Positions 1 through 64,000 of a stretch of DNA of 64,000 nucleotides are shown here, in pieces. Both the position numbers and the translations under genes were made by a program. The DNA is from Candidatus Omnitrophota bacterium (GTDB lineage: Bacteria > Omnitrophota > Gorgyraeia > 2-01-FULL-45-10). Numbering within the stretch: position 1 is the stretch's first letter; the number at the start of each line of letters is the position of its first letter. Under the pieces are notes generated by a model. The model saw only the letters and a program-made list of their open reading frames with translations. It did not search any database and was not told where the DNA came from. The DNA lies in the NCBI GenBank assembly GCA_043798375.1, contig JAZDOS010000042.1, forward strand, positions 5,037 to 69,036. The letters run 5' to 3'.

Positions 1-98
1 GCCGGCATACATACGAGCTGCCTGTACCCGAAGCCAGATATAAATATACCGTAACAAGAGATTTTGACCGGGAGAAACGCGCGATTATTACCACCGGC

Positions 99-3000
99 GT
101 GGAACGCACGGTGATGTACGAGAAGGACAGGCTTCTTTTTAAAGTCTCGACGGACCTGATAAAGGGCGAGACCGAGGTCATAAGGCTCTATAAGTCAAAA
201 GAAGTGAACGGCGTTACATATAACAATGTCTATGAGACATTGTTATATGACAAATCCGGCAAAGAGATATTCCGCAAATACCATAAGATAACTTTCGACA
301 GGCGTTATAGAGACAGGGATATATGGACGTTCTTGTGGTCGAAGGGGGAGGTGCGGGATAAGGTCCATAATTATAAAGATAATACCGACAGGCTGGTAGT
401 ATACCTCCAGACAAAGGAGATAAAGCTGACGCCGGAATCGACAAGGATCGTCACGGAAACGAAGGAATGGACGGATAATGAAACCGGCTTAAGCCATTTC
501 GTAAAGATAATCACGACAAAAGACATGTTCGGCAATGTCATCAAGATAGATTCCGAATGGCGCGCGAAAGATCCCAAAAAAGGCGATATATGGAGCGACA
601 TGGGAAAACCCATGGAATATTATTATGAGATCATAACCGCCGAAACGAAAGAGCTTAAAAGAAACGGGAGCGCGGCGGCCGTCGTATACAGCGACGCAGA
701 AGGAAATCTCTTTGCCAATTTCGCCAAAGGGCCCCACGGCAGGCCGCGGAACGGCGTAGCGATACCAAAAGGCGCCAGATGGATAGTCCAGACGAAGCGC
801 GACACCGTCCGGCGCGAAGAGTCGTTCGGCATATATGACGCTTACGCCAAGCCCGTGTATCAGGATATCGATACCGGTTACTTCGGGAATGGTTTTGTTA
901 ACCAGGTATTGATCTATGATCCCGAAAATTCCACGATGGAGGAACACGCGCTTTTCAGGGAGAAGGACGAAGATAGGGGCACGGATAGAGAAATAGACAT
1001 ATTAGATAAACATTCCACGAAAGTCACCTATCACAATTCAGAAATAGCGGACACATGGCTTCTTTTAAGTGAAATATCGAAGAAGAGGATGTACTGGACC
1101 GAATACGAATATGATATCGATAGGGCGCTCAGCCGCTCATACGCCGGCGATAAGCCGGTCAGGAGCAGGACTTATGACTTACTGCTGCCGGAAGGCCGGA
1201 AAAGCAATAAGATGGAAAAGGGCGCCTTGATCGAAAATATGGCCTATATTTATGACGGCAGGAGCCAGAGCCGTCTTATCATAGATTTGAGCGATCGGCG
1301 CGGCCCTGACGGAGCGAAGATCGCGCCGGAAGAGCCTTTCAGGGAAGGCGAGGTTGTGACAGGCCTTATTACCCCTCTCGACATAGAGACTCTATGGAGA
1401 GAGGCGGAAGAGTTCGAAACACAAAAATGGAGGGCGCCTATTATAATAGGTAAGGACGGCGCTGTATGGATAGATACGGTCAAAGGCTCGCTTGTTGTCT
1501 ACAGGGTGCGGCTCGACCCCAATTTGTATGTAACGGTCCATCTTGAAAAGGGCCCTGCCGGAAAATATTCCGTGAAGAAGGCGTATATAGGCAGGGGCGT
1601 ATATGAATTCTATGGAGTGCACGGCAAAAGAAGGGTAAGAGAGCTGTTCAGTATCGACGAAAAGTTCATAAATATAAATCCCGGTACCGGCTCATGCGAA
1701 GTTGACCGGGATACGGGGTATGCGGTCATAATAAATCCCGAAACCAAAAAATCGGTAAAGGTTGATATCACGAAAGACCTCGGCGATATGGCGCCAGCCA
1801 TGTATCTCTATGATGCCGCCGATCCGAGCCTCGCATACTGCATACCGCTTACGGGCAGCGACTTTGAAAACGGCTATTTTTATCTTAACAGGATGCTTCT
1901 GGCAGGCGGTAATAAGCCGATGGCGAGGCTGAAGCTCGTTCCCGGTTCCGGTAATACGCGTCAGGACTTCGCGAAAATACAGGAGAAAGTCCGTTCCGAC
2001 AAACCGAGCGCCGAAGTGACCGGTCTTCCCGGAGGATTTGCCCGCGTGGATTGGATATACGCCACGCCCGAGCCGCCGGCAAGTTACAGGGATACCGGCT
2101 TACCAACGGTCGTCGCTATTACGGGAATCGAACAAGGCATAAAGGCCGGCAGGACAAAATTATACGCAAGCCCGATTGATGAAAATACGCAGGAAATCAG
2201 TAAATCGCTCGGCACAAGATATTTAGTCAGGAACAAATCCGCTCGCCGCATGTCGCTAAATACGCAGGGAATTGAAAAGATCGGTTCGCTTAAGAATGCG
2301 CGGACCGCCGGCGGCGTGCCCATCTCAGCATTCAGCGGAGTTCAGACGATGCCGGTTGAGGAAGATGTGCATTGGGAGAAGACGGATGTAACGGAAGAAA
2401 ATATATTGCCCTTATCGCAGGAGACAGGCGAACACCTGACGCTGAACGACAAGGGGAGCAAGGTTGTCCAATACTACACTCCGGATGACAGGCGGCTTAA
2501 GACCGAATATGAAATAGGCACGAGTAAAAACGCGATGAACCTTGTTTTGGGCGCCTTGAGCGGTTTAAAGGATCCTATTTTTAAAAGTAAGGCGGATATA
2601 GAAATTCTGGATTGTATTTATACAACCGCCAGGACGAATAGCCTGAACAGCATAAAGAAGCTGAGAGAATTTATCATCAATGCCATTGCCGTAAAGGACG
2701 CTTTTGAAAAGGTAACCGGAAAGGTACCCGTGACAGCTGAGAGCGCGGGTAATATCCTATATTATACAAGAGCGCTGATGATAGGAGATCCGCTTACAGG
2801 CGAGATCGCGGTAAGGACGGCCGATGATATGAAGAGTTTTGAATCCAATCTGGCTGCGTTAAGCGACGCCGTGCTGAAAGCTTTCAAGAACTTCGACAAG
2901 GAGGCCAAGACGCAAAAAATGAGAGATTTCATCGGCTTTGACACGGACGAAGGCAAATTTGTTTTAGGTAAACTTGTCCATTGGGCGAAGAACAAAAAAG

Positions 3001-6000
3001 ATTTTGTTTTTGAGGATTTCCTGGCCTCGTTTAACGGTATAATACGATATGAAAAAGAAGTGAATGATTACTTTAAAGCCAGGTATGCCACGGCGGCTCA
3101 AGAAGGAAAAGCTGCGAAACTGCCCGCGCAGTCGCGATTCGAGATCTTCGCCGACAAGATAACCAGCTTTGCCAGCCAGACCGCAGGCCTCTCAAGCGGC
3201 GATAAAAAAACATTTCTCGAAGTTCAGACGGAACGGCTTGATAAAAAAGATTATAAGAAGACGCAGGAAAAGATAAAAGCAAAGACACGATTTGCGCCTG
3301 CCTTAAAATGGCTCGGCCTTCCGGCTGTCATATTCGCGCTGATGGGAAATGCCGGTTACGCGGCGGATATCGCCGCGAAGCCGATAGCGAATGTTATAGA
3401 TATTCCGGGCGATATCATCGGCATATTTACCCATGCCCCGTATTTTTCACTTGCAGTAGCGGGCATATTGATAGCGGCCTTGATTTGGAGGATTTATAAA
3501 ACCGGGATTGATGAAAACAGGTATTGGAGCACAAGGCAGCAGCTTTACGCCTGGAAAACTCCGCCCCGGCAGGGACAGCCTCTATGCAATCCAAATCCCG
3601 CGTATGCGCGGATGTGGGATGAGATGGGCGCGGGTATTGCGGAGATGCGCCGGGCCATGTGGGATATATACAGGACGCTTGAGCCTTTCAGAGTTATGTT
3701 CTATGAGCCGAATTCGCCGTTATACGGGCGGGACACCGGGCCTCATATACCGGCATATAGATATGGTCCTTGGACATTCCTTACTTTTGCGGCCGGCGCC
3801 GGGTTAACAGTTGTCAATATCTGGAAGGCGGCCCAGACAGGATTATCGATAGGATACGGGCCATGGATATGGATTTTGGGGGCGGGCCTGATGCTGCTCT
3901 CCTTGATTAACGGTTATAAATTTATAGCCGATATGGCGCTGATTATCAGCCCGTCGTTGAGGCAAAGACGCCGCATGTTGGCTCTTCAGATAATGGAAAG
4001 CGAGATTGCGGTGCAAAGGCGGTATTTTACCAGCCTGATCAATAGCGGCGGATACGGATTCACAGCCGATCAGTGGCGCGAACTGTTGAAATTTCCGGCC
4101 CACGTTCCTTTTGGCGAACCGGATGATCAGAAGGAAATCAGGACTCAATACATATCGTTTATGGAATACCTTGATTACTGTGACGAATGGGTTAAATTCC
4201 TGAAGGAACGCAAAGATTACAGAGTATTCGCCAGGCTTCAATATCCGCCCGACCAACAGCGCCACGACGTAATGCCTACATTCTACACACAGGGACCGGA
4301 ATATTATATGGCGCATACCCCGGGTATAGCGCCGATAACAACAATCATGCCTGGGAATGAACAGGACCATCCGGGCTATCCTATAATAGGCGAAGCAGAC
4401 GCCCGGAACGGGTTCAGGCGGTATGCAAATACAACGAGACTGCCTATTCCGCAGCTTGGGCGCGTAAGAAACCCATATGCCGACCCCGTAGAGCCGCTTG
4501 TGCCGCTTAACAATATTTACGTCTATCTGGCGCATATAAGGGAAAGGGCCAGGCAGGCGAATGCGCTAGGCAATATAGGGCTTGTAACAGAACGCGAAGA
4601 GGTGGTCGCGGAGCTTTCAATCGGAGCGGTAAGCGGGCGTTACGGCCCCGGCCCGGAATCTACAAGTTACCCGAAACTTTTCTGGAAAAGGCATTTATGG
4701 CATAGCATGATATTCTTGGGCGTGGCGGCCGCGATAACGAAAGCCGCTTACGGATTCAGGCTTCATCTTGCCGCGCTGAAGATAGCCGAGGACATGCCTA
4801 TCATGACTCCGATGGCATTTACATCCGCGGAGATAATCGCCGCCGTTATAGGATTCCTGACGATTGTGGGAATATTCAAATATTTATTGTTCGGCGCCGC
4901 TTCCGCAGAGAGGCCGAGGCGGATAATGGCCCTGGGCGCTCTGGGCGGCATCGGCTATTTCCTCTATTCATACTGCAGTGAACCGATTATTAAAATCGCC
5001 AGGCTCTTTGACCGGATTTTACCTGATTCCGCGCATAATATATTTGACTATCTTGCCCAGCCTCAGGTCTTACCTTATACGATAATTGTTCTGGGCGCGG
5101 CAGCCGCAATCATCGGGATTTATTATCTTGTCGTGTCTTCCGGCGAACAGAGTAATGAGGTACGGGATCAGGATATTCTTGACCATACGCCGGACCATCT
5201 ACTTAGAGGAATATTGAACCGGGCTATCCAGGACGCTATAAACGAAGGCAAAGACAGGAACCTGCCCGGTATAGTACGAAATAGGCCGGCCGGCCGACGC
5301 CTGATCGGAGACAATGAGGATGTCAGGGCTATCTTCAGGGAAATCTCCGGTTCGTATAAAGGTTTGAGCAAAGCCTCAAGGCTGGTGAGGAATGAACCGC
5401 TGTCCGATTGGATTACTTACAGAATAAGAATGTCTTCCAGGACCGGCGAGGGGCATGCCCTTGCTTCTGTCATGGAAGTGGCAGATATTGTCAATAACGT
5501 CCGCGAAAGAGGACGCATAATACAGGTTCTCGCCGCGCACGGCTTCAATGTACAAGGCCTGCCGGCCGATCCTCCGGTGGACCGGCGAAGCGGCCGCGCG
5601 ACGAACATGGATATAGCAGAGAGGCTGACACTTGCCGACATGGATAGGATAGTAAACGACCCTGCCATAGCGCACGAGATATTTGAAGCGGTCGTTCTGA
5701 TGGATACGGTTTTCGGAAATGCGGCGGCGCAGGTCCGCGCGACACTCGAAAGCGCAACGAACAGCTATCATGGCCGTGTTGACATAGCATTGTCGATGGA
5801 CGACGATGATCCCGGGGTTGACGCAATCCGCCAGGCCATGCAGCCGGGCGGTATACTTGCCCCTTACGCGGATAATATCATAATCTATACGGGTTCAAAC
5901 TGGGGGTCTAACCTTGGCAAGAACCAGAGGAAGGCGCGCATGAAACCTGTCCTCGACGTCGAAACTGTCAAGTACCTCAAGAAGATTTACGGCGAAAGAC

Positions 6001-9000
6001 GCGCCGCATGCCCCGACTATAAACTGCCAGGATTTGTTGAGCTTGTCGACCAGGAAGACAGGCTAGGCGCGCTTCTCTTAAAGTCGAAGACGCTTCTGTG
6101 GAAGATGTATGACCGGACGGTCAGCGATGAGATTGCCGGCCGAAGGAACAGCGGTGATCGAAGAAGATGGGGGATAAAATTTAACGGCCTTGGCGGAGCG
6201 CAGTGGAAACTGCGCCTTACATATTATCTGACAACGGCCAGGCTTAGAATAGCTGCGTGGGGCGCCGCCCCCGACGCGGACGGAGACGCCCGTGAACGCG
6301 CGGCATTTATGCTCAATGCCTTCAGGCAGGTTTACGCGAACGCGGACTATTTTGCCGAGTCGGAATTCAGGACAAGGAGCGTTCCCGCCATTATTCAATC
6401 GGAACTAAGGCTTGTTTCCGACAAGAGCCCGGCGCATGCCTACATGTCCCATTCGGATTATCTCTTATGGCATACGAAGATACAGGTCGGCCAGACTAAC
6501 AATGGATTTCTGTTCCTCGGAGGTACCGGAAACGGTTTCCTGTGGGATATGATAGCCGGAGAGGAGCTTGATGGAAGCGGCAGAGCGCTCTGTTATTTGA
6601 ACGACAGGGCCAGGCTGCAGGACATGTTATTTCCGTTGAGGCAGAATATCGAAAGGGAAGAGACGAGGATGGCGGAATTTTACGCGGGCTTTCCGCTGCC
6701 GATAAGGCTCATGTTTCACATTATAGTGCATCCGATAAGATCAATATTCGATCCTTCCGTAAAAAGAACGCGTGTTCCATCAGGACTTTTAAGAAATTAT
6801 CTGAATACCTATAACATAAGCGGAGCGTGGGATCTTTACAACATAATCGAAGACTCGGAACTCGGAAGACGGCTCCCTCTGTATCAACTGAAAGCTACCA
6901 GGCTTGTGGGGCCTTTTACGCAGATACTCGAAGACCTGTTGCCGGTCATGGGCGCTCCATGGTGGCGTCAGCGCTCAAGGTGGATAATAATGCAGACCTT
7001 TGCCGTTACTATAGCGCACCCGGCGGCTTTCTTCATGTTCTTTGGCCAGTATATCGGTTTGGCTCTCGGCTGGATGATGTTTGGAAGCGCCAACGGTTTT
7101 ATTTTGCAGGGGCTTGGCGCGGGTCTCGCCGGCTTCGTTATAGGAGGTTTCGCCTTCTACTATATAGGGCATATCGTAAACGGGCTTCTTATATTGGCCG
7201 GCTGGAAAAGGAATGCCCAATGGCAGGTAGACCCTGTCAAGGCCATGGGTTACTGGAGGTTTCAACATGTCGCGCATCTCGCGGCCGCAACGCCGGCCGT
7301 TGTAGCCACAACTTTAACGCTTATACTTACCATTCTTTACGGTATAGCCACGGTAGGAAATGTTCCAGGGCTGGAATTTATGGGCGGCGGGCTGGGCGCC
7401 TTTATAGTGGATGCCGTCAGGTTCCTGCAGGTCTATGTTCCTTTTGTGAACGGCTGGCTTCCCACAGTATTTATAGGAGCTATCGTATTCTTTATCCCTC
7501 CGTTTATGCAGGTTATCCAAGGCATGATCGCTACTCTGCAATATGATATACAGGATGAAGAATCGACGACCGAATCTATCAGGGTTTATCTGACAGAGGC
7601 CGGCGATACGCCCATGATAGGGATCGCGGACATGCATGCCGATACGATAAATACGAACATAGTTGTTCCCGGCCGCGTCATAGCGGGGCATTATTCCAGA
7701 TTCTCGGACGACGAATTCGTAATAAATTTCCTTAATATGTATATTCGAGAGGCCGCGGCAGCGTGTAACCATGCCGTTGTGGGTATGCCCAATAACGCTT
7801 TCGGCTGGGCCGACCTGAACAGAAACTGGAGAAATGGTTTAGATCCAGCCAATCCTGACCATATACAGATTTACAGGCGCGCGCTTACTGAAGCGATAGA
7901 TTTCGCGCACGGGCTAATAACAAAAATCCGCGGCGATGTCAGATTCTCCTGGAAATTTTTTGCGTTCGGCGCCGCGCTCTTTATCGTCAGCAATTACCTG
8001 ATGAGCACAGGCTGGTTCTACGCGGCTCTTGGAAACTACGCGCTGTGGACGGGTCTTGCGATAATGATAGCTGCAATCCTGACACAGGTCGTAAGCCGTG
8101 TTCCAAGGGCGCGCAAGAGCATCTATCGTTTGAGTTCCATCGGAAGAAGGCCCTACCATGCCTACCATTACTTCATAAGACAAATTTTAATGCTGCCGTA
8201 TTACATGAATCTCATAATTGCCGGCATCCTCAGCCTGTTCATGACCGTAGACAGGTATCAGGGGGAGAATTTCTGGACCAGAGGAAGGCAGGGCCTTCAA
8301 CCGCCAAGGTATGGCGAAAGAGGAAGCCTGCGGCAATACAGAAATATACTCTCAAATTGGTTAAGCACAAACTGGCTTATATTGGCGCTTCTATTTGTGC
8401 CCATCTATATTATAGTCGGTGACCCGATGGTCAAAGTTCATCTCAAACCTAAAATGATCGGCAGGCAGATTACGCTTGAAATAGAGAGGGAGTATCAGAA
8501 CCATATATCAGGCGACTATAATCTCGATTCGTCCGAGATATACGGCATTCTGCGCTCCGATCCTTATATATATGTCCAGAACGGATGGGTTGAAGGCAAG
8601 ATAAAAGTTTTTGACGAATACCTCGCCAACCACATCCGGAGCGGCAACGCCGAATCTCTCAAGTCAGCCGAGACGACACTCGCGTGGATCGTCGAGGGTA
8701 TAAGAGCCGGGCAAGATTATATAAAATCTGAAGGCGGCGATGACGCCGAGGCCATAAAAGGATTCGAAGAGCTTGCAGAAATTTTCTTCGCGCTTTGCGC
8801 CAAATACAATATTCTCGACCTGTACTATCAGGTGCTTCCAGCCAAACCTGAAGTTATCGACGCCGCAAAATTCAAGATAGAGACGGACAACGCGGAAGCC
8901 AGGATAACAAAGACAGGTAAAGACGGTTCTTTTGAGCTTAAATGCTCGATCGATGGAAATGTATCCGGGAACGCCGGCTATGTTATAGTGAAGGCGGATC

Positions 9001-12000
9001 TGCCGGACTCGGTGGATATGGCCGGTAAGGAATTTATCGTGGATTATGGTATTTCCGGCGGCCAGATCGGAAATAGAACCATCCAATCGATGGTAATTGA
9101 CGGAAATGGAAACACGTATTTCAACCCTCTCTCGAATAAACTTCTGAAGGATAGCGCGAGTGTCAGGCCGGAAAAACAGCCGGCCGAACAATGGCTGAGC
9201 GAAAAAGACAGAAGCAGGGTTTTTAACAGGCAAAACATAAGAACTGTTCTTATAAAGATCGGCGGAAATGCGGCTGGAGATTGTCCAAATCTGGTAATTA
9301 GATTTGGAGCTCCGAGAATCCAGATAAGGCCTTCCTTCGTAACCGGTATAGGCAGCCCTGATATAAAATCATCGATGAACAGGGCTGTTGAGCAAAGAGC
9401 GGGCAAAGCGAAAAAAGCCCGTAACCTCGAACCCGTAAGGCCGCTCGGAATATTGACCGGAGGCCTGGCTGTCGGAAGCTTGATAGGGTTGGGCATTATA
9501 ACGTTGTTAAACACTCATGCCGGGGCGAATATCAATCCCTGGCTGTCTTTGGGTATAGGGCTGGGGTTGTCAATCGCGGGATTTATCATAGAAGCGTCGC
9601 GGCATTCAAGGGCGCGCATGAACAAACATAACGTTGATAGTATCCGAAAATCACAGGCCGGTTTTATGTATCCGAACGGTTGGGCTAAGTTCGGCGATTT
9701 TGACGAATTTGCGGCGTTGAAGCCCGTGTTGGAGTACCTCGGCATACCCGAAGATATGGTAAGGCCGTATACGTGGACAGCCGCCGAGATGCCGACAAAC
9801 TGGTTGACGGCATTCATGGAACTGTTCAAGACCTCGCCGCCCAGGATCGCGACGGTTAAAACCGAAATAGACGATGAAGGTAATGTCAGAAAATATATAG
9901 AAATAACCCCGTCTTTACTCCTTCCCGGAAATGAATTATATCTCGAACAGATCCTGCGTCACGAATTCGCGCACCTCGGCGGCGCCGGCGAGATCGGCGC
10001 GACATGGGCCGAGCGCGGCCTGTTGAGGACGATTTACAATATCCCGCCGCTCGTTATGGACGCGTTACTGCCCGGGGAAGAGGCGGGTGTATTCAATATC
10101 CCCGCGCCCGAACTTTTAGAAAAATTCAACCACGGATTTTTACTGAAACATGTGGGCAGGGCAACCGTTATCAGTATGAGGATAGGCCGCGAACTCGGCC
10201 TTTCGGAAGAGGAGATGAAGCTTCTGGAATACGCTTCCGCGCTTCACGATGTCGGCGGAGATCCGAGAGCCCTCAACGAAAAGAAATTCTCGGAATATTC
10301 GGAGCGCATCAAACAGGCAGCCGACGAAAAATCTATAAAGAAGGCGGCGGATAAATTGGTCGAACGCGCCGCGTCCAGTATGGGTATCGCGGTCCCCGAA
10401 GACATAGGAGCCAGATACGAATTATTCAAAACAGGGCTCGCGGCTATAGCGAGACTGAGCCGGCATGAGATCGCGCAAAACGAGGAGCTTCTTAATTCCA
10501 TATTCGATGTTCCGTCCAACACCCTGAAGATATTAAGGAAGAATAATATCGTTATATCCCCCGATCTCGAGGTTCTCTTGAAATATCACGCGGATTACGC
10601 GGGCTTTGTGAAAGATAAACCGGCCTTCTCGATTCCCGCCGACAGGATGAGGATGCTCCTGTCGATATTATATCTGACGGACATGTTCGAGCACGGCAAT
10701 AACAGGTTTACCCAGCTTGTCCAGAGAGGTAAGGATCGCGTGGAAAACTTCCCCGAGACATTTACCTTTATAGAGGGTATGTTCGCCGCGGCCGGGATGC
10801 TTGAACGGTGCAATCGCGAACCGGTGGACGCTCTCGTGAAACTGGTCCGTGCTGAGGACCCTGCGATCATGAAGGCAGTTACCGCCGCCCGCGAAACGGT
10901 CGAAGCCGGCGAGGCCGCTAAAATTTGCGAAACATTTAACCGCGCCAATATCATTCCAAGCTTCACATTGAACGCATCCAGGGATTTTAAAGACCAGGAA
11001 TCCGATTTCAGGAAGGGGCTTGAGGTTTTAAGGGCCATATTTACCGGCTCATCGGTAACCACCCAATATTCGTTCGAGGACCAGTGCAGGGACGAGCGGG
11101 AGCTGGCGAGAATAAAAAGCACGCCGGAATATCGCGCGGATAAAAGGACCTTCCACTTAAAGATATTAAATGATAAGAGAAGAATTGTCGATGGAAAGCC
11201 GAAAAGGTATGAGCTTAATCTTTCTTCACCGGATACGAAAGAACTTATAGAGAACAAGGGAAGCGTCCTGTATCAAATCGTTGAGGAACTTCAGCCCGAA
11301 TATGTGAGCGTCCATATTAGCGCTCCGATGGAAGAAAGGGAATTTGGCACTGATGACAGGCCATACGAAGTCGGAATAAGCCCTCTTCTTTCACGCGAGG
11401 AGGTGTTGAATCGGTTCGTTGACAGGATCAATACTCTTCAGGACAATTTAAAAACGATAGGCCATAATAATCCGGTTCTCGTCGAGTCCCTTGATTATCA
11501 CGACGCGGCCCTGACGAAAGGCGCGTACGAATATATCACCGAACCCGCGTTTATCAGGGAAGTGCTTGCGCGGACAGGCGCGCATTTCCTTGCCGACTGC
11601 GCCCACATGTATGTCTCGGCAAAGAACACACATTTAGGCCGGCCGGATTACGACTACATGGAATACGTGAAACAGATCATCGATGAAGATACCATAGCCC
11701 TTGTAGACGAAGCGCATCTGACCGTGCCCGCCTATGACGCGAAGACCGGCCAGTGGCAGGATGTCCATCTTCCTTTTTATACGGATAGCGTTGAGGCCGG
11801 GGACGTAAAGAACATTCTGCGTTACATATTCGAGCTTCGCGCGAAAAAAGGCATAACCAAACCCATAATCGTCAATTTTGAATCCGACTCAAACGAGACA
11901 GACATGAAGAATTCGCAGAAAGATATCACGGCGCTGGCCGATTTCTTCCGGCCTCATCAGAACGCACGGATGGCGATGGAATATGAAAGCATGAAGGATC

Positions 12001-15000
12001 TTTCTAATCCTTTTGACGCGGTAAAAATGCAAAAATCAAGGGGATTGTTTGAATGGGATGATGCGGCTGGTGCTTGGGATTGGAAACAGGGCGATGGCAT
12101 AACGCTCTTACTCGGCCTGCCGTTCGAAGGGCCGATCCAGCAAAATATGGGTGAGATTGAGAACGCCTTGAGCAGTTTAGAGCCGGACGCGAAAAAGCTT
12201 TACCTGATGAAGATAGAAAATTTCCACCTTACCGCCGCCGCCCTTACAGAGAATACTCTTGAGGTTTCACAGGATCCCGCGGTGGAAAAAGAAATATTGC
12301 GCAGATTGTCCGCGGTCCGCAGCCTCATTCAGGGCCAGGGAGCGGTAAAACTTAAATTCCATTACAAAGATCTCACTATTACGCCGGGCGGCGAAATAGT
12401 GGCCCTCGGATTTGTGGAGAACGACAATTTATTCGCGATAAGAGACAAACTGCATTTCCGCGGCATATCCTCACATTATACCGACATCGTTCATATGACG
12501 ATAGGCAGGATATTCGATGAAAATATTTCGCCGGAAAGGCTTGCGGAATACAAAAGATTGATTGAAGCTCTGCGAGAGAAAAAAGACGAGCGCGGCAATC
12601 CCGCCGTTTTAGCCGATTTAACTATCGACAACGCTAATCTTTGGGATCAGCGCGGTGCAACGAGCGAACTCAGGTACGGCAGAAGCCATTCTCCGATCCC
12701 GCTCGAAGCAAGGCCCGAGATTCAGCCCAACGCGCCGCCGATAGTCGTTAAAACTGCTCCACAAGTTACCATAGAATCATTCACGAGCGAGCGCGGCCCG
12801 TCTACGGCAATGGCTGTGGCCAGATTAAAAGCCAGCGAAGTGACGGTCTATCCAGTATTTCAACGGAATATAAAATCAAGCCGCGGAATGCAGCGCGATA
12901 GGGCTACGATGCATTTCGGCTATCAATTGGAAGGCGGCAAATTTCAGGATGTGGATGACGAAGCGCCGGATTATGAGCACGTAAGGAAAGATATATGGAC
13001 AATAGAGGAGCATCTTGCTGAATTCAGGAAAAAGCATCCGGATGTTGAGATAATAGGTTTTGTAGGAAACGGTAATATACTCGCGAATACGGGCCTTTCT
13101 GCAAGTGTAATGTGGGTTGAGAGAAAGCTATGGGCAACAGAACAGGAAAAAGAGCTTATATATAACGGCAATAGCAGAAACTACCCATCGCTGATATTAT
13201 GGAAGGAGAACGGCCGTTACAGCGCGGAGGAAGTTAAATTTACGCGCGAGGGAAGGATTATTCAGGCGTCCACCGATAAAGATATAACCGAGGACGTTAT
13301 CTTTACGAATTCGGGCGTAGGATTATTGAAACAAGGTCCCGGCCGGGAAACCGCACCATATGATCTTGCCGCGCACTGCTGGCACGACTCTGATGTCAGG
13401 CATTATCTGGATTTCCCTTTCAGAAAAACGAATACCGGTAAATATATTCATTTTGGAGTAGATCAATTCTACGATAGCAAAGGAAATGTTGTGACGGCGC
13501 TTCTATCTCCCGCAATAGACGAAGAGCCGATTACTTTAAAATTAGAAGAGAATAAAATACCGCTGGACAATTACGATATAGTGGCGCTGGAAGCGGGCCT
13601 TAAAGAGAAAGGGTATGAGCCGGCCGCCTCAAGAGACGAGGTAGCATACGGAAGTTATTTTATCGCTCAGGATCTCGGCGAAATCAAAATAGGGTTTTTT
13701 AGAGGCATAAATCCTCATAATATCTGCGGCGTCGATTCCAAGGGAAATCTTATATGGGTTATCGTATCCGGTAAATCGAACAGGATAGGTATTACATTCA
13801 AGGAGGCCCAGAAGAAACTGAAAGAGATGGGGGCCGCGAGCGCCGTCATATTCGATAACGGTGCCGACGCGATGATGAACATAGATAATTCCTATGTCAT
13901 TCCGTCTTTCCAGGGCAGGGATAGGATTCTGTCGATATTGGTCTTCGGCAAGCGCGCCCCGCCTGACACCCGGCCGCAGGCGCCGGCGGAGGCGGACTTT
14001 GCGGCCGCGAAATTCGAAGACGTGACTTTAAAAGACGGCTCGAAGTTCAGTTTGGCGTACCTTCCATGGAGAGGCAAATACAAGGCCGCGGCCGCGCAGG
14101 TGCTTGAAAAAAGACCGGATAAGACGCGGCCGATTTCACCGTATGATCATGACAAGGCTATTTGTCCGCTTTGCAGTCCGATCATTGCCGATGAAAAGGC
14201 GTATAACGGCGAAGGCCGTCAATATATTATCGTCGTCAACACTTCGCCGTTTGCCGAAGATCATGCGCTTTTTGCGTCCAGAGAACCGCTGCCTCAAATT
14301 ATCACTACCCCAAAACAGATAGAAGACATAGCGGGATACATGTCTGAAAAGGGTGAAGGGCGCGAAGCGATATTCAACGGATTTGATCCGAACAGGACGA
14401 GCCTGGCGCATCGCCATTATCACTGGCAGGTATTTAAAAGATCGAGCACGATATGGGAGAATTACGCGAAAGGCGTGTTAAACACCCGATATTCCGAAGA
14501 GGAAAGCACGAAAACAGTTCGGGTTGAATATAGCGCTAATAAGGCGTTTTCGGTCAAGATTGTCATCGGCACAGACATAAAAAAGATCAGCGAGATTTTG
14601 CTTAAAGATATCCGCGTCATCGAATCGAAGTCTCTCATACCGATGATAAATTTTAGGATAATCGACGGGAAGTACGCGTTCGCGTTACAGGCCGGAACAG
14701 AAGAAAGGCCCGCCTCTCTTGTACGGCTGGATGAAGAAAGCCATGCCGGCATAGGGGCCGCGGAACACTCAGGCTATATCATAACGGACACGGAAAAACT
14801 GTTCGATACGTTAAAAGATAGCCCCGAGCTGATAAAAAATATTCTGATTGACAGCCAAGCGCCGATCGAAGAAGTTCTCGGCTCCGCCGACACAAACCCA
14901 CCGGCCTTGCCCGGGACAAGGGGCCTCGAGCCTGTCGAAGGGCCGGCGCAAGCCATAAAGCAATTCAATGACATGGCGTCGGGCATAATGGATCGCGGTT

Positions 15001-17108
15001 ACGCGCCGATAATCGTTGCCGACCTGGACGGAACGATAACGGAACCTAATGAGCCGATATCCGAGGAGAACGCCAGGGCGATCATCAGGCTCGTTAAAAG
15101 CGGCGCCATTTTTGCGGTGTTATCCGGGATAAGTTTTAACAGGGTCAAATATCAATTCCTCGAACCTATGGTTAGTTACCTGACAACTCCCGAAGAAAGA
15201 GATATTTTAAAAGGCATCCCTATCGCAAGCGATAATGGAACTCAGGTTTATCAGTATGATACCGAGGCCGGCGGATTCGAATGCGTCTGGGCCAAAGACA
15301 TGGCTGAAGTTTTAGGAAAAGACAGGTATAGCCGGGCAGTGCAGGTTCTTAATAGATGCGCCGATGAGCTCAATATCAGGCAGATGCTGGGCAAGGTGAT
15401 GAACCGGGAATTTGATGATGAAGACTGGCAGGAGTTTCGAAGGGATCATATCATAGATAAAAGAAAGGTAAAGATCGGAAAAGATCACGATTATAAAAAT
15501 ATTGTTACGCAGATATCATTTATGGTTGTCGGCAATGAGGCTTCGCCGGAGGAAAAGGACCTGTTTTCCGAAGCGGACAAAGGCGTAGAGGCTGTCATCA
15601 GGAATCCTTATGCCGAATATATAAAGGAAGAGCTGCGTAAGGAAGGCATAGAGCTTGAAGTGACCGTTTCCGGCAAGAGCTCGATAGATATTACACTGCC
15701 GGGAGCGGATAAAGGTTCCGGTATCATGACGATAGCGGGGCGTTTAAGAGCATCCAGAGATATCATGATATTCTTCGGAGACGCCTTCAGGGCCAATGAC
15801 GGGCCGGCCCTCAAATCTGTCAAAAGAGCGGTGAACTTTGGACAGGCCGTGGATTTTAAAAGATTGCCTTACGATACGGAAGGATTAGAATCGGCGCAGT
15901 TTCCCGGCACAGGGCCCCGCGGCTTTAGGCTGTTGGCCGACAAACTGGCGCGCCGACTCGAGGAGCATAAGAGAGAGCCTGTAACCGGGAAGAAATTAAT
16001 CAACGGGCCTGCCGAAATCGCCGTATTGGTACCGGCCAAACTCGAAAAAGCCGCTATTAATGCCCTGGAACCGGGCGCGATAGTAACCAAAGACCGGGAA
16101 ATTTTCGACGAGCTTACCGGTACCGGCACCCCGGGCATCATCCTGACGGAAGGCATGACCGAATCCTATTTAGGCAGTGATAACTTCAGGCTGTCGGTCC
16201 AGGCGATTCAGGCGATCGCTGCCGACAAGAACGGCGAGAAGCTTCGCAGGTTCGTCAACTTCCTCAAGAAGAAGTTACAGCTCATGGATAGATTCGATAT
16301 CGATACAGCCAGGCAGAAACTCTTATCCGCCGGCGAGGGGGTGTCTATGTATACAAAGAGAATAAACGCGATACTTCCCGCTCTCTTACGCGAACAGCAG
16401 GCCAGGTTGGCTATGGCGTACAGCACGATGTCTCTACCCGAGGCTCAATTCAATAACCAGGTTGTTGTAGCTACCACAGACACAATAGCCGAAAACGACA
16501 TCTACTTTTTCGACAGGATCATAAAGGCCTCCGAAAAAGGCATTGTCAGCCCGATCATCTACGGGGATAGACTGAAGACTCCGGAGGAGGCCGCGGCATT
16601 TGCCAGGGCAGGCCTGCGCGTCCAGGGCATCAGCGAAGGAAGGATCGATGAGGCCATGAAATCTATAATATTCGTCGATAAATATCTCCGCAAGGACGAC
16701 GGCTCTAATGCGCCGAAATCGCGCAACGACATCGTCATGGAGATACAGCGCGAGGTGTTCAAGAGCTTCGGGACAACCCCCGACCTGTATAACGATATCG
16801 GTATCAGGGCGATCGAGGGTGAACTGCAGGAAGGCAGAGAGACTCCGCTGCTCGGAAAACTTGTAGAGATAAAACCCGTAACCATAAATGGTGAGAAAGT
16901 CTACGTTTCGATCAACACCTATGAGATCACATTGGAAGTCGTGACTAAACTGAAAGGGACTATGACGCTCGAAGGCCTGGCTATACCCGGCCTTAAGATA
17001 GATGAACGCGGCAGGATCATATTCACGTCTCCGATCGTGCCCTACGATTACAATAAGGAGATCGGCGCGTATAGAGACGCGATAGCGCTACTCGCGAGCG
17101 CGGCATAA
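99..17108 (+). CDS. Giant multidomain membrane protein (>=5669 aa). The reading frame is open from nt 3 to the GTG at 99, so the gene probably continues upstream of the window. Roughly 1000 aa of novel soluble N-terminal region, then about 20 predicted TM helices in three clusters (nt ~3290-9600), then a soluble C-terminal half with HEXXH, HD, DUF692-like, HIT-like and HAD-like segments
   Basis: Uninterrupted 17 kb ORF with only short spurious ORFs on the other five frames. Hydrophobic helices such as GLPAVIFALMGNAGYAADIAA and GPWIWILGAGLMLLSL. Motifs RHEFAH, HVGR..(32 aa)..ALHDVGG, CPLC...HRHYHWQV, DLDGTI...GDAFRANDG. Confidence 0.8.
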   Translation: MERTVMYEKDRLLFKVSTDLIKGETEVIRLYKSKEVNGVTYNNVYETLLYDKSGKEIFRKYHKITFDRRYRDRDIWTFLWSKGEVRDKVHNYKDNTDRLVVYLQTKEIKLTPESTRIVTETKEWTDNETGLSHFVKIITTKDMFGNVIKIDSEWRAKDPKKGDIWSDMGKPMEYYYEIITAETKELKRNGSAAAVVYSDAEGNLFANFAKGPHGRPRNGVAIPKGARWIVQTKRDTVRREESFGIYDAYAKPVYQDIDTGYFGNGFVNQVLIYDPENSTMEEHALFREKDEDRGTDREIDILDKHSTKVTYHNSEIADTWLLLSEISKKRMYWTEYEYDIDRALSRSYAGDKPVRSRTYDLLLPEGRKSNKMEKGALIENMAYIYDGRSQSRLIIDLSDRRGPDGAKIAPEEPFREGEVVTGLITPLDIETLWREAEEFETQKWRAPIIIGKDGAVWIDTVKGSLVVYRVRLDPNLYVTVHLEKGPAGKYSVKKAYIGRGVYEFYGVHGKRRVRELFSIDEKFININPGTGSCEVDRDTGYAVIINPETKKSVKVDITKDLGDMAPAMYLYDAADPSLAYCIPLTGSDFENGYFYLNRMLLAGGNKPMARLKLVPGSGNTRQDFAKIQEKVRSDKPSAEVTGLPGGFARVDWIYATPEPPASYRDTGLPTVVAITGIEQGIKAGRTKLYASPIDENTQEISKSLGTRYLVRNKSARRMSLNTQGIEKIGSLKNARTAGGVPISAFSGVQTMPVEEDVHWEKTDVTEENILPLSQETGEHLTLNDKGSKVVQYYTPDDRRLKTEYEIGTSKNAMNLVLGALSGLKDPIFKSKADIEILDCIYTTARTNSLNSIKKLREFIINAIAVKDAFEKVTGKVPVTAESAGNILYYTRALMIGDPLTGEIAVRTADDMKSFESNLAALSDAVLKAFKNFDKEAKTQKMRDFIGFDTDEGKFVLGKLVHWAKNKKDFVFEDFLASFNGIIRYEKEVNDYFKARYATAAQEGKAAKLPAQSRFEIFADKITSFASQTAGLSSGDKKTFLEVQTERLDKKDYKKTQEKIKAKTRFAPALKWLGLPAVIFALMGNAGYAADIAAKPIANVIDIPGDIIGIFTHAPYFSLAVAGILIAALIWRIYKTGIDENRYWSTRQQLYAWKTPPRQGQPLCNPNPAYARMWDEMGAGIAEMRRAMWDIYRTLEPFRVMFYEPNSPLYGRDTGPHIPAYRYGPWTFLTFAAGAGLTVVNIWKAAQTGLSIGYGPWIWILGAGLMLLSLINGYKFIADMALIISPSLRQRRRMLALQIMESEIAVQRRYFTSLINSGGYGFTADQWRELLKFPAHVPFGEPDDQKEIRTQYISFMEYLDYCDEWVKFLKERKDYRVFARLQYPPDQQRHDVMPTFYTQGPEYYMAHTPGIAPITTIMPGNEQDHPGYPIIGEADARNGFRRYANTTRLPIPQLGRVRNPYADPVEPLVPLNNIYVYLAHIRERARQANALGNIGLVTEREEVVAELSIGAVSGRYGPGPESTSYPKLFWKRHLWHSMIFLGVAAAITKAAYGFRLHLAALKIAEDMPIMTPMAFTSAEIIAAVIGFLTIVGIFKYLLFGAASAERPRRIMALGALGGIGYFLYSYCSEPIIKIARLFDRILPDSAHNIFDYLAQPQVLPYTIIVLGAAAAIIGIYYLVVSSGEQSNEVRDQDILDHTPDHLLRGILNRAIQDAINEGKDRNLPGIVRNRPAGRRLIGDNEDVRAIFREISGSYKGLSKASRLVRNEPLSDWITYRIRMSSRTGEGHALASVMEVADIVNNVRERGRIIQVLAAHGFNVQGLPADPPVDRRSGRATNMDIAERLTLADMDRIVNDPAIAHEIFEAVVLMDTVFGNAAAQVRATLESATNSYHGRVDIALSMDDDDPGVDAIRQAMQPGGILAPYADNIIIYTGSNWGSNLGKNQRKARMKPVLDVETVKYLKKIYGERRAACPDYKLPGFVELVDQEDRLGALLLKSKTLLWKMYDRTVSDEIAGRRNSGDRRRWGIKFNGLGGAQWKLRLTYYLTTARLRIAAWGAAPDADGDARERAAFMLNAFRQVYANADYFAESEFRTRSVPAIIQSELRLVSDKSPAHAYMSHSDYLLWHTKIQVGQTNNGFLFLGGTGNGFLWDMIAGEELDGSGRALCYLNDRARLQDMLFPLRQNIEREETRMAEFYAGFPLPIRLMFHIIVHPIRSIFDPSVKRTRVPSGLLRNYLNTYNISGAWDLYNIIEDSELGRRLPLYQLKATRLVGPFTQILEDLLPVMGAPWWRQRSRWIIMQTFAVTIAHPAAFFMFFGQYIGLALGWMMFGSANGFILQGLGAGLAGFVIGGFAFYYIGHIVNGLLILAGWKRNAQWQVDPVKAMGYWRFQHVAHLAAATPAVVATTLTLILTILYGIATVGNVPGLEFMGGGLGAFIVDAVRFLQVYVPFVNGWLPTVFIGAIVFFIPPFMQVIQGMIATLQYDIQDEESTTESIRVYLTEAGDTPMIGIADMHADTINTNIVVPGRVIAGHYSRFSDDEFVINFLNMYIREAAAACNHAVVGMPNNAFGWADLNRNWRNGLDPANPDHIQIYRRALTEAIDFAHGLITKIRGDVRFSWKFFAFGAALFIVSNYLMSTGWFYAALGNYALWTGLAIMIAAILTQVVSRVPRARKSIYRLSSIGRRPYHAYHYFIRQILMLPYYMNLIIAGILSLFMTVDRYQGENFWTRGRQGLQPPRYGERGSLRQYRNILSNWLSTNWLILALLFVPIYIIVGDPMVKVHLKPKMIGRQITLEIEREYQNHISGDYNLDSSEIYGILRSDPYIYVQNGWVEGKIKVFDEYLANHIRSGNAESLKSAETTLAWIVEGIRAGQDYIKSEGGDDAEAIKGFEELAEIFFALCAKYNILDLYYQVLPAKPEVIDAAKFKIETDNAEARITKTGKDGSFELKCSIDGNVSGNAGYVIVKADLPDSVDMAGKEFIVDYGISGGQIGNRTIQSMVIDGNGNTYFNPLSNKLLKDSASVRPEKQPAEQWLSEKDRSRVFNRQNIRTVLIKIGGNAAGDCPNLVIRFGAPRIQIRPSFVTGIGSPDIKSSMNRAVEQRAGKAKKARNLEPVRPLGILTGGLAVGSLIGLGIITLLNTHAGANINPWLSLGIGLGLSIAGFIIEASRHSRARMNKHNVDSIRKSQAGFMYPNGWAKFGDFDEFAALKPVLEYLGIPEDMVRPYTWTAAEMPTNWLTAFMELFKTSPPRIATVKTEIDDEGNVRKYIEITPSLLLPGNELYLEQILRHEFAHLGGAGEIGATWAERGLLRTIYNIPPLVMDALLPGEEAGVFNIPAPELLEKFNHGFLLKHVGRATVISMRIGRELGLSEEEMKLLEYASALHDVGGDPRALNEKKFSEYSERIKQAADEKSIKKAADKLVERAASSMGIAVPEDIGARYELFKTGLAAIARLSRHEIAQNEELLNSIFDVPSNTLKILRKNNIVISPDLEVLLKYHADYAGFVKDKPAFSIPADRMRMLLSILYLTDMFEHGNNRFTQLVQRGKDRVENFPETFTFIEGMFAAAGMLERCNREPVDALVKLVRAEDPAIMKAVTAARETVEAGEAAKICETFNRANIIPSFTLNASRDFKDQESDFRKGLEVLRAIFTGSSVTTQYSFEDQCRDERELARIKSTPEYRADKRTFHLKILNDKRRIVDGKPKRYELNLSSPDTKELIENKGSVLYQIVEELQPEYVSVHISAPMEEREFGTDDRPYEVGISPLLSREEVLNRFVDRINTLQDNLKTIGHNNPVLVESLDYHDAALTKGAYEYITEPAFIREVLARTGAHFLADCAHMYVSAKNTHLGRPDYDYMEYVKQIIDEDTIALVDEAHLTVPAYDAKTGQWQDVHLPFYTDSVEAGDVKNILRYIFELRAKKGITKPIIVNFESDSNETDMKNSQKDITALADFFRPHQNARMAMEYESMKDLSNPFDAVKMQKSRGLFEWDDAAGAWDWKQGDGITLLLGLPFEGPIQQNMGEIENALSSLEPDAKKLYLMKIENFHLTAAALTENTLEVSQDPAVEKEILRRLSAVRSLIQGQGAVKLKFHYKDLTITPGGEIVALGFVENDNLFAIRDKLHFRGISSHYTDIVHMTIGRIFDENISPERLAEYKRLIEALREKKDERGNPAVLADLTIDNANLWDQRGATSELRYGRSHSPIPLEARPEIQPNAPPIVVKTAPQVTIESFTSERGPSTAMAVARLKASEVTVYPVFQRNIKSSRGMQRDRATMHFGYQLEGGKFQDVDDEAPDYEHVRKDIWTIEEHLAEFRKKHPDVEIIGFVGNGNILANTGLSASVMWVERKLWATEQEKELIYNGNSRNYPSLILWKENGRYSAEEVKFTREGRIIQASTDKDITEDVIFTNSGVGLLKQGPGRETAPYDLAAHCWHDSDVRHYLDFPFRKTNTGKYIHFGVDQFYDSKGNVVTALLSPAIDEEPITLKLEENKIPLDNYDIVALEAGLKEKGYEPAASRDEVAYGSYFIAQDLGEIKIGFFRGINPHNICGVDSKGNLIWVIVSGKSNRIGITFKEAQKKLKEMGAASAVIFDNGADAMMNIDNSYVIPSFQGRDRILSILVFGKRAPPDTRPQAPAEADFAAAKFEDVTLKDGSKFSLAYLPWRGKYKAAAAQVLEKRPDKTRPISPYDHDKAICPLCSPIIADEKAYNGEGRQYIIVVNTSPFAEDHALFASREPLPQIITTPKQIEDIAGYMSEKGEGREAIFNGFDPNRTSLAHRHYHWQVFKRSSTIWENYAKGVLNTRYSEEESTKTVRVEYSANKAFSVKIVIGTDIKKISEILLKDIRVIESKSLIPMINFRIIDGKYAFALQAGTEERPASLVRLDEESHAGIGAAEHSGYIITDTEKLFDTLKDSPELIKNILIDSQAPIEEVLGSADTNPPALPGTRGLEPVEGPAQAIKQFNDMASGIMDRGYAPIIVADLDGTITEPNEPISEENARAIIRLVKSGAIFAVLSGISFNRVKYQFLEPMVSYLTTPEERDILKGIPIASDNGTQVYQYDTEAGGFECVWAKDMAEVLGKDRYSRAVQVLNRCADELNIRQMLGKVMNREFDDEDWQEFRRDHIIDKRKVKIGKDHDYKNIVTQISFMVVGNEASPEEKDLFSEADKGVEAVIRNPYAEYIKEELRKEGIELEVTVSGKSSIDITLPGADKGSGIMTIAGRLRASRDIMIFFGDAFRANDGPALKSVKRAVNFGQAVDFKRLPYDTEGLESAQFPGTGPRGFRLLADKLARRLEEHKREPVTGKKLINGPAEIAVLVPAKLEKAAINALEPGAIVTKDREIFDELTGTGTPGIILTEGMTESYLGSDNFRLSVQAIQAIAADKNGEKLRRFVNFLKKKLQLMDRFDIDTARQKLLSAGEGVSMYTKRINAILPALLREQQARLAMAYSTMSLPEAQFNNQVVVATTDTIAENDIYFFDRIIKASEKGIVSPIIYGDRLKTPEEAAAFARAGLRVQGISEGRIDEAMKSIIFVDKYLRKDDGSNAPKSRNDIVMEIQREVFKSFGTTPDLYNDIGIRAIEGELQEGRETPLLGKLVEIKPVTINGEKVYVSINTYEITLEVVTKLKGTMTLEGLAIPGLKIDERGRIIFTSPIVPYDYNKEIGAYRDAIALLASAA
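10130..10620 (+). other. HD-domain-like segment (metal-dependent phosphohydrolase fold) inside giant protein 1, preceded by a HEXXH (HEFAH) motif at nt 9958-9981
   Basis: FLLKHVGRATVISMRIGRELGLSEEEMKLLEYASALHDVGG has the H...HD spacing typical of HD domains. Confidence 0.5.
11300..11800 (+). other. Possible DUF692 (MbnB/TglH-like TIM-barrel) segment inside giant protein 1
   Basis: AHFLADCAHMYVSAKNTHLGRPDYDYMEYV...DEAHLTVP resembles the DUF692 motif LLLDxxNLYvsAxNhgfDp..yl..lp...V.eiHlAG. Judged by eye only. Confidence 0.3.
14130..14450 (+). other. HIT/GalT-like nucleotide-binding segment inside giant protein 1
   Basis: CPLC near the N-terminus and the HRHYHWQV histidine-triad-like motif (HxHxHxx), with hydrophobic beta strands in between. 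Confidence 0.4.
15000..15830 (+). other. HAD-superfamily (Cof/IIB-type sugar-phosphatase-like) domain inside giant protein 1
   Basis: Motif I IIVADLDGTITEP, motif II SGISFN, Lys motif KGSGIM, motif IV FFGDAFRANDG. Confidence 0.6.
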
Positions 17109-17118
17109 CGTTCTTAAT

Positions 17119-17265
17119 CTAACCTGGTTAATCTAACCAGGTTAGATTGCTTATCCTCGCCCTATATAAGGTAAGGCCAAGCTGCCTTATAATTGGCGAG
17201 GATAGGCTGCTTAACCATGTTCAACCTCGTAGGTTGAACCTACGAGGTTGAACATGGTTAGGTTA
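17119..17265 (+). terminator. Three consecutive strong hairpins after giant gene 1. The stems are 14 bp, about 9 bp nested, and a perfect 21 bp with a 5-nt loop
   Basis: aatctaacctggtt/aaccaggttagatt; atcctcgcc...ggcgaggat; aaccatgttcaacctcgtagg ttgaa cctacgaggttgaacatggtt. Confidence 0.5.
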
Positions 17266-17287
17266 TAAAAAAGTAAGAATTAATGGC

Positions 17288-17316
17288 TTGACAGTTTAAA
17301 TAAACAGAGCTATACT
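17288..17316 (+). promoter_or_regulatory. Consensus sigma70-type promoter for giant gene 2: TTGACA, 17-nt spacer, TATACT
   Basis: ttgaca at 17288-17293 and tatact at 17311-17316, which is 96 nt upstream of the ATG and aaggag RBS. Confidence 0.5.
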
Positions 17317-17354
17317 TTTATTACTTTAACAGCTCTTATTTGTTACATATATAA

Positions 17355-17386
17355 CCTCAAAGGTTGCCTTTAGGCAACCTTTGAGG
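17355..17386 (+). repeat. 5'-leader hairpin of the AGGTTGCC/GGCAACCT palindrome family, between the promoter and RBS of giant gene 2
   Basis: cctcaaaggttgcc ttta ggcaacctttgagg. The same core recurs at 48304-48341 and 57415-57542. Confidence 0.7.
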
Positions 17387-17411
17387 TTGGCAAATTGTAA
17401 GGAGATAAAAT

Positions 17412-20400
17412 ATGATATTCAGGAAAACAATTTCGGTTTTTGTAATCTTCACATTTCTGTTCTCGAACGTCGCTTTTGCCGTACCGGCTAAATCCAACAT
17501 TGAACTCGCAGGGAATAATGAGACGGTCACGACCCCCGAGAGCATAGTTGTACCGCGTGATTTCGGGCTTGTTAAGAGTAAATTTAACGGCAACTCCGGC
17601 AAACTTATAGTCCACATCCAGGACGCGCACTGTAATTATGAAGCCCAGTCTAATATCGTTAAAATATTGGAGGGATTGGTAAAGAATTACTCTTTTGGCC
17701 TGGTGGCGGTGGAAGGCGCCGACGGTTTCATCGACACTTCGTGGTTCAAGGCGTTCCCGGACGATGAGGTGAGAAAAGAGGTCGCCGATTATTTCATGAA
17801 GAAGGGCGAGATCACCGGCCCCGAATTTCTCTCCATCACCACAAACCTGCCGTTTAAACTATTCGGCGCCGAAACCCGCTCCTATTACATCCAGAACCTG
17901 AACGCGTTTACCTCAAGTTACCCATTAAAAGACGAAACCGAAAAATATTTCAACTCTATCAAAGCCGTTTTAAACCGTTTAAAAGGCTTTATATACAGCG
18001 AAGAGCTTAAGGTTCTCGATACAAAGATTCAGGATTACGAATCGAAGAAACTTCAGTTCAATGATTATATCAGATTCCTGCAGGCGATAGCCGAAAAACA
18101 TAAGATAAATTTAAGAAGCTACGATAATTTCTTCAGGCTCGTGAGCGTCCTCATATATGAAAAGAAGATAGATTTTAATATCACCGACAAGGAGAGAAGC
18201 GCGCTGATTGATGAATTAAGCAAGGCCGTCGCCAAAGACCAGCTTCAGCAGCTCGTAACGCAGTCCATATCATTCAAATCAGGTAAAATTTCATCCGCCG
18301 AATATTACGCGTATCTGAAGAACCTCGCCGCCGCGAACGGCATTGATCTTTCGAAGAAATACCCCAATCTTTATAACTATATAATATATAACGCCGTCTA
18401 CTCCAAAATAGAGAATGAAAAATTATTCCAGGATTTAAAGAAGATAGAGATCGCGGTCAAAGAGAAGCTCTTTGCCAACGATGACCAGAGAGCGCTCGAA
18501 AAACTCTCCCGCCACATCGACATACTTCTCGGCCTCATCAATATAAAGCTCATGAACGGCGATTTCGATTACTACCAGGCCGATAAGAGCGAGTTTACAT
18601 CGGAATATTTCGAGGATTTCATAAAGAAGAAGGTTATCCAGTTCGGCCTTGCCTATGATGTAATGGCGCCAACCGAGGCAGTCGCGCAAAGCATACCGAA
18701 ATTAGAGGATTTCTACTCAATAGCCATAAAGCGCGACAAGGCGCTCGTCGATAACACGCTCGACGCGATGAAGAAAGAGAAACAGAACATCGCGGTCCTT
18801 GTGACAGGCGGCTTCCACTCAGAAGGCATAGCCAAACTCCTCGAAAAGCAGGGCGTCTCCTACATGGTCGTCTGCCCGTCTATCACAAAAGACGTCCCCT
18901 CACCGTACATACAGATACTGACGAATCAACGCACCCCCCTTGAGGACATTCTTATCGGCACCGCCCACGCGAAGGAAGGGATGGTCGCCGCGCCTTCAAG
19001 AGCACAACTTATTACCATGCCGGACAGCGCATTCAAAGACTATGTCGGAAGACTTGAGGCCGGCGAAAAGCTTGCCCTGGCAATAAAGGCTGCAGAAGAA
19101 GAATGGGTGGACGTAACCGTGAGCGGCGCTGAAGGAGCCGCTACACCTGTCGGCAGAGTTAATATCGAAGGGCTCGTCGACCGCTTAAAGGAAGATACGG
19201 GGGCAAGCATTGCCGGTATAGTGAATGAGTTAAGGCACGACCTCCATCAGAGATGCGACAGATTACATTTATCGAAGATCTCAATCGAGCATCTTCTTGC
19301 TCTTCTCGAGGAAAAGCTGACATCGCCAGAGTTTAAAGCCATTACTGACAAATTCGAGGCCGAATACAACGAGCGCGTTGCAAACCGTGCGGCGCTGGAA
19401 GCGCGCCGTAAAGGCGCCGCGGAATCCGGCCGGAAAAGCCCGGGCAGGGACGCAGTAGCGGGAATCGGCGAGCGCGCTTTAAGGGCAGATGAGTTCGGCC
19501 GTTACGACAGCAATCTCGGAGCAAATTTTGAGGCAAGCAGGGTTGAGACAAGAGACGAGGAATTACCGGGCCTCAGGGTCCATGTCCACGGCGATATCAA
19601 CGGCAGTTTCGAGGAAGGAATAGCCGCGCAGAATGACGATGCCCTTCTGAACGGCGGGGCTACGATTCCATTTCCAAGAGTGCATCCCGGGACATACAGA
19701 GGCTCTGCTCTTTCGCGGGAAATCGATGGGCAGATCGAAGAGATCGCTGGGCAGATACATGTAAGCAGGTACATATGGGACAGCGAAAAGATCGCGGATG
19801 TTTCTGACAGTATCAAAATAACCAAAATGGATAAAGAGGTGGTAGGAAACCACGAAAAGGCCCATCTCGATATATTCGCAGGCAAGGGCGATATATTCAG
19901 GCTTTGGCTTCTCTATCTGGAGTACTGCGCGATATATAAGAAATTCGTAGACCAGGAAGACTTTGTAGATAATATTCAGAGCTGGGTAAGCCTTTTGACA
20001 AAATGGGCCAATAAAGGGACAAATGATAAAGGAGATATTGTTAAGGACGCCGAAAACAAGATGCCTATAAAGGAATGGGCGGTGATGAACGGTGTGCCGC
20101 TTGATGCTCGTCCCGGGGATTTCCCGAACTGCAATACCATCGAGATCCGGAAGAAGATAGCGGCATTACAGGCCTTGAGGATATACAAAAGGGCCAGATG
20201 GGCGCTGACCAATATAGACGAGAAAAAAATGAGGATAGCGCTTACCGAGGCCTATGTGCTGGCTGCGAATTACGGCGATGACGAACTGCTCAGTAATATC
20301 ATAAACCTGATCCCCGCACAACCTGGTATGAGGAAAGAGATATGCGGCAGGGCTATACTTCAGATAGCCAAGTGGTATCCGCTATGGATAAGGAAGGACC

Positions 20401-23400
20401 TTTTTAGGACAGCATCCCCGGGAACCATGGAACTTCTGGACCAGTGGCGTACGGAATCAGGCGCGGACCACGAGATAACGCCTAAAGATGTTGTCGCGGT
20501 CATCATGGCCGGCGGCGGCGGAGAAAGGATGTGGCCGCTCAGCGTTACGGAAGACCCCAAACAGATAACCGATATCATTGACGAGAAACTCCTTGTCATG
20601 GCCGTCCGCAGGGTGATAGAGCATCTGGGAAGGAAGAATGTCTACATCCAGACCATCCCAAAGCTTAAAGATAAGATCGTAAAATTGTTAAAGGATGCCG
20701 GTCTGAATATCCCGAAAGAAAATATATTCGCCGAGCCGGAATCTGCGGACACATCAGGCGCGATAGGCTATGCAGCCGCAAAGTTAAAGAGGTTGGGCAG
20801 AGGCAATGACGTGATGTTCGCATGTACCGCCGACCATTATATAGATGTAACCTCACCCGATTTCAGGAGCGCCTATATGCACGCGGCTAAGATAGCCAAG
20901 CACAATCAGGCGATAGGTACGTTGGGCATCGATCCCGAGCCAATAGGCGTATCGGAAGAATACGGCTGTATAAGGAAAGGCGGAGAGACCTTTTATGAAG
21001 GAGGCCATGTAGCCGCTAAGTTCATCGAAAAACCGAAAGGGAAAGACGCGAAAGATATATTCAAGGAAAGACTCCCTGATAATAGCCACGTATGGCTTTA
21101 TAATAGCGGGATGTTCATAGGAAGACCCGATATATTTTTAGAGGCGTTCAGGCAAGTCGCTCCTGTCTACGGCGAGGCGTTCGATGCCATAGCGGACCCG
21201 GAGGCTACGCTGGAGACGGAGGCGAAGGCCTTCAAGCAGTTAGGTGAGAATAAAAAGAAGGGTGGGTTTATTCATTCCGGAGAACCGACAGGATTCCGCA
21301 AGGGCGTATCGGTGGATTATGTATTAGCCCAGCCCGTCTCGAAGATGGAAACCGACAGGATCGCGCTATTTATGGTTGCGGGCACATTCAAATGGAAAGA
21401 TATAGGCAGTTATGCGATGGCCTATGCATATTATAAAGATGATTATCTCGGAACGCCTGACAAAGGAGACGCATCCGCAAAAACAGGTGTCTATAAAGAC
21501 GCAGATAATAATATCGTTGTGAACAAATCCTCCGACATAACACCGGCGCCCTATGTTAATTTTGAAAGCTGCTCAGAATGTTTTGTCATTGCCAATGATC
21601 CTGATGCGAGGATAACGCTTAAGAATCTCACAAGAACGATAGTAATCTATAACCCGACTACAAAATCGGTTATGGTGGCGCCTATTAGCGTAGAAGGCGA
21701 TTCTATAAAGAAGCTTCAGGGCAGGATAGGGGCGAGGGCCGCCTTAAAAGGTTATGTATTGGGCAATTTATCAGGGATTGAGCCGTCAAAAAAGAGAGCG
21801 GTGATTAGGGGCAGGTATGATGATAAGACAAGCTCAATTGTCATGGAAGAAGCTGACCAGAAGAATAATGTTGTCGAAGAGTATCTGCAGGGCAACGGCA
21901 TAATCATCGGATCCGAAGGATGCAGTATATCTGTAGGTGTTGGGCTCGCCACAATTGTTGATATGAAAGACGTCTCTCTGGACGTGCGACAGTCAACCGC
22001 TGACGGCATAAATATATCAGTGGAGAAGAAAGGCCCTGCCGCGGCATCGGCAGGTACGGCAGTTTCCGCGGGGATCACACTCGCGCATCTAGAGACACCT
22101 GCGGAGCGGATAGGGAACACAAGGATGATGCTTGAGCGGCTGGATATAAATCACATTACGCCCGCCGCATATGCCGGCGTTTACGGCGTGAGCGAGGATA
22201 TCGCGAAAACGGAGATAGGTAAGATATACGAAGAAGATATCGATAGAATAATAAAGATCGCGGCAGGCATCTCCAGGCTTAAAATCGATAGGAGCGACCC
22301 CGCTAAAATAGCCCATTTGGACGGCGAGATCGAAAAGCTGCAGAAGACGGTAAAAGATATCGTGCTCGAGAGAAAGAGCCGCGGCACGCTCGTTCCAGGA
22401 TGGATAAGGCTTGTCGTAGAAGGCATAAAAGACAGGGCGGAGTACAAGGAATCTTCACGGGTCAGGAGCGAAACGGTCCGGCTGTGCAATACCGTCTTTG
22501 CCGAATCAAAGGAAAACGAAATATTACAAGATGCCGCCAGGACAGAGAAGGAGCGCATCTTAAAAGATAAAGAGCTTATTACCTTGAGTCCGGCCATATG
22601 CAGGCGCGATTCAGTCAGGGCAGAAGACGCCGAACTTGAATTATCGGATACCATAGCCAATATATTGGGCAAGTCTATGGTGATGCTTATGCTGAAACAG
22701 ACAAAATTGACCGATCCGTCTAAACTAAAAATGGTCGTGGGCAGAGAATCGCGGATCACTGGTCGGCGCATATTATCCGCTTATAAGAGAGGCCTCCTTG
22801 ATATGGGCGCCAATGTTTTGGACATCTCCAAGACGGAGATCGATACCCTTGAAGGAAGGCAGGTAAGCGAGGTGGTAAGTACGCCTCTCATCTATTTTGC
22901 CAATCAGCTTCTCAACCCGTCCTCTGCTACCGAGATAACCGCAAGCCACCTACCTAAAGCCGCAAACGGTATTAAACCGACCATCATGAAAAGGAACGTT
23001 ACAGCGGATGAGATGAAGGTGTGGGAAGAACTGACCCATGATATTATTGACGGGAAGATCAAACCGTCCGGAAACAAGGGAGCCGAGACGAGCGATGCAT
23101 CGGTCTTGGGTTATTACCATTTGATGCTCAGCGCTACCCTGGCCGAAATAATAAATGATGAATCAAATGCCGCAGGACAGGCCCTCGTGAATAAGTGGCG
23201 CCTGGGGAGAAACGATGTCCTTAATAATGGGAAGACTTTAAAACAAGCGCTTGATGATATAAAGAACGAGGTCGCGGCATATATGGGAAGTAATCCTCTG
23301 TGCGGCATGAAGATGGAAATAGACCCCGGCAACGGCTCCATGGGGCCGATAGCGATTCCCTTACTGATAGGCCTTGGAGCAGAAATCCCGGCCGCGCCGA

Positions 23401-26400
23401 CGCACATACCGGACGGAATATTTGAAGGACTGGGAAGGCATGACTCAAACCCAAATATCCCGGATAACCTGCGTATCCTCATACGGAGAGTCTTCGATAA
23501 CAAGGCAAGTATGGGGGAGGCCTTTGACGCCGACGGCGACAGGCTCGGCGTTATTTCAAGCGAAGGCGACTATCTGCAGGGCGACGATATAGCGTGCCTT
23601 ATAGCTCCCGTACTTATAAAGATGAGAAAGGAATTGACCGGCAAAGAACCGGTCGTTATCGTCAATAATCTCTGCAGTGATCAGCTGAAACAAGTTATCA
23701 GGGAGGCGGGCGGTAGGGCGGTTGAATGCAATGTAGGTTTCACTAATGTAAAAGCGAAGATGACCGAGTTAAGAGATCAGGGTAATGAAGCGATCATGGG
23801 CGTGGAGCTTTCCTCACACATTATGATGGATATGAATTTCGACTCGGATGACGCGTTTTTCGCATCGATTGTGCTTATAGGCATATTGAAACAGAAGGCC
23901 CGCGAGCTTAGCGTGACACCGCAGGAGGTAATGGGGCTCATGCGGAAGGAATTAAATGCCAGATATTTTAAGGTAAATCCCATAGGAGAGGGCCGCGTAT
24001 TGATGTTAACAGACGATACGCGCAAAGAGGCGGCCGCGAAAGCAGTGGAAGAATGCAAGAGGAGGATCGGCGATCCAGAGTATCAGTATATATACGAGAA
24101 GAATCCTGATAGGGAGACGGAAGACCTGGAACGGGAAGGCGGGATCAAGATAGATGTAAAAGAGAGAGAGACCGGCGAGCTTATGGGTTGGTTTGTTATA
24201 AGGCCGTCCGGTACCTCGGCGGAGATAGTCGTCACCGCGGAGTCGGTAGTCGGCGTCCATGCCGAATCGGAGGCAAATGCCATTATGAACGCCCATAAGA
24301 TCAAACAGGAGGTGATAGACCTTCTCCGTCCTTATGAGAGATGGGTTAAGGTTGACGAGATACAGCCCTCGGACTTTGGCGCTGTCTTCAAAGCAAGGCT
24401 CGAAGGCAAGGATGTCTCTGAAGTTAGAGCTGTCGAGAGAGCTGATATCTTCAGAAAATCAGTCGGCATGCTGGCTGTGGGGCAGGCAGATGAAACGCCG
24501 CTTACGCCCGGCGCGGATGAAATAATCGCGTCGATTATGGAAGAGGTTGTGGTGCCCGAAGGCATAAGCGAAGCGAGGAACGCGGCGGCGGGAGAGCGAT
24601 TGATGCAGGAAATAAAGGGTAGCCTTCCCGGCGAGCATACGGATAGGATCGCCTCCATATATAATGAAGTGGTAGCGAGGGTTAAAGCGGCGCGTCTCGG
24701 GACCCGCATAGCCGCTCAGGAAACGACCGCGCAGTTTCTCGCAACTCAGGAAGTGAGGGACGTTACGGTTAATGGGGAAACAGGCGCCCTTATTGTGCCG
24801 TCATCCAGCGATTACAAGGACAGGGGCCAGCACGATTCTACTTACATGAAACTAAGGGGCCTGGCCGCGAATGCCTTGGTTAGCGCGCGGAAATTGTTCG
24901 CGCGGCACCAGTATGAGACGGTTTATTCCATGAACCACGGCGCTCTTCCGATCCCGGAGACGTTGAGGCAATTGGCGTCTTATAACAACGTAAGCCCGGA
25001 AAATTACAGGATTCACGATACATTCTTCCCGCAGGTGAATCCGCTGTTCCCGGGAAGCATACAGTACCAGGTTACGGGCGCCCATTACCAGGCGAATGTC
25101 TTTGACATAAAGTATGTTACCGAGGGTAAAGGCCTGCAGTATCTTGTAAAGGTTGACAGGAAGGCGTTTGAGGAGACCGGCAAGGTCGTCGTGGTCGATA
25201 CGATCGTGCAGGAGATGGCGCCCGGCAAATGGGTATACGCCCTGCCCGGCTATATAGATATAGTGGTGAATAAAGGGGCATTGAGATTTAATGATGTTTC
25301 CTATGAATTGAGCCCGCAGGAACTGGAAAAACTCGAAAACGAGACCGGCTTTAAAATAGATATGGATACGAATTTCTATGAGAAACTGCCGGCGAAAGGG
25401 ATGGCGCATCTATTCTACATGTATAACGGCGAGACGCGTGTTGCGCTCAACCCCGAAGTTATGCCCGAAGGTAACCTCAATATAAGGGTAATGTCAGCTG
25501 GCCTTCCGACGATGGCCGAAAAAGAACTTAAAGTAGGCCTCATGGAGATTTACGCGGCCAATCCAGGCATAGTTCAGTCCATGATGTCGCTTCGATATCT
25601 TGAGACAGTTAATGAGAAGATGCCGTTTGCGCCTGCCATGATACAGGCAATTCATCCGAAAGAAACCATCGTGCCGGAATCGATCGATGTCTTGAATAGC
25701 AGCGCTCAAGAAGCGGCCTTATTCTTTGAGGCATTAGAACAAGAGATCGGGCAAGGGAATCCTATAGAATTCTTACCCAATGTGAGATGCGGCAGGAAGA
25801 ACAATCAGACTTGGGGCGTGCCTGTCAGCGTGTCGATGATACTCGAAGGGCTGGGGGCTCGAACTCGGCAGGAAAAAGAGGCGCTTGTCGATAGGCTTAA
25901 GATTGATATCGATGATGTGGTGAGCGAGCTCTGGATAGGCGCGGACATGGAGCATCCGTCAATGGTAAATGTAAAGACAAAGTATTCAGCGCCTGTATAT
26001 GTGCTATTCGGTAATTATCCCGAAGAAACTTTCGGCAAGGATCATTTAGACGCATTCGGCCGGGATTTCGGCTTGTTGATAAAACACCTCAATTCGGCCA
26101 GATACTTATCCGCCCAGAACCATGTATTTACCGAAGGGGTAATACCTTTAAATAAAGAATCGGTTGCGGTGATGGGATTCGCGAGAGATATAGGGCCCCA
26201 GGAATTGGAAGAAGAATTGATCCGGGGAAAAGAAGAATCGCTTAATAGGGTTGTTCTTATGGAGGGAAAACCCTATCTTGTTCCCAAAGGCATGATGCAT
26301 GCCTATGGGCCTGTCAATGTCCTTGAGATAAAGGAACAGAGCCTTGGAAAACCTGATACGGGTATGACCAATTCCATATATGATAGGTTAAGCGTGCCGG

Positions 26401-27605
26401 CAGGACAGAAGACGCCTCCGGCCGAATGGCCAACGATGAGACAGAATAATCCGGCGGAACTTGCAAAGGCTGTTGGCATCGATTCCAGGAGGACCGGAAA
26501 AGACGTATTGACCATGGCCCGCGAGGCATGGCAGAGGGCATTAAACGTTATGGCCGAGAACAATATGCTGAAGGAGGCAAAACCTCAAGATTATGAATCG
26601 CCGGTTATAAACTTACGTCCCCAAGCGATAGGCGGTAAACTGGAAGGCATGATGTTAGAGCCGGGCTTTGTCGTTGAGAGGTTTGAGATCCATGCAGGCC
26701 AGACGATGTTAGCTGAGGAGCTCACGTTCGGCAGGGCGAGCATAATCATGGTGCAGGAAGGCGCGGTGGATTTGACAACAGAAAAAGATGTGCCGATAAC
26801 GACATTGAAAGCCAAAACAGAAGATAGGTACAGGCTTAATCTATCTGCATATCCGTCTTATAAGATTACAGCCGCTCAGGGCCGGAAGGCTATCGTTGAT
26901 GTGATGTATAAACCTCTTCCGGCCGAGGCGCTCGTCAACACGGGCTTTGAGGCAATTCGCGCCAATCTTCCCGCTGTGCGAAGCCAGAAAGTTCATTTGC
27001 TCACGACTTCAAAAGCGTTCCGAAGGGGTGACGTGCGTGACCGCGAACCCGGCTCGTTCAGATATGAAAAGGAGATTTTAAACCGCGTATCCGACGGCAG
27101 GGTGGAATTATCGGAAGTCATAAGCTGTGACGCGGGCGAATTGAAAGAGGCCCTGCAGGGTTTGATGAAGGGCGAAGAAGGCGTCAATTACGTCGTCCAA
27201 CTTACCGAGGGCGAATTTAATTCGATCAAAGACGATAAGGACATAGCGAGGCTTTTGAAAGATACGAGGCTCATGGTTCTTCCCAATGTCAAGCTTGGCG
27301 AAAACCGCGGCATACCGTTCATCAGAGAGATTGAATCGGCCGGTGTAATACTCGGTAATACAAAACCGGAGGATATCCGGGATAAGACGGCTATAGCCGG
27401 ATGGTTGAAGACCGTAATGTCGAAGTTGACCGGCAACAAAGCGATCGACTGGGAGATGCTCGCGACGCTATTGAAGTCGCCGGACCCGGCGATGTCATTC
27501 GCCGACAGGATAAGTATTCTGCTCAAGAACCTGCAGGTCAGGATCCAGCCGCACAAGGCCGATGAAGGCGTGCGTGAAAGGCGGCAGCTCTTGTGGAGCG
27601 TGTAA
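17412..27605 (+). CDS. Giant secreted multidomain protein (3397 aa) with an N-terminal signal peptide, an embedded ManC-like mannose-1-phosphate guanylyltransferase domain, an embedded ManB/PGM-like phosphohexomutase domain, and large novel regions
   Basis: aaggag RBS 8 nt upstream of the ATG. Signal peptide MIFRKTISVFVIFTFLFSNVAFA. Uninterrupted 10.2 kb ORF. Confidence 0.85.
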   Translation: MIFRKTISVFVIFTFLFSNVAFAVPAKSNIELAGNNETVTTPESIVVPRDFGLVKSKFNGNSGKLIVHIQDAHCNYEAQSNIVKILEGLVKNYSFGLVAVEGADGFIDTSWFKAFPDDEVRKEVADYFMKKGEITGPEFLSITTNLPFKLFGAETRSYYIQNLNAFTSSYPLKDETEKYFNSIKAVLNRLKGFIYSEELKVLDTKIQDYESKKLQFNDYIRFLQAIAEKHKINLRSYDNFFRLVSVLIYEKKIDFNITDKERSALIDELSKAVAKDQLQQLVTQSISFKSGKISSAEYYAYLKNLAAANGIDLSKKYPNLYNYIIYNAVYSKIENEKLFQDLKKIEIAVKEKLFANDDQRALEKLSRHIDILLGLINIKLMNGDFDYYQADKSEFTSEYFEDFIKKKVIQFGLAYDVMAPTEAVAQSIPKLEDFYSIAIKRDKALVDNTLDAMKKEKQNIAVLVTGGFHSEGIAKLLEKQGVSYMVVCPSITKDVPSPYIQILTNQRTPLEDILIGTAHAKEGMVAAPSRAQLITMPDSAFKDYVGRLEAGEKLALAIKAAEEEWVDVTVSGAEGAATPVGRVNIEGLVDRLKEDTGASIAGIVNELRHDLHQRCDRLHLSKISIEHLLALLEEKLTSPEFKAITDKFEAEYNERVANRAALEARRKGAAESGRKSPGRDAVAGIGERALRADEFGRYDSNLGANFEASRVETRDEELPGLRVHVHGDINGSFEEGIAAQNDDALLNGGATIPFPRVHPGTYRGSALSREIDGQIEEIAGQIHVSRYIWDSEKIADVSDSIKITKMDKEVVGNHEKAHLDIFAGKGDIFRLWLLYLEYCAIYKKFVDQEDFVDNIQSWVSLLTKWANKGTNDKGDIVKDAENKMPIKEWAVMNGVPLDARPGDFPNCNTIEIRKKIAALQALRIYKRARWALTNIDEKKMRIALTEAYVLAANYGDDELLSNIINLIPAQPGMRKEICGRAILQIAKWYPLWIRKDLFRTASPGTMELLDQWRTESGADHEITPKDVVAVIMAGGGGERMWPLSVTEDPKQITDIIDEKLLVMAVRRVIEHLGRKNVYIQTIPKLKDKIVKLLKDAGLNIPKENIFAEPESADTSGAIGYAAAKLKRLGRGNDVMFACTADHYIDVTSPDFRSAYMHAAKIAKHNQAIGTLGIDPEPIGVSEEYGCIRKGGETFYEGGHVAAKFIEKPKGKDAKDIFKERLPDNSHVWLYNSGMFIGRPDIFLEAFRQVAPVYGEAFDAIADPEATLETEAKAFKQLGENKKKGGFIHSGEPTGFRKGVSVDYVLAQPVSKMETDRIALFMVAGTFKWKDIGSYAMAYAYYKDDYLGTPDKGDASAKTGVYKDADNNIVVNKSSDITPAPYVNFESCSECFVIANDPDARITLKNLTRTIVIYNPTTKSVMVAPISVEGDSIKKLQGRIGARAALKGYVLGNLSGIEPSKKRAVIRGRYDDKTSSIVMEEADQKNNVVEEYLQGNGIIIGSEGCSISVGVGLATIVDMKDVSLDVRQSTADGINISVEKKGPAAASAGTAVSAGITLAHLETPAERIGNTRMMLERLDINHITPAAYAGVYGVSEDIAKTEIGKIYEEDIDRIIKIAAGISRLKIDRSDPAKIAHLDGEIEKLQKTVKDIVLERKSRGTLVPGWIRLVVEGIKDRAEYKESSRVRSETVRLCNTVFAESKENEILQDAARTEKERILKDKELITLSPAICRRDSVRAEDAELELSDTIANILGKSMVMLMLKQTKLTDPSKLKMVVGRESRITGRRILSAYKRGLLDMGANVLDISKTEIDTLEGRQVSEVVSTPLIYFANQLLNPSSATEITASHLPKAANGIKPTIMKRNVTADEMKVWEELTHDIIDGKIKPSGNKGAETSDASVLGYYHLMLSATLAEIINDESNAAGQALVNKWRLGRNDVLNNGKTLKQALDDIKNEVAAYMGSNPLCGMKMEIDPGNGSMGPIAIPLLIGLGAEIPAAPTHIPDGIFEGLGRHDSNPNIPDNLRILIRRVFDNKASMGEAFDADGDRLGVISSEGDYLQGDDIACLIAPVLIKMRKELTGKEPVVIVNNLCSDQLKQVIREAGGRAVECNVGFTNVKAKMTELRDQGNEAIMGVELSSHIMMDMNFDSDDAFFASIVLIGILKQKARELSVTPQEVMGLMRKELNARYFKVNPIGEGRVLMLTDDTRKEAAAKAVEECKRRIGDPEYQYIYEKNPDRETEDLEREGGIKIDVKERETGELMGWFVIRPSGTSAEIVVTAESVVGVHAESEANAIMNAHKIKQEVIDLLRPYERWVKVDEIQPSDFGAVFKARLEGKDVSEVRAVERADIFRKSVGMLAVGQADETPLTPGADEIIASIMEEVVVPEGISEARNAAAGERLMQEIKGSLPGEHTDRIASIYNEVVARVKAARLGTRIAAQETTAQFLATQEVRDVTVNGETGALIVPSSSDYKDRGQHDSTYMKLRGLAANALVSARKLFARHQYETVYSMNHGALPIPETLRQLASYNNVSPENYRIHDTFFPQVNPLFPGSIQYQVTGAHYQANVFDIKYVTEGKGLQYLVKVDRKAFEETGKVVVVDTIVQEMAPGKWVYALPGYIDIVVNKGALRFNDVSYELSPQELEKLENETGFKIDMDTNFYEKLPAKGMAHLFYMYNGETRVALNPEVMPEGNLNIRVMSAGLPTMAEKELKVGLMEIYAANPGIVQSMMSLRYLETVNEKMPFAPAMIQAIHPKETIVPESIDVLNSSAQEAALFFEALEQEIGQGNPIEFLPNVRCGRKNNQTWGVPVSVSMILEGLGARTRQEKEALVDRLKIDIDDVVSELWIGADMEHPSMVNVKTKYSAPVYVLFGNYPEETFGKDHLDAFGRDFGLLIKHLNSARYLSAQNHVFTEGVIPLNKESVAVMGFARDIGPQELEEELIRGKEESLNRVVLMEGKPYLVPKGMMHAYGPVNVLEIKEQSLGKPDTGMTNSIYDRLSVPAGQKTPPAEWPTMRQNNPAELAKAVGIDSRRTGKDVLTMAREAWQRALNVMAENNMLKEAKPQDYESPVINLRPQAIGGKLEGMMLEPGFVVERFEIHAGQTMLAEELTFGRASIIMVQEGAVDLTTEKDVPITTLKAKTEDRYRLNLSAYPSYKITAAQGRKAIVDVMYKPLPAEALVNTGFEAIRANLPAVRSQKVHLLTTSKAFRRGDVRDREPGSFRYEKEILNRVSDGRVELSEVISCDAGELKEALQGLMKGEEGVNYVVQLTEGEFNSIKDDKDIARLLKDTRLMVLPNVKLGENRGIPFIREIESAGVILGNTKPEDIRDKTAIAGWLKTVMSKLTGNKAIDWEMLATLLKSPDPAMSFADRISILLKNLQVRIQPHKADEGVRERRQLLWSV
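20480..21440 (+). other. Mannose-1-phosphate guanylyltransferase (ManC/GMP-like NTP-transferase) domain inside giant protein 2
   Basis: AVIMAGGGGERMWPLS (GGxGxRLWPLS), EPESADTSGAIGYAAA, TADHYIDV, TLGIDPEPIGVSEEYGCIRKG, KFIEKPKGKDAKDIF...WLYNSGMFI, WKDIGSYAMAY. Confidence 0.7.
22630..24300 (+). other. alpha-D-phosphohexomutase (phosphomannomutase/phosphoglucomutase-like) domain inside giant protein 2
   Basis: Active-site serine loop ITASHLPKAANGIK (TASHNP-like), Mg loop FDADGDRLGV, sugar loop GVELSSH, phosphate loop IRPSGTSAEIVV (RPSGTEP-like). Confidence 0.65.
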
Positions 27606-27611
27606 TTATCG

Positions 27612-28135
27612 TTAAACGGTTGCGGTTGCGCGGCTCGCCACGGTTTTCGTTTATCGTAAAACGTTATGGAAGAAAAGAAAACCATCAGAAGTTTTCATGA
27701 TTTGGAAGTTTATCAAATTGCATATCAAGCGATGCTTGACGCATTTAAACATATTTTGCCCAAACTGCCTTCAGAGGAGAAATACGACTTGGTTGATCAG
27801 CTCAGACGTTCGACCAAAGCCATTCCTCGCTTGATAGCAGAAGGGCATTCTAAAAGACATCAGAAAAAAGGCTTTCAAAAATACCTAGATGATGCAATGG
27901 CAGAATCTAACGAAACAATTGTTTCATTGACCCAGGCGAAAGATTTATATTCTTCAGTGATTGATATAAAGATATGCGAAAGTCTAATAGATAATTACGA
28001 TAAGATAAGCAGGCAGTGTTATAAGTTGGGAATTGCTTGGGATAGATTCGGCGATCGTAAATTAATCGACGCAACCGATAGACGATAGACGAAACGAGCA
28101 GCGCAACCGATAGACGAAAGACGTAACCCGATAGG
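27612..28135. mobile_element. Full-length copy of an inverted-repeat element that carries a four-helix-bundle ORF. It is the parent-like member of a 6-copy family; five ORF-less ~100-bp copies lie elsewhere in the window
   Basis: Left arm cggttgcggttgcgcggctcg (27616-27636) is the reverse complement of right arm acgagcagcgcaaccgatag (28094-28113). The AT-rich cargo ORF lies between GC-richer flanks. The short copies keep both arms and the 'gttatg' start context but lack the ORF. Confidence 0.6.
27666..28088 (+). CDS. Four-helix-bundle protein (TIGR02436 / 23S rRNA intervening-sequence protein family, PF05635-like)
   Basis: FHDLEVYQIAYQAMLDAFKHILPKLPSEEKYDLVDQLRRSTKAIPRLIAEGHSKR matches the family hallmark ..FeDLevWqkA..l...iY.lt..fPkeEkygLtsQlrRAavSIpsNIAEG..R. 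Confidence 0.75.
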   Translation: MEEKKTIRSFHDLEVYQIAYQAMLDAFKHILPKLPSEEKYDLVDQLRRSTKAIPRLIAEGHSKRHQKKGFQKYLDDAMAESNETIVSLTQAKDLYSSVIDIKICESLIDNYDKISRQCYKLGIAWDRFGDRKLIDATDRR

Positions 28136-28144
28136 AATTCGACA

Positions 28145-31100
28145 TTGAATAATATTATGCGGAAATACAGAATTATCATCAACACCCTGGCCTGGCTTGT
28201 CATAATAAGCCAGGCCTTTACGCTAAGCCCCGTGTATGCCGACTCGCTCGCCACTCCCAAATTAACCCATCCCGACGCCAATCAGGCCAGAGCCATATCC
28301 AACCTTGCTGAGTTCGAGGTATGCTACGGTGAAAGGCTTTTATATAAGGGTGAAAAGCTTTCGTCCGTTAATTCCGTTTTAAAAAATAGATTTCTGGACA
28401 GGAAAAAAGTTTATTTGAATGAACCGTCTATCCTGGTGCGGGAGAATCTAAAACTCGGTCAAGTTGAATTTATAAGCTACGACAGAGAGAAACAGGCGGG
28501 CGTCTTTAGGTTTAAAGGCAAACCGGACAATTTATATACGGTAGCGCTTATTCCCAGGCAGGGCAAGTACTCGATAACCCTTCATAAGAATTCCTCCGGC
28601 TCGGCATCTCAAAGCCTTGCAAAAACAACTGATAGTCAGGATGAACCCCTCACCGGACACGGGTTCAGCGTGGAGGATGTCAACAAAGTCAAGCTTACGG
28701 CATGGAGCGAATCCGGCGCTTTCAGGAAGGTCATGGATGAGCTCGAAGATATTTTAAAAGCCCGCGCGCCGGATAATCTGAAAGAACTGCTTTTTTATAC
28801 CCTGTCGGCATTTAAAGAAGGCCGTGACGGCCGGCAGCTCGGTTACACGCCCGCCCGCTACAAAGACCCGGCTCATTATTATCTCGGTTTCGGGACATCG
28901 AGATCGATATGCCTCGCCTCCGAATTCCTGGATGAAGAAAGCCCGTTATCGAAATTTGCCGCCGAAGAGCTGTTTCACGAGTTACTGCACGCGGCAATGG
29001 ATATTTCCAAAGACGATTCTTACATCGAGAGCGAGACGGCCAATCATATAACGTCGCTCAGATTGGCCGCGCAATTTTTCTGGGGATTGCCGGAAGAAGA
29101 AGCGCTCTCCCTCTCCCCGAATATGCTCGAGCACCATTCCAGGAACAGCCTCGGCGACGCGATAAGGCTGTGGAAGACGGAACAGCAGGATATACGCGAC
29201 GCCGTCCTCAACAATAAACCGCTTGAATTGAAAAAGATGTTAGTCGACGCGTTAAAGAGAATCGGCAATAATCCGTCGAAACTCTTCGATATTCTCGCCG
29301 TCTGCGATGCCGCGTCGGACGAGATGAAAAGGCATCCGATACAGAGCCGCTATCCTCTGCTTATGGCGGTAACCTTACTGAATAGGAAGCAGAAACTGCA
29401 GCTTGTTAAAGCGGTTAAACAGGGCGGCGATGCTATCGCGGATCTTAAAATAGCGGATTCCGTTCTCCTTATGCTGGAGAAGAAGGTGCGGCCCGATTGG
29501 TTGGGGCACCAGGCGCCCAATCTAAAAGGAAGAACCGTATGGCAGGTTGCCTCGGAGATATGGAATCCCGGCGGAGGGTTAGGGCGCGTAATGCAGTTTG
29601 AGGCCTTTTCTTTCCGCGACATGTTAGGCCAATGCGCGGGCGATGTCCGTCTGAGAACCATAGAACCCCATTACGCGTACGGAAAAGACGGAGTGCCCCT
29701 GGATTACGATAAGATACTCGGCGCTTACGAGGGCAAAGAAGAAAATAGGCTGAAAGAAGTGGATACTTTCGAAGTAACGGTTGGTGACGAGACAGCAATC
29801 GCGGTATGTTCACGCGCCCTCAATCAGCATGGGATCGAAAGTTATATAATTAAGCTCCTCAAGAGGGGCGCAGACGGCAGCCTCTCCCCATATTATACGG
29901 AGGGCATGTATCTTTATCGCGGCGCTGAAGCGCCCGCCGCTGTTCCGATAGAAGATTTTTCCGCGTTCTTCTCTGCCGCCTCGCTTGAGCTTGTCGCGAG
30001 AATTGAGGCAGGGGAAAAAAAGGCTTCCGAGGAAGCCTCATCCTTCTGGAACTATCCGGTCGTATATTTTAATGACGGCCAGCTCGGGCTCGCTCCGTTA
30101 TTCCGCCGGGCGTTCGAACATTTTTCCAATAACCCGATTCTCAAGGAAGCATTAGTCGCTTACAAGACTCACACCTATCCGAACCGGGTCTTTTTCGATG
30201 TGCGCGAGAAGAACGGGGATGAGGGGTATGGCATAAAAGTCCTGAAGCGCTTCGGGATACCGGAAAAATACTGGGAGTATTTTACCCATGTTATCGGTGA
30301 AGAACTGAGCCAGGAGACGAGAGAAGTAGCCGATTTTACATCGGCGGGCCTGCGCTCGGCGGACTGGCAGGCAGGCGTAAGCGCCAAGCAGGCCGACGAC
30401 GTATCGATGTATGACGACTGGGGAAAGTGGAAAGATTTCTTCGAGCTTGTAGCCATAACAAACGGAGATTACCTGCCGATCACCGAATCCCGTTTTGCCG
30501 AGGCCGCCAGGGAAGCGCTCGCGGCCGCCGACATCGAAAGCCTGACCCCCATGCAGGTCTTTGTGGCGAACAGGCGCGCGAAAGAAAACCTGAACGCCTT
30601 TTTGATCAAGCGGCTCGGCGATAAGTATATTTTCGGGATAAGCCCGGACAAACCCGTTCTTTCATATTCCGGAAGGGGTGTTGACGAAAAAGCCGGAAGG
30701 AACAGGGCCCTGTCAAACAGCAACATCATAACTCTGGTGAAGATGGGCGTCCAGGTGGTGATAGGTTTTAATGTCCAGAGCGAGAAACATAACAGGGACG
30801 AGCTGGATAAACTTGCCGAAGAATTGCGCGAGGCAAAAAGCAAAGATCCGGACGGTTACCCCGGCAATTTTATATTTGTCCCCGACAGCGACATAGAAAT
30901 TCAGAGGCTTATCCTTGCCGCTTCAGACGCTCAGGTCCAGGATTCGGATCCGAGGACGGAGGCCGCCGGTTATACGGAATCGAATATAAAAAGGTGCGCC
31001 GGGTTGCAGATAGCGCCGCCCTGGCCCGAGGGAATACTGCAGGCAGGCATCCCCTTTAATTTTAATAAACTCGGAGAAGGGGCTACCATTATTCCGGAAA

Positions 31101-34066
31101 TTACCCTGTCGGAAAGCGATTTGAAAAAATTGCGGCGCGGCGCCTATGATCCCGAGCTGAATAAAAGAGTGAGCCATGCTTACCTTGAATCGTATAAGAA
31201 ACTATTTTCGCTGGGTTATAAGGACGAGGCGGGCCTTGATGAAAATATTCTGGCTAACCTGCGTCAATTGTCGCACCATCAGGCTAACGCGATAAAATTG
31301 AGCCGCGTCTTCGACGCGTGGCTCACTGTGGCTGAAGAGATGCGGCAGTGGTCGGGCGCGATAGAGAAAAGGTTCCCGCGGCCCATAGAAACTCCGCCTG
31401 AAAAACGCGTGGTAATGCTCATATCGGGCGGCGAATCGCCGGGGGTGAACGATTACTTCTCGCTTATGGCAAAGTCGCTCGCGAAGCAGGGCTGCTCCGT
31501 GGAGGCCGTGAGATTCGGGTTGGACGGGCTTGTCCGGGCCAGTGTAGAATTCGACGGAAATCGCGTATGGATCGACTGGGGTAAATCCGAGAATATACTG
31601 CACGCGCCGGGCGCTTTTGAAGGGACCGCGAGGGTAAGGCTCGATGACGCGGGCATGCAGGCCCTGTTGGATAATCTGAAAAGTTATTGTAAAACGCTCG
31701 TCGTCATCGGCGGAAATGACCATCTGGGCGAAGCGGAAAAGATAGCGAAACGGTTAAAATCCGAAGATTCCGATATGGCCGTAGTGGCGCTTCCTAAGAC
31801 GATAGACCGCGATACGAAAATTTATCCGATCGGCGCCGATACCGCCGCCCGGAACGCCAACAAACTGGTTTTGCGCGCGGCGGCCCTGCCGGGATCCGGC
31901 AAGTGCGTTGTCGTCCAGATGATGGGCCGCGACATGGGCTATTTCGCGGTAAGGGCGGGAGATATGAAGCCGAAGGTTCGGGACGGTTATACCGACGCCG
32001 AGATAAATAAGATGGATATTGTCCGGCCCACCGTCGCAACGCTCGTGCCAAATAAGCCGGTACCGCTTTCGGATGTAATTGACGCGGTCAGGGTAAGGAT
32101 GAAGAAATACGGCGCCGCGACGCTCGTCATATCGGAAGGATTCAGGCTTTCCAGGATCACAAGGGACTCGTCCGGAGTTTTTAAATGCGATAGCGATAAA
32201 TTGCTGGAGGGCGCCCTCGAGGATAAATTATTATCGGCAAAACTCGCGAACCTCTCTACCGATGAGCAGGGGAACCCTAATCTCAGCGGACTGGTTGTGG
32301 CGGACTTTCTCGCGGAAGTCCTCGCCCGGGACGAAGAATTAAAATTGATAAGGGAAGAGAACCTGTTGCTTGAAAACCCGAATTACAGCTTCAGGGCTTC
32401 CGCGCCAAACAGCCTTGACCGCGCCGTCGCGGATAAAGCGATCGACTTAGCGAGCCGCGTAATATCAGATCCGGACGAACGCGCGAAGGCAATAAATGCG
32501 GGCGGTGTATGTATCGCCGCAAAGAGGACCGTTTCCAAAGCGGAAGACGTCGAAGTGTCTGTCATACCTTTATCCGAGGCGACAGGAAAGGTAGGCCTTG
32601 ATGACAGCGGCCTCTATACGGATGAGGAATTGTCCGAAAGAAACGTTATCGGATATGCCTCGCCGACAGATAACCTTCCCGATATGCCCGAAACCGAAAG
32701 CCCCGCGCATCCAGCCGGTTATAATAGAGAACATGCCATCATGTGGTTAAATTCCCAGGCGGAATCCGCGAGCGAGATGCAGGCAAAAAGGGGTGATGGC
32801 TGGAGAAGGCCGAATATATGCGTTATCGCCAGGCCGGACGCCGACGATATCATATCGGACCTGAAATACAGAAAGGCCGTATCCAGGGCCGATGAGTACA
32901 TAATGGAGAGGATAGGGAAAGCGACCGTATATATCCCCGCGCTCGAGCCCGTATCTCTATTGGCCATAATAAGGAAGTCGTATGAAGCCTACAATAACTA
33001 TCATATGCTCAATTTGGTGCTGGCGGGGAATATCGAGATCGATAAAAACGACGCTCTGCTGGCAAGATTAATGGAGAACCCTTCCACTAAAGACGCGTGC
33101 GGGGCTATTGTCGGCGGCGCCAGGCATTCCGGAGGAGACAGGTTGATATTCGGAAGAAGGCTCGCGGATCTTATTTCGATGGTTCTTTCTTCGTCCGAAT
33201 CCGTCGCGGCGCTCGCGGCGTTCGGCGAAAAGGCGGGATCGCCCATGACCGATATAAGGACCAATATTCTCGGGGAATCGCTGAACTTATTGCCCGGCGA
33301 GAACGGCCAGCGCATTAAGGCGATCGCCGCTTCTGTTACCGGGGCTATGCCTCAAGCCGAACCGGCGGTTGTAATGAGCGATGACGATATTAACGCTGTG
33401 GTAGAAGCATCCTCCGACGCGGGCGAAGACGCCAGGAAGGCCGCGGAGGCCGAATTCCCCGGCGAAATGCACCTTGTATTCGTCAGGAAGGCGATCCCCG
33501 ATATTCAGCAATCGACTACAATCGCGATGAACGTCTTAAATCTCTGCAGGGAATATTACGCGGATAAACTCGAAGGTTATACCGTTGATATCGTCGACGA
33601 TCACAAGGCCGCCATGGAGCTTCTCGCGAGAAATCCCAACTGGTCCAGGAATGATACAATAATAGGGCTTGTCGATAAGGAAAGCCTTGAAGAGCTGGCA
33701 GGTGAGCTTGAAGCCGGCAATATGACGGATAAGGCAAAGATATTATCGATGCAGAAGGCGGATGACGGCCAGTTTGTTCCCATCAAGCCGTTTTTTGACC
33801 TCATGGCAGCTATCGTGAGGATCAATAGGCCTCTCGACAGGGTGGAAGACAGGGATCTCATCGATTATATCAAAGAGCTGTTAATAAAGATCGGAACCAG
33901 GGATATAGACAGGCTTACCGAAGTCCTTGCCTCTGCCGACTTCCACGATCCTATCCGATTTGCCAGGGACTTTATTATAAGGCTGCTGCCTCCGGCAAGA
34001 AAATTCGACACGACAACGCTGAAAAAACTCTACCAGGCCTCCAAGCTCGTCGTCGAGTCGCTGTAA
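28145..34066 (+). CDS. Giant secreted multidomain protein (1973 aa from the TTG at 28145; the alternative ATG at 28157 gives MRKYRIIINTLAWLVIISQAFTLSPVYADS) with an embedded GT-B glucan phosphorylase/synthase-like segment and a phosphofructokinase-like domain
   Basis: Signal peptide; uninterrupted 5.9 kb ORF; motifs listed under the sub-features. Confidence 0.8.
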   Translation: MNNIMRKYRIIINTLAWLVIISQAFTLSPVYADSLATPKLTHPDANQARAISNLAEFEVCYGERLLYKGEKLSSVNSVLKNRFLDRKKVYLNEPSILVRENLKLGQVEFISYDREKQAGVFRFKGKPDNLYTVALIPRQGKYSITLHKNSSGSASQSLAKTTDSQDEPLTGHGFSVEDVNKVKLTAWSESGAFRKVMDELEDILKARAPDNLKELLFYTLSAFKEGRDGRQLGYTPARYKDPAHYYLGFGTSRSICLASEFLDEESPLSKFAAEELFHELLHAAMDISKDDSYIESETANHITSLRLAAQFFWGLPEEEALSLSPNMLEHHSRNSLGDAIRLWKTEQQDIRDAVLNNKPLELKKMLVDALKRIGNNPSKLFDILAVCDAASDEMKRHPIQSRYPLLMAVTLLNRKQKLQLVKAVKQGGDAIADLKIADSVLLMLEKKVRPDWLGHQAPNLKGRTVWQVASEIWNPGGGLGRVMQFEAFSFRDMLGQCAGDVRLRTIEPHYAYGKDGVPLDYDKILGAYEGKEENRLKEVDTFEVTVGDETAIAVCSRALNQHGIESYIIKLLKRGADGSLSPYYTEGMYLYRGAEAPAAVPIEDFSAFFSAASLELVARIEAGEKKASEEASSFWNYPVVYFNDGQLGLAPLFRRAFEHFSNNPILKEALVAYKTHTYPNRVFFDVREKNGDEGYGIKVLKRFGIPEKYWEYFTHVIGEELSQETREVADFTSAGLRSADWQAGVSAKQADDVSMYDDWGKWKDFFELVAITNGDYLPITESRFAEAAREALAAADIESLTPMQVFVANRRAKENLNAFLIKRLGDKYIFGISPDKPVLSYSGRGVDEKAGRNRALSNSNIITLVKMGVQVVIGFNVQSEKHNRDELDKLAEELREAKSKDPDGYPGNFIFVPDSDIEIQRLILAASDAQVQDSDPRTEAAGYTESNIKRCAGLQIAPPWPEGILQAGIPFNFNKLGEGATIIPEITLSESDLKKLRRGAYDPELNKRVSHAYLESYKKLFSLGYKDEAGLDENILANLRQLSHHQANAIKLSRVFDAWLTVAEEMRQWSGAIEKRFPRPIETPPEKRVVMLISGGESPGVNDYFSLMAKSLAKQGCSVEAVRFGLDGLVRASVEFDGNRVWIDWGKSENILHAPGAFEGTARVRLDDAGMQALLDNLKSYCKTLVVIGGNDHLGEAEKIAKRLKSEDSDMAVVALPKTIDRDTKIYPIGADTAARNANKLVLRAAALPGSGKCVVVQMMGRDMGYFAVRAGDMKPKVRDGYTDAEINKMDIVRPTVATLVPNKPVPLSDVIDAVRVRMKKYGAATLVISEGFRLSRITRDSSGVFKCDSDKLLEGALEDKLLSAKLANLSTDEQGNPNLSGLVVADFLAEVLARDEELKLIREENLLLENPNYSFRASAPNSLDRAVADKAIDLASRVISDPDERAKAINAGGVCIAAKRTVSKAEDVEVSVIPLSEATGKVGLDDSGLYTDEELSERNVIGYASPTDNLPDMPETESPAHPAGYNREHAIMWLNSQAESASEMQAKRGDGWRRPNICVIARPDADDIISDLKYRKAVSRADEYIMERIGKATVYIPALEPVSLLAIIRKSYEAYNNYHMLNLVLAGNIEIDKNDALLARLMENPSTKDACGAIVGGARHSGGDRLIFGRRLADLISMVLSSSESVAALAAFGEKAGSPMTDIRTNILGESLNLLPGENGQRIKAIAASVTGAMPQAEPAVVMSDDDINAVVEASSDAGEDARKAAEAEFPGEMHLVFVRKAIPDIQQSTTIAMNVLNLCREYYADKLEGYTVDIVDDHKAAMELLARNPNWSRNDTIIGLVDKESLEELAGELEAGNMTDKAKILSMQKADDGQFVPIKPFFDLMAAIVRINRPLDRVEDRDLIDYIKELLIKIGTRDIDRLTEVLASADFHDPIRFARDFIIRLLPPARKFDTTTLKKLYQASKLVVESL
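29500..30900 (+). other. GT-B fold alpha-glucan phosphorylase / glycogen-synthase-like segment (GT35/GT5-like) in giant protein 3
   Basis: VASEIWNPGGGLGRVMQF resembles the KTGGLGDV / SGGLGVLAGD glycine loop of glycogen synthase and alpha-glucan phosphorylase. Confidence 0.3.
31390..32130 (+). other. 6-phosphofructokinase-like (PFK family) domain in giant protein 3
   Basis: VVMLISGGESPGVND (GGDAPGMN-like), LVVIGGNDHLGEA (GGDGS-like but altered), ALPKTIDRDT (PKTIDND), QMMGRDMGYFA (MGR motif). Confidence 0.65.
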
Positions 34067-34133
34067 TCCCAAGAAAACAGGCACCTTTTGTTCTTGACGG
34101 AAAATAAGCGTTATGATAATCTAAATCTTCATT

Positions 34134-35162
34134 ATGAAAACGCTAAGAGTCGGCATAATCGGCTGCGGGACGATATTCCCGATGCACGCCCGGTCGCTTA
34201 ACAATATAAAGAATGTGAAGCTTACCGCAGTCTGTGATATTAAGGAGCCGAGGGCGAAGGCCGCGGCCCGCGCTTATAGATGTAATTATTATACAAATTA
34301 TAAGAAAATGCTGGATGAGGCTGATCTTGATGCCGTCCACATCTGTACCCCGCACTACCTCCACATGCCGATGGTCCTCGAAGCCGCCAAGCGAAAGATC
34401 GACATTCTTACCGAGAAACCGATGGGGCTTAACCCGGCCGAAGGCCAGAAGGAGATAGGCGCCGCCAAAAGGACAGGCGTAACCTTCAGCGTGATCTCGC
34501 AAAATAGGTTCAATCCCGGCTCCCAACTTGTGAAAAACAGAATTAAAGACGGCTCGCTCGGGAAATTGAAAGCCGCAAAACTCGTCCTCACCTACCATAA
34601 GCCCGACAGTTATTATAAAAAGAGCGACTGGAAGGGGCGCAAAGATTTAGAAGGCGGCGGCGTAGTCATTGATCAGGCAATCCACTATCTTGATATAGTC
34701 AGATGGCTAATTCCGAGCCCCATCGATTACGTCGAGGCGAAGGTTTCAAGCCGCATGCATTCATTCGTAAACGTCGAAGATACGGCCGAAGGCGTGATGA
34801 AATTTAAAAACGGGTTTTATCTTTGTTTTTATCTCATCAATTGTTACTCGTTCGACGACGATCCTTTTATCGACATGGACTGCGAAAAGGCGAGGGTGCG
34901 CATAGTGAAGGACTCGGCATACATAGGATATTACAGCGGTAAGAATGAGAGTGCACGGCCGCGAGACGACGAATATATAGATTACGGCGACGGTGTCCGC
35001 GACTATTGGGGATATTGCCATTATAATCAGATCAGGGATTTCTATGATGCTATCCGCAAGCGCCGAAAGCCCGCGATAACGGGTGAAGACGCTCTGAAGA
35101 CGCAGAAACTCGTGTGGGCGATCTACGAATCCTCGAAGCGCAATAAGCGCGTGTATTTCTAA
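34134..35162 (+). CDS. Gfo/Idh/MocA-family NAD(P)-dependent oxidoreductase
   Basis: N-terminal Rossmann MKTLRVGIIGCGTIFPMHARSL, EKP motif LTEKPMG, and a C-terminal alpha/beta domain. Confidence 0.8.
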   Translation: MKTLRVGIIGCGTIFPMHARSLNNIKNVKLTAVCDIKEPRAKAAARAYRCNYYTNYKKMLDEADLDAVHICTPHYLHMPMVLEAAKRKIDILTEKPMGLNPAEGQKEIGAAKRTGVTFSVISQNRFNPGSQLVKNRIKDGSLGKLKAAKLVLTYHKPDSYYKKSDWKGRKDLEGGGVVIDQAIHYLDIVRWLIPSPIDYVEAKVSSRMHSFVNVEDTAEGVMKFKNGFYLCFYLINCYSFDDDPFIDMDCEKARVRIVKDSAYIGYYSGKNESARPRDDEYIDYGDGVRDYWGYCHYNQIRDFYDAIRKRRKPAITGEDALKTQKLVWAIYESSKRNKRVYF

Positions 35163-35170
35163 CCTGCCAA

Positions 35171-35187
35171 TTCTAACCAGGTTAGAA
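35171..35187. repeat. CTAACCAGGTTAG-family palindrome overlapping the stop codon of the oxidoreductase, followed by a ggttagaatatg direct repeat (x2)
   Basis: ttctaacc a ggttagaa. The same core is at 17125-17152 and 55095-55197. Confidence 0.7.
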
Positions 35188-35359
35188 TATGGGGGGTTAG
35201 AATATGATGAAGAACTGTTAAGCAATGCCGAAGAAATAGCGAAAATGTTATCGGGTCTGATTAATTCTTTACAAAGATAACTTTGTTTGGTATTATTTTT
35301 TCTTTAACCTATAAGCTTTGAACTATTAGCTATAAACTAAACGCGTAACGGAGAATAGT

Positions 35360-36409
35360 ATGGCGGTTGTTAGAGTAGCAGTAATCGGCTGCGGTAAGAT
35401 AGCGGAGCGCGCAAGCTTACCGAATCTGGTGAATTACAAGGAAAAGGTTGAGGTAAAGGCCCTCTGCGATATAGAGGAAGCGAAAGCAAAAAATTTAAAA
35501 GAACGGTTCGAAATTTCGGGCGCCGATATAGTCAAAGACTGGAAGAAGGTCGTGACAAGGCATGATATCGACGCTATTTTTGTCGATACGCCGAACTATC
35601 TTCATGAAGAGATGGCGATAGGAGCGGCGAATAACAAGAAACATGTCCTTGTCGAGAAACCCATTTCGATTACAGCTAAGGCCGCGGACAACATGGTCAA
35701 GGCCGCGAAGAAGACGGGCGTATATCTTATGGTAGAGCAGACCCAGAGGTTCGACCCGGTCCACCAGGCGGCGAAGAAGATCCTCGATTCCGGAATGCTG
35801 GGCAAGATCCACAATATCAGGGGGCGTATCGGCCACGCCGGGCCGGAATACTGGTCCGAAGGCAAAGCCCACTGGTTCTACGACAAGAAAAAGTCGGGCG
35901 GCGGCGCGATGATCGATATAGGCGTGCACATAACCGACCTTATAAGATGGTTCGCGAATAAGAAGATCGCCGAAGTATTCGCGACCATAAGAACGATAGA
36001 GAAGAAAGTGCCCGTAGACGATAACGCGACCGTCCTATTCAAATTTGAAGACGGCTCCAAGGGCGAGATCGAATGCAGTTGGACGACGAGGCCGTATGAA
36101 GTGTTGACCTTCGTCTACGGCAGTAAGGGCAAGATGATGACGGCGATCGGCACGGAGAAACCCGTTAAAGTTGTGATCGCCAGGACCGGCAAGGGCGAAG
36201 ATCCGAACTGCGCGCTGGAGGATATCTATCCGGAAATCGGATCGGGAAGCGGCTGGGAGAACGCCGTCCATTATTTTATCGATTGCGTTATTAACAAAGA
36301 GAAGCCTTTCGTCTCAGGCGTTGAGGGAAGAGAGACGATGCGCGTGATTAACGCGGCGTATGAGTCAAATGATAAAGGAAAGTGGATTAAAGTAATTAGT
36401 AAAGAGTAA
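35360..36409 (+). CDS. Gfo/Idh/MocA-family oxidoreductase (second paralog)
   Basis: VRVAVIGCGKIAERASLPNL, VEKPIS, and shared fold motifs. Confidence 0.8.
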   Translation: MAVVRVAVIGCGKIAERASLPNLVNYKEKVEVKALCDIEEAKAKNLKERFEISGADIVKDWKKVVTRHDIDAIFVDTPNYLHEEMAIGAANNKKHVLVEKPISITAKAADNMVKAAKKTGVYLMVEQTQRFDPVHQAAKKILDSGMLGKIHNIRGRIGHAGPEYWSEGKAHWFYDKKKSGGGAMIDIGVHITDLIRWFANKKIAEVFATIRTIEKKVPVDDNATVLFKFEDGSKGEIECSWTTRPYEVLTFVYGSKGKMMTAIGTEKPVKVVIARTGKGEDPNCALEDIYPEIGSGSGWENAVHYFIDCVINKEKPFVSGVEGRETMRVINAAYESNDKGKWIKVISKE

Positions 36410-36431
36410 TGAGTAAAGAGTAAGTTGTGCC

Positions 36432-36494
36432 GCCTTTTAATTACTCATTACTCATTACTCATTACTCATTACTCATTACGCATTACTCATTACT
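36432..36494. repeat. Tandem heptanucleotide microsatellite (ATTACTC)n of about 9 units (5 perfect plus degenerate units). It forms the 3' arm of a long hairpin with the gene's last codons (gagtaatgagtaaagagtaa)
   Basis: attactcattactcattactcattactcattactcattacgcattactcattactaattacga, read directly from the sequence. Confidence 0.9.
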
Positions 36495-36526
36495 AATTAC
36501 GAATCGCGTATTTTTAAGAGGACTTA

Positions 36527-37345
36527 ATGAAACTCGGACTATGCACGTGGTCATACAACAGGACATTTAAAGCGGGCAGGATGGATCTTGAGAAGCTTCT
36601 CCATATGTGCGCCGATGACTTGAAAGCCGGCGGCGTCGACATCATAGATATCCATTTCAGGAACGGAGATAATGTCGACAAACTTCTTGAGGACATGGAT
36701 TACCTCCTTAAGATAAAAAAGCTTGCCGCTGACCTCGCGATTACGATATCCGCGGTATCGCCGGGCAACAGCTTCGGGAAAGATAACCTCAAGGATGAGA
36801 AGGCAGAGGTAGACAAGATAAACAGATGGACCGACGTTGCCTATATCCTCGGCGCGCCGAATTTAAGGATATTTGCCGGATGGGCGCCGAAAGAGAAACA
36901 CGCCGAACTCTGGCCAAAAGTCGTAAATAGCGTCAAAGCTTGCGCCGCCTATGGCGCTAAAAAAGGCGTTGTGATGGCGGTAGAATCTCATAACGGCGGC
37001 GGATACCTCCCGACGTCGGTCGAAACGCACAAGCTTCTCGAAGACGTCGGCTCGCCGTGGGTCAGGCTGAATCTCGACACCGGCAACTACCGGGACCCGG
37101 ATATGTACGCGGCATTGAAAAAGTCTATCGCCTGCGCCACGCACATGCACTGCAAGATCCATAAGCTGTCGAAGGACGGAAAAGAGCTCGAATTCGATTT
37201 CGATAAAATCTTCAAGATTCTTAAAGACGCGAACTGGCGCGGTTTTTTCAACATCGAATACGAAGGAAAAGAGGATGAACTCGAATACGTCCCGAAATCC
37301 TTCGCGATGGTGCGGCAGTTTATGAAGAAGTACGAAATGTTCTAG
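36527..37345 (+). CDS. Sugar phosphate isomerase/epimerase (xylose-isomerase-like TIM barrel, AP endonuclease 2 family)
   Basis: MKLGLCTWSY... start typical of the family; conserved E/D/H metal ligands (AVESHNGG, NLDTGNY). Confidence 0.7.
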   Translation: MKLGLCTWSYNRTFKAGRMDLEKLLHMCADDLKAGGVDIIDIHFRNGDNVDKLLEDMDYLLKIKKLAADLAITISAVSPGNSFGKDNLKDEKAEVDKINRWTDVAYILGAPNLRIFAGWAPKEKHAELWPKVVNSVKACAAYGAKKGVVMAVESHNGGGYLPTSVETHKLLEDVGSPWVRLNLDTGNYRDPDMYAALKKSIACATHMHCKIHKLSKDGKELEFDFDKIFKILKDANWRGFFNIEYEGKEDELEYVPKSFAMVRQFMKKYEMF

Positions 37346-37359
37346 CGTATAACCATATT

Positions 37360-37395
37360 TGACCGACGCGGTCGGCGTACGCCGACCGCGTCGGT
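37360..37395 (+). terminator. Perfect 17-bp stem hairpin after the isomerase gene, with no clear U-tract
   Basis: gaccgacgcggtcggcg ta cgccgaccgcgtcggtc. Confidence 0.4.
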
Positions 37396-37409
37396 CGGCT
37401 AATGTCCAT

Positions 37410-38324
37410 ATGAAGAAAAAAAGGCCGGGATTTTTCGCGAAACTCAACGAACAGAAGATGTCCTATGTCTTCGTCGCCCCAGCGGTGCTTCTTTTCCTCA
37501 TCTTTGTTTTAGGCCCCCTGATAGCTTCATTCTACTGGTCGTTCACCGAATACGACGGCATACACGCGCCGGTTTGGGTGGGCCTGGCCAATTACAAGGC
37601 GATATTTTTTAACGACCCGCGTTTCTGGAAGGCGGTACGCAATACAGTTTTCTACACTGTGGGCGTGATACCGCCCGGCGTGGCGCTATCGCTTCTCCTT
37701 GCGATAGCCGTCGATCAGCAGATAAAAGGCAAGAATTTATTCCGTATGATATATTTTATACCTTCTGTCACGTCGGTCATCGCGATTTCGGTAATATGGA
37801 AATGGCTCTTCGCCGGGGAGAAGTACGGCCTCATCAATTATTTTCTGATATTGATCGGCCTGAAACCGGTGGACTGGTTGATGAGCCCCACCTTTACGCT
37901 TCCCGCCATCATGATAATGTCGATATGGGCCGGATTGGGCTACAATATGATACTCTTTTTGGCGGGCCTGCAGACTATACCCGCGACGGTTTACGAGGCG
38001 GCCGATATAGACGGCGCGAACGTCTGGGATAAATTCTGGAATATAACCCTTCCGCTTTTAAAACCTACGATGGTATTCGTCGTCATAATGGGGTTCATCG
38101 TTTCATTCCAGGTATTCGAACAGATTTACATAATGACGGAATCGGAATTCGGCATAGGCGGCGTCCTCGATTCGGCGCTGACCGTAGTGGCCTACCTTTA
38201 CGACATGGGATTCAGGAAGTTCCAGATGGGGTACGCCTCCGCGTTGGGTTATATCGTGTTCATAGTGGTATTCATAATAACGATAATCAACATAAGGTTT
38301 GTAAAAACGAAGGTTGATTATTAG
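37410..38324 (+). CDS. ABC sugar transporter permease (MalF/UgpA-type, CUT1 family)
   Basis: Six TM helices and the EAA-like loop EAADIDGANVWDKFWNITLP. Start moved to the ATG at 37410 because the ORF-track extension covers the hairpin. Confidence 0.8.
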   Translation: MKKKRPGFFAKLNEQKMSYVFVAPAVLLFLIFVLGPLIASFYWSFTEYDGIHAPVWVGLANYKAIFFNDPRFWKAVRNTVFYTVGVIPPGVALSLLLAIAVDQQIKGKNLFRMIYFIPSVTSVIAISVIWKWLFAGEKYGLINYFLILIGLKPVDWLMSPTFTLPAIMIMSIWAGLGYNMILFLAGLQTIPATVYEAADIDGANVWDKFWNITLPLLKPTMVFVVIMGFIVSFQVFEQIYIMTESEFGIGGVLDSALTVVAYLYDMGFRKFQMGYASALGYIVFIVVFIITIINIRFVKTKVDY

Positions 38325-38374
38325 TTCTGAAAATGCTATACTTTCAAAACATTTATAAAGAAAGGAAGGAAGAC

Positions 38375-39316
38375 ATGAAAACGGATAAGTATCCTATATG
38401 TAAACGGTTTGAGGGCAATCCCATCCTGACAGGCAGGGATTTTCCGCCTGAGGCCGATATTAAAAATGTTTTTAATTCCGGCATCGTGAAATACAATGAT
38501 ATTTATCTCATGGTTTGCCGGGTGGAAAACTCCGCTTTGCTTGACCGTTTTTGGATCGCGGAAAGCTCCGACGGCTATCATTTTAAACCGCGGCCGAAGC
38601 CGGTGGATATGCCCCACGACGATCCGATGTTTAAGAAATATGCCGACTGCATGTATTATGATCCGCGCGTGACAAGGATCGGGGATGTATATTATATGGT
38701 CCATGCCGCGCACTCAGGCCACACCTGCCGGCTAAGCCTGGTGAAAACGGAGGACTTTAAGAAATTTCAATGGATGGGCTTTATTTCCGAAACGGATAAC
38801 CGCAATGGGGTGCTTTTCCCGGAGAAGATCAACGGGTTGTACGCGCGCCTTGACCGGCCCAATACCGGGGCCGATACGGGAGATATCTGGGTGTCTTATT
38901 CTCCGGATCTGATCTTTTGGGGAAAGAGTGAATGCGTGTTCAGGAACTGGGAGGGGATCCGCTGGGCCTGGACAAAAATCGGGCCGGGAGCCGCTCCTAT
39001 CAAAACACCCGAGGGATGGTTGAATATTTTTCACGGAGTGCGCACTCAATGCAAATCGCATTTTGTTTATCAATTGGGTGTTTGCCTTCTGGATTTGAAG
39101 GATCCGTCAAAAGTCAAGGCTATGTCTGAAGACGCGATCCTGATTCCCGAAGAGCTTTACGAACTTGTGGGGCAGACTCCCAGCGTGGTCTTTACCTGCG
39201 GCGCTGTGCTGGAGGATAACGGCGAGGTCAAGCTTTATTACGGCGGCGCCGATACGGTTCAATGCGTGGCCATCACAAGCCTGGAGCGGCTTATCGACGC
39301 GTGTTATAATCGTTAA
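38375..39316 (+). CDS. GH130 family beta-mannoside phosphorylase-like protein (five-bladed propeller)
   Basis: FEGNPILTGRDFP...NSGIVKYNDIYLMVCRVE...DPRVTRIGDVYYMVHAA...LYYGGADT are typical GH130 blades. RBS gaaggaag lies before the ATG at 38375. Confidence 0.75.
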   Translation: MKTDKYPICKRFEGNPILTGRDFPPEADIKNVFNSGIVKYNDIYLMVCRVENSALLDRFWIAESSDGYHFKPRPKPVDMPHDDPMFKKYADCMYYDPRVTRIGDVYYMVHAAHSGHTCRLSLVKTEDFKKFQWMGFISETDNRNGVLFPEKINGLYARLDRPNTGADTGDIWVSYSPDLIFWGKSECVFRNWEGIRWAWTKIGPGAAPIKTPEGWLNIFHGVRTQCKSHFVYQLGVCLLDLKDPSKVKAMSEDAILIPEELYELVGQTPSVVFTCGAVLEDNGEVKLYYGGADTVQCVAITSLERLIDACYNR

Positions 39317-39352
39317 GATTAATCTGTAAAAAAGGGAAATGGAGGCAATAGA

Positions 39353-40810
39353 ATGAAAGAAGCTAATGTAGCCGATGGGAAGAAACAGTTCTCGCGTGAT
39401 CGTCTCCCGATTCCGACCAAGCTGGCCTATAGCCTTGGCACGGCAGTTGATATGTGGGGCCTCTGGCTGTACCCGGCCGTCGCTTTTGCGGTTTTTAATA
39501 TGTATTTGGGCATTGAGCCGTGGCTGGTGGGTTTGGGGATTACGCTGATCCGGGTCTGGGACGCGTTTATTGATCCTGTGGTGGGGTGGCTGTCCGATAA
39601 TTTGCGTTCCAGATGGGGCCGCCGCCGTCCTTTTATTCTGATCGCCGGTATTATATGCGGACTGTGCCTGCCGGTCCTGTTTTTGGTTTCACCATCATGG
39701 GTTGATATAAAATTCCTCGGCGTCTCCATGGTCTTCTGGTACATGGTGGTGTCCACCATGATCTATATGCCCATAGTCAGCGCTTTTACCGTACCTTACT
39801 ACAGCCTGGGAGCGGAAATGTCGCCTGATTATGAAGAACGCACCTCCATCATGTCCTATCGCAGTATTGCCCAAAAGATATCGGAATTGGGCAATTTTTA
39901 TGCCCTTCGGTTTACCAACCTGGCCTGGTTTCTTGTTCCGGGAACGGCGCAAAAGAATACCCTCATGGGAATGCGGGTCTACACATCGATACTGGGTGTG
40001 GTAATGGCCATTTTTGCCATAATCATTTTCTTCAGGGTTAAAGAACGCTACTATGAGAAAGTGGTGGTGAAGGTTACCAAGAAAATTTCAATCTTAAGCG
40101 GCTTTGGCGAGACTCTCAGGTGTAAGCCGTTCCGCCAGATGATGGTTATGGGCGGCGCTTTTACCCTGGGCACGAGCATGGTGGGCTCGCTCGGTTACTA
40201 TGCCACGGTTTTTTATGTATCCGGCGGCGACAAGATTATCGGGGATAACTGGCAATTCTGGATGGGTGTGGCTTTTATGCTGGGCGGCATTATAGGAGTT
40301 CCTCTGCATGCGAATCTTTCGCATCGTATCGGCAAACGCGAGGCGGCGGTGGTAGCCTGTCTCATAGGCATATGCGGTTACGCCGGTTCCTGGTTCCTGT
40401 ATACGCCGGCGATCCAGTGGCTGCAAACGATCTCGTCGTGTTTGATGGGAATGGCCGCGGCTTCTCTATGGATGCTGCATAGTTCCATCGGCGCCGACAT
40501 TATCGACTATGATGAGCTCAATACGAAAGAAAGAAGAGAAGGTTCTTTTACGGCCTGCGCTTCCTATATTCTAAAACTGGGAAATTCATTCGGGTATTAT
40601 TTTTCCGGCCTTATCCTGACATGGGCGGGTTTTACCTGGAAGCTTAAGGCGCAGGCGCCCCAGACCATATTCTGGATCCGCTCAAGCCTCGCTTTTTTGC
40701 CGGTCGTGGGCCTCATCATCGCTATTATTTTTGTTATGCGCGTGCCGTTGGCAAAACAAAAATCCGAAGAAATCCGAAAACAGCTCGAAGCGCGCAGGGG
40801 CACGGTATAA
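39353..40810 (+). CDS. MFS transporter, glycoside-pentoside-hexuronide (GPH):cation symporter family
   Basis: 12 TM helices and the N-terminal PTKLAYSLGTAVDMWG characteristic of MelB/GPH-like symporters. Confidence 0.7.
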   Translation: MKEANVADGKKQFSRDRLPIPTKLAYSLGTAVDMWGLWLYPAVAFAVFNMYLGIEPWLVGLGITLIRVWDAFIDPVVGWLSDNLRSRWGRRRPFILIAGIICGLCLPVLFLVSPSWVDIKFLGVSMVFWYMVVSTMIYMPIVSAFTVPYYSLGAEMSPDYEERTSIMSYRSIAQKISELGNFYALRFTNLAWFLVPGTAQKNTLMGMRVYTSILGVVMAIFAIIIFFRVKERYYEKVVVKVTKKISILSGFGETLRCKPFRQMMVMGGAFTLGTSMVGSLGYYATVFYVSGGDKIIGDNWQFWMGVAFMLGGIIGVPLHANLSHRIGKREAAVVACLIGICGYAGSWFLYTPAIQWLQTISSCLMGMAAASLWMLHSSIGADIIDYDELNTKERREGSFTACASYILKLGNSFGYYFSGLILTWAGFTWKLKAQAPQTIFWIRSSLAFLPVVGLIIAIIFVMRVPLAKQKSEEIRKQLEARRGTV

Positions 40811-40821
40811 GTAATCGTCTT

Positions 40822-40860
40822 ATTCAGCCTTGGCCGTAGGGGAGGTTTAAACCTCCCCTA
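40822..40860 (+). terminator. Rho-independent terminator: 14-bp GC-rich stem, 6-nt loop, T-tract
   Basis: ggccgtaggggagg tttaaa cctcccctacggcc tttt. Confidence 0.7.
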
Positions 40861-40902
40861 CGGCCTTTTGAGTAACGTTTAAAAATTACCGGCGGGAAGC
40901 TT

Positions 40903-42579
40903 ATGAATGAATTAAAGTTCGGCACAAGCGGATTAAGGGATACGGTCGAAAATATGACCGACATGGAATGTTATGTTAACGCAAGGGGCTTCATCGCGTA
41001 TCTTAAGAAGACAGGAGAGTTTGAAAAAGGCGATTGTATCGCGATAGGCGGAGATAGAAGGCCCAGTACGTATAAGATAAAAAGGGCTGTCGCGGCCGCT
41101 ATTTACGATATGGGCGGTATGGTAGACGACCAGGGGCGCATTCCCAGCCCCGCCCTGGCTTATTACGCAATGCGCAATAATATGGCCAGTATCATGGTTA
41201 CGGGCAGCCATATACCGGCGGATAGGAATGGTATAAAGTTTACGAAACGAACAGGCGAGATATTAAAATCGGATGAGCCGGATATTTTGGAAAATGTAAA
41301 GAAAGAGAGGGTAAAAGTTTATTCTACCCGCGGCGAAGGCTCAATTTTTGATAAAGATGGGGCTTTTAAGGCAGCGCTCGGGCCTGAGTTTAACGGGTTA
41401 TTAAGGGCCGAATATTATACGGGTGAGGCTCGTAAATTATATATAGACAGGTATAGAAGCGTGTTCGGCAATAATTTTTTTCCTGAAGGGACAAAAATAT
41501 TTCTGTATCAACATTCCGCTGTTGGTAGAGATATCGTAAAGGAGATCTTTGAAAATTTAGGCGCTAAAGTCTTTGCCCCCGATATCAAGATAGGCGATGA
41601 ACCCTTAAGAAGCGATGAGTTTGTCCCGGTCGATACCGAAAGCGTTTCCGACAAGACTTTATCGCTATTTAAGAAGGTTCTCGCGGATAATGATCTTGAT
41701 ATCGGAATAACGCTGGACGGCGATTCGGATAGGCCGCTTCTGGTTTACAGGGTTTATGAAGAAGGCAAACCGACTGACGAAGTTTACCCCGTTAGAGAAC
41801 CGCGGTTCTCTAACGGGGTAAAATATATAACCGGCGATATTTTAGGGTTACTTGCCGTATTGGGTTTGGAAAAATTAAATATAAAAATAGACGCCGTGTG
41901 CGTTCCCGTAAGCGCGAATGATTCTATCGAAAAGATCTGTAAAGACAAAGGCATAGAATTGACCCAGACCAGGATAGGGTCCCCTTTCGTTATTGCCGCG
42001 ATGAATGATTCTATCGGCCGCCATTCGGCCGGATGGAATGTGGTTTCATGGGAATCGAACGGCGGTTTTTTAACAGGAACCGATCTCAAGATAGGAGATA
42101 AAACCCTCAAGGCCTTACCTACCAGAGACGCGGTGCTTCCGCTCGTAAGCGCCATACATTTGATCGTAAAAAGCGGATCGAGCGTTTCGCGATTTTTAAA
42201 GGCGCTTCCCTCAAGGTTTACGCATGCGGACAGAATTAAAGAATTTCCCATTGCTTTGAGTAACGCCATAATCAGTTATTTAACCCCCGAAGATTTGAAT
42301 GACCGAAAAGAGTCCGAAATCATTAAAAAGAGGATAGAAGAAGTATTTCTTAAGTGTGATGGTTTTGGAAAAGTTAAAAACGTGAATTATACGGATGGCA
42401 TAAGGATACGATTTACCAACGGCGAGATATCGCACTTAAGGCCGTCCGGCAACGCGCCGGAGTTCAGGAATTACGCTATCGCGGACTCACAGGAGAGGGC
42501 GGAGGAAATGGCGCGGATAGGGATTGAGAAGATAATACCGATGTTGGCCGAGAGGATTGCTTCTTCAGGCCTATTTTGA
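40903..42579 (+). CDS. Phosphomannomutase/phosphoglucomutase (alpha-D-phosphohexomutase superfamily)
   Basis: FGTSGLRD at the N-terminus, active-site loop TGSHIPADRNGIKF, Mg loop LDGDSDRPLLV. Confidence 0.75.
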   Translation: MNELKFGTSGLRDTVENMTDMECYVNARGFIAYLKKTGEFEKGDCIAIGGDRRPSTYKIKRAVAAAIYDMGGMVDDQGRIPSPALAYYAMRNNMASIMVTGSHIPADRNGIKFTKRTGEILKSDEPDILENVKKERVKVYSTRGEGSIFDKDGAFKAALGPEFNGLLRAEYYTGEARKLYIDRYRSVFGNNFFPEGTKIFLYQHSAVGRDIVKEIFENLGAKVFAPDIKIGDEPLRSDEFVPVDTESVSDKTLSLFKKVLADNDLDIGITLDGDSDRPLLVYRVYEEGKPTDEVYPVREPRFSNGVKYITGDILGLLAVLGLEKLNIKIDAVCVPVSANDSIEKICKDKGIELTQTRIGSPFVIAAMNDSIGRHSAGWNVVSWESNGGFLTGTDLKIGDKTLKALPTRDAVLPLVSAIHLIVKSGSSVSRFLKALPSRFTHADRIKEFPIALSNAIISYLTPEDLNDRKESEIIKKRIEEVFLKCDGFGKVKNVNYTDGIRIRFTNGEISHLRPSGNAPEFRNYAIADSQERAEEMARIGIEKIIPMLAERIASSGLF

Positions 42580-42593
42580 TATAATGGAATGAT

Positions 42594-43451
42594 ATGGAAT
42601 TCAAGAAGAGCAGATGGTTCCGGAATACCGCGATGAAGGGCGTGATATACGCGTTCCTCATCCTCGGCGCCGTCTCCATAGCGATCCCGTATGTCTGGAT
42701 GTTCGTCACAAGCCTTAAGCCCGTCGAAGAGGTGCAGTCGTACCCGCCTTCTTTTATTGTGAGGCATCCTACGCTCCTGCCTTATCATGACCTCTTTCGG
42801 CTCATGCCGATACTGAGGTACATCTGGAACTCCATATACGTCGCGGCTGCCGTCACTATCGCCAATATATTCCTCTGCTCGCTGGCGGGCTACGCGTTCG
42901 CCAAACACAGGTTCTGGGGTAGAGATAAGATATTCTTTGTCCTCCTGGGTTCGCTCATGATACCGTGGCAGGTTAACATCATTTCAGGGTTCATCCTGAT
43001 GAGGAAATTAGGCTGGCTCAATTCGTATAACGCATTGATCGTTCCGGCCATGGCGGGAGTCTTCGGCATTTTCCTGTGCAGGCAGTTCATAATGTCAATA
43101 CCGGATGACCTGGTGGATGCGGCGAAGATCGACGGGTGCAGTGAGTTCACCATCTACCGCCTCGTCATACTGCCGCTGATAAAGCCGGTCATTGCGACGC
43201 TGGCGATTCTTACGTTCCTCCAGCAATGGAACAACTTCATATGGCCCCTCATAGTGATAAGCTCGAGCGAGATGCGCACGCTGCCTCTGGCCCTCTCCGT
43301 GCTCAACAGCCAGTTCGGCACGAGATTCGCGATGGTCATGGCCGGCGCAGTGGTGGCGACGACGCCGATGCTCATCGTCTTCCTGTTGTTCCAGAAGTAT
43401 TTCATGAAGGGGATAGCGATGACGGGGCTTAAGGGGTATGAAAAGATGTAG
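42594..43451 (+). CDS. ABC sugar transporter permease (MalG/UgpE-type)
   Basis: Six TM helices; EAA loop DAAKIDGCSEFTIYRLVILPLIKP. Confidence 0.8.
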   Translation: MEFKKSRWFRNTAMKGVIYAFLILGAVSIAIPYVWMFVTSLKPVEEVQSYPPSFIVRHPTLLPYHDLFRLMPILRYIWNSIYVAAAVTIANIFLCSLAGYAFAKHRFWGRDKIFFVLLGSLMIPWQVNIISGFILMRKLGWLNSYNALIVPAMAGVFGIFLCRQFIMSIPDDLVDAAKIDGCSEFTIYRLVILPLIKPVIATLAILTFLQQWNNFIWPLIVISSSEMRTLPLALSVLNSQFGTRFAMVMAGAVVATTPMLIVFLLFQKYFMKGIAMTGLKGYEKM

Positions 43452-43499
43452 GCCGGTAAAATAGGAAATAGTGAAGAGCATTGCGCTGAAAGGATAATC

Positions 43500-45158
43500 A
43501 TGAAAAGTAAAAAGGTAAAAGTAAAAAGGCAAAAGTTCAATTCAAAATTTAAAATTAAAAAAGTTGTTTTTTTAGCGTTATCATGCCTGTTTATGCTCAC
43601 AAGCGTCTCCTGCGCGCAGACGACGAACGAGCCGCAAACGAAGACGAACAACGAACAACGAGCAACGAACAACGAGCTTGTATATCTTAAGGCCGAGAAC
43701 GCGGTCGCCTCCGGGTTCGACGAAAGCCCGGATTGGGCGCCGAAGCCGGATGCCATGGCGGTGATCGACGGTGATATGGAGACGAGGTGGTCTTCCGGGT
43801 ATACGGACGGCGAATGGATATACCTTGACTTCGGCAAACCGAAAACGATATCGAGAGTGGTTATAATTTGGGAGCAGGCTTACGCGGCGGATTTTGATAT
43901 ATTGACTTCGGACGACGCCGTTGCATGGAAGGACCTTTTCTCTTTGAAGAGCCAGAAAGGGGATGCCAGCGATATAAAATTCGCCCCTGTCACCGCAAGA
44001 TATATAAAGGTAGTCGGTGTAAAACGCGCGAACCCTGAATGGGGCATTTCGATGTGGGAGATAGAGCCCTATGGGCCAAAGGCATTGAATCCCGGAGAGC
44101 TGCCCAAGGAAGAGATCTTTAAGTCGAGCGAAGAGAAGATCGAGCTTGAGAATAAGAGAAAAGTTCTTTTAAAGAAGATAGAAGGCCGTATAGTCGCCTC
44201 GCCCGGCCCGATAACTTCGGGAGAGTTCCAGAAAGGCATCAACTACACTTCATGGAAACCGGATGAGCTTGCCGGAGATACGTCGGATTGCAGCCTGATA
44301 TACCTGTCGCAATTGGGCGTCAAGCATATAGCGCTGATGGCCGTCTGGTACCAGGCGGATGCCGCCTCAAAGAAGATCTATACCGATCCCGAGAAGACCC
44401 CGAGCGATGAGTCTTTGAGCCACGCGATAAACACGATGCATGCCCTTGGCATGAAAGTGATGCTGAAACCCCATGTGGACCTCGCGGACGGGGAAGTGCG
44501 GACCAACATTATCTCGAGCGAGGAATGGTTCGCGAGCTATAAAGAGTTCATCCTGCATTACGCGCGGCTTGCGGCAAAGTACAACGTGGAACTCCTCTGC
44601 ATCGGCACGGAGCTGTCGAACACATCGTTTTCGAAATGGAAGGCCCAGTGGCTGGACGTCATAGCCGCGATCAGGGCCGTTTATAAAGGGCCGATAACAT
44701 ACGCGGCGAATTGGGATGAGTATGAGAGCGTTTCGTTCTGGACAGGCGTCGATTATATAGGAATGGACGCGTATTTTCCGCTTACCGACAAAACAAATCC
44801 TACCGGAGAAGAGCTTGTAAAGGGGTGGGAGAAGAACGCCGACGTTATAGAAACATGGCTCAAGGATAATAAATTGAATAAGCCGGTAATATTCACCGAG
44901 GTCGGATACGATACTATAGAAGGGTCTAACAAACAGCCATGGCGGGTTCTGCCGACAATGGCGAAATATAAAGAGAGCCAGGACGAACAGGCGGACTGCC
45001 TTGAAGCGCTCTTCCTGGCGCTTTCGAAGAGGCCGTGGTTCAAGGGCTTCTACTGGTGGAACTATTTTCCGAGGCCCGACATAGGCCCCCTTGGCTACAC
45101 TCTCCGCGGGAAGAAAGGCGAGAAGGTGCTTGTGGAGTGGTTCGGTAAACTAAAATGA
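43500..45158 (+). CDS. Secreted glycoside hydrolase with an N-terminal F5/8 type C (discoidin/CBM32-like) domain and a clan GH-A (GH113/GH5-like, mannanase-like) catalytic domain
   Basis: Discoidin motifs AVIDGDMETRWSS...WIYLDFG...ARYIKV; GH-A motifs CIGTELS (acid/base NE-like) and IFTEVGY (nucleophile). The lysine-rich N-terminus overlaps a GTAAAAAG repeat, so the true start may lie downstream. Confidence 0.65.
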   Translation: MKSKKVKVKRQKFNSKFKIKKVVFLALSCLFMLTSVSCAQTTNEPQTKTNNEQRATNNELVYLKAENAVASGFDESPDWAPKPDAMAVIDGDMETRWSSGYTDGEWIYLDFGKPKTISRVVIIWEQAYAADFDILTSDDAVAWKDLFSLKSQKGDASDIKFAPVTARYIKVVGVKRANPEWGISMWEIEPYGPKALNPGELPKEEIFKSSEEKIELENKRKVLLKKIEGRIVASPGPITSGEFQKGINYTSWKPDELAGDTSDCSLIYLSQLGVKHIALMAVWYQADAASKKIYTDPEKTPSDESLSHAINTMHALGMKVMLKPHVDLADGEVRTNIISSEEWFASYKEFILHYARLAAKYNVELLCIGTELSNTSFSKWKAQWLDVIAAIRAVYKGPITYAANWDEYESVSFWTGVDYIGMDAYFPLTDKTNPTGEELVKGWEKNADVIETWLKDNKLNKPVIFTEVGYDTIEGSNKQPWRVLPTMAKYKESQDEQADCLEALFLALSKRPWFKGFYWWNYFPRPDIGPLGYTLRGKKGEKVLVEWFGKLK

Positions 45159-45163
45159 TCATG

Positions 45164-45288
45164 GATTGCGTTAATCGGTTGCGGTTGCGCGGCTCGTCAC
45201 GTCAAATGTTATGTGTCTATCGTTAAAAAAGACGCAACCGATGTACGATAAACGAAACGAGCAGCGCAACCGATGGACGACAGACGAT
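45164..45288. repeat. Short (~125 bp) ORF-less copy of the inverted-repeat element family, immediately upstream of the response-regulator gene
   Basis: cggttgcggttgcgcggctcgtcacg ... aacgagcagcgcaaccgatgg, plus the internal gttatg..gacgcaaccgat segment shared with the long copy. Confidence 0.8.
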
Positions 45289-45291
45289 CCT

Positions 45292-45960
45292 ATGCGTATC
45301 CTAGTCATCGAAGACGAGAAGAAGATAGCGGATTTCATCAAGCGCGGCCTGAAGGAAGAAGGTTACGCCGTCGACGCGGCATACGACGGCGCCGAAGGGC
45401 AGTTCCTGGCGAAGACCAACAGCTATGACCTCATTCTTCTCGACCTCATGCTGCCGAAAATCGACGGCCTTACCCTCTGCGGCAATCTGAAGAAAGAAGG
45501 GATCGCGATTCCCGTAATCATGCTGACGGCGAAAGACACCGTTGAAGACAAGGTCACCGGCCTCGACGCGGGCGCCGACGATTATATTACGAAACCCTTC
45601 GTCTTCGAAGAACTGCTTGCGAGAGTCCGCGCCGTATTAAGGAAGAAAGGTTCGAAAGAAGCGGCGAAGCTCGAGGTCGAGGACCTTAAACTTGACATCA
45701 TTACCCATAAAGTTACCCGCCGGGACAAAGAGATAATTTTAACGGCCAAAGAGTACGCGCTGTTGGAATACCTTATGCGTAATGCCGGCTCCATCGTCAC
45801 CAGGACGATGATATCGGAGCACGTATGGGACATAGACTTTGACACATTCACGAACGTGATAGATGTCTATATCAATTATTTGAGAAACAAGATCGACGCG
45901 GGGCACGCGAAGAAGCTGATCCATACGGTTCGGGGGAGAGGGTACACCCTGAAAGCATAA
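45292..45960 (+). CDS. OmpR-family DNA-binding response regulator
   Basis: MRILVIEDE..D..LLDLMLPKIDG receiver domain; winged-helix TVRGRGYTL. Start set at the ATG at 45292 because the ORF-track start at 45211 lies inside the repeat. Confidence 0.85.
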   Translation: MRILVIEDEKKIADFIKRGLKEEGYAVDAAYDGAEGQFLAKTNSYDLILLDLMLPKIDGLTLCGNLKKEGIAIPVIMLTAKDTVEDKVTGLDAGADDYITKPFVFEELLARVRAVLRKKGSKEAAKLEVEDLKLDIITHKVTRRDKEIILTAKEYALLEYLMRNAGSIVTRTMISEHVWDIDFDTFTNVIDVYINYLRNKIDAGHAKKLIHTVRGRGYTLKA

Positions 45961-45969
45961 ATCCGGTTA

Positions 45970-46098
45970 CATAAAACGGTTGCGGTTGCGCGGCTCGTCA
46001 CGTCAAACGTTATGCGTCTATCGTTAAAAAAGACGCAACCGATGTACGATAAACGAAACGAGCAGCGCAACCGATAGACGAATAACGCAACCCGCTAG
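45970..46098. repeat. Second near-identical short copy of the inverted-repeat element, immediately upstream of the histidine-kinase gene
   Basis: Over 90% identical to 45164-45288 by eye. Confidence 0.8.
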
Positions 46099-46110
46099 GG
46101 AAAATAACGC

Positions 46111-47574
46111 ATGTTTTATAAGTCCATCCGCTTCAAAATAACGATCCTCTACATGGCGATTCTCGCCCTGACCATCTCATCCTTCAGCGCCGTCCTATAC
46201 CATAATGTATCCCAGGGTCTGTACAACAATATGGACATCCTCTTAAAGTCAAAGGCCGGCGGTATATCAAAGGCGATCAATACCTACTGGGAGACATCGA
46301 CCCTGGAAGAGCTGGCAAGCGGTGTCCAGCCCGACGAGGTTTTAAGAAAAAGGCGCAATTTCAACTTCACGAAAGTCGCCCAGAACTGGGTAAGGGAAGA
46401 GTCGAAGGACCCGGAACTTCTGAGCATCATAGTCACAGTTTTCGATACCGACGGCGCGACGATCGCCTCATCCAAAAATGCCCGGGGGCTTACCCAGATC
46501 CCGAGAAGAGACTTTATATCCGTTCTGCAGGGCAAGGCCAGGTTCGACACCGTAGGATCGATGAGAATATACACGACGCCCGTATTTGAGAATGAAAAGG
46601 TCGCGTATATCGTGCAGGTCGCAAGCTCCCTTCAGCCGTTACAGGCCGCGCTCAACAATATAAGAGTGGCGCTCTTCGTGTTATTCCCCATCACCGTGCT
46701 TGCGACCGGAATAATGGGCGCGCTTCTTGCCAAGGTCACTCTTCGCCCGGTCGACAGGATGATACATACGATACATCAGATCACGGCGGAAAATATGAGG
46801 CTGAGGCTCGAGAATCCCAATACGAAAGACGAGATCCAGAAACTTGCCGCGACGTTCAACAGCATGCTCGAGCGCCTCGAACATGCCTTCGCGTCACAGA
46901 AAAAACTTTTCGAGAACCTGTCGCATGAACTGAAGACGCCGCTGACCATATTGAAAGGTGAATTCGAAGTGGTTCTGAAGAAGACCCGCTCCCAGGCGGA
47001 GTATGAGGCGATACTGAAGAGCGCCCTTGAAGAGGTTGACAGGATGACGAGGCTTGCCGGGAACCTGCTTGAGCTTGCAAGGCTTGAGTCGAAAGAGGTA
47101 TTTCCCGAGAAGAAGAGGCTTAACCTTAATCTTATAGTGCGCGGCATAGTCAATAATATAAGGAAAGTCGCGGAATCCAAGAATATCAGCGTTTCATGCA
47201 GGGCCGAAGACGAACTGTTCGTAGAAGGGGACGAGGACAGGCTGAAGACCATGTTCCTTAATATACTGGACAACGCGGTCAAGTATACAAAACCCGGAGG
47301 CGGCATATCCGTGACATCGGAAAGACACGGCTCGTTTGTAAATGTAAAGATAGACGATACGGGAATAGGCGTTTCTAAGGAGGAAATAGACCACATCTTT
47401 GACCGGTTCTACCGCACCGAGAACGCGAGGGCAAATATGGGGTTCGGCCTGGGGCTAAGCATAGCCAAATCTATAGTAGAGGCGCACAAGGGCGATATCA
47501 AGGTAGAGAGCCGGTCTTCCAAAGGCACAGCATTTACCGTTTCCCTGCCCCTCTCCGCCTACGCAATCAACTAG
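46111..47574 (+). CDS. Sensor histidine kinase (2 TM helices, periplasmic sensor, HAMP, HisKA, HATPase_c)
   Basis: H-box [10 protein letters not shown]; G-boxes DDTGIGV and [18 protein letters not shown]. Confidence 0.85.
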
Positions 47575-47696
47575 TGATAGAGCAGGTGCTTCGGCGGACA
47601 AGCATTAGAATATTTTAATATTCTTCTAACCTTCTTTTAACCGCAGGTAATGTATAATTAAGGTAGAGGATAAAAAATAGAAAGGGGGGCAGTTGT

Positions 47697-48287
47697 ATGA
47701 AAAAGTTAATGGTCATAGCTCTGGCGATAGCCTTTGCATTCGGCTTCTCGAGCTTAGCCCGGGCCGAAGAGAAGGTCATATTCGGTTTTGAAAAGGATAC
47801 CCAGGGCTGGGAGATACCGGAATGGGCGCTTGAGCAGGAGGATCACGTAGCGAAGACGGCGGAGTCTTCCAAAGATTTCGCTAAAGAAGGCAAGGGGTCG
47901 CTTAAAGTAATGGCGGACTTCCCGGGCAAGATATGGGCGGCCGGGCTGGTGGAGGATTTTGAGTATTTTGACTGGACGCCTTACAAGGCCATATCCGTCG
48001 ATGTCTACATACCCAAAGACGCGCCGGTCGGATTAAAGGCAAAGATAGTATTGACGGTAGGCGAAGGCTGGAAGTTCATCGAAATGGCGCGCTCGATCGC
48101 GCTCGTCCCGGGAGAGTGGGTTACGATCACCGCGGATCTTATGCCCGGAAGCGAAGATTGGAAGAGGACGGTAGTTGACGATAATTTCAGGAAAGACGTC
48201 CGTAAGATAGCCGTCAGAGTCGAGTCGAACAGGAAACCGGAATATAAGGGCCCATTCTACGTCGATAATATAAGGCTTACAAAGTAA
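47697..48287 (+). CDS. Secreted ~22 kDa beta-sandwich/CBM-like protein (paralog A), with signal peptide
   Basis: MKKLMVIALAIAFAFGFSSLARA signal peptide. Shares VIFGFEKDTQGWEIPEWA, LTVGEGWK and YVDNIRL motifs with 49461-50063. Confidence 0.6.
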   Translation: MKKLMVIALAIAFAFGFSSLARAEEKVIFGFEKDTQGWEIPEWALEQEDHVAKTAESSKDFAKEGKGSLKVMADFPGKIWAAGLVEDFEYFDWTPYKAISVDVYIPKDAPVGLKAKIVLTVGEGWKFIEMARSIALVPGEWVTITADLMPGSEDWKRTVVDDNFRKDVRKIAVRVESNRKPEYKGPFYVDNIRLTK

Positions 48288-48303
48288 TTTGAATAACCGT
48301 ATT

Positions 48304-48341
48304 AACCTTTAAGGTTGCCTACGGCAACCTTAAAGGTTAAT
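48304..48341 (+). repeat. AGGTTGCC/GGCAACCT-family hairpin in the leader of the second GH-A hydrolase gene
   Basis: ttaacctttaaggttgcc tac ggcaaccttaaaggttaa. Confidence 0.7.
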
Positions 48342-48414
48342 ATGGGTTAGGGTAGCAGGGTCTTGACCATGCCCGCGAAAAGTAGTATAATATATATTCT
48401 CATAAGAGGTTAAA

Positions 48415-49452
48415 ATGATTAAAAGACTTATATTGATAATCGTTATAATGGTTCTCTTTTGCGGGCCCGCCTTCTCTTATGAATGGCAAAAGGGTATTTG
48501 CTATACTGCCTGGGCGAAAGATAAATACTCGTCCACTGCTTCCGACGAATCCCTCCGGGCCCTCTCTGAAACCGGGGCTAATTGGGTAAGCATCCTGACC
48601 ACATGGTATCAGGATACGTGTCACGATACGGATATACACCCCACCGAGAAGACCCCAAGCGACGAAAGCATCATTCACGCCATCAAAGAAGCGCATTCTC
48701 TCGGGATGAAGGTCATGATAAAGCCTCATCTCGATATCATAGACACTTCCGACGGGAGCTGGCGCGGAGATATAGGATGCAAGATAGATACCGACTGGGA
48801 CGCATGGTTTGAGAGTTACAAAGATTTCATTGTCCATTATGCCGTATTGGCGGAGGAGAACAAGGCCGAGATGTTGTGCATCGGTACCGAGCTTACATCC
48901 ATTTCCGCGATAAAAGAGGATAAGTGGAGAAACGTAGTAATTAAATCGGTCAGAGAGGCATATAAGGGGCCGTTGACATACGCGTCAAACTGGAATGATG
49001 AATACGGGCACATCAAATTCTGGGATGCCCTTGACTACGTAGGCATCGATGCCTATTACCCGCTTGTGGAAGACAAGGCTGTGCCGACGTTAGAAGAGAT
49101 AAAGAAAGGGTGGGAGCCGTGGGTGAAAGACCTCGAGGCGTTTCAGGAGAGGGTCGATAAACCGATAATATTCCCGGAGGTAGGATATTGCAGCGCGGAC
49201 TGGACGGCGAAAACCCCATGGGAAGAGCTTACCGGACATACGAATGTGAAGCTTCAGGCGGACTGTTACGAAGCTCTTTTGCAAACTTTCTGGCAGAAGG
49301 ATTGGTTTTACGGGGTCTATTGGTGGAGATGGGGGACAAATAAGGACTTCGGCGGCCCCAACAACAGGGGTTATATTTTCCGCAATAAACCCGCCGAGAA
49401 GATCGTGGAAAAGTGGTATGAGAAGCATGTGCCGACAAAGTTGAAGTACTAA
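48415..49452 (+). CDS. Secreted clan GH-A (GH113/GH5-like) glycoside hydrolase, a paralog of the catalytic domain of 43500-45158
   Basis: Signal peptide; CIGTELTS and IFPEVGY motifs; collinear with the 43500 catalytic domain (WYQD..., SDESI.HAI..AH.LGMKVM.KPH.D). Confidence 0.65.
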   Translation: MIKRLILIIVIMVLFCGPAFSYEWQKGICYTAWAKDKYSSTASDESLRALSETGANWVSILTTWYQDTCHDTDIHPTEKTPSDESIIHAIKEAHSLGMKVMIKPHLDIIDTSDGSWRGDIGCKIDTDWDAWFESYKDFIVHYAVLAEENKAEMLCIGTELTSISAIKEDKWRNVVIKSVREAYKGPLTYASNWNDEYGHIKFWDALDYVGIDAYYPLVEDKAVPTLEEIKKGWEPWVKDLEAFQERVDKPIIFPEVGYCSADWTAKTPWEELTGHTNVKLQADCYEALLQTFWQKDWFYGVYWWRWGTNKDFGGPNNRGYIFRNKPAEKIVEKWYEKHVPTKLKY

Positions 49453-49460
49453 AATTTTTT

Positions 49461-50063
49461 ATGCCGAAATTAAAAATATTTTTAATTCTTTTAATAACAG
49501 TTGCCTTTTTTACCGTCCTGCCGGGATTGGCATATTCAAAAGAGATCGTTCTATACGGTTTTGAGAAAGACCCTCAAGGGTGGGAGATACCCGATTGGAC
49601 GATGGGTAAAGCCGACCATGTCGGCCGCCAGATAAGCGTCTCCGAATTTAACGCGAGCGAAGGCGGATATTCGCTGGAATTCGATGTTGAATTTTCCGGC
49701 AGTCCGCGATGGGAGGGCGCATACGTCGAGCGCGTTATAGACGTTACCGACTGGAGCCCGTTCAGCTGCCTGTCCGTCGACATCTTCCTTCCGAAGAACG
49801 CGCCGCAGGGCTTGAGGGCGCGGGTTATATTGACCGTAGGCGAAGGCTGGAAATGGACTGAAGGCAACAAGGCGTTCCCGCTTACCCCGGGCGAGTGGAC
49901 TGTCATAAAGCTGGACCTCACCCCGGATAGCATGTCCTGGCGGAAGTTCATAGACGACAACTTCAGGAGCGATATAAAGAAGCTGGGCATCAGGATCGAG
50001 TCTAACGGCAAGATCGCGTACAAGGGGCCGGTCTACATCGACAATGTGAAGCTGTCAGATTAA
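49461..50063 (+). CDS. Secreted beta-sandwich/CBM-like protein (paralog B)
   Basis: Signal peptide; VLYGFEKDPQGWEIPDWT, LTVGEGWKW, YIDNVKL. Confidence 0.6.
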   Translation: MPKLKIFLILLITVAFFTVLPGLAYSKEIVLYGFEKDPQGWEIPDWTMGKADHVGRQISVSEFNASEGGYSLEFDVEFSGSPRWEGAYVERVIDVTDWSPFSCLSVDIFLPKNAPQGLRARVILTVGEGWKWTEGNKAFPLTPGEWTVIKLDLTPDSMSWRKFIDDNFRSDIKKLGIRIESNGKIAYKGPVYIDNVKLSD

Positions 50064-50158
50064 AGTAAAAAGTAAAAAGTAAAAAGGTAAAAGTGCAAGT
50101 AAAAATTAAAAATTTTGACTTTTAAATTGTAATTTTTCCTTTTTCCTTTTTACTTTTA
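50064..50158. repeat. AT-rich ~95-bp imperfect palindrome built from GTAAAAAG / CTTTTTAC repeats
   Basis: aagtaaaaagtaaaaagtaaaaaggtaaaagt ... acttttaccttt reverse-complement arms. The same motif forms the first 30 nt of ORF 43500. Confidence 0.7.
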
Positions 50159-50182
50159 CCTTTAACTTGGGTAGCAAGTGTA

Positions 50183-52552
50183 ATGAAGTACGGCTATTTT
50201 GACGACAAGAACCGCGAGTTCGTAATTACACGCCCCGACACGCCTACTCCGTGGATAAATTATTTAGGGTGCGATGAATATTGCGCCCTCATATCCAATA
50301 CCGCCGGCGGATACAGTTTCCACCGCGACCCCAAAGAGAGAAGAATCACAAGATACAGGTATAATAACATTCCCGCCGACAGGCCGGGCCGTTATATATA
50401 TTTGCGCGACCGGGATTCGGGCGATTACTGGCCGGCCACCTGGCAGCCGGTGTTAGAACCGAAAACCGCAAACCGAAAACCGCAAAATTATAAATACGAA
50501 TGCCGGCACGGGATGAGCTATACCAGGATCAAAAGCGGGTATAATGGCATAGCGGCAGAGACTACTTATTTTGTGCCCCTGAAGGAAAACCTGGAATTAT
50601 GGGTACTGAATATAAAAAATACCTCTAAGAGGAAGCGGAGGCTCTCCATATTTACCTACCTCGAATTCTGCCTGTGGCATGCCGTCATGGATATGACCGA
50701 CCTCCAGTATACCCTGAATATTTCAAAAGCGGTGTGCAGGAAGGATGTGATATACCACCTCACCGGTTATTTTCCTTCCGAAGGCAGGAACGATTTCGCG
50801 TTCTTTTCGTCCAGCGAAAAGGTCAGGGGTTTCGATTGCGACAGGGAAACATTTATCGGCCCCTATAATTCGGAAGCGAACCCGCTTGTTGTATCGCTCG
50901 GAAAGTCATTCAATTCCGTAAATTCAGGCGGTAACCCGATAGCCTCGCTCTGTAATACGATCACGCTGAAACCGTCGGAGGAGAAGACGGTCGTATTCTC
51001 ACTCGGCGTCAGCGATTCGATGAAAGAGGCGGATAATCTTATATCGAAATATAAAAGCCTCAAAAACGCCAGGGATGAATTTGAGAAACTCAAAGCCTGC
51101 TGGGCGCTGTATTTCGAGAATTACATTTGCGATACGCCGGACGATAAGGTCGATCTTATGGTAAATACGTGGAACCAGTATCAGTGCAGGACGACGTTTA
51201 ACTGGTCGCGTTCGGCCTCTTACTACGAATCCGGCATCGGCAGGGGAATGGGCTTCAGGGATTCGAATCAGGACACGCTCGGCGTCGTCCATGCCATTCC
51301 TGACAGGGTCAAGGCGAGGATCAAAGAGCTTCTGGAGTGCCAGTTCGAAAACGGCTCAACCTATCACCAATTCTTCCCGCTCACCAAAAAAGGCGAAAAG
51401 GGCGGCTACTCGGACGATCCGCTGTGGCTGGTCGTTTCGTGCTCCGGCTATATTAAAGAGACCGGGGACGCGGGATTCCTTAATGAAACGGTCCCGTTCA
51501 CCGATTCCGGGAAGGCGACCGTCTATGAACACCTGAAAAGGGCCATCGATTTCGTCTCTTCCAAAGTCGGCCCGCGCGGATTTCCTTTGATAGGATTTGC
51601 CGACTGGAACGACTGCCTGAACCTCACGGGGAAGAATAACGCCGCCCAGAGCGTATGGGTGGCGCAGTTCCTGGTATGGGCCGCGAATGAATTCTCGAGG
51701 CTCGCCGGGCTTTTAGGCAGGGCCGGCGATGTCAGGGAATACACCCGCGCCGCGAACGCGATGAAGGATAGGATAAATAAAATAGCCTGGGACGGAGATT
51801 GGTATATTCGCGCTTATGACGACGATGGTAATCCTGTCGGCTCATCCAAAAACAAAGAAGGCAGGATTGATCTATTGACGCAAGTCTGGGCCGTAATCGG
51901 CGGAATCGCCGGAGATAAGAGGGCGGTTCGATGCATGGATATGGTGAAAAAATATCTCGATTCGAAACACGGTATAATGCTCATCGCCCCGCCATACACG
52001 GGCTACGATGCAAAGATCGGCGCGGTCGGGACATTCGCGCCGGGCCTGAAAGAGAACGGCGGTATATTCTGCCACGCGAATCCCTGGGGGATGATAGCCG
52101 AGACCATGATCGGCCGCGGCAATGCCGCGTTCGATTATTATGCCAAGATCGCCCCTGCGTTCAGAAACGACATATCGGATACTCATTCGACGGAACCTTA
52201 TGTTTACGCGCAGTATATAGCCGGAAGCGGCCATCCGGCATTCGGCCGCGGGAGGAATTCGTGGCTTACCGGAAGCGCCGCATGGAATTTTTACGCGGTA
52301 ACAGCGTATATTCTGGGCGTGAGGCCCGATTATAAAGGCCTCATAGTCGATCCGTGCATACCGGCGAAATGGAAATCATTCAAGGTAAAGAGGGCCTTCA
52401 GGGGCGCGACATACGAGATAAAGGTCAAAAACCCGAAAGGCGCGCAGAAGGGCGTCAAATCGATGACGGTCGATGGCGTAAAAGTGCCGGGCAAGATCAT
52501 CCCGGCGCGGAAGGATAAGAATGTCCATAAAGTTGAAGTGGTGATGGGGTGA
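50183..52552 (+). CDS. GH94 family disaccharide phosphorylase (cellobiose/cellodextrin-phosphorylase-like)
   Basis: MKYGYFDDKNREFVITRPDTPTPWINYLG...LISNTAGGYSFHRDPKERRITRYRYNNIP closely follows the GH94 N-terminal hallmark. Also GMGFRDSNQD, and the length of 789 aa fits. Confidence 0.85.
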   Translation: MKYGYFDDKNREFVITRPDTPTPWINYLGCDEYCALISNTAGGYSFHRDPKERRITRYRYNNIPADRPGRYIYLRDRDSGDYWPATWQPVLEPKTANRKPQNYKYECRHGMSYTRIKSGYNGIAAETTYFVPLKENLELWVLNIKNTSKRKRRLSIFTYLEFCLWHAVMDMTDLQYTLNISKAVCRKDVIYHLTGYFPSEGRNDFAFFSSSEKVRGFDCDRETFIGPYNSEANPLVVSLGKSFNSVNSGGNPIASLCNTITLKPSEEKTVVFSLGVSDSMKEADNLISKYKSLKNARDEFEKLKACWALYFENYICDTPDDKVDLMVNTWNQYQCRTTFNWSRSASYYESGIGRGMGFRDSNQDTLGVVHAIPDRVKARIKELLECQFENGSTYHQFFPLTKKGEKGGYSDDPLWLVVSCSGYIKETGDAGFLNETVPFTDSGKATVYEHLKRAIDFVSSKVGPRGFPLIGFADWNDCLNLTGKNNAAQSVWVAQFLVWAANEFSRLAGLLGRAGDVREYTRAANAMKDRINKIAWDGDWYIRAYDDDGNPVGSSKNKEGRIDLLTQVWAVIGGIAGDKRAVRCMDMVKKYLDSKHGIMLIAPPYTGYDAKIGAVGTFAPGLKENGGIFCHANPWGMIAETMIGRGNAAFDYYAKIAPAFRNDISDTHSTEPYVYAQYIAGSGHPAFGRGRNSWLTGSAAWNFYAVTAYILGVRPDYKGLIVDPCIPAKWKSFKVKRAFRGATYEIKVKNPKGAQKGVKSMTVDGVKVPGKIIPARKDKNVHKVEVVMG

Positions 52553-52563
52553 AAGGTAAAAGG

Positions 52564-52662
52564 TTGCGTTTTACGGTTGCGGTTGCGCAACTCGTAACGT
52601 ATGACGTTAAACGTAAAACGTAACGAGCAGCGCAACCGATAAACGAAAGACGAATTAATTAG
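52564..52662. repeat. Short variant copy of the inverted-repeat element family, ending 18 nt before the GT2 start codon
   Basis: ttgcgttttacggttgcggttgcgcaactcgtaacg...aacgagcagcgcaaccgataaacgaaagacgaattaatta. Confidence 0.8.
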
Positions 52663-52680
52663 AAAGGAGTAGCGCTAAGA

Positions 52681-53820
52681 ATGAGTGAGTTGCCGTTTAT
52701 ATCAATAATCAATCCTATAAGGAACGTTGAGAGGACTATAGAGACAAACCTGCAATATTTGATCGGCATAGATTATCCGAAAGAGAGATGCGAGATAGTA
52801 TTCGGCGACGGCGGCTCCACCGACAGGACCGTCGATATAATAAGGGACTGGCAGAAAAGATACGAGCTCATAAAGCTCGTAATAGTCCCGAATTCCAAGT
52901 CACCCGGCGAGGCGAGAAACGCGGCGCTCAAAATGGCCAAGGGCGATTATATCCTATTCACCGACGGCGACTGCGCCCCGAGAAAAGACTGGGCGAAAAA
53001 ACTTCTGGAACCGTTCCTGAAAGACCCGTCTATCGGCATGGTCGGCGGCGAGATACATACATTGAGGACCGACCCCGATAACGACGTCGAGTCCTATTGC
53101 GAACAGACGAAGTTCCTGACGGTGGCCGGCAGGTGCCTCGCGACGGAAGAAGGTTACTATCCCGGCATCACACAGGACCTTCCTTCGGAAGTGAACGGCA
53201 ATATCCACAGCCCGTTCTTCGCGACGGCGAACGCAGCTGTCAGTAAAAAGGCGGCGGACGCCATAGGGCGGGAATTCTGGCACGAGATAACGAGCGAGGA
53301 CGTCGACTTTAGTTTGAGGATCCTGAAGAAAGGTTTCAGGCTTTATTACAAACCATCCGCCATAGTCGACCATATGCACAGGGTGACGCTTCAAGCGTAC
53401 TGCAAACAGCTGTACGGATACGGGTTCGGCCATCCGCTCGCGGTCCTGAAACACGCCAAAAAAGTCATCGAGATACAGTTCCAGTGGACGCCGCGCTACA
53501 TAACGTTCGTAATGCCCTCATCCGTTAGGGGTATTATCTACTTGGGCGATTATCATTTTATGCATTTATTTGGGATGGCTTTTGTGGTAAACTTATTACA
53601 GACATTATTCACGCAGAACCTGACAATCTGGCTTTGGATATGGCTTGCGCTTACCATGTTCTTCAAATATAGGTATTTCAGGCCGATGTTGAAACTTACG
53701 CCCCGCGGCAAGTTTTTGAAATGGTGCTGGATCAGATATGTCTCGAACTGGGCGCTTATGAAGGGCGGATTCAAAGGCGGCAGGACATTCGGAGTGATTT
53801 ATCTCGAGTCAAGCTGGTAG
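52681..53820 (+). CDS. Family 2 glycosyltransferase (GT-A fold) with a C-terminal membrane extension
   Basis: DGGSTDRT, FTDGDC (DXD), then hydrophobic helices after residue ~290. Confidence 0.75.
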   Translation: MSELPFISIINPIRNVERTIETNLQYLIGIDYPKERCEIVFGDGGSTDRTVDIIRDWQKRYELIKLVIVPNSKSPGEARNAALKMAKGDYILFTDGDCAPRKDWAKKLLEPFLKDPSIGMVGGEIHTLRTDPDNDVESYCEQTKFLTVAGRCLATEEGYYPGITQDLPSEVNGNIHSPFFATANAAVSKKAADAIGREFWHEITSEDVDFSLRILKKGFRLYYKPSAIVDHMHRVTLQAYCKQLYGYGFGHPLAVLKHAKKVIEIQFQWTPRYITFVMPSSVRGIIYLGDYHFMHLFGMAFVVNLLQTLFTQNLTIWLWIWLALTMFFKYRYFRPMLKLTPRGKFLKWCWIRYVSNWALMKGGFKGGRTFGVIYLESSW

Positions 53821-53838
53821 ATTTAAACGAGGTGAGAA

Positions 53839-55098
53839 ATGGCGTTACGGGAAGGGACATTAAAAAGCGAGCGCTTCACTGAAAAGGAACGGCGCAATCT
53901 TGCCATACTCGATATCATCAGAAGGACCAGAGAAGTCTCAAGGGCCGAGATTTCTAAGATCACCCACCTTAATATAGTAACAATATCCAACTACATAGAT
54001 GATTACATTGCCAAAGGCCTCGTCCTCGAGAAGGGATACGATGTATCCAGCGGCGGAAGAAGGCCGGAACTCCTGGAGATCAATTCTAAATTCGGATACA
54101 CTATCGGCATAGACCTCGGTTCGCCCCATATCATGGAGAATTCCATGATTGTGGGCACGCTGGTGGATACCGCAGGGAAGATCATCTGCAAGGTGAAGAC
54201 CAAAAAAGAGGAAGAGTCCCAGGAAAATTTTATAAACAGGGTAACAGGCATTGTCAGGGACCTTTACGGCAGGTCTAAAGTGGAAAAGGCGAGGGTGAAA
54301 GGCGTCGGGATAGCGATATGGGGTGTCCTGGACAGATATAAAGGCACTGTGAGGTATGCGGTCGAGAAAGGCAGCGTCTTCAGCTACAACGCGCTTCAAT
54401 CTTCAATCGAAAAGGAGTTTAGCGTCCCCACGCTCGTAGAGCATGACGCTACAGCCGGCGCCCTGGGAGAGAAGTGGATGGGGCTGGGCTTGAGCCAGGA
54501 GGCCGAGAACATACTTTATATGTGCTCCGATTCCAGCTGCGGCCTTATCCTGAACGGCGAATTGTATTACGGCGTCTCAAAAAGCGCCGGAGAATTGAAT
54601 ATAAACCCTCCATCGCCCGATTATAAGGACGATAACTGCTGGGCAAAATATGATTACGGATGCGGCTTCAGGTCGAGGGGCATAGATCTCGGGATTTCTT
54701 CGCGCGCGAAATCCCGTTTAAGCCAGAATAAAAACGGCAATTCCAAAATCCTCGAGCTTGTGAACGGCAAGCTTGACAGCGTTTCACTTAATACGATAAT
54801 AGAAGCGGCCAGGCTTCAGGATAAACTTGCGATAGAGCTTCTGTCCGAAGCGGGAGATTATCTCGGCGCGAAGATATCGTTTCTTATAAACCTGTTCAAC
54901 CCGGATTCCATCGTGATCGGAAGAGGCATGGAAAAGGGCGGCGACATATTCATGGACGCCGTGAGGAAGAGCGTTAAAAAGTGGGCTTACGAAGAATCGC
55001 TCAAGGTCGTCAGGATCGTGCCGGCGTCCCTCGGCGAGGATTCTATAGCCTGCGGCGCGTCGGCGCTTGTAATGCAGCAGATATTTGCGAAGATCTAA
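53839..55098 (+). CDS. ROK-family transcriptional regulator (N-terminal wHTH plus sugar-kinase-like domain)
   Basis: LAILDIIRRTREVSRAEISKITHLNIVTISNYI HTH; ROK fold GIDLGSP...GIAIWGVLD...CGCG-like Cys cluster CSDSSCG. Confidence 0.75.
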   Translation: MALREGTLKSERFTEKERRNLAILDIIRRTREVSRAEISKITHLNIVTISNYIDDYIAKGLVLEKGYDVSSGGRRPELLEINSKFGYTIGIDLGSPHIMENSMIVGTLVDTAGKIICKVKTKKEEESQENFINRVTGIVRDLYGRSKVEKARVKGVGIAIWGVLDRYKGTVRYAVEKGSVFSYNALQSSIEKEFSVPTLVEHDATAGALGEKWMGLGLSQEAENILYMCSDSSCGLILNGELYYGVSKSAGELNINPPSPDYKDDNCWAKYDYGCGFRSRGIDLGISSRAKSRLSQNKNGNSKILELVNGKLDSVSLNTIIEAARLQDKLAIELLSEAGDYLGAKISFLINLFNPDSIVIGRGMEKGGDIFMDAVRKSVKKWAYEESLKVVRIVPASLGEDSIACGASALVMQQIFAKI

Positions 55099-55197
55099 CC
55101 AGGTTAAACCTTGTGGTAACCTGACAGATTTAACCTGGTTAGTAACGCTCTAACCAGGTTAAACCTTGTGGTAACCTGACAGATTTAACCTGGTTAG
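55095..55197. repeat. Two tandem 48-bp units, each a 14-bp-stem hairpin of the CTAACCAGGTTAG family, between the ROK gene stop and the binding-protein gene
   Basis: ctaaccaggttaaaccttgtggtaacctgacagatttaacctggttag repeated twice with a 7-nt spacer. Confidence 0.85.
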
Positions 55198-55209
55198 AAA
55201 AAGGGAAAG

Positions 55210-56439
55210 ATGAGAAAAATATTCGCCATATTTCTTATAAGCTGTCTCCTGGTATCCGGCTGCGGTAAATCCGAGGGCAGGAAGGCGCCGGGCGAGACCC
55301 GGATAACGATGTGGCTCATCGGCTCCGAGGCCCAGGCGCTCACGATAAAAAAATTAGCCGAAGAATTTTACAGCCAGACCGGGATAAAGGTGAAATGCGA
55401 CGCGATATCGTGGGGCGACGCGCATTCGAAGTACCTTACCTCTATCGCGGGAGGCGTTGCGCCGGACATAGGCACGATGGGGCTTACGTGGGGGGCCGAG
55501 TTTGGCAAACTCGATTCCATGGTAGATTTGAAGAAAGAGTATCCGCAAGAGGTAAATTCGATAAAGGAAACGGTCTTCGCCGGCCTTTGGAATTCGATAG
55601 AGCATAAAGGCAAGGTCTACGGCATACCTTTCGACATGACCGAATACATTCTTTATTACAGAAATGATATTATAGCGAATCCTCCGCGCGACTGGGAAGA
55701 GCTGGTCAGCCTGTTGACGGATTTAAATAAAAAAGGACAGGGGATGATCTTCGACTGGGGATCTTTAAGCTGGATAGGATATTCCCCCTTCCTATGGCAG
55801 GCAGGCGGTGATTATTATAATGAGGATTATTCGGCCATCACGATAGATTCGGAAGCCGCTGTCAAAGGGATGAATTTCTTCGCCGGCCTGTACCTGAAAT
55901 ATAATGTTCCGAAGACAAAGATCCCGATAGAGCAGGGGATGAGAACGGGAGATTTTCCTATAGCGATCTCAGGAAACTGGAAGATAGACGACCTCAGGCT
56001 GCTGGCGCCGGAGATAGCGGGAAAATGGTCCATCGCTACATTGCCCAAAGGCCCGACGGGAAAGAAGACAGCGTTTATCGGAGGCAGGATAATGGGCATA
56101 TTCAGCCAGTCGAAACATAAGGTTGCGGCGTGGAAGTTCATAAAGTTTCTATTCAGGCCCGAAACTCAAGCTAAACTCTATGAAGCGGCGCTTGCGGAAC
56201 AGGATACGTACCTGCCTCCGAGCATGAAGGCATGGCCCATGCTTAGTATGGACCCGAAGTTTAAAGAGGTCCTGGTTTCTCAAGCCAATGACTCCAAGGG
56301 GCCTCCGGTAGTCGCGAGCTGGGATTCATGCGCCAGATATATGGACGAGGCTATTCAGAAGGTGATTTTGCAGAAGGCCGACGCGAAGAAGGAATTGGAG
56401 ATCGCGAAAACACAGCTGGAAAGATTGCTTAAGAAGTAG
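55210..56439 (+). CDS. ABC transporter extracellular sugar-binding lipoprotein (family 1 SBP, CUT1)
   Basis: Lipoprotein signal LISCLLVSGCG; typical SBP_bac_1 length and motifs. Confidence 0.75.
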   Translation: MRKIFAIFLISCLLVSGCGKSEGRKAPGETRITMWLIGSEAQALTIKKLAEEFYSQTGIKVKCDAISWGDAHSKYLTSIAGGVAPDIGTMGLTWGAEFGKLDSMVDLKKEYPQEVNSIKETVFAGLWNSIEHKGKVYGIPFDMTEYILYYRNDIIANPPRDWEELVSLLTDLNKKGQGMIFDWGSLSWIGYSPFLWQAGGDYYNEDYSAITIDSEAAVKGMNFFAGLYLKYNVPKTKIPIEQGMRTGDFPIAISGNWKIDDLRLLAPEIAGKWSIATLPKGPTGKKTAFIGGRIMGIFSQSKHKVAAWKFIKFLFRPETQAKLYEAALAEQDTYLPPSMKAWPMLSMDPKFKEVLVSQANDSKGPPVVASWDSCARYMDEAIQKVILQKADAKKELEIAKTQLERLLKK

Positions 56440-56477
56440 TATAATGATTTTGCTTCACAAAATTCGGGGGTGACATT

Positions 56478-57392
56478 ATGAAGAAACAGGCGGTGTTTGT
56501 CGTTGCGGTGTTTATGCTTGCCTCTTTGATATGCGTTGAAAAGGCGCATGCCGGCGCCTGGACAGTCCCGAAATACAAAGTCTGGGCGGAGTATTACATG
56601 AAATGGAATTACGCGAAGGATACCTATAACGAGAGCGAGAATTTTACGTCGAGCGGCAACCATTCGAAGAACTTCAGGTCATGGGAATTCGTGCAGGAAC
56701 CGAAGCTGGAGTATGGTATTACAGACTATCTTAACTTCCTCTACAGTATGGAATTTAAAGAGGGCCACTACAAGGAATACGACAGGCCTCCAAGCTGGGG
56801 CCCTTTTACCAAGAAGAACCACGGCCTCACAAATGTCAAAATAGGAGGCAAGTGGCGTTTTCTCGAAAAACCGGTCGTGCAGAGCCTGCAGGGCAAGTTT
56901 TTTATATATCCCGGCTATGGGAATTACGTAAGCGAAGCAAATGGCGGAGCCGACGGATATCCGTATCAGCCTTCGATAGGCTACGGCGATGACGCGTTCG
57001 AATTGAGATGGCTCATGGGACAATCGTTCAAATTTCCCATCAGGGATGATTGGAGGCTGCCGGTCTACTGGGGCACCGAGATAGGCTACAGGTGGAGGAG
57101 TAAAGCCGTCTGCAACGATATCCCGTACTTCTTCGAATGCGGCTTCTGGCCATCCTCCTGGTTTTTGGTCAAGACGGAACTGGACGGATACAGGTTCCAT
57201 GGCGGCACGGGCAGTATCAAGGAGAGCTACGGCATATGGCGTATCGGCGGCGTATGGCAGGTCTTCGGCGACAGCACTCTCAGGGCCGGCAATAAGCTCT
57301 TCAATATAGAATTTCAATACGGCATGGTGGTCTGGGGAAGGAATACGAACGCGGCGCAGGAATGGGTGCTGAAGGTCCAGACACAGTTCTAG
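56478..57392 (+). CDS. Putative outer-membrane beta-barrel protein
   Basis: Signal peptide, alternating amphipathic aromatic-rich strands, C-terminal ...VQTQF ending in Phe. Confidence 0.35.
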   Translation: MKKQAVFVVAVFMLASLICVEKAHAGAWTVPKYKVWAEYYMKWNYAKDTYNESENFTSSGNHSKNFRSWEFVQEPKLEYGITDYLNFLYSMEFKEGHYKEYDRPPSWGPFTKKNHGLTNVKIGGKWRFLEKPVVQSLQGKFFIYPGYGNYVSEANGGADGYPYQPSIGYGDDAFELRWLMGQSFKFPIRDDWRLPVYWGTEIGYRWRSKAVCNDIPYFFECGFWPSSWFLVKTELDGYRFHGGTGSIKESYGIWRIGGVWQVFGDSTLRAGNKLFNIEFQYGMVVWGRNTNAAQEWVLKVQTQF

Positions 57393-57414
57393 CTGATATA
57401 ACCTCGCTAATATA

Positions 57415-57542
57415 ACCTCCGAGGTTGCCAAAGGCAACCTCGGAGGTTGACAGGTAAACAGAGGTTGCCAAAGGCAACCTCTGAGGTTGACAGGTAAGCA
57501 AAGGCAACCTCAGAGGTTGACAGGTAAGAGGTTGACAGGTAA
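57415..57542. repeat. Degenerating tandem array (about 4 units) of an AGGTTGCC-aaa-GGCAACCT palindrome followed by GAGGTTGACAGGTAAG, ending 3 nt before the next gene's ATG
   Basis: cctccgaggttgccaaaggcaacctcggaggttgacaggtaaaca / gaggttgccaaaggcaacctctgaggttgacaggtaagc / aaaggcaacctcagaggttgacaggtaag / aggttgacaggtaag. Confidence 0.85.
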
Positions 57543-57544
57543 GA

Positions 57545-57817
57545 ATGGGATTATTCAAAAAGAATAGGCCGAAATTCGGCGAGCTCCTGGTCGAAAAAGG
57601 CCTTGCCACGCAAAAAGATGTGGAAGAGGCCCTGAAGACACAGAGGGAAATATGGGATACGAAACAGATCCAGAAGAACCTCGGGAGTATACTTAACGAA
57701 AAAGGTATTATTGACGTGGAAGATATAGAGGATGTCCTTCAGGAACAGAAGAGGCGGGAAGGATTTCTTTTGAAGGGTTTTGTATATTCCGTCTTCCATT
57801 CGGGCCAGCCTAAATAA
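57545..57817 (+). CDS. Small stand-alone protein with two T2SSE_N/MshEN-like repeats (the N-terminal domain of GspE/MshE; possible c-di-GMP-binding fold)
   Basis: FGELLVEKGLATQKDVEEALKTQREI and LGSILNEKGIIDVEDIEDVLQEQ both match the consensus LGelLve.GlIt.eql.eAL..Q. Confidence 0.5.
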   Translation: MGLFKKNRPKFGELLVEKGLATQKDVEEALKTQREIWDTKQIQKNLGSILNEKGIIDVEDIEDVLQEQKRREGFLLKGFVYSVFHSGQPK

Positions 57818-57829
57818 AAGATTGCGTTT

Positions 57830-57930
57830 TACGGTTGCGGTTGCGCAACTCGTAACGTTTAACGTTAACCGTATAACGTAACGAGCAGCGCAACCGATAA
57901 ACGAAAGACGAATTAATTAAAAGAAGGAGT
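57830..57930. repeat. Short variant copy of the inverted-repeat element family, ending ~10 nt before the htpX start; near-identical to 52564-52662
   Basis: ttgcgttttacggttgcggttgcgcaactcgtaacg...aacgagcagcgcaaccgataaacgaaagacgaattaattaa. Confidence 0.8.
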
Positions 57931-57939
57931 ATTATTACC

Positions 57940-58902
57940 ATGTGGAGCTTGAAGATAAGGATGTGGCTTTTAACAGCGGTCCTGTTCGCGATAATCTACG
58001 CCGTAATATCGGCGATAAGTTATTTCCTCGGGATAAGAAATTTTTATTTTTATCTTATACTGTCATTTGCCATAATCTTTGTACAATACATGATCGGGCC
58101 GAAGATCGTCGAGTGGTCGATGCGCGTAAAGTATATAAAAGACGGCGAAAACCCCGGGCTGGAGTCTATGGTGAAGTCGCTTGCCGGGGCCGCAGGCATA
58201 CCCAGTCCGAGGATAGGGATTGCGCAGATCCCGATCCCGAACGCGTTTGCGTTCGGACGTACTATAAGAGATGGAAGAATCTGCGTTACCGAGGGGATCA
58301 TGAATCTGCTGGACAAAAATGAGTTGAAGGCGGTCCTCGGCCATGAGATGAGCCATATTAAAAACAGGGACGTTCTTACGATTACGCTCCTGTCGGTGAT
58401 ACCCATGATCCTATACCGTATCGCGTGGCAGTCCTTATTTTTCGGCCGCTCCAGGGACAGGTCCGGCGGCAACGCCGCGCTGGTCGGCCTTACGGCGTTT
58501 ATATTCTATTTTGTGACGAACCTTCTTGTCCTTTACGCCTCCAGGGTGCGGGAATATTTTGCCGACAAAGGCTCTGTGGACCTGGGAAACGATCCTTCGG
58601 CATTGGCGTCCGCGCTGTATAAGCTTGTCTATGGTTCGGCGAGGATGCCAAAAGAGGCATTGAAGGACGTCGAGGGCATGAAGGCGTTTTTCGCGAACGA
58701 CCCCTCGAAAGCCATTTCGGATTTAAAGGAACTTAAAGCGCTCGATCTGGACAAGTCAGGCACTATATCCGCCGATGAATTAAGCGCCCTGCAATCCCGG
58801 AACATCCGCCTGGGTTTCGGCGATAAACTGATGGAGCTTTTGAGCACCCACCCGAATATGCTGAAACGCATCGAACGCCTGAGTTATTGGGGAAAAGCTT
58901 GA
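57940..58902 (+). CDS. htpX: M48-family zinc metalloprotease, HtpX-like membrane protease
   Basis: TM helices, HEMSHIKNRD (HEXXH), the downstream Glu helix, and a C-terminal extension. Confidence 0.65.
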   Translation: MWSLKIRMWLLTAVLFAIIYAVISAISYFLGIRNFYFYLILSFAIIFVQYMIGPKIVEWSMRVKYIKDGENPGLESMVKSLAGAAGIPSPRIGIAQIPIPNAFAFGRTIRDGRICVTEGIMNLLDKNELKAVLGHEMSHIKNRDVLTITLLSVIPMILYRIAWQSLFFGRSRDRSGGNAALVGLTAFIFYFVTNLLVLYASRVREYFADKGSVDLGNDPSALASALYKLVYGSARMPKEALKDVEGMKAFFANDPSKAISDLKELKALDLDKSGTISADELSALQSRNIRLGFGDKLMELLSTHPNMLKRIERLSYWGKA

Positions 58903-59924
58903 AGTTCAATTTCGAAGCAACAGGCCTCGGAAGCGTTCCGTTCAAAGATCCCAAAGTTGCCTTGCGCGTAATATTCGAAAATTGTAAAGAAATCCCGTTC
59001 TGGCCGCAGCTTCCGAAAAGATCATTCCTCGAAAATATGTATGCCCAATACTCCGAACACCTGCCCGGGCTCGTCCTGGACGAGGCGAATAAGAGCCTGT
59101 ATATCGATACGACCGGGGTGGCGGAGACCGTGGAGGAGGTCTACGGGAAATATCTCGAAGGCGATACCGAATTTTTCAGGATGTCCGAGGATCGGGCGCC
59201 CGGTTTCTATCATTTTCTGGAAAGCCTCAAGAATCCCCCGAAAGAGATTAAATTCGTCAAAGGCCAGATAACGGGCCCGGTCAGCTTCGCCCTTTCCGTG
59301 ACCGACCAGAACAAGCGCGCCATAATCTACGATAAAGACCTCCTTGAAATTGTTACAAAGACGATGGTGATGAAGGCCAGATGGCAGGTGAGGAAACTTA
59401 AGAAGGCCTGGGCCTCGGTGATTATCTTTATAGACGAACCGTATCTGGTATCGATAGGCTCGAGCTACGTCAATATAAATGCTTCAACCGCTTTTGAAAA
59501 ACTCGACGAGGTTATAAAGGCCGTCAAGAGCGAGGGCGCCCTGGCGGGCCTCCACTGCTGCGGCAACACGGACTGGGGGCTTGTCCTGAAGAGCGATATT
59601 GACATATTGAGCTTCGACGCCTATAATTTTACGAAAGAGCTTGTCCTGTACGGGAACGAACTGAAGGATTTTTTTAATAGAGGCGGGACGGTCGCGTGGG
59701 GTATCGTCCCAAGCTCGGAGGCGATCGACAGCCAGACAAGAAAAAGCCTGAATCAGAAGATGGATTCGGTTTTATCGAGCCTGTCTGAAAAGGGGATATC
59801 GAAAGACAGCATATCGTCGATTATCACCCCGAGCTGCGGGGTGGGAACGCTTGATGAGGAGAGGGCTTTTAAAATTTTTGAGATGACAAAAACAATTTCA
59901 GAAAGTTTTCAAGAAAAACAATAA
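58887..59924 (+). CDS. TIM-barrel protein of the cobalamin-independent methionine synthase (MetE C-terminal) / URO-D-like family. Uses a TTG start that overlaps the htpX stop
   Basis: IFIDEPYL (IQIDEP-like) and GLHCCGNTDW (His/Cys metal-ligand-like motif). Confidence 0.4.
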   Translation: MGKSLKFNFEATGLGSVPFKDPKVALRVIFENCKEIPFWPQLPKRSFLENMYAQYSEHLPGLVLDEANKSLYIDTTGVAETVEEVYGKYLEGDTEFFRMSEDRAPGFYHFLESLKNPPKEIKFVKGQITGPVSFALSVTDQNKRAIIYDKDLLEIVTKTMVMKARWQVRKLKKAWASVIIFIDEPYLVSIGSSYVNINASTAFEKLDEVIKAVKSEGALAGLHCCGNTDWGLVLKSDIDILSFDAYNFTKELVLYGNELKDFFNRGGTVAWGIVPSSEAIDSQTRKSLNQKMDSVLSSLSEKGISKDSISSIITPSCGVGTLDEERAFKIFEMTKTISESFQEKQ

Positions 59925-59944
59925 GTCAATCGCGGTTATTAGGA

Positions 59945-60042
59945 AATCAGGATATTGGGATTTGGAAATTGGGATATTTGGATATTGGGTTTTTGTACCA
60001 ATATCCTAATCCACAAATACCCAAATCCTGATATCCCAATCA
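59945..60042. promoter_or_regulatory. Cluster of at least 6 copies, in both orientations, of a ~10-bp TTGGGATATT / AATATCCCAA motif upstream of the agmatinase-pdaD pair; candidate operator array
   Basis: aggatattgggatttgg aaattgggatatttggatattggg ... ccaatatcctaatcc ... cccaaatcctgatatcccaat. Confidence 0.4.
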
Positions 60043-60059
60043 CCCATCACCCTTTGCTT

Positions 60060-60974
60060 ATGGACGAAAAATATATAATAACACCCGTGTCTGGCACGAC
60101 AACCGTCAAGAACTACATGGGGCTTGACGAAGAATATTCGAGTTTCAAGAAATCGAAAGTCGCTATAATGCAGGTTCCGTATGACAGGACAACGACCTAT
60201 ATTCATGGCACCGCCAAAGGCCCCATGGCGATAATCGACGCGTCCAGATACATGGAGCTCTTCGACGATGAGCTGAACCAGGAGACGTACAAAATAGGCA
60301 TACATACGATGCCCCCGCTCGAAGTCGAAAAATTATCGCCGGAAGAAATGGTAGAAAAGGTCCGTGCCTCTTCGGCCGAACTCTTAAAATCGAATAAATT
60401 CCCGGTCCTTCTCGGCGGAGAACATTCCGTCTCGATAGGCGCGGTCAAGGCCTTCAAGGATGCATATCCCAATATCTCCGTCCTTCACCTGGACGCCCAT
60501 TGCGACATGAGGGACGAGTATTTCGGTTCGAAGCTAAACCACGGCTGTGTCGCGCGAAGGATGTCCGAGATCTGCCCTGTTGTGCAGGTCGGGACGCGGA
60601 GCATGTCAAAAGAAGAGAAGGATTTTCTCGGCAGTCAGGCCAACGGCAAGATTAAGACGATAAACGTATATGATATACTGGATAATCCTATGTGGAAGGA
60701 TGCCGCGACTAATAGCTTGAGCGAAAACGTTTATATCTCCATAGACCTTGACGTTTTTGACATATCTCTCGTTCCCGCGGTCGGAACTCCCGAACCCGGC
60801 GGGATCGGATGGTATGAGACGCTCGATCTTTTAATGGATGTGTCGAAGGATAAAAAAATAGTCGGATTTGACGTCGTCGAACTTTGCCCCATACAGGGAT
60901 CTCCTGCGTCCGACTTTCTGGCAGCCAAGCTCATTTACAGGCTTTTGGGGTATGTATTCGGCAGTAAGAGATAG
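60060..60974 (+). CDS. speB: Agmatinase (arginase/ureohydrolase family)
   Basis: GGEHSVSIGAVKAF, LHLDAHCDMRDEY, SIDLDVFD Mn-binding motifs. Start set at the ATG at 60060; the ORF-track extension covers the motif array. Confidence 0.7.
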   Translation: MDEKYIITPVSGTTTVKNYMGLDEEYSSFKKSKVAIMQVPYDRTTTYIHGTAKGPMAIIDASRYMELFDDELNQETYKIGIHTMPPLEVEKLSPEEMVEKVRASSAELLKSNKFPVLLGGEHSVSIGAVKAFKDAYPNISVLHLDAHCDMRDEYFGSKLNHGCVARRMSEICPVVQVGTRSMSKEEKDFLGSQANGKIKTINVYDILDNPMWKDAATNSLSENVYISIDLDVFDISLVPAVGTPEPGGIGWYETLDLLMDVSKDKKIVGFDVVELCPIQGSPASDFLAAKLIYRLLGYVFGSKR

Positions 60975-60982
60975 GATTCAAG

Positions 60983-61552
60983 ATGCTCCTCGTTCCGCGT
61001 AAAAATTTATTGGTCCCGAAGAAGATATTCTTCACGAAAGGTGTCGGCACCCACAAGGCGGAGCTCCGGAGTTTCGAGCTTGCGCTTCGCGACGCGGGGA
61101 TAGAAAAATGCAATCTCGTCAAGGTATCGAGCATACTTCCGCCGGAATGCAAAGTGGTCTCCCGCAATGAGGGCCTGAGAGAGTTTTATGCCGGCATGAT
61201 AACATTCGCGGTAATATCCAGGTGCTCCGCCAACGAGCCGCACCGCCTTATCGCCGCCTCCATCGGCTGCGCGGTCCCGGCCGATCCCCACGCGCACGGA
61301 TACCTGAGCGAACACCACGCGTTCGGCCAGAATGAAAAAATAGCCGGCGACCTCGCCGAAGACCTCGCGGTAGAAATGTTGGCCTCTACGCTCGGGCTCG
61401 AATTCGACGAAGATAAGTCCTGGGACGAGAATAAGGAGATATACCACTTAAGCGATAAGATTGTCCGCACCTCCAACATCACGCAATCCGCGGTAATAGG
61501 CCCCGAAGGCAGTTTCTCCACGGTAGTCGCCGCAGCCGTATTCCTATTCTAG
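60983..61552 (+). CDS. pdaD: Pyruvoyl-dependent arginine decarboxylase
   Basis: FFTKGVGTHKAELRSFELALRDAGIEKCNLVKVSSILPP with the Ser-Ser self-cleavage site; the length of 189 aa fits. Confidence 0.8.
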   Translation: MLLVPRKNLLVPKKIFFTKGVGTHKAELRSFELALRDAGIEKCNLVKVSSILPPECKVVSRNEGLREFYAGMITFAVISRCSANEPHRLIAASIGCAVPADPHAHGYLSEHHAFGQNEKIAGDLAEDLAVEMLASTLGLEFDEDKSWDENKEIYHLSDKIVRTSNITQSAVIGPEGSFSTVVAAAVFLF

Positions 61553-61617
61553 AATTTTTCGGGGGCAGGACCCGAAAAATTTTCCTATATCAAATACGTA
61601 TTTGCTATAATACTACT

Positions 61618-62796
61618 ATGACCCGACGGATAGAGCTGCCATTTAAGGTAAGAAGGCCTATACTCGCCCTGGGAGCGGATTTGAAGGGGGCGTTTGCTGT
61701 TGCCTACGGCAGGGAAGCGATCCTCGTTGACGGATTCGGCGATCTTAGCGACCCCGACAATTTTACAATATACGAAAAGGCCGTTAAGTCCGAGTTGAAA
61801 AAGCTGAAGATAAAGCCTGGAATCGCAGCCTGCGATCTTCACCCCGGCTATTTTTCTACGCATTTTGCGGAGGAAATAAATGAGTCACACCCATTTATTT
61901 TCCCTTTTATCCCTAATTTAATCAGGGTACAACACCACGAAGCGCATATAGCAAGCGCTATCGTAGATCACGCCATCAAAGGTAAGGTTATAGGCGTCGC
62001 GTTAGACGGCACCGGCTACGGCTCTGACGGCTTTATCTGGGGCGGCGAATTCTTTGTCGGGGACCTGAAGAACTTTCACCGCGCCGCGCATTTCGAATAT
62101 GTCGCGATGCCCGGAGGCGATAAAGCTATACGTGAGCCATGGCGCATGGCCGTAAGCTATCTTTATCAAGCGTTCGGCAAGCGCGCGTTCAACAAGCGCG
62201 CGTTCGGCAAAAAATTTCTGAAGTTAAAGCCGAACTTTTTAAAAAATCTTCAAAAGAGGTGCCAGGCACCTTTATTAAAGATGATAGATAAGAATATCAA
62301 TTCGCCGCTCACGTCGAGCGTCGGAAGGTTATTCGATGCCGTCGGGAGCATCGTTTTGTCGAAACCCAATGCCAGATACGAGGCGGAACTTCCCATCGCC
62401 CTGGAAAAGCTCGCGGATCGCTTATGCGGCGATAGATACGATTTCGGTATTTGCAAAGAGGGTGGTTTAATGAAGATCGACAGCCGTAAAATCATAGAAG
62501 GGATTATGGGGGACATGAGAAGGGGGGTCAATAAGGGGTTAATATCGGGCAAGTTTCATAATACTATAAGCGTTATCATAGTCAGGATGGCGCTTACCCT
62601 GAGCAATAAATATAAGTCGCGGAATATTGTATTGAGCGGAGGGGTCTTCCAGAATCGTTTCTTGACGAAGAGAATAACCGAAATGCTTGCGGGGCCGGGA
62701 CCGAAGGCCTGGCTGCATTCGAAAGTTCCGACTAATGATTCAGGGATACCGATCGGTCAGATCGCGATCGCCAATGCGAGGGTAAAATGTGCTTAG
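61618..62796 (+). CDS. hypF: HypF-like carbamoyltransferase, C-terminal Kae1/YgjD-like domain only (392 aa). The acylphosphatase, Zn-finger and YrdC-like domains of canonical HypF are absent
   Basis: LALGADLKGAFAV, ALDGTGYGSDGFIWGGE and LSGGVFQN match the HypF C-terminal domain. The upstream intergenic region is only 65 nt and the neighbour is pdaD. Confidence 0.55.
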   Translation: MTRRIELPFKVRRPILALGADLKGAFAVAYGREAILVDGFGDLSDPDNFTIYEKAVKSELKKLKIKPGIAACDLHPGYFSTHFAEEINESHPFIFPFIPNLIRVQHHEAHIASAIVDHAIKGKVIGVALDGTGYGSDGFIWGGEFFVGDLKNFHRAAHFEYVAMPGGDKAIREPWRMAVSYLYQAFGKRAFNKRAFGKKFLKLKPNFLKNLQKRCQAPLLKMIDKNINSPLTSSVGRLFDAVGSIVLSKPNARYEAELPIALEKLADRLCGDRYDFGICKEGGLMKIDSRKIIEGIMGDMRRGVNKGLISGKFHNTISVIIVRMALTLSNKYKSRNIVLSGGVFQNRFLTKRITEMLAGPGPKAWLHSKVPTNDSGIPIGQIAIANARVKCA

Positions 62797-62993
62797 GGAT
62801 ACCGATGAAGGTCATGAAAATAAGCGGGGATGAAGGGCTCGTCGAATCAGGCGGACTCAGGAAGCCGGCGAATTTTTCACTATTGAAGAACGTCAGGGCC
62901 GGCGATTACATCCTCATGCACGCGGGCTTTGCGATAGAAAAGATTAAGGAGTCCGAAGCGAAAAAAACACTTAAGGTTCTTAGAGAGTTATGA
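62787..62993 (+). CDS. hypC: Hydrogenase maturation factor HypC
   Basis: N-terminal MCLGIPMKV (the MC[LI][AG][IV]P signature); 68 aa. Confidence 0.85.
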   Translation: MCLGIPMKVMKISGDEGLVESGGLRKPANFSLLKNVRAGDYILMHAGFAIEKIKESEAKKTLKVLREL

Positions 62994-64000
62994 AATACGT
63001 CGACGAGTTCAGGGACGGGTATCTTATAGATAAGCTCGCGGCGGAGATCCGCAAAACCGTAGAGTCCGACCGCGCATATAAATTCATGGAAGTGTGCGGG
63101 ACGCACACGATGAACATATTCAGGTTCGGGCTAAAGGATATTCTGCCGGAAAATATACGCCTCATATCCGGCCCGGGGTGCCCCGTATGCGTTACGCCGA
63201 ATGAATTTATAGACAAAGCGATATGGCTCGCGAATCAGGATGGTGTTATAATAGCCACATTTGGAGATATGTTCAAGGTCCCGGGCTCACGCTCGAGCCT
63301 GGAAAAAGAGAAGGCCCGCGGCGCACAGATTAAGATGGTGTATTCGAGCATCGATGCGCTGTCCCTGGCAAAAAATAACCGAGACAAGGAAGTCGTTTTT
63401 CTAGGAATAGGTTTTGAGACGACGGCTCCGACGGTAGCGCAATCAGTTCTGGCGGCGAAAAAGGAAAAAATTAAAAATTATTCCGTATTATGCGGCCACA
63501 AGACGATGCCGGAGGCCATGAAGCTGCTGGCAGAGGACAAACTTGTTAACATTGGCGGGTTTTTATTACCCGGGCATGTAAGCGCTATAATAGGATCGAA
63601 GCCGTATGAATTTCTGGCAAAAAGATTCGGGAAGAGGTGCGTGATAGCGGGTTTTGAACCGGTAGATATTCTCCAGGCATTGCTTATGCTGATTAAGCAG
63701 AAAAAGCCGCAGGTTGATATTCAATACACAAGGGTCATCGATAGATCGGGTAACAGGTTAGCCCGAAAGACGATAGAAAAGGTTTTTGAAAAAACCGGGT
63801 CTATATGGCGCGGCATAGGCGCGATCGAAGATAGCGGACTAATATTTAAAAGTGAATTTTCGGAGTTTGATGCGGAGTCGAAATTCAATCCAAGGATAGA
63901 ATTGCCCAGGAAAGATAATGGCTGTTTCTGCGGCCAAATTCTCAAGGGCCTGAAGACACCGCTTGACTGCCGGCTCTTCGGCAGGGCCTGCAAACCGGAA
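62990..64000 (+). CDS. hypD: Hydrogenase maturation factor HypD (3' partial, runs off the window end). Its start overlaps the hypC stop (ATGA)
   Basis: MKYVDEFRD..., CGTHT, GPGCPVC and FET motifs. Confidence 0.85.
   Translation, partial: MKYVDEFRDGYLIDKLAAEIRKTVESDRAYKFMEVCGTHTMNIFRFGLKDILPENIRLISGPGCPVCVTPNEFIDKAIWLANQDGVIIATFGDMFKVPGSRSSLEKEKARGAQIKMVYSSIDALSLAKNNRDKEVVFLGIGFETTAPTVAQSVLAAKKEKIKNYSVLCGHKTMPEAMKLLAEDKLVNIGGFLLPGHVSAIIGSKPYEFLAKRFGKRCVIAGFEPVDILQALLMLIKQKKPQVDIQYTRVIDRSGNRLARKTIEKVFEKTGSIWRGIGAIEDSGLIFKSEFSEFDAESKFNPRIELPRKDNGCFCGQILKGLKTPLDCRLFGRACKPE

Follow-up and report, generated by a model that had tools for sequence, protein, structure and literature searches.

Hairpin elements filling intercistronic spacers in a Candidatus Omnitrophota contig, one of them enclosing a gene for a PF05635 protein

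The window, a stretch of 64,000 nucleotides from a Candidatus Omnitrophota contig, contains five copies of a repeat family, all on the + strand: one of 0.5 kb with an open reading frame (ORF) and four ORF-less ones of 97-129 nt. The features are:

27604..28135, + strand: full-length element (5' arm ~27612-27665; ORF 27666-28088; 3' arm 28068-28135), from arms, repeat grouping, covariance-model matches to both ends, and ORF
27666..28088, + strand: gene for a 140-aa PF05635 / TIGR02436 four-helix-bundle protein, from Pfam and NCBIfam
45163..45291, + strand: ORF-less copy, type A, 129 nt, from repeats, fold (-50 kcal/mol, z -4.2) and covariance model (103 bits)
45964..46098, + strand: ORF-less copy, type A, from repeats, fold and covariance model (114 bits)
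52561..52662, + strand: ORF-less copy, type B, ~97 nt, from fold (z -4.3) and covariance model (93 bits)
57819..57922, + strand: ORF-less copy, type B, from fold (z -6.1) and covariance model (94 bits)

The 5' arm, CGGTTGCGGTTGCGC, has exactly five matches in the window (27617, 45176, 45977, 52574 and 57832, all +; 0.16 expected by chance), and the 3' arm, CGAGCAGCGCAACCGAT, is matched exactly at 28095, 45258, 46059, 52624 and 57882. A repeat search of the window grouped the same loci together, and a covariance model run over the 64 kb with filters off recovered the short copies at 45163-45291, 45964-46092, 52561-52657 and 57819-57915 with 93-114 bits, its other matches falling only at either end of the long copy. 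The family proposed in a first-pass annotation of this DNA is real, but six copies had been counted there: there are five, and the supposed sixth is no more than the ORF copy's right arm.

All five copies fill whole intercistronic spacers between protein-coding genes, at 3-10 nt from the preceding stop codon and 0-22 nt from the next start codon. The full-length element, whose 3' arm overlaps the end of its ORF, lies 7 nt past the stop of a 3397-aa gene and ~10-22 nt ahead of the start of a 1973-aa gene. The copy at 45163..45291 constitutes the entire spacer between a GH113 gene (stop 45156-45158) and a response regulator (ATG 45292), and the copy at 45964..46098, which is 94% identical to it, separates the response regulator (stop 45958-45960) from a histidine kinase (ATG 46111). 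The copy at 52561..52662 has a GH94 gene upstream (stop 52550-52552) and a GT2 gene downstream (ATG 52681), and that at 57819..57922 lies between a 90-aa ORF (stop 57815-57817) and an M48/HtpX peptidase gene (ATG 57940). The downstream genes of the short copies had been correctly named in the first-pass annotation; its description of the copies as lying just upstream of a start codon is accurate as to distance, but they lie just as closely downstream of a stop codon. As all genes of the window are on the + strand, shared orientation and proximity to starts largely follow from intergenic placement.

The arms are two imperfectly complementary halves that fold into a long interrupted stem, and they are built of CG-phased units of 6-7 nt (GGTTGCG TTAAACG GTTGCG GTTGCGC .. 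CTCG … CGAG .. GCGCAACCG ATAGACG … CGCAACC), with 76% of CG-CG spacings falling at 5-7 nt versus 19% in shuffles. The window copies fold stably, with z-scores of -3 to -6, and in an alignment of 30 hairpins the proposed pairing register leaves 81.7% of the cells paired, versus at most 42% when the register is slid. Because their core does not vary, these 30 hairpins show no more covariation than shuffled controls do, and function at the RNA level is therefore inseparable from function at the DNA level. The asymmetry between G-U and A-C pairs in the same table is uninformative, as each class stands at about 9%; by fold energy the sense strand is preferred only weakly (16 vs 6).

The forms of ~100-130 nt are internally deleted, non-coding derivatives of the ~0.5-kb element, as their common arms and relic ORF ends indicate; on this point the first-pass annotation, which had likened them to MITEs derived from a parent element, is upheld. 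In the copies at 45163 and 45964 the start codon is preserved, as are, in the same frame, the final ~14 codons (…RNEQRNR and stop) of 148-aa relatives of the ORF, and the 45964..46098 copy has a relic mini-ORF at 46012-46077, MRLSLKKTQPMYDKRNEQRNR followed by a stop. In the 45163..45291 copy TGG stands in place of the usual TAG, so that the frame opened by the relic start codon at 45211 continues into the response regulator (ORF 45211..45960). The "gttatg" start context, thought to be kept in the short copies generally, is present in these two (45211 and 46012) but not in the others: the ATG at 52601 in the third is unrelated to it, and the fourth has no ATG.

[quoted passage not shown] The ORF has no other Pfam or NCBIfam domain, and PF05635 is still termed functionally uncharacterised. 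An exact-sequence look-up of the product returned no record, but a homology search recovered an identical protein, P0001, from a Candidatus Omnitrophota MAG. Values of dN/dS against homologues are 0.03-0.10, with dS saturated, and show strong purifying selection on the protein. Among the closer homologues (at least 77% aa identity) the identity of the arms is ~0.8-0.85 versus ~0.55 at third codon positions: in nucleotide sequence the arms are kept much more closely than synonymous sites are.

The family extends well outside the window. At least 118 genome loci match a 19-base pattern, with about 4 expected by chance by calculation, and the covariance model verifies about 75 of the first 100, with GC contents of 0.43-0.72. 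The verified hairpins, at least 75 in number, occur in MAGs labelled as about nine phyla, these labels being those of MAG bins in which contigs may be misplaced, and there are several copies per MAG in Omnitrophota, Planctomycetota, Desulfobacterota and others. Metagenomes contain at least 464 ORF-bearing relatives, nearly all flanked by arms; in nearly all of 75 distinct ORF-bearing metagenome loci the arms are tight against the PF05635 gene, with its start and stop inside them, and arm sequence varies in step with protein subfamily. A subfamily HMM built from 120 homologues found just three ORFs in the 118 genome loci, all known before, and the longer "cargo" copies L004, L018 and L029 have no recognisable ORF. 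Viral contigs contained no relative of the ORF, and the two arm matches in them were rejected as chance occurrences in GC-rich coding sequence. Full-text searches of the literature gave no account of PF05635 elements that are bounded by hairpins and lie between protein genes.

In the syntenic operons of three related Omnitrophota (L119, L120/L121 and L122) the element is absent from three of the sites, where the spacers are 11-64 nt long; the window copies are therefore lineage-specific, recent insertions into very short intercistronic spacers. No empty counterpart of the 57830 copy was recovered. Relatives carry different hairpins at the same spacers. The inserted sequence extends from the stop codon to the downstream start or, at one site, to a pre-existing Shine-Dalgarno: the AGAAAGGAG found 3' of the 52561..52662 copy also occurs in the empty site of a relative. 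At 52564, the one site with an informative empty counterpart, the AGGAG beside the element is host sequence, and the earlier suggestion that the element supplies the region just 5' of it is not confirmed there. Junctions of filled and empty sites could not be aligned for target-site duplications, the relatives being too diverged (flanking GH94, 74-89% aa identity), and this comparison yielded no identifiable excision junction. No transposase gene adjoins any copy in the window; we infer mobility from the distribution of the copies only.

The orientation of ORF-bearing copies in operons is strongly skewed towards sense (33 "++" vs 2 "--" among the 75 metagenome loci); examples are an IVP gene between FTHFS and FolD, and copies directly behind same-strand tRNA-Ser and tRNA-Gly genes. 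These members evidently rely on read-through transcription from the host. ORF-less copies in other genomes, where gene orientation was called by a longest-ORF heuristic, show no bias relative to their flanking genes (SS 14, AA 11); 10 of 38 are placed between convergent genes, where no start follows, and 3 of 38 in divergent promoter spacers. Copies scattered in this way, without orientation or start-codon bias, are what the first-pass annotation had named as contrary to its own claim of a cis-regulatory role. A scan of the elements found no sigma-70-like promoter, terminator-like site or U-tract terminator. Rfam, which had been suggested as a check, returned no family for the whole window at the gathering threshold, for one element region even at E<=10, or for eight related loci; its only matches were 5S and 23S rRNA, ~4 kb away from one copy in L060.

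In REP/REPIN-RAYT systems and bacterial MITEs such as the Neisseria Correia elements, short hairpins are scattered between genes and either come from, or go together with, a gene bordered by copies of the repeat; they are co-transcribed with their neighbours and their presence varies among relatives. The window family fits the description of both in these hairpin traits, and its short copies are MITE-like in being non-coding, in sharing terminal inverted repeats with a longer coding element, and in being present or absent at orthologous sites (the three that are empty in L119, L120/L121 and L122). Correia hairpins are reportedly cut by RNase III. Unlike in a MITE, however, the longer partner encloses a PF05635 gene instead of a transposase gene; unlike in REP/REPIN-RAYT, the flanked gene is not a RAYT (an IS200/IS605-like Y1 transposase), its product being a four-helix-bundle protein without known catalysis and not an HUH/Y1 or DDE transposase; and unlike in either group, nearly identical arms recur across many phyla.

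The full-length element shares its architecture with the ORF-bearing intervening sequences (IVSs) of 23S rRNA in Leptospira and Coxiella burnetii, whose complementary ends also form a long stem and whose loop also contains a PF05635/S23p gene that is read in the sense of the host transcript. In the Coxiella IVS the stem of terminal inverted repeats is 28 bp long, tandem heptamers precede the S23p ATG, the ORF is in sense, and RNase III excises the element (PMC4990558); tandem heptameric repeats adjoining the ORF, sporadic, horizontally spread occurrence and short ORF-less versions are common to both families (PMC4990558). By analogy, RNase III processing of the window stems is plausible. The rRNA IVSs are inserted at helix tips of 23S (or 16S) rRNA genes, in 23S rRNA in helix 9, 25 or 45, whereas the sites here are operon spacers or tRNA 3' flanks; an Rfam scan found no rRNA gene in the window and no copy was seen within one. 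Other differences are the several copies per genome region and the clear purifying selection on the PF05635 gene, as opposed to the decaying ORF of the Coxiella IVS. The TAACTGA heptamer repeats of Beggiatoaceae, Cyanobacteria and Bacteroidetes are likewise 7-nt phased, intergenic, often near start codons, and patchily spread across phyla in a manner suggesting horizontal transfer, but they are direct tandem repeats with no described hairpin partner or protein gene (PMC4679880), while here such phased units make up a pair of inverted arms with a PF05635 gene between them. Avd of diversity-generating retroelements, a pentamer with a four-helix-bundle fold similar to S23 proteins, acts with RNA containing Avd-binding stem-loops (bioRxiv 10.1101/2023.10.23.563531; PMC10053308). 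The PF05635 protein has a homologous fold; in contrast to Avd its gene is itself inside the hairpin, and since two giant genes flank the element directly there is no adjacent gene of reverse-transcriptase size.

These results can be interpreted by regarding the copies as, probably, members of a large cross-phylum family of selfish hairpin elements of the rRNA IVS type, here located between protein genes. Once transcribed in operon RNA, the arms would pair into an interrupted stem of 35-45 bp, returning the stop codon upstream and the start region downstream to proximity and making the insertion nearly neutral, by the same logic as for an IVS that extends an rRNA helix. RNase III would probably cut the stem, as shown for rRNA IVSs, and the PF05635 protein would probably bind this stem of repeat units. 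Effects on neighbouring genes would be by-products of insertion with no conserved regulatory design; the response regulator, having lost its own spacer, may start at the relic ATG of the element. A wider proposal, possible but doubtful, is that PF05635 proteins and CG-phased heptad hairpins constitute an unrecognised autonomous/non-autonomous mobile system with no known transposase, in which the stem of repeat units, whether RNA or DNA, would be recognised by a pentameric protein of Avd type that would be needed to propagate or maintain both the full-length and the ORF-less elements, the 23S rRNA IVSs being the subset that landed in rRNA.

It seems unlikely that these are REP-like elements domesticated by the host as operon punctuation, stabilising mRNA against 3' exonucleases, admitting RNase III/E or setting differential expression of cistrons. 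Such a role would agree with the preference for transcribed co-directional or convergent spacers and the avoidance of divergent promoter spacers, with the conserved arm sequence, with the different hairpins that relatives carry at the same spacers, and with the fact that nearly every window spacer of at least 90 nt carries a long hairpin of some family. Yet occupancy of a given site is lineage-specific, U-tract terminators are lacking, and the arms are shared by, and diverge together with, the enclosed protein gene, which points to constraint on the element and not on the host. Little probability attaches also to a DNA-level MITE or REPIN moved by a transposase that acts in trans from another locus (for example an enzyme of IS200/IS605 or RAYT type, which recognises DNA hairpins) with the PF05635 gene as mere cargo: terminal inverted repeats, multiple intergenic copies per genome, neutral orientation of ORF-less copies and the lack of RNA-specific covariation are all compatible with it, but the full-length element encloses PF05635 only, with no transposase beside any window copy, arms are apposed to that gene in nearly all 75 metagenome loci and shift with its subfamily, and target duplication was not seen among relatives too diverged for junctions to be aligned. 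The dedicated cis-regulatory leader (a promoter, RNase III-processed 5' UTR or riboswitch-like hairpin selected to control the downstream gene) that the first-pass annotation had preferred to random insertion is largely refuted and very improbable, for despite five stable, sense copies ending 0-22 nt ahead of a start codon, one of which replaces an entire spacer and gives the response regulator an in-frame ATG, the orthologous spacers of three relatives are empty, the downstream genes are unrelated in function, ORF-less members elsewhere are unbiased in orientation and in 10 of 38 cases lie between convergent genes, promoter, terminator and Rfam matches are lacking, and these hairpins also occur as the inverted arms on either side of a protein gene.

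Where rRNA IVSs come from and what their S23p/PF05635 ORF does have been open questions since the early 1990s (PMC4990558). On the IVS-type reading, the window and several hundred related loci indicate that such elements are found mostly between ordinary genes, in about nine MAG-labelled phyla, with a strongly constrained protein, arms that are conserved and co-diverge with it, and gene-less hairpins spawned from it. For the annotation of Omnitrophota, Planctomycetota and similar MAGs a caution follows, as conspicuous, conserved "leaders" ahead of start codons can be spacer-filling mobile hairpins. The protein and its cognate hairpin, filled and empty sites, and dependence on RNase III provide a testable system; the mobile-system proposal, if true, would vindicate the 1993 idea of Ralph and McClelland, as summarised in PMC4990558, that the IVS ORF is a component of mobility.

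The 5' arm motif CGGTTGCGGTTGCGC occurs five times in the 64-kb window, always on the + strand, where 0.16 occurrences would be expected, and the 3' arm motif CGAGCAGCGCAACCGAT recurs exactly at five matching downstream positions. Both arms recognized by the first-pass annotation are therefore real and far above chance; independent repeat finding grouped the same loci. A covariance model of the family, run without filters over the window, recovered four short copies (93-114 bits on the + strand, 60-71 on the - strand) and the two ends of one long copy, with no further copies beyond these. The family thus counts five members in the window and not the six originally proposed, the alleged sixth being the right arm of the ORF-bearing copy.

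Copies of the element in the window (copy coordinates from the covariance model)
about 27604-28135, +, long ORF-bearing copy (copy 1), two ends matched
27666-28088, +, 140-aa ORF of the long copy, PF05635 '23S rRNA intervening sequence protein', E 1.1e-18
45163-45291, +, ORF-less copy 2
45964-46092, +, ORF-less copy 3
52561-52657, +, ORF-less copy 4
57819-57915, +, ORF-less copy 5

Copies 2 and 3 are 94% identical to each other by repeat comparison, while copies 4 and 5 form a second subtype, with about 61% identity between the subtypes outside the core. All plausible genes of the window are on the + strand. A gap of 3-10 nt separates each copy from the preceding stop codon and one of 0-22 nt from the next start, so that the entire intercistronic spacer is occupied; the description of the copies as lying just upstream of start codons is correct as far as it goes, but they lie equally just downstream of stop codons. 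The downstream genes are those named earlier (an OmpR-type response regulator, a HAMP/HisKA kinase, a GT2 glycosyltransferase and an M48/HtpX peptidase), and are housed in a glycan-utilisation cluster with GH113, CBM27 and GH94. The full-length element is placed between the second and third of three consecutive giant + strand ORFs (99-17108, 5669 aa; 17412-27605, 3397 aa; 28145-34066, 1973 aa).

The 140-aa product also matches TIGR02436 ('four helix bundle protein'), and its closest solved relative (E 6e-4) is XCC0516 (2GSC), a pentameric S23p structure (PMC4990558). It is identical to a protein (P0001) annotated on a 70,979-nt contig of a Candidatus Omnitrophota MAG. Comparison of the window ORF with 12 homologues yielded dN/dS values of 0.03-0.10 wherever computable, with saturated synonymous sites (dS about 1 or more). 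These substitution patterns indicate that the PF05635 protein of the element is functional, and that the ORF-bearing copies compared are not recent duplicates. In the closer pairs (at least 77% aa identity) identity is about 0.8 for the non-coding 5' arm and about 0.85 for the 3' arm, as compared with about 0.55 for third codon positions; in more distant pairs arm divergence goes along with protein divergence. Since the frame of the 3' arm differs between members, or the arm falls past the stop codon, its conservation is at the nucleotide level.

Folding gave a long interrupted hairpin for every short copy (-41 to -50 kcal/mol, z -3.1 to -6.1). When 30 short members from many genomes were aligned, the pairing scheme consisted of an outer stem of 7 bp (GGTTGCG/CGCAACC), a 5x5 internal loop, a stem of 6 bp bulged by one base, a core stem of 9 bp (CGGTTGCGC/GCGCAACCG), a 2x2 loop and an innermost stem of 4 bp (CTCG/CGAG). 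In register, 81.7% of the positions in these members are paired, versus at most 42% when the scheme is slid. Stem covariation in the same 30 members did not exceed that of shuffled controls, the core being invariant. The arms consist of units ending in CG, a dinucleotide present at twice its expected frequency: CG-to-CG spacings are 5-7 nt in 76% of cases, versus 19% in shuffles, and exactly 7 nt in 36%. By fold energy there is only a weak preference for the sense strand (16 vs 6).

The analogy with MITEs drawn by the first-pass annotation holds, as the short copies are deletion derivatives, three of them with a relic of the ORF. Copy 3 retains an ATG in the context 'AAACGTTATG', which translates to MRLSLKKTQPMYDKRNEQRNR and a stop; the final residues and the stop match the C-terminus of 148-aa relatives (…DDIRNEQRNR and stop in the related locus L123). 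Copy 2 carries the same relic with TAG mutated to TGG, and consequently its ATG at 45211 opens a reading frame that continues into the response regulator (45211..45960), to which it adds 27 codons. Neither a spacer nor a Shine-Dalgarno belonging to the response regulator itself remains, and the element may have taken over the start of this gene. A shorter relic, MTLNVKRNEQRNR and a stop, is present in copy 4; no relic reading frame was found in copy 5. The reading frame indicates that copies 2 and 3 derive from an element of the 148-aa type rather than from the window's 140-aa copy, which is read in a different frame at the 3' arm. Other Omnitrophota and Sedimentisphaerales contain homologous short forms whose loop is similar but has no ATG (loci L002, L060, L105, L112, L025), and therefore ORF-less lineages persist and spread independently.

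Are these elements conserved leaders or insertions? The gene order GH113-RR-HK-GBD-GH113-CBM27-GH94-GT2-ROK (RR, response regulator; HK, histidine kinase) is kept in three related Omnitrophota contigs, L119, L120/L121 and L122, whose GH94 is respectively 89, 74 and 74% identical to that of the window. None of the three contains the arm motifs.

Spacer lengths in the window and in its syntenic relatives
GH113 to response regulator: window 134 nt, L119 21 nt, L120 32 nt, L122 57 nt
response regulator to kinase: window 150 nt, L119 13 nt, L120 34 nt, L122 11 nt
GH94 to GT2: window 128 nt, L119 contig ends, L120 64 nt, L122 19 nt

At the GH94-GT2 site L122 reads TAG-AGAAAGGAGTAACACAGTA-ATG and the window …AATT-AGAAAGGAGTAGCGCTAAGA-ATG; by this comparison the Shine-Dalgarno is host sequence, and the element is inserted between it and the stop codon. 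Unrelated hairpins occupy the same spacers in other lineages. Comparison of these contigs marks the window elements as lineage-specific insertions into operon spacers, not conserved leaders.

One genome per species was scanned with a 19-base pattern taken from the 5' arm, which matched at least 118 loci, versus about 4 calculated by chance; among the first 100, some 75 hairpins were verified by the covariance model. Their GC content ranges from 0.43 to 0.72, which implies that copies have adapted to different hosts, and their MAG labels include Omnitrophota, Planctomycetota (Sedimentisphaerales, Pirellulales, Phycisphaerales), Desulfobacterota/'Deltaproteobacteria', 'Pseudomonadota', Lentisphaerae, Armatimonadota, Cloacimonadota, Verrucomicrobiota and Dehalococcoidia. 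Matches in isolate genomes (Pseudomonas, Pseudonocardia, others) were chance matches inside coding sequence. Several MAGs hold 3-6 copies within the sequence blocks examined, and one Pirellulales MAG combines an ORF-bearing copy (L109) with ORF-less ones (L063, L064, L080), as in the window. A protein search returned 3162 homologues, the closest being 75-90% identical and annotated from different phyla. A metagenome scan gave at least 464 relatives of the ORF, and in nearly all of the best 80 loci (75 distinct) the arms lie directly around it. Relatives at 62-70% aa identity have other arm sequences with the same phased architecture, and GAAGCTCG/TTTATCG units make up arms in the distant relatives L204, L206 and L211. 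At about 72% aa identity, L171, L175 and L179 have CG-poor arms, where other bases take the place of the phased CG dinucleotides (GGTTGGGCTGCTGGTTTGGGTTAATG…); in this subfamily the periodic architecture survives without CpG. Tandem arrays, with at least one extra ORF-less hairpin directly before or after the ORF-bearing element, were seen in L139, L140, L154, L158, L160, L164, L182 and L192.

Orientation was scored at the 75 distinct metagenome loci with a longest-ORF heuristic for flanking genes. ORF-bearing elements share the strand of the upstream gene in 51 cases vs 8, and of the downstream gene in 49 vs 8; both flanks are sense in 33 and antisense in 2. The arrangement FTHFS-IVP-FolD (IVP, the PF05635 gene) is present in at least 24 samples. 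Relatives also lie directly behind same-strand tRNA-Ser(TGA) or tRNA-Gly(GCC) genes (L187 2843-3001, L189 1574-1733, L141 2761-3001), and therefore also ride on stable-RNA transcripts. The ORF evidently depends on host read-through transcription. For ORF-less hairpins of other genomes, oriented by the covariance model with a score difference of at least 10 bits, both flanks are sense in 14 cases and antisense in 11, 10 lie between convergent and 3 between divergent genes, and flanking genes overall are 50 sense vs 45 antisense; finding all four short copies in sense is not significant where every gene is on the + strand. Gene-less hairpins show no preferred orientation, often lack a start codon downstream, and avoid divergent promoter spacers. 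Given this neutrality, the syntenic spacers devoid of arms, and the absence of sigma-70-like promoters and intrinsic terminators from the four short copies, the cis-regulatory role first proposed is not borne out; the Rfam search suggested along with it matched no family at the gathering threshold or at E<=10.

Long, near-perfect hairpins of other sequence families, at least one per spacer, are present in nearly all window spacers of at least 90 nt; many are centred on AACC…GGTT or GGTTGCC/GGCAACC motifs and some stand in tandem.

Other hairpins and repeats in the window
17109-17411, 35163-35195, 40811-40870, 48297-48345, 55094-55200, 57403-57530: spacers with other hairpin families
36391-36509: heptamer-armed hairpin, left GAGTAAT/GAGTAAA, right ATTACTC repeated about 8 times
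43490-43574 and 50048-50165: two A-rich 7-nt-phased repeats (AAAGTAAAAAG…), inverted, 64 nt, 78% complementary
40811-40902 (and L122 4744-4800): 26-nt palindromic core GTAGGGGAGGTTTAAACCTCCCCTAC

The left arm of the heptamer-armed hairpin overlaps the end of gene 35360-36409; the hairpin is similar to the heptad-built arms seen in distant PF05635 elements, and also to intergenic heptamer repeats described in the literature (PMC4679880). The A-rich repeats enclose the block GH113-RR-HK-GBD-GH113-CBM27 (6.5 kb). Of these repeats, the right-hand one forms a hairpin by itself, and the left-hand one overlaps the annotated start of gene 43500-45158, which may actually begin further downstream. The GTAGGGGAGGTTTAAACCTCCCCTAC core sits in different spacers in the window and in L122 (there GH113-RR), and looks like another mobile hairpin family. 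Several hairpin-element families seem to have colonised this genome.

These results identify the window elements as a PF05635-encoding hairpin element of the type of the rRNA intervening sequences (IVSs), together with its ORF-less derivatives. It occurs across phyla in multiple copies per genome, its coding form is embedded in sense, and both protein and arms are under strong constraint. In structure the element is an ORF-bearing IVS that lacks only the rRNA location by which that class is defined, and by description it is a MITE/REPIN that lacks a transposase. In Coxiella, the 23S IVS is bounded by a terminal inverted-repeat stem of 28 bp, carries tandem heptamers (GACAGAT) ahead of the S23p start and an ORF sense to the host transcript, and is excised by RNase III (PMC4990558); terminal-repeat stem, phased repeats and sense ORF are common to both, and RNase III enters here by analogy. 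The element would be co-transcribed with the operon, and its stem would put stop and start back side by side, so that insertion would be tolerated. RNase III may cut the stem, as in rRNA IVSs, and the PF05635 protein may bind its own repeat-built stem in the manner of Avd, which binds RNA stem-loops (bioRxiv 10.1101/2023.10.23.563531). Full-text literature searches yielded no account of PF05635 elements lying between protein genes, nor of hairpins derived from such elements, and the domain is still described as functionally uncharacterised. The finding bears on the old question of the nature of IVSs and of their ORF (PMC4990558).

Follow-up and report, generated by a model that had tools for sequence, protein, structure and literature searches.

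HypF is the only source described in the literature for the carbamoyl group of the two cyanide ligands in every [NiFe] hydrogenase, and the formation of carbamoyl-AMP is held to depend on its YrdC-like domain. One truncated exception is documented, HypF1 of C. necator, which is traced to a 1998 study (PMC9100943, PMC5350229). It has been called "unusually truncated" (PMC5350229), and it is described as having "only one of three domains", a state that would "likely require carbamoyl adenylate" (PMC9100943). The latter source also suggests that aerobic conditions are needed for carbamoyl-adenylate to be available. How YrdC and Kae1 domains divide the work has been described, together with the precedent in t6A synthesis for an intermediate that diffuses freely (PMC9654439, PMC9633730). 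The window analysed here, a stretch of 64,000 nucleotides from a Candidatus Omnitrophota bacterium, encodes a HypF of the truncated kind, in which just the final one of the four HypF domains is left, beside hypC and hypD (Table 1).

Table 1. Positions of hypF-C, its neighbours and the signals around them in the window.
Feature	Position	Strand	Details and evidence
Agmatinase (speB-like)	60105..60974	+	TIGR01230 229 bits (cut-off 174)
pdaD, pyruvoyl-dependent arginine decarboxylase	60983..61552	+	189 aa; PF01862 E 3.9e-58; NF009064 207.8 bits
Perfect 13-bp hairpin running into a U tract, over the pdaD stop codon; putatively terminator-like	61551..61583	+	RNA fold
TATAAT hexamer, 6 nt before the hypF-C ATG	61606..61611	+	read from the sequence
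hypF-C, stand-alone Kae1-like carbamoyltransferase domain of HypF	61618..62796	+	392 aa; Pfam, TIGR00143
In-frame 15-nt tandem repeat, 2.7 copies, encoding GKRAFNKRAFGKK	62170..62210	+	TRF score 68
hypC, starting MCLGIP	62787..62993	+	68 aa; PF01455 E 3.9e-24; TIGR00074 76.5 bits
hypD, N-terminal 336 codons, cut at the window end	62990..64000	+	TIGR00075 409 bits, model positions 5-345 of 372

The start of hypF-C is the first start codon past an in-frame stop. The only Pfam domains in the protein are HypF_C (residues 12-116, 88 bits) and HypF_C_2 (residues 126-381, 254 bits), and the acylphosphatase (PF00708), zinc finger (PF07503) and YrdC-like (PF01300) domains of canonical HypF have no Pfam match. 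TIGR00143 is covered from model position 382 to 740 of 741, the Kae1 part only, with 258.2 bits against a curated cut-off of 466.1 bits, and the protein begins right where, in full-length HypF, the YrdC domain gives way to the Kae1 domain. This agrees with the initial annotation, made from the sequence alone, which had recognised a HypF reduced to its Kae1-like C-terminal half next to hypC-hypD and had named this model as the means to place the domain boundary. What is present is a Kae1-like domain with its HxxH...D metal site and its nucleotide site. It aligns to residues 394-747 of the HypF structure 3VTH (E 3.7e-66), and H106, H107, H110, D130 and D374 align to their counterparts there and do not vary in the family. 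The AlphaFold (AF2) model has a pLDDT of 91.8 and superimposes on the Kae1 domain of 3VTH with a TM of 0.88 and an rmsd of 1.8 A; it also matches the HypF Kae1 domain in the HypE-HypF complex 3VTI. The model is that of a plain Kae1-like domain, and extra domains or large insertions are absent in the short clade. The loop GKRAFNKRAFGKK, encoded by the tandem repeat, is an insertion specific to the window (residues 184-193 are gapped in more than 60% of the family members) and has a low pLDDT in the model.

The short form is not confined to this genome. More than 120 short homologues were found, and the best 120 database matches are all 345-422 aa long with two Kae1-type domains only; every named one among these 120 is from Omnitrophota. 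In an exhaustive search the N-terminal extension had a bimodal length, near 0 in 48 representatives and 375-424 residues in 58. Proteins of ~480-625 aa, which could have been taken for a class with YrdC and Kae1 domains, begin inside a domain and hence are fragments cut at the 5' end. A neighbour-joining (NJ) tree placed the window protein inside a single clade made up of short forms only, with 45 leaves, and a clade member with only 42% identity to it also belongs to Omnitrophota. In a scan of a genome collection L007 was the sole further Omnitrophota genome, the other matches with a readable 5' end being full-length and from other phyla, and a metagenome scan gave only two close relatives, L038 and L039; the other metagenome matches that appeared short were genes at contig edges or with frameshifts. 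Canonical HypF does occur in the phylum, since two proteins of the full-length type are labelled "Candidatus Omnitrophica" (P0306 and P0411). The Kae1 half of P0306 is 43% identical to the window protein, no closer than proteins from Sumerlaeota or Elusimicrobiota.

Among 145 family members, 51 positions show at least 97% invariance, the active site included. The near-invariant motifs are HHxxH, DGxGxGxD, SSxGRxFD, GGVFxN and D374, and H106, H107, H110, D130, D137 and D374 are invariant in all 145. Exactly 17 residues precede the first conserved glycine in 79 of the 145 members, and the short architecture with its fixed N-terminus is found in at least nine independent assemblies. Judged from this alignment, purifying selection on the short hypF is strong throughout a deep clade of Omnitrophota.

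HypC carries Cys2, and HypD carries the CGTH and GPGCPVC motifs. The overlap of hypC and hypD by 4 nt, pointed out in the initial annotation, is visible as ATGA. The annotation made no mention of a second overlap, of 10 nt between hypF-C and hypC, which is identical in the relatives L001, L003, L027, L029 and L030 and in C. necator pHG1. Upstream, pdaD and an agmatinase gene precede hypF-C as had been proposed, both with matches above the model cut-offs (207 for NF009064), and 65 nt indeed separate the end of pdaD from the start of hypF-C. The pdaD product is 96% identical to its orthologue in L028. The longest open reading frame of the agmatinase is 59955-60974, and alignment to relatives indicates a start near 60105; the 289-aa L028 orthologue covers 60105-60971 in tblastn at 81% identity. 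The hairpin over the pdaD stop codon folds with -18.1 kcal/mol (z = -3.24 against 200 shuffles) and may be a terminator; a consensus terminator scan did not list it. It is probable that pdaD is a separate transcription unit from hypF-C. The TATAAT hexamer could, speculatively, be a -10 box, and was left unreported by a consensus promoter scan, which found no qualifying -35 partner. In relatives, unrelated genes (a 1398-aa HEAT protein, a transposase, PFK) lie between pdaD and hypF. Because of the strong hairpin and these variable insertions we rejected a functional tie between the polyamine genes and hypF, and the pdaD-agmatinase pair is a case of lineage synteny.

Neither a hydrogenase subunit nor a hypE homologue is encoded in the window, which extends what was already noted for the hydrogenase structural genes. 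Their absence is an effect of the window edge, since relatives place hypE directly after hypD and the hydrogenase downstream. The gene hypE lies directly 3' of hypD in six relatives (L001, L007 and L027-L030) and in L039, and the order hypF-C-D-E is constant in the relatives. A group-4 [NiFe] hydrogenase follows just downstream in L001, L007, L028 and L029, and in the three of these that were checked (L007, L028 and L029) both Ni-binding Cys motifs of the large subunit, RICGICSSSH and DPCYCCTER, are intact. The HypE of the relatives has the C-terminal PRIC (TIGR02124, 443 bits). By synteny, the genome of the window may be expected to have the same association with hypE and a group-4 hydrogenase. 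The genes hypA and hypB were not found in any of the nine short-clade neighbourhoods, and therefore a second hyp locus probably exists in these genomes. A pair encoding a UPF0280/ApbE-like protein and a NIL-ferredoxin follows hypE in 6 of 7 short-clade loci and in none of 34 other hypE loci. We considered this pair as the missing function and rejected it; its distribution is confounded by shared ancestry, L039 is without it, and pdaD and agmatinase are restricted to the lineage in the same way.

The search for the missing N-terminal modules was negative. Regular expressions for the acylphosphatase motif VxGxVQGVxFR and the zinc-finger motif CxxC-x16-20-CxxC found nothing in the six frames of the window, and neither did phmmer with residues 1-378 of E. 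coli HypF or a 16-sequence HMM of the N-half against window ORFs of at least 30 aa. It had been stated at the outset that the missing domains have no room here, and these results bear that out. The N-half HMM found no gene for an acylphosphatase, zinc-finger or YrdC protein in ~200 kb from nine short-clade loci, searched as stretches of up to 21 kb per relative; its sole match there was a housekeeping Sua5 fused to LMWPc in L027, a bona fide TC-AMP synthase (TIGR00057 181 bits, cut-off 123). An N-half-only protein from Omnitrophota was also absent among the best 120 matches of each of two N-half queries (one a profile built from the nearest relatives of full length, the other taken from a HypF labelled Omnitrophica), which is weak negative evidence. 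N-half-only ORFs were seen elsewhere (L031-L035, L040 and L094), and in seven out of seven a Kae1 piece is directly adjacent, so that these are frameshifted full-length genes and not a free-standing family. Five of them, on contigs of 79 kb to 2.1 Mb, were considered as true split genes and rejected, as the Kae1 piece is immediately downstream. In L033 and L034 the genes neighbouring the ORF are fragmented too.

We put about as much belief as doubt in the explanation that hypF-C is a functional stand-alone Kae1-type HypF which is supplied with carbamoyl-AMP in trans. It would have arisen by a single ancient truncation at the boundary of the YrdC-like and Kae1-like domains, which then became fixed in an Omnitrophota lineage. 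Carbamoyl-AMP would be made from carbamoyl phosphate or carbamate and ATP by a separately encoded adenylate-forming enzyme, the carbamoyl group would be dehydrated to thiocyanate at the HypE step, and HypC-HypD would assemble Fe(CN)2CO for the group-4 [NiFe] hydrogenase encoded just downstream. The parallel would be t6A synthesis, where the adenylate of TsaC/Sua5 diffuses to TsaD/Kae1. As the donor we would favour a YrdC-family enzyme, for instance the housekeeping TsaC/Sua5, because the HypF N-half was detected neither near the nine short-clade loci nor as a protein family. TsaC is not known to produce carbamoyl-AMP. It is conceivable that the LMWPc fused to Sua5 in one relative could stand in for the acylphosphatase domain of HypF. 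A generic supply by TsaC is disfavoured, since HypF1 of C. necator showed no activity in an E. coli strain without hypF, although TsaC is present there, in an experiment where production of HypF1 was not demonstrated (PMC5350229). The more far-reaching version, that the small genomes with the short hypF have no HypF N-terminal modules anywhere and that TsaC/Sua5 or an unrecognised enzyme gives carbamoyl-AMP for the group-4 hydrogenase, is tentative, and we lean towards doubting it.

It may also be that hypF is split or duplicated, with the N-terminal modules, or else another HypF of full length, encoded elsewhere in the same genome, for example beside hypA-hypB as in C. necator hypA2B2F2. The short protein would then partner with the N-half, or be a paralogue dedicated to one hydrogenase. 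We think this possible without being probable. C. necator has HypF1 and full-length copies on one megaplasmid, the missing hypA and hypB make another maturation locus likely, and the Omnitrophica-labelled P0306 and P0411 demonstrate that full-length proteins exist. On the other hand, the profile HMM revealed no N-half in ~200 kb around nine independent short hypF genes, all seven N-half-only ORFs that were inspected are broken, and among the best 120 matches per query there is no such protein from Omnitrophota, whereas the short form makes up more than 120 clusters. It also speaks against this reading that the Kae1 half of P0306 is no closer to the window protein than the Sumerlaeota or Elusimicrobiota proteins are. 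A different chemistry, where the Kae1-only protein activates the carbamoyl group in its ASKHA nucleotide site or uses another donor such as carbamoyl phosphate, is improbable. In characterised HypF, TobZ and the t6A system it is the YrdC/TsaC fold that adenylates and the Kae1 fold only transfers (PMC9654439, PMC9633730), and the plain fold of the short clade adds no domain or large insertion. In its favour stand the full conservation of the nucleotide- and metal-binding residues, the lack of a partner in the ~200 kb of the nine loci, and the poor fit of a short form in anaerobes to the suggestion of an aerobic-only carbamoyl-adenylate (PMC9100943).

That the gene is merely what decay, a frameshift or misassembly has left of a full-length hypF is effectively refuted. 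In public assemblies many of the HypF ORFs that are short or N-half-only are indeed frameshift or contig-end fragments, and HypF-C of the window is only 61% identical to that of L028 while the neighbouring genes reach 76-96%. However, a complete pdaD lies immediately upstream and no frame there holds a HypF-like remnant, contrary to the frameshifted upstream region that the initial annotation had allowed for; the N-terminus is fixed in at least nine independent assemblies, and the near-invariant positions include the active site of a confidently predicted fold. It had also been allowed for that the ORF is not HypF-like by HMM, and HypF_C, HypF_C_2 and TIGR00143 all match it. It is very improbable that the protein is instead a t6A enzyme of the TsaD/Kae1 type, or some other carbamoyltransferase that just happens to adjoin hypC-hypD. 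The fold is common to TsaD/Kae1 (TM about 0.55) and TIGR03723 gives a weak match of 23 bits over residues 305-385 only, to be set against a cut-off of 296.1 and against the 254 and 88 bits of the HypF-specific Pfam domains. The top structural matches are HypF Kae1 domains, and both the gene order and the overlap of hypF with hypC by 10 nt are conserved.

The same architecture as in C. necator has arisen independently and, as far as can be judged from conservation, strong purifying selection has maintained it throughout a deep clade of Omnitrophota, where the sole hyp operon observed next to the group-4 hydrogenase is the one with the short hypF. This offers a second and phylogenetically broad system for asking where the adenylate originates. 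There is also a consequence for annotation: because short HypFs score below the TIGR00143 cut-off, NCBI calls them "hypothetical protein", and hydrogenase maturation in Omnitrophota MAGs can be under-called. If TsaC/Sua5 do supply the adenylate, this would be a natural cross-talk of tRNA-modification chemistry with hydrogenase maturation, and it would explain how proteins of the HypF1 type work, by a route that operates in anaerobes.

Compared with canonical HypF (E. coli b2712; Caldanaerobacter 3VTH/3VTI; T. kodakarensis 4G9I), the window protein is homologous over the full length of the Kae1-like domain, with 36-38% identity, and has the HHxxH...D metal site, the fold and the predicted HypE partner in common with it. 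It differs by being without the acylphosphatase domain, both zinc fingers and the YrdC-like domain, ~380-400 residues in all, and because these are missing it has neither a site for forming carbamoyl-AMP nor the internal channel for its delivery (PMC9654439). In the O-carbamoyltransferases TobZ, NodU and CmcH, Kae1-like and YrdC-like domains also cooperate via carbamoyl-AMP (PMC9654439, PMC9633730), but they are fused in the reverse order and act on small-molecule acceptors. Carbam_trans_N matches the window protein weakly, with 16 bits and below its cut-off, and TobZ is a poor structural match to the model (TM 0.39). The t6A system is built from a separate adenylate synthase (TsaC/Sua5) and transferase (TsaD/Kae1/Qri7), with the adenylate passed in trans (PMC9654439); its substrate is threonylcarbamoyl-AMP and its acceptor is A37 of tRNA.

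The closest likeness in architecture is HypF1 of C. necator (Ralstonia eutropha) H16 (pHG1 10034-11218, WP_011153939.1). The initial annotation saw a choice between a split hypF and a different maturation of the ligand; its identification of the gene holds, and for the architecture there is a documented precedent in HypF1 (PMC9100943, PMC5350229). HypF1 is 394 aa long, as compared to 392 aa, has only the HypF_C and HypF_C_2 domains, and is encoded in the same order, hypF-hypC-hypD-hypE, with the same overlap of hypF and hypC as in the window and its relatives. It is reportedly able to replace HypF2 in its native host. It belongs to an aerobic H2 oxidiser, with hypA1, hypB1, hypX and a group-1 hydrogenase nearby, and coexists with full-length copies on the same megaplasmid, where there are three HypF-like places. 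The Omnitrophota, in contrast, are largely anaerobic fermenters and acetogens according to the literature, and their short form is fixed across a deep clade, tied to a group-4 (4g-like, Mrp-associated) hydrogenase and, unlike HypF1, without a full-length partner in the ~200 kb of the nine loci. HypF1 is 29% identical to the window protein, below the 35-38% of full-length HypFs, and stands in the NJ tree as a separate singleton outside the Omnitrophota short clade. On this identity and this position in the tree, the truncation in Omnitrophota is independent of that in C. necator, and the two proteins have a convergent architecture.

The ORF encoding HypF-C holds only the C-terminal, Kae1-like half of HypF, as the initial annotation had claimed. 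Pfam recognises HypF_C (residues 12-116) and HypF_C_2 (residues 126-381) and no other model. When the domain boundaries were checked against the NCBIfam HypF equivalog TIGR00143, the match was limited to model positions 382-740 of 741, with 258 bits as compared to a cut-off of 466 bits. In an alignment with E. coli HypF the start falls just past RSRGYVP, the motif at the end of the YrdC-like domain, and the break therefore coincides with a clean domain boundary. That there is no room for the missing domains was also borne out, with pdaD ending 65 nt upstream; all frames of the 64-kb window proved devoid of acylphosphatase, HypF zinc-finger and YrdC sequence in tests by motif regex, by phmmer and with a profile HMM. 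The stretch was correctly observed and encodes a real, functional-looking protein. Most short HypFs (database entry P0001 and its relatives) are named 'hypothetical protein' by NCBI because they score below the TIGR00143 cut-off, and maturation genes in Omnitrophota MAGs can therefore escape name-based surveys.

Positions of the features in the window
Feature	Position	Strand	Remarks
Giant ORF	99-17108	+	5669 aa
Giant ORF	17412-27605	+	3397 aa
Giant ORF	28145-34066	+	1973 aa
HtpX-type M48 protease	57940-58902
agmatinase			precedes pdaD; true start probably near 60105, not 59955
pdaD	60983-61552		ends 65 nt before hypF-C
hypF-C	61618-62796	+	392 aa, counted from first possible start codon
15-nt in-frame tandem repeat	62170-62210		2.7 copies; encodes one window-specific insertion of HypF-C
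hypC	62787-62993	+	starts MCLGIP; overlaps hypF by 10 nt
hypD	starts 62990		ATGA overlap with hypC; cut by window end

The neighbouring genes were as previously described: the pdaD-agmatinase pair stands ahead of hypF-C, hypC and hypD share a 4-nt ATGA overlap, and no hydrogenase subunit genes were found within the window. hypE is absent from it as well. At the pdaD stop codon there is an overlapping 13-bp hairpin (-18.1 kcal/mol, z = -3.2), and relatives have unrelated genes sitting between pdaD and hypF. The upstream HtpX, MetE-like, agmatinase and pdaD genes are conserved synteny and form no functional unit with hyp. At its C-terminus the HtpX-type protease has an EF-hand-like calcium-binding motif (PF13202, residues 262-284), faint in relatives too. 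The window's first half is taken up by three huge ORFs, one after the other. According to the literature (PMC10066038), giant ORFs with poor annotation are a hallmark of Omnitrophota.

A protein identical to HypF-C is on record under the Candidatus Omnitrophota locus tag V1927_06000, and the best 120 database matches are all 345-422 aa long with two Kae1-type domains only, all the named ones being Omnitrophota. An exhaustive search of 1.84 billion representatives gave 145 scorable sequences among the best 150 matches, and the length ahead of their Kae1 domain is bimodal, 48 lying within 25 residues of zero and 58 at 375-424 residues. HypFs of intermediate length are not a separate class; they start mid-domain and are 5'-cut fragments. 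The closest full-length relatives belong to Sumerlaeota, Elusimicrobiota and Atribacterota, at 40-45% identity. When the Kae1 domain is put into a neighbour-joining tree, one pure short clade of 45 leaves takes in the window protein together with every short form from Omnitrophota, and a member with just 42% identity to the window protein likewise comes from Omnitrophota. This is most simply read as one old truncation event with long diversification afterwards.

In a comparison of 145 family members, invariance reaches at least 97% at 51 positions, among them H106, H107 and H110 (HHxxH), D130/G131/G133/G135/D137, SSxGRxFD, GGVFxN and D374/G380/Q381, and the conserved residues correspond in alignment to the metal- and nucleotide-binding site of solved HypFs. 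The N-terminus of the short HypFs is fixed: in 79 of these 145 the first conserved glycine is preceded by exactly 17 residues. An AlphaFold2 model from 60 family sequences (mean pLDDT 91.8, pTM 0.91) fits the Kae1-like domain of full-length HypF, including that in the HypE-HypF complex (3VTH/3VTI), with TM 0.87-0.88 and rmsd 1.8-2.1 A, whereas TsaD/Kae1 is only a distant structural match (TM about 0.55). Two window-specific insertions are the only low-confidence stretches; the tandem repeat puts GKRAFNKRAFGKK into a surface loop and is missing in most family members. No gene of the syntenic block is less conserved between the window and L028, a relative's locus, than HypF-C (61% identity); the MetE-like gene alone is comparably low (67%), and ROK, SBP, HtpX, agmatinase, pdaD, HypC and HypD are at 76-96%.

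Nine independent short-clade neighbourhoods were covered: the window, L001, L003, L007, L027-L030 and L039. The order is hypF-C, hypC, hypD, hypE in all seven that keep hypD and hypE beside hypF-C (L001, L007, L027-L030, L039); L003 has unrelated genes after hypF-C and hypC, and the window ends inside hypD. Window HypD has CGTH and GPGCPVC, and the relatives' HypE the canonical PRIC end. A UPF0280/ApbE-like gene and a NIL-ferredoxin come next in six of the seven (L001, L007, L027-L030), and in L001, L007, L028 and L029 these are followed by sulfhydrogenase beta/gamma-like subunits together with a group-4 membrane hydrogenase module consisting of an NADHdh-type membrane subunit, a small subunit, a 30-kDa subunit and a 395-aa large subunit, which in L007, L028 and L029 keeps both Ni-binding motifs (RICGICSSSH, DPCYCCTER). 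An Mrp-type antiporter subunit follows the module in L028 and L029. Since hypE and the hydrogenase lie downstream in relatives, the window almost certainly stops a few kilobases before them. Mrp-linked group 4g [NiFe] hydrogenases are documented in Omnitrophota, in papers where HypF is unmentioned (PMC8542988, PMC10066038).

In the same four loci (L028 15031-20884) ShyB-like and AsrB/ShyC-like subunits are joined with the group-4 membrane module, and the large subunit, short as it is, extends about 35 residues beyond DPCYCCTER. The UPF0280/ApbE-like protein (239 aa; NF003323 289 bits, cut-off 271; pair at L027 13422-14568) and the NIL-ferredoxin (135 aa, NIL plus 2x[4Fe-4S]) lie 4-8 nt past hypE in five loci, with a 67-aa ORF between in L001. 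In methanogens the pair is associated with sulfide assimilation. It occurs in 6/7 short-clade loci, L039 being without it, as compared to 0/34 other hypE loci, but this link to the short hypF is confounded by lineage synteny.

The missing N-half was sought in the surroundings of the nine short-clade genes (about 200 kb) with a profile built from 16 N-terminal halves, and no HypF N-half was found there. The sole match, in L027, was a Sua5-LMWPc fusion that clears the equivalog cut-off of threonylcarbamoyl-AMP synthase, the t6A enzyme, in a classic rpiB-glyA housekeeping context. This 365-aa protein (L027 3471-4568), Sua5/TsaC fused to a low-molecular-weight phosphatase domain, is encoded about 5.4 kb upstream of the short hypF, and its YrdC fold plus phosphatase loosely mirrors the acylphosphatase plus YrdC of HypF, a resemblance of domains only. 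Database searches with N-half queries gave no Omnitrophota N-half-only protein among the matches listed; these included two full-length-type HypFs labelled Omnitrophica, P0306 and P0411. The Kae1 half of P0306 is 43% identical to the window protein, no closer than those of other phyla. A free-standing N-half family was rejected: all seven N-half-only ORFs inspected, five on contigs of 79 kb-2.1 Mb and two from a metagenome scan, have their own Kae1 piece directly downstream, with neighbour genes sometimes fragmented too, and are frameshifted or adjacent-split full-length genes. The apparent stand-alone N-halves or ~330-aa Kae1 pieces of L031-L035, L040 and L094, from mostly long-read or low-coverage assemblies, are such frameshift products. 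Singleton short leaves of the tree may have the same origin.

In HypF the YrdC-like domain makes carbamoyl-AMP, and the Kae1-like domain moves the carbamoyl group to HypE's C-terminal cysteine; the homologues TsaC/Sua5 and TsaD/Kae1, which act in t6A synthesis, are separate proteins, and the adenylate is passed in trans (PMC9654439, PMC9633730). The Omnitrophota short protein is predicted to be a dedicated carbamoyl-AMP:HypE carbamoyltransferase supplied in trans, the best-supported reading, to which we give about an even chance; the favoured candidate donor is a YrdC-family enzyme such as TsaC/Sua5. A separately encoded N-half or a full-length paralogue is possible, although clearly less probable. 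Neither hypA nor hypB is present in any of the nine neighbourhoods, so a second hyp locus probably exists, which lends a split or duplicated hypF some probability. A different chemistry seems improbable. That the short gene is a pseudogene or artefact is extremely improbable, as the invariant positions, fixed N-terminus and confident fold argue against it, and a function outside the Hyp system is hardly more credible.

The Kae1-only architecture is already known from HypF1 of Cupriavidus necator H16 (394 aa, pHG1 10034-11218), which has the same two Pfam domains, in a hypF1-hypC-hypD-hypE locus; the lineage, hydrogenase type and anaerobic setting are new. The 10-nt hypF/hypC overlap is equal in the Omnitrophota loci, the truncated C. 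necator hypF and one full-length C. necator hypF (window 62787-62796, pHG1 11209-11218 and 69334-69343), which points to translational coupling of HypF with HypC as a widely conserved arrangement. HypF1 is described as holding a single one of three domains and as probably dependent on carbamoyl-adenylate made beforehand (PMC9100943). It has also been termed 'unusually truncated', and it showed no activity in an E. coli hypF mutant, where its production was not demonstrated (PMC5350229). The window protein shares only 29% identity with HypF1, as compared to 35-38% with full-length HypFs, and HypF1 is placed outside the Omnitrophota short clade in the neighbour-joining tree; the two truncations are therefore independent, and the short hypF is an independently derived, phylum-wide case of a HypF1-type truncated HypF. 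The Omnitrophota lineage makes the question of where such HypFs get their carbamoyl-AMP testable. For HypF1 the authors speculated that only aerobic conditions provide enough carbamoyl-adenylate (PMC9100943), but a short form kept under selection in a lineage described as mostly anaerobic, and associated with group-4 H2-evolving hydrogenases, argues against such an architecture working only aerobically.
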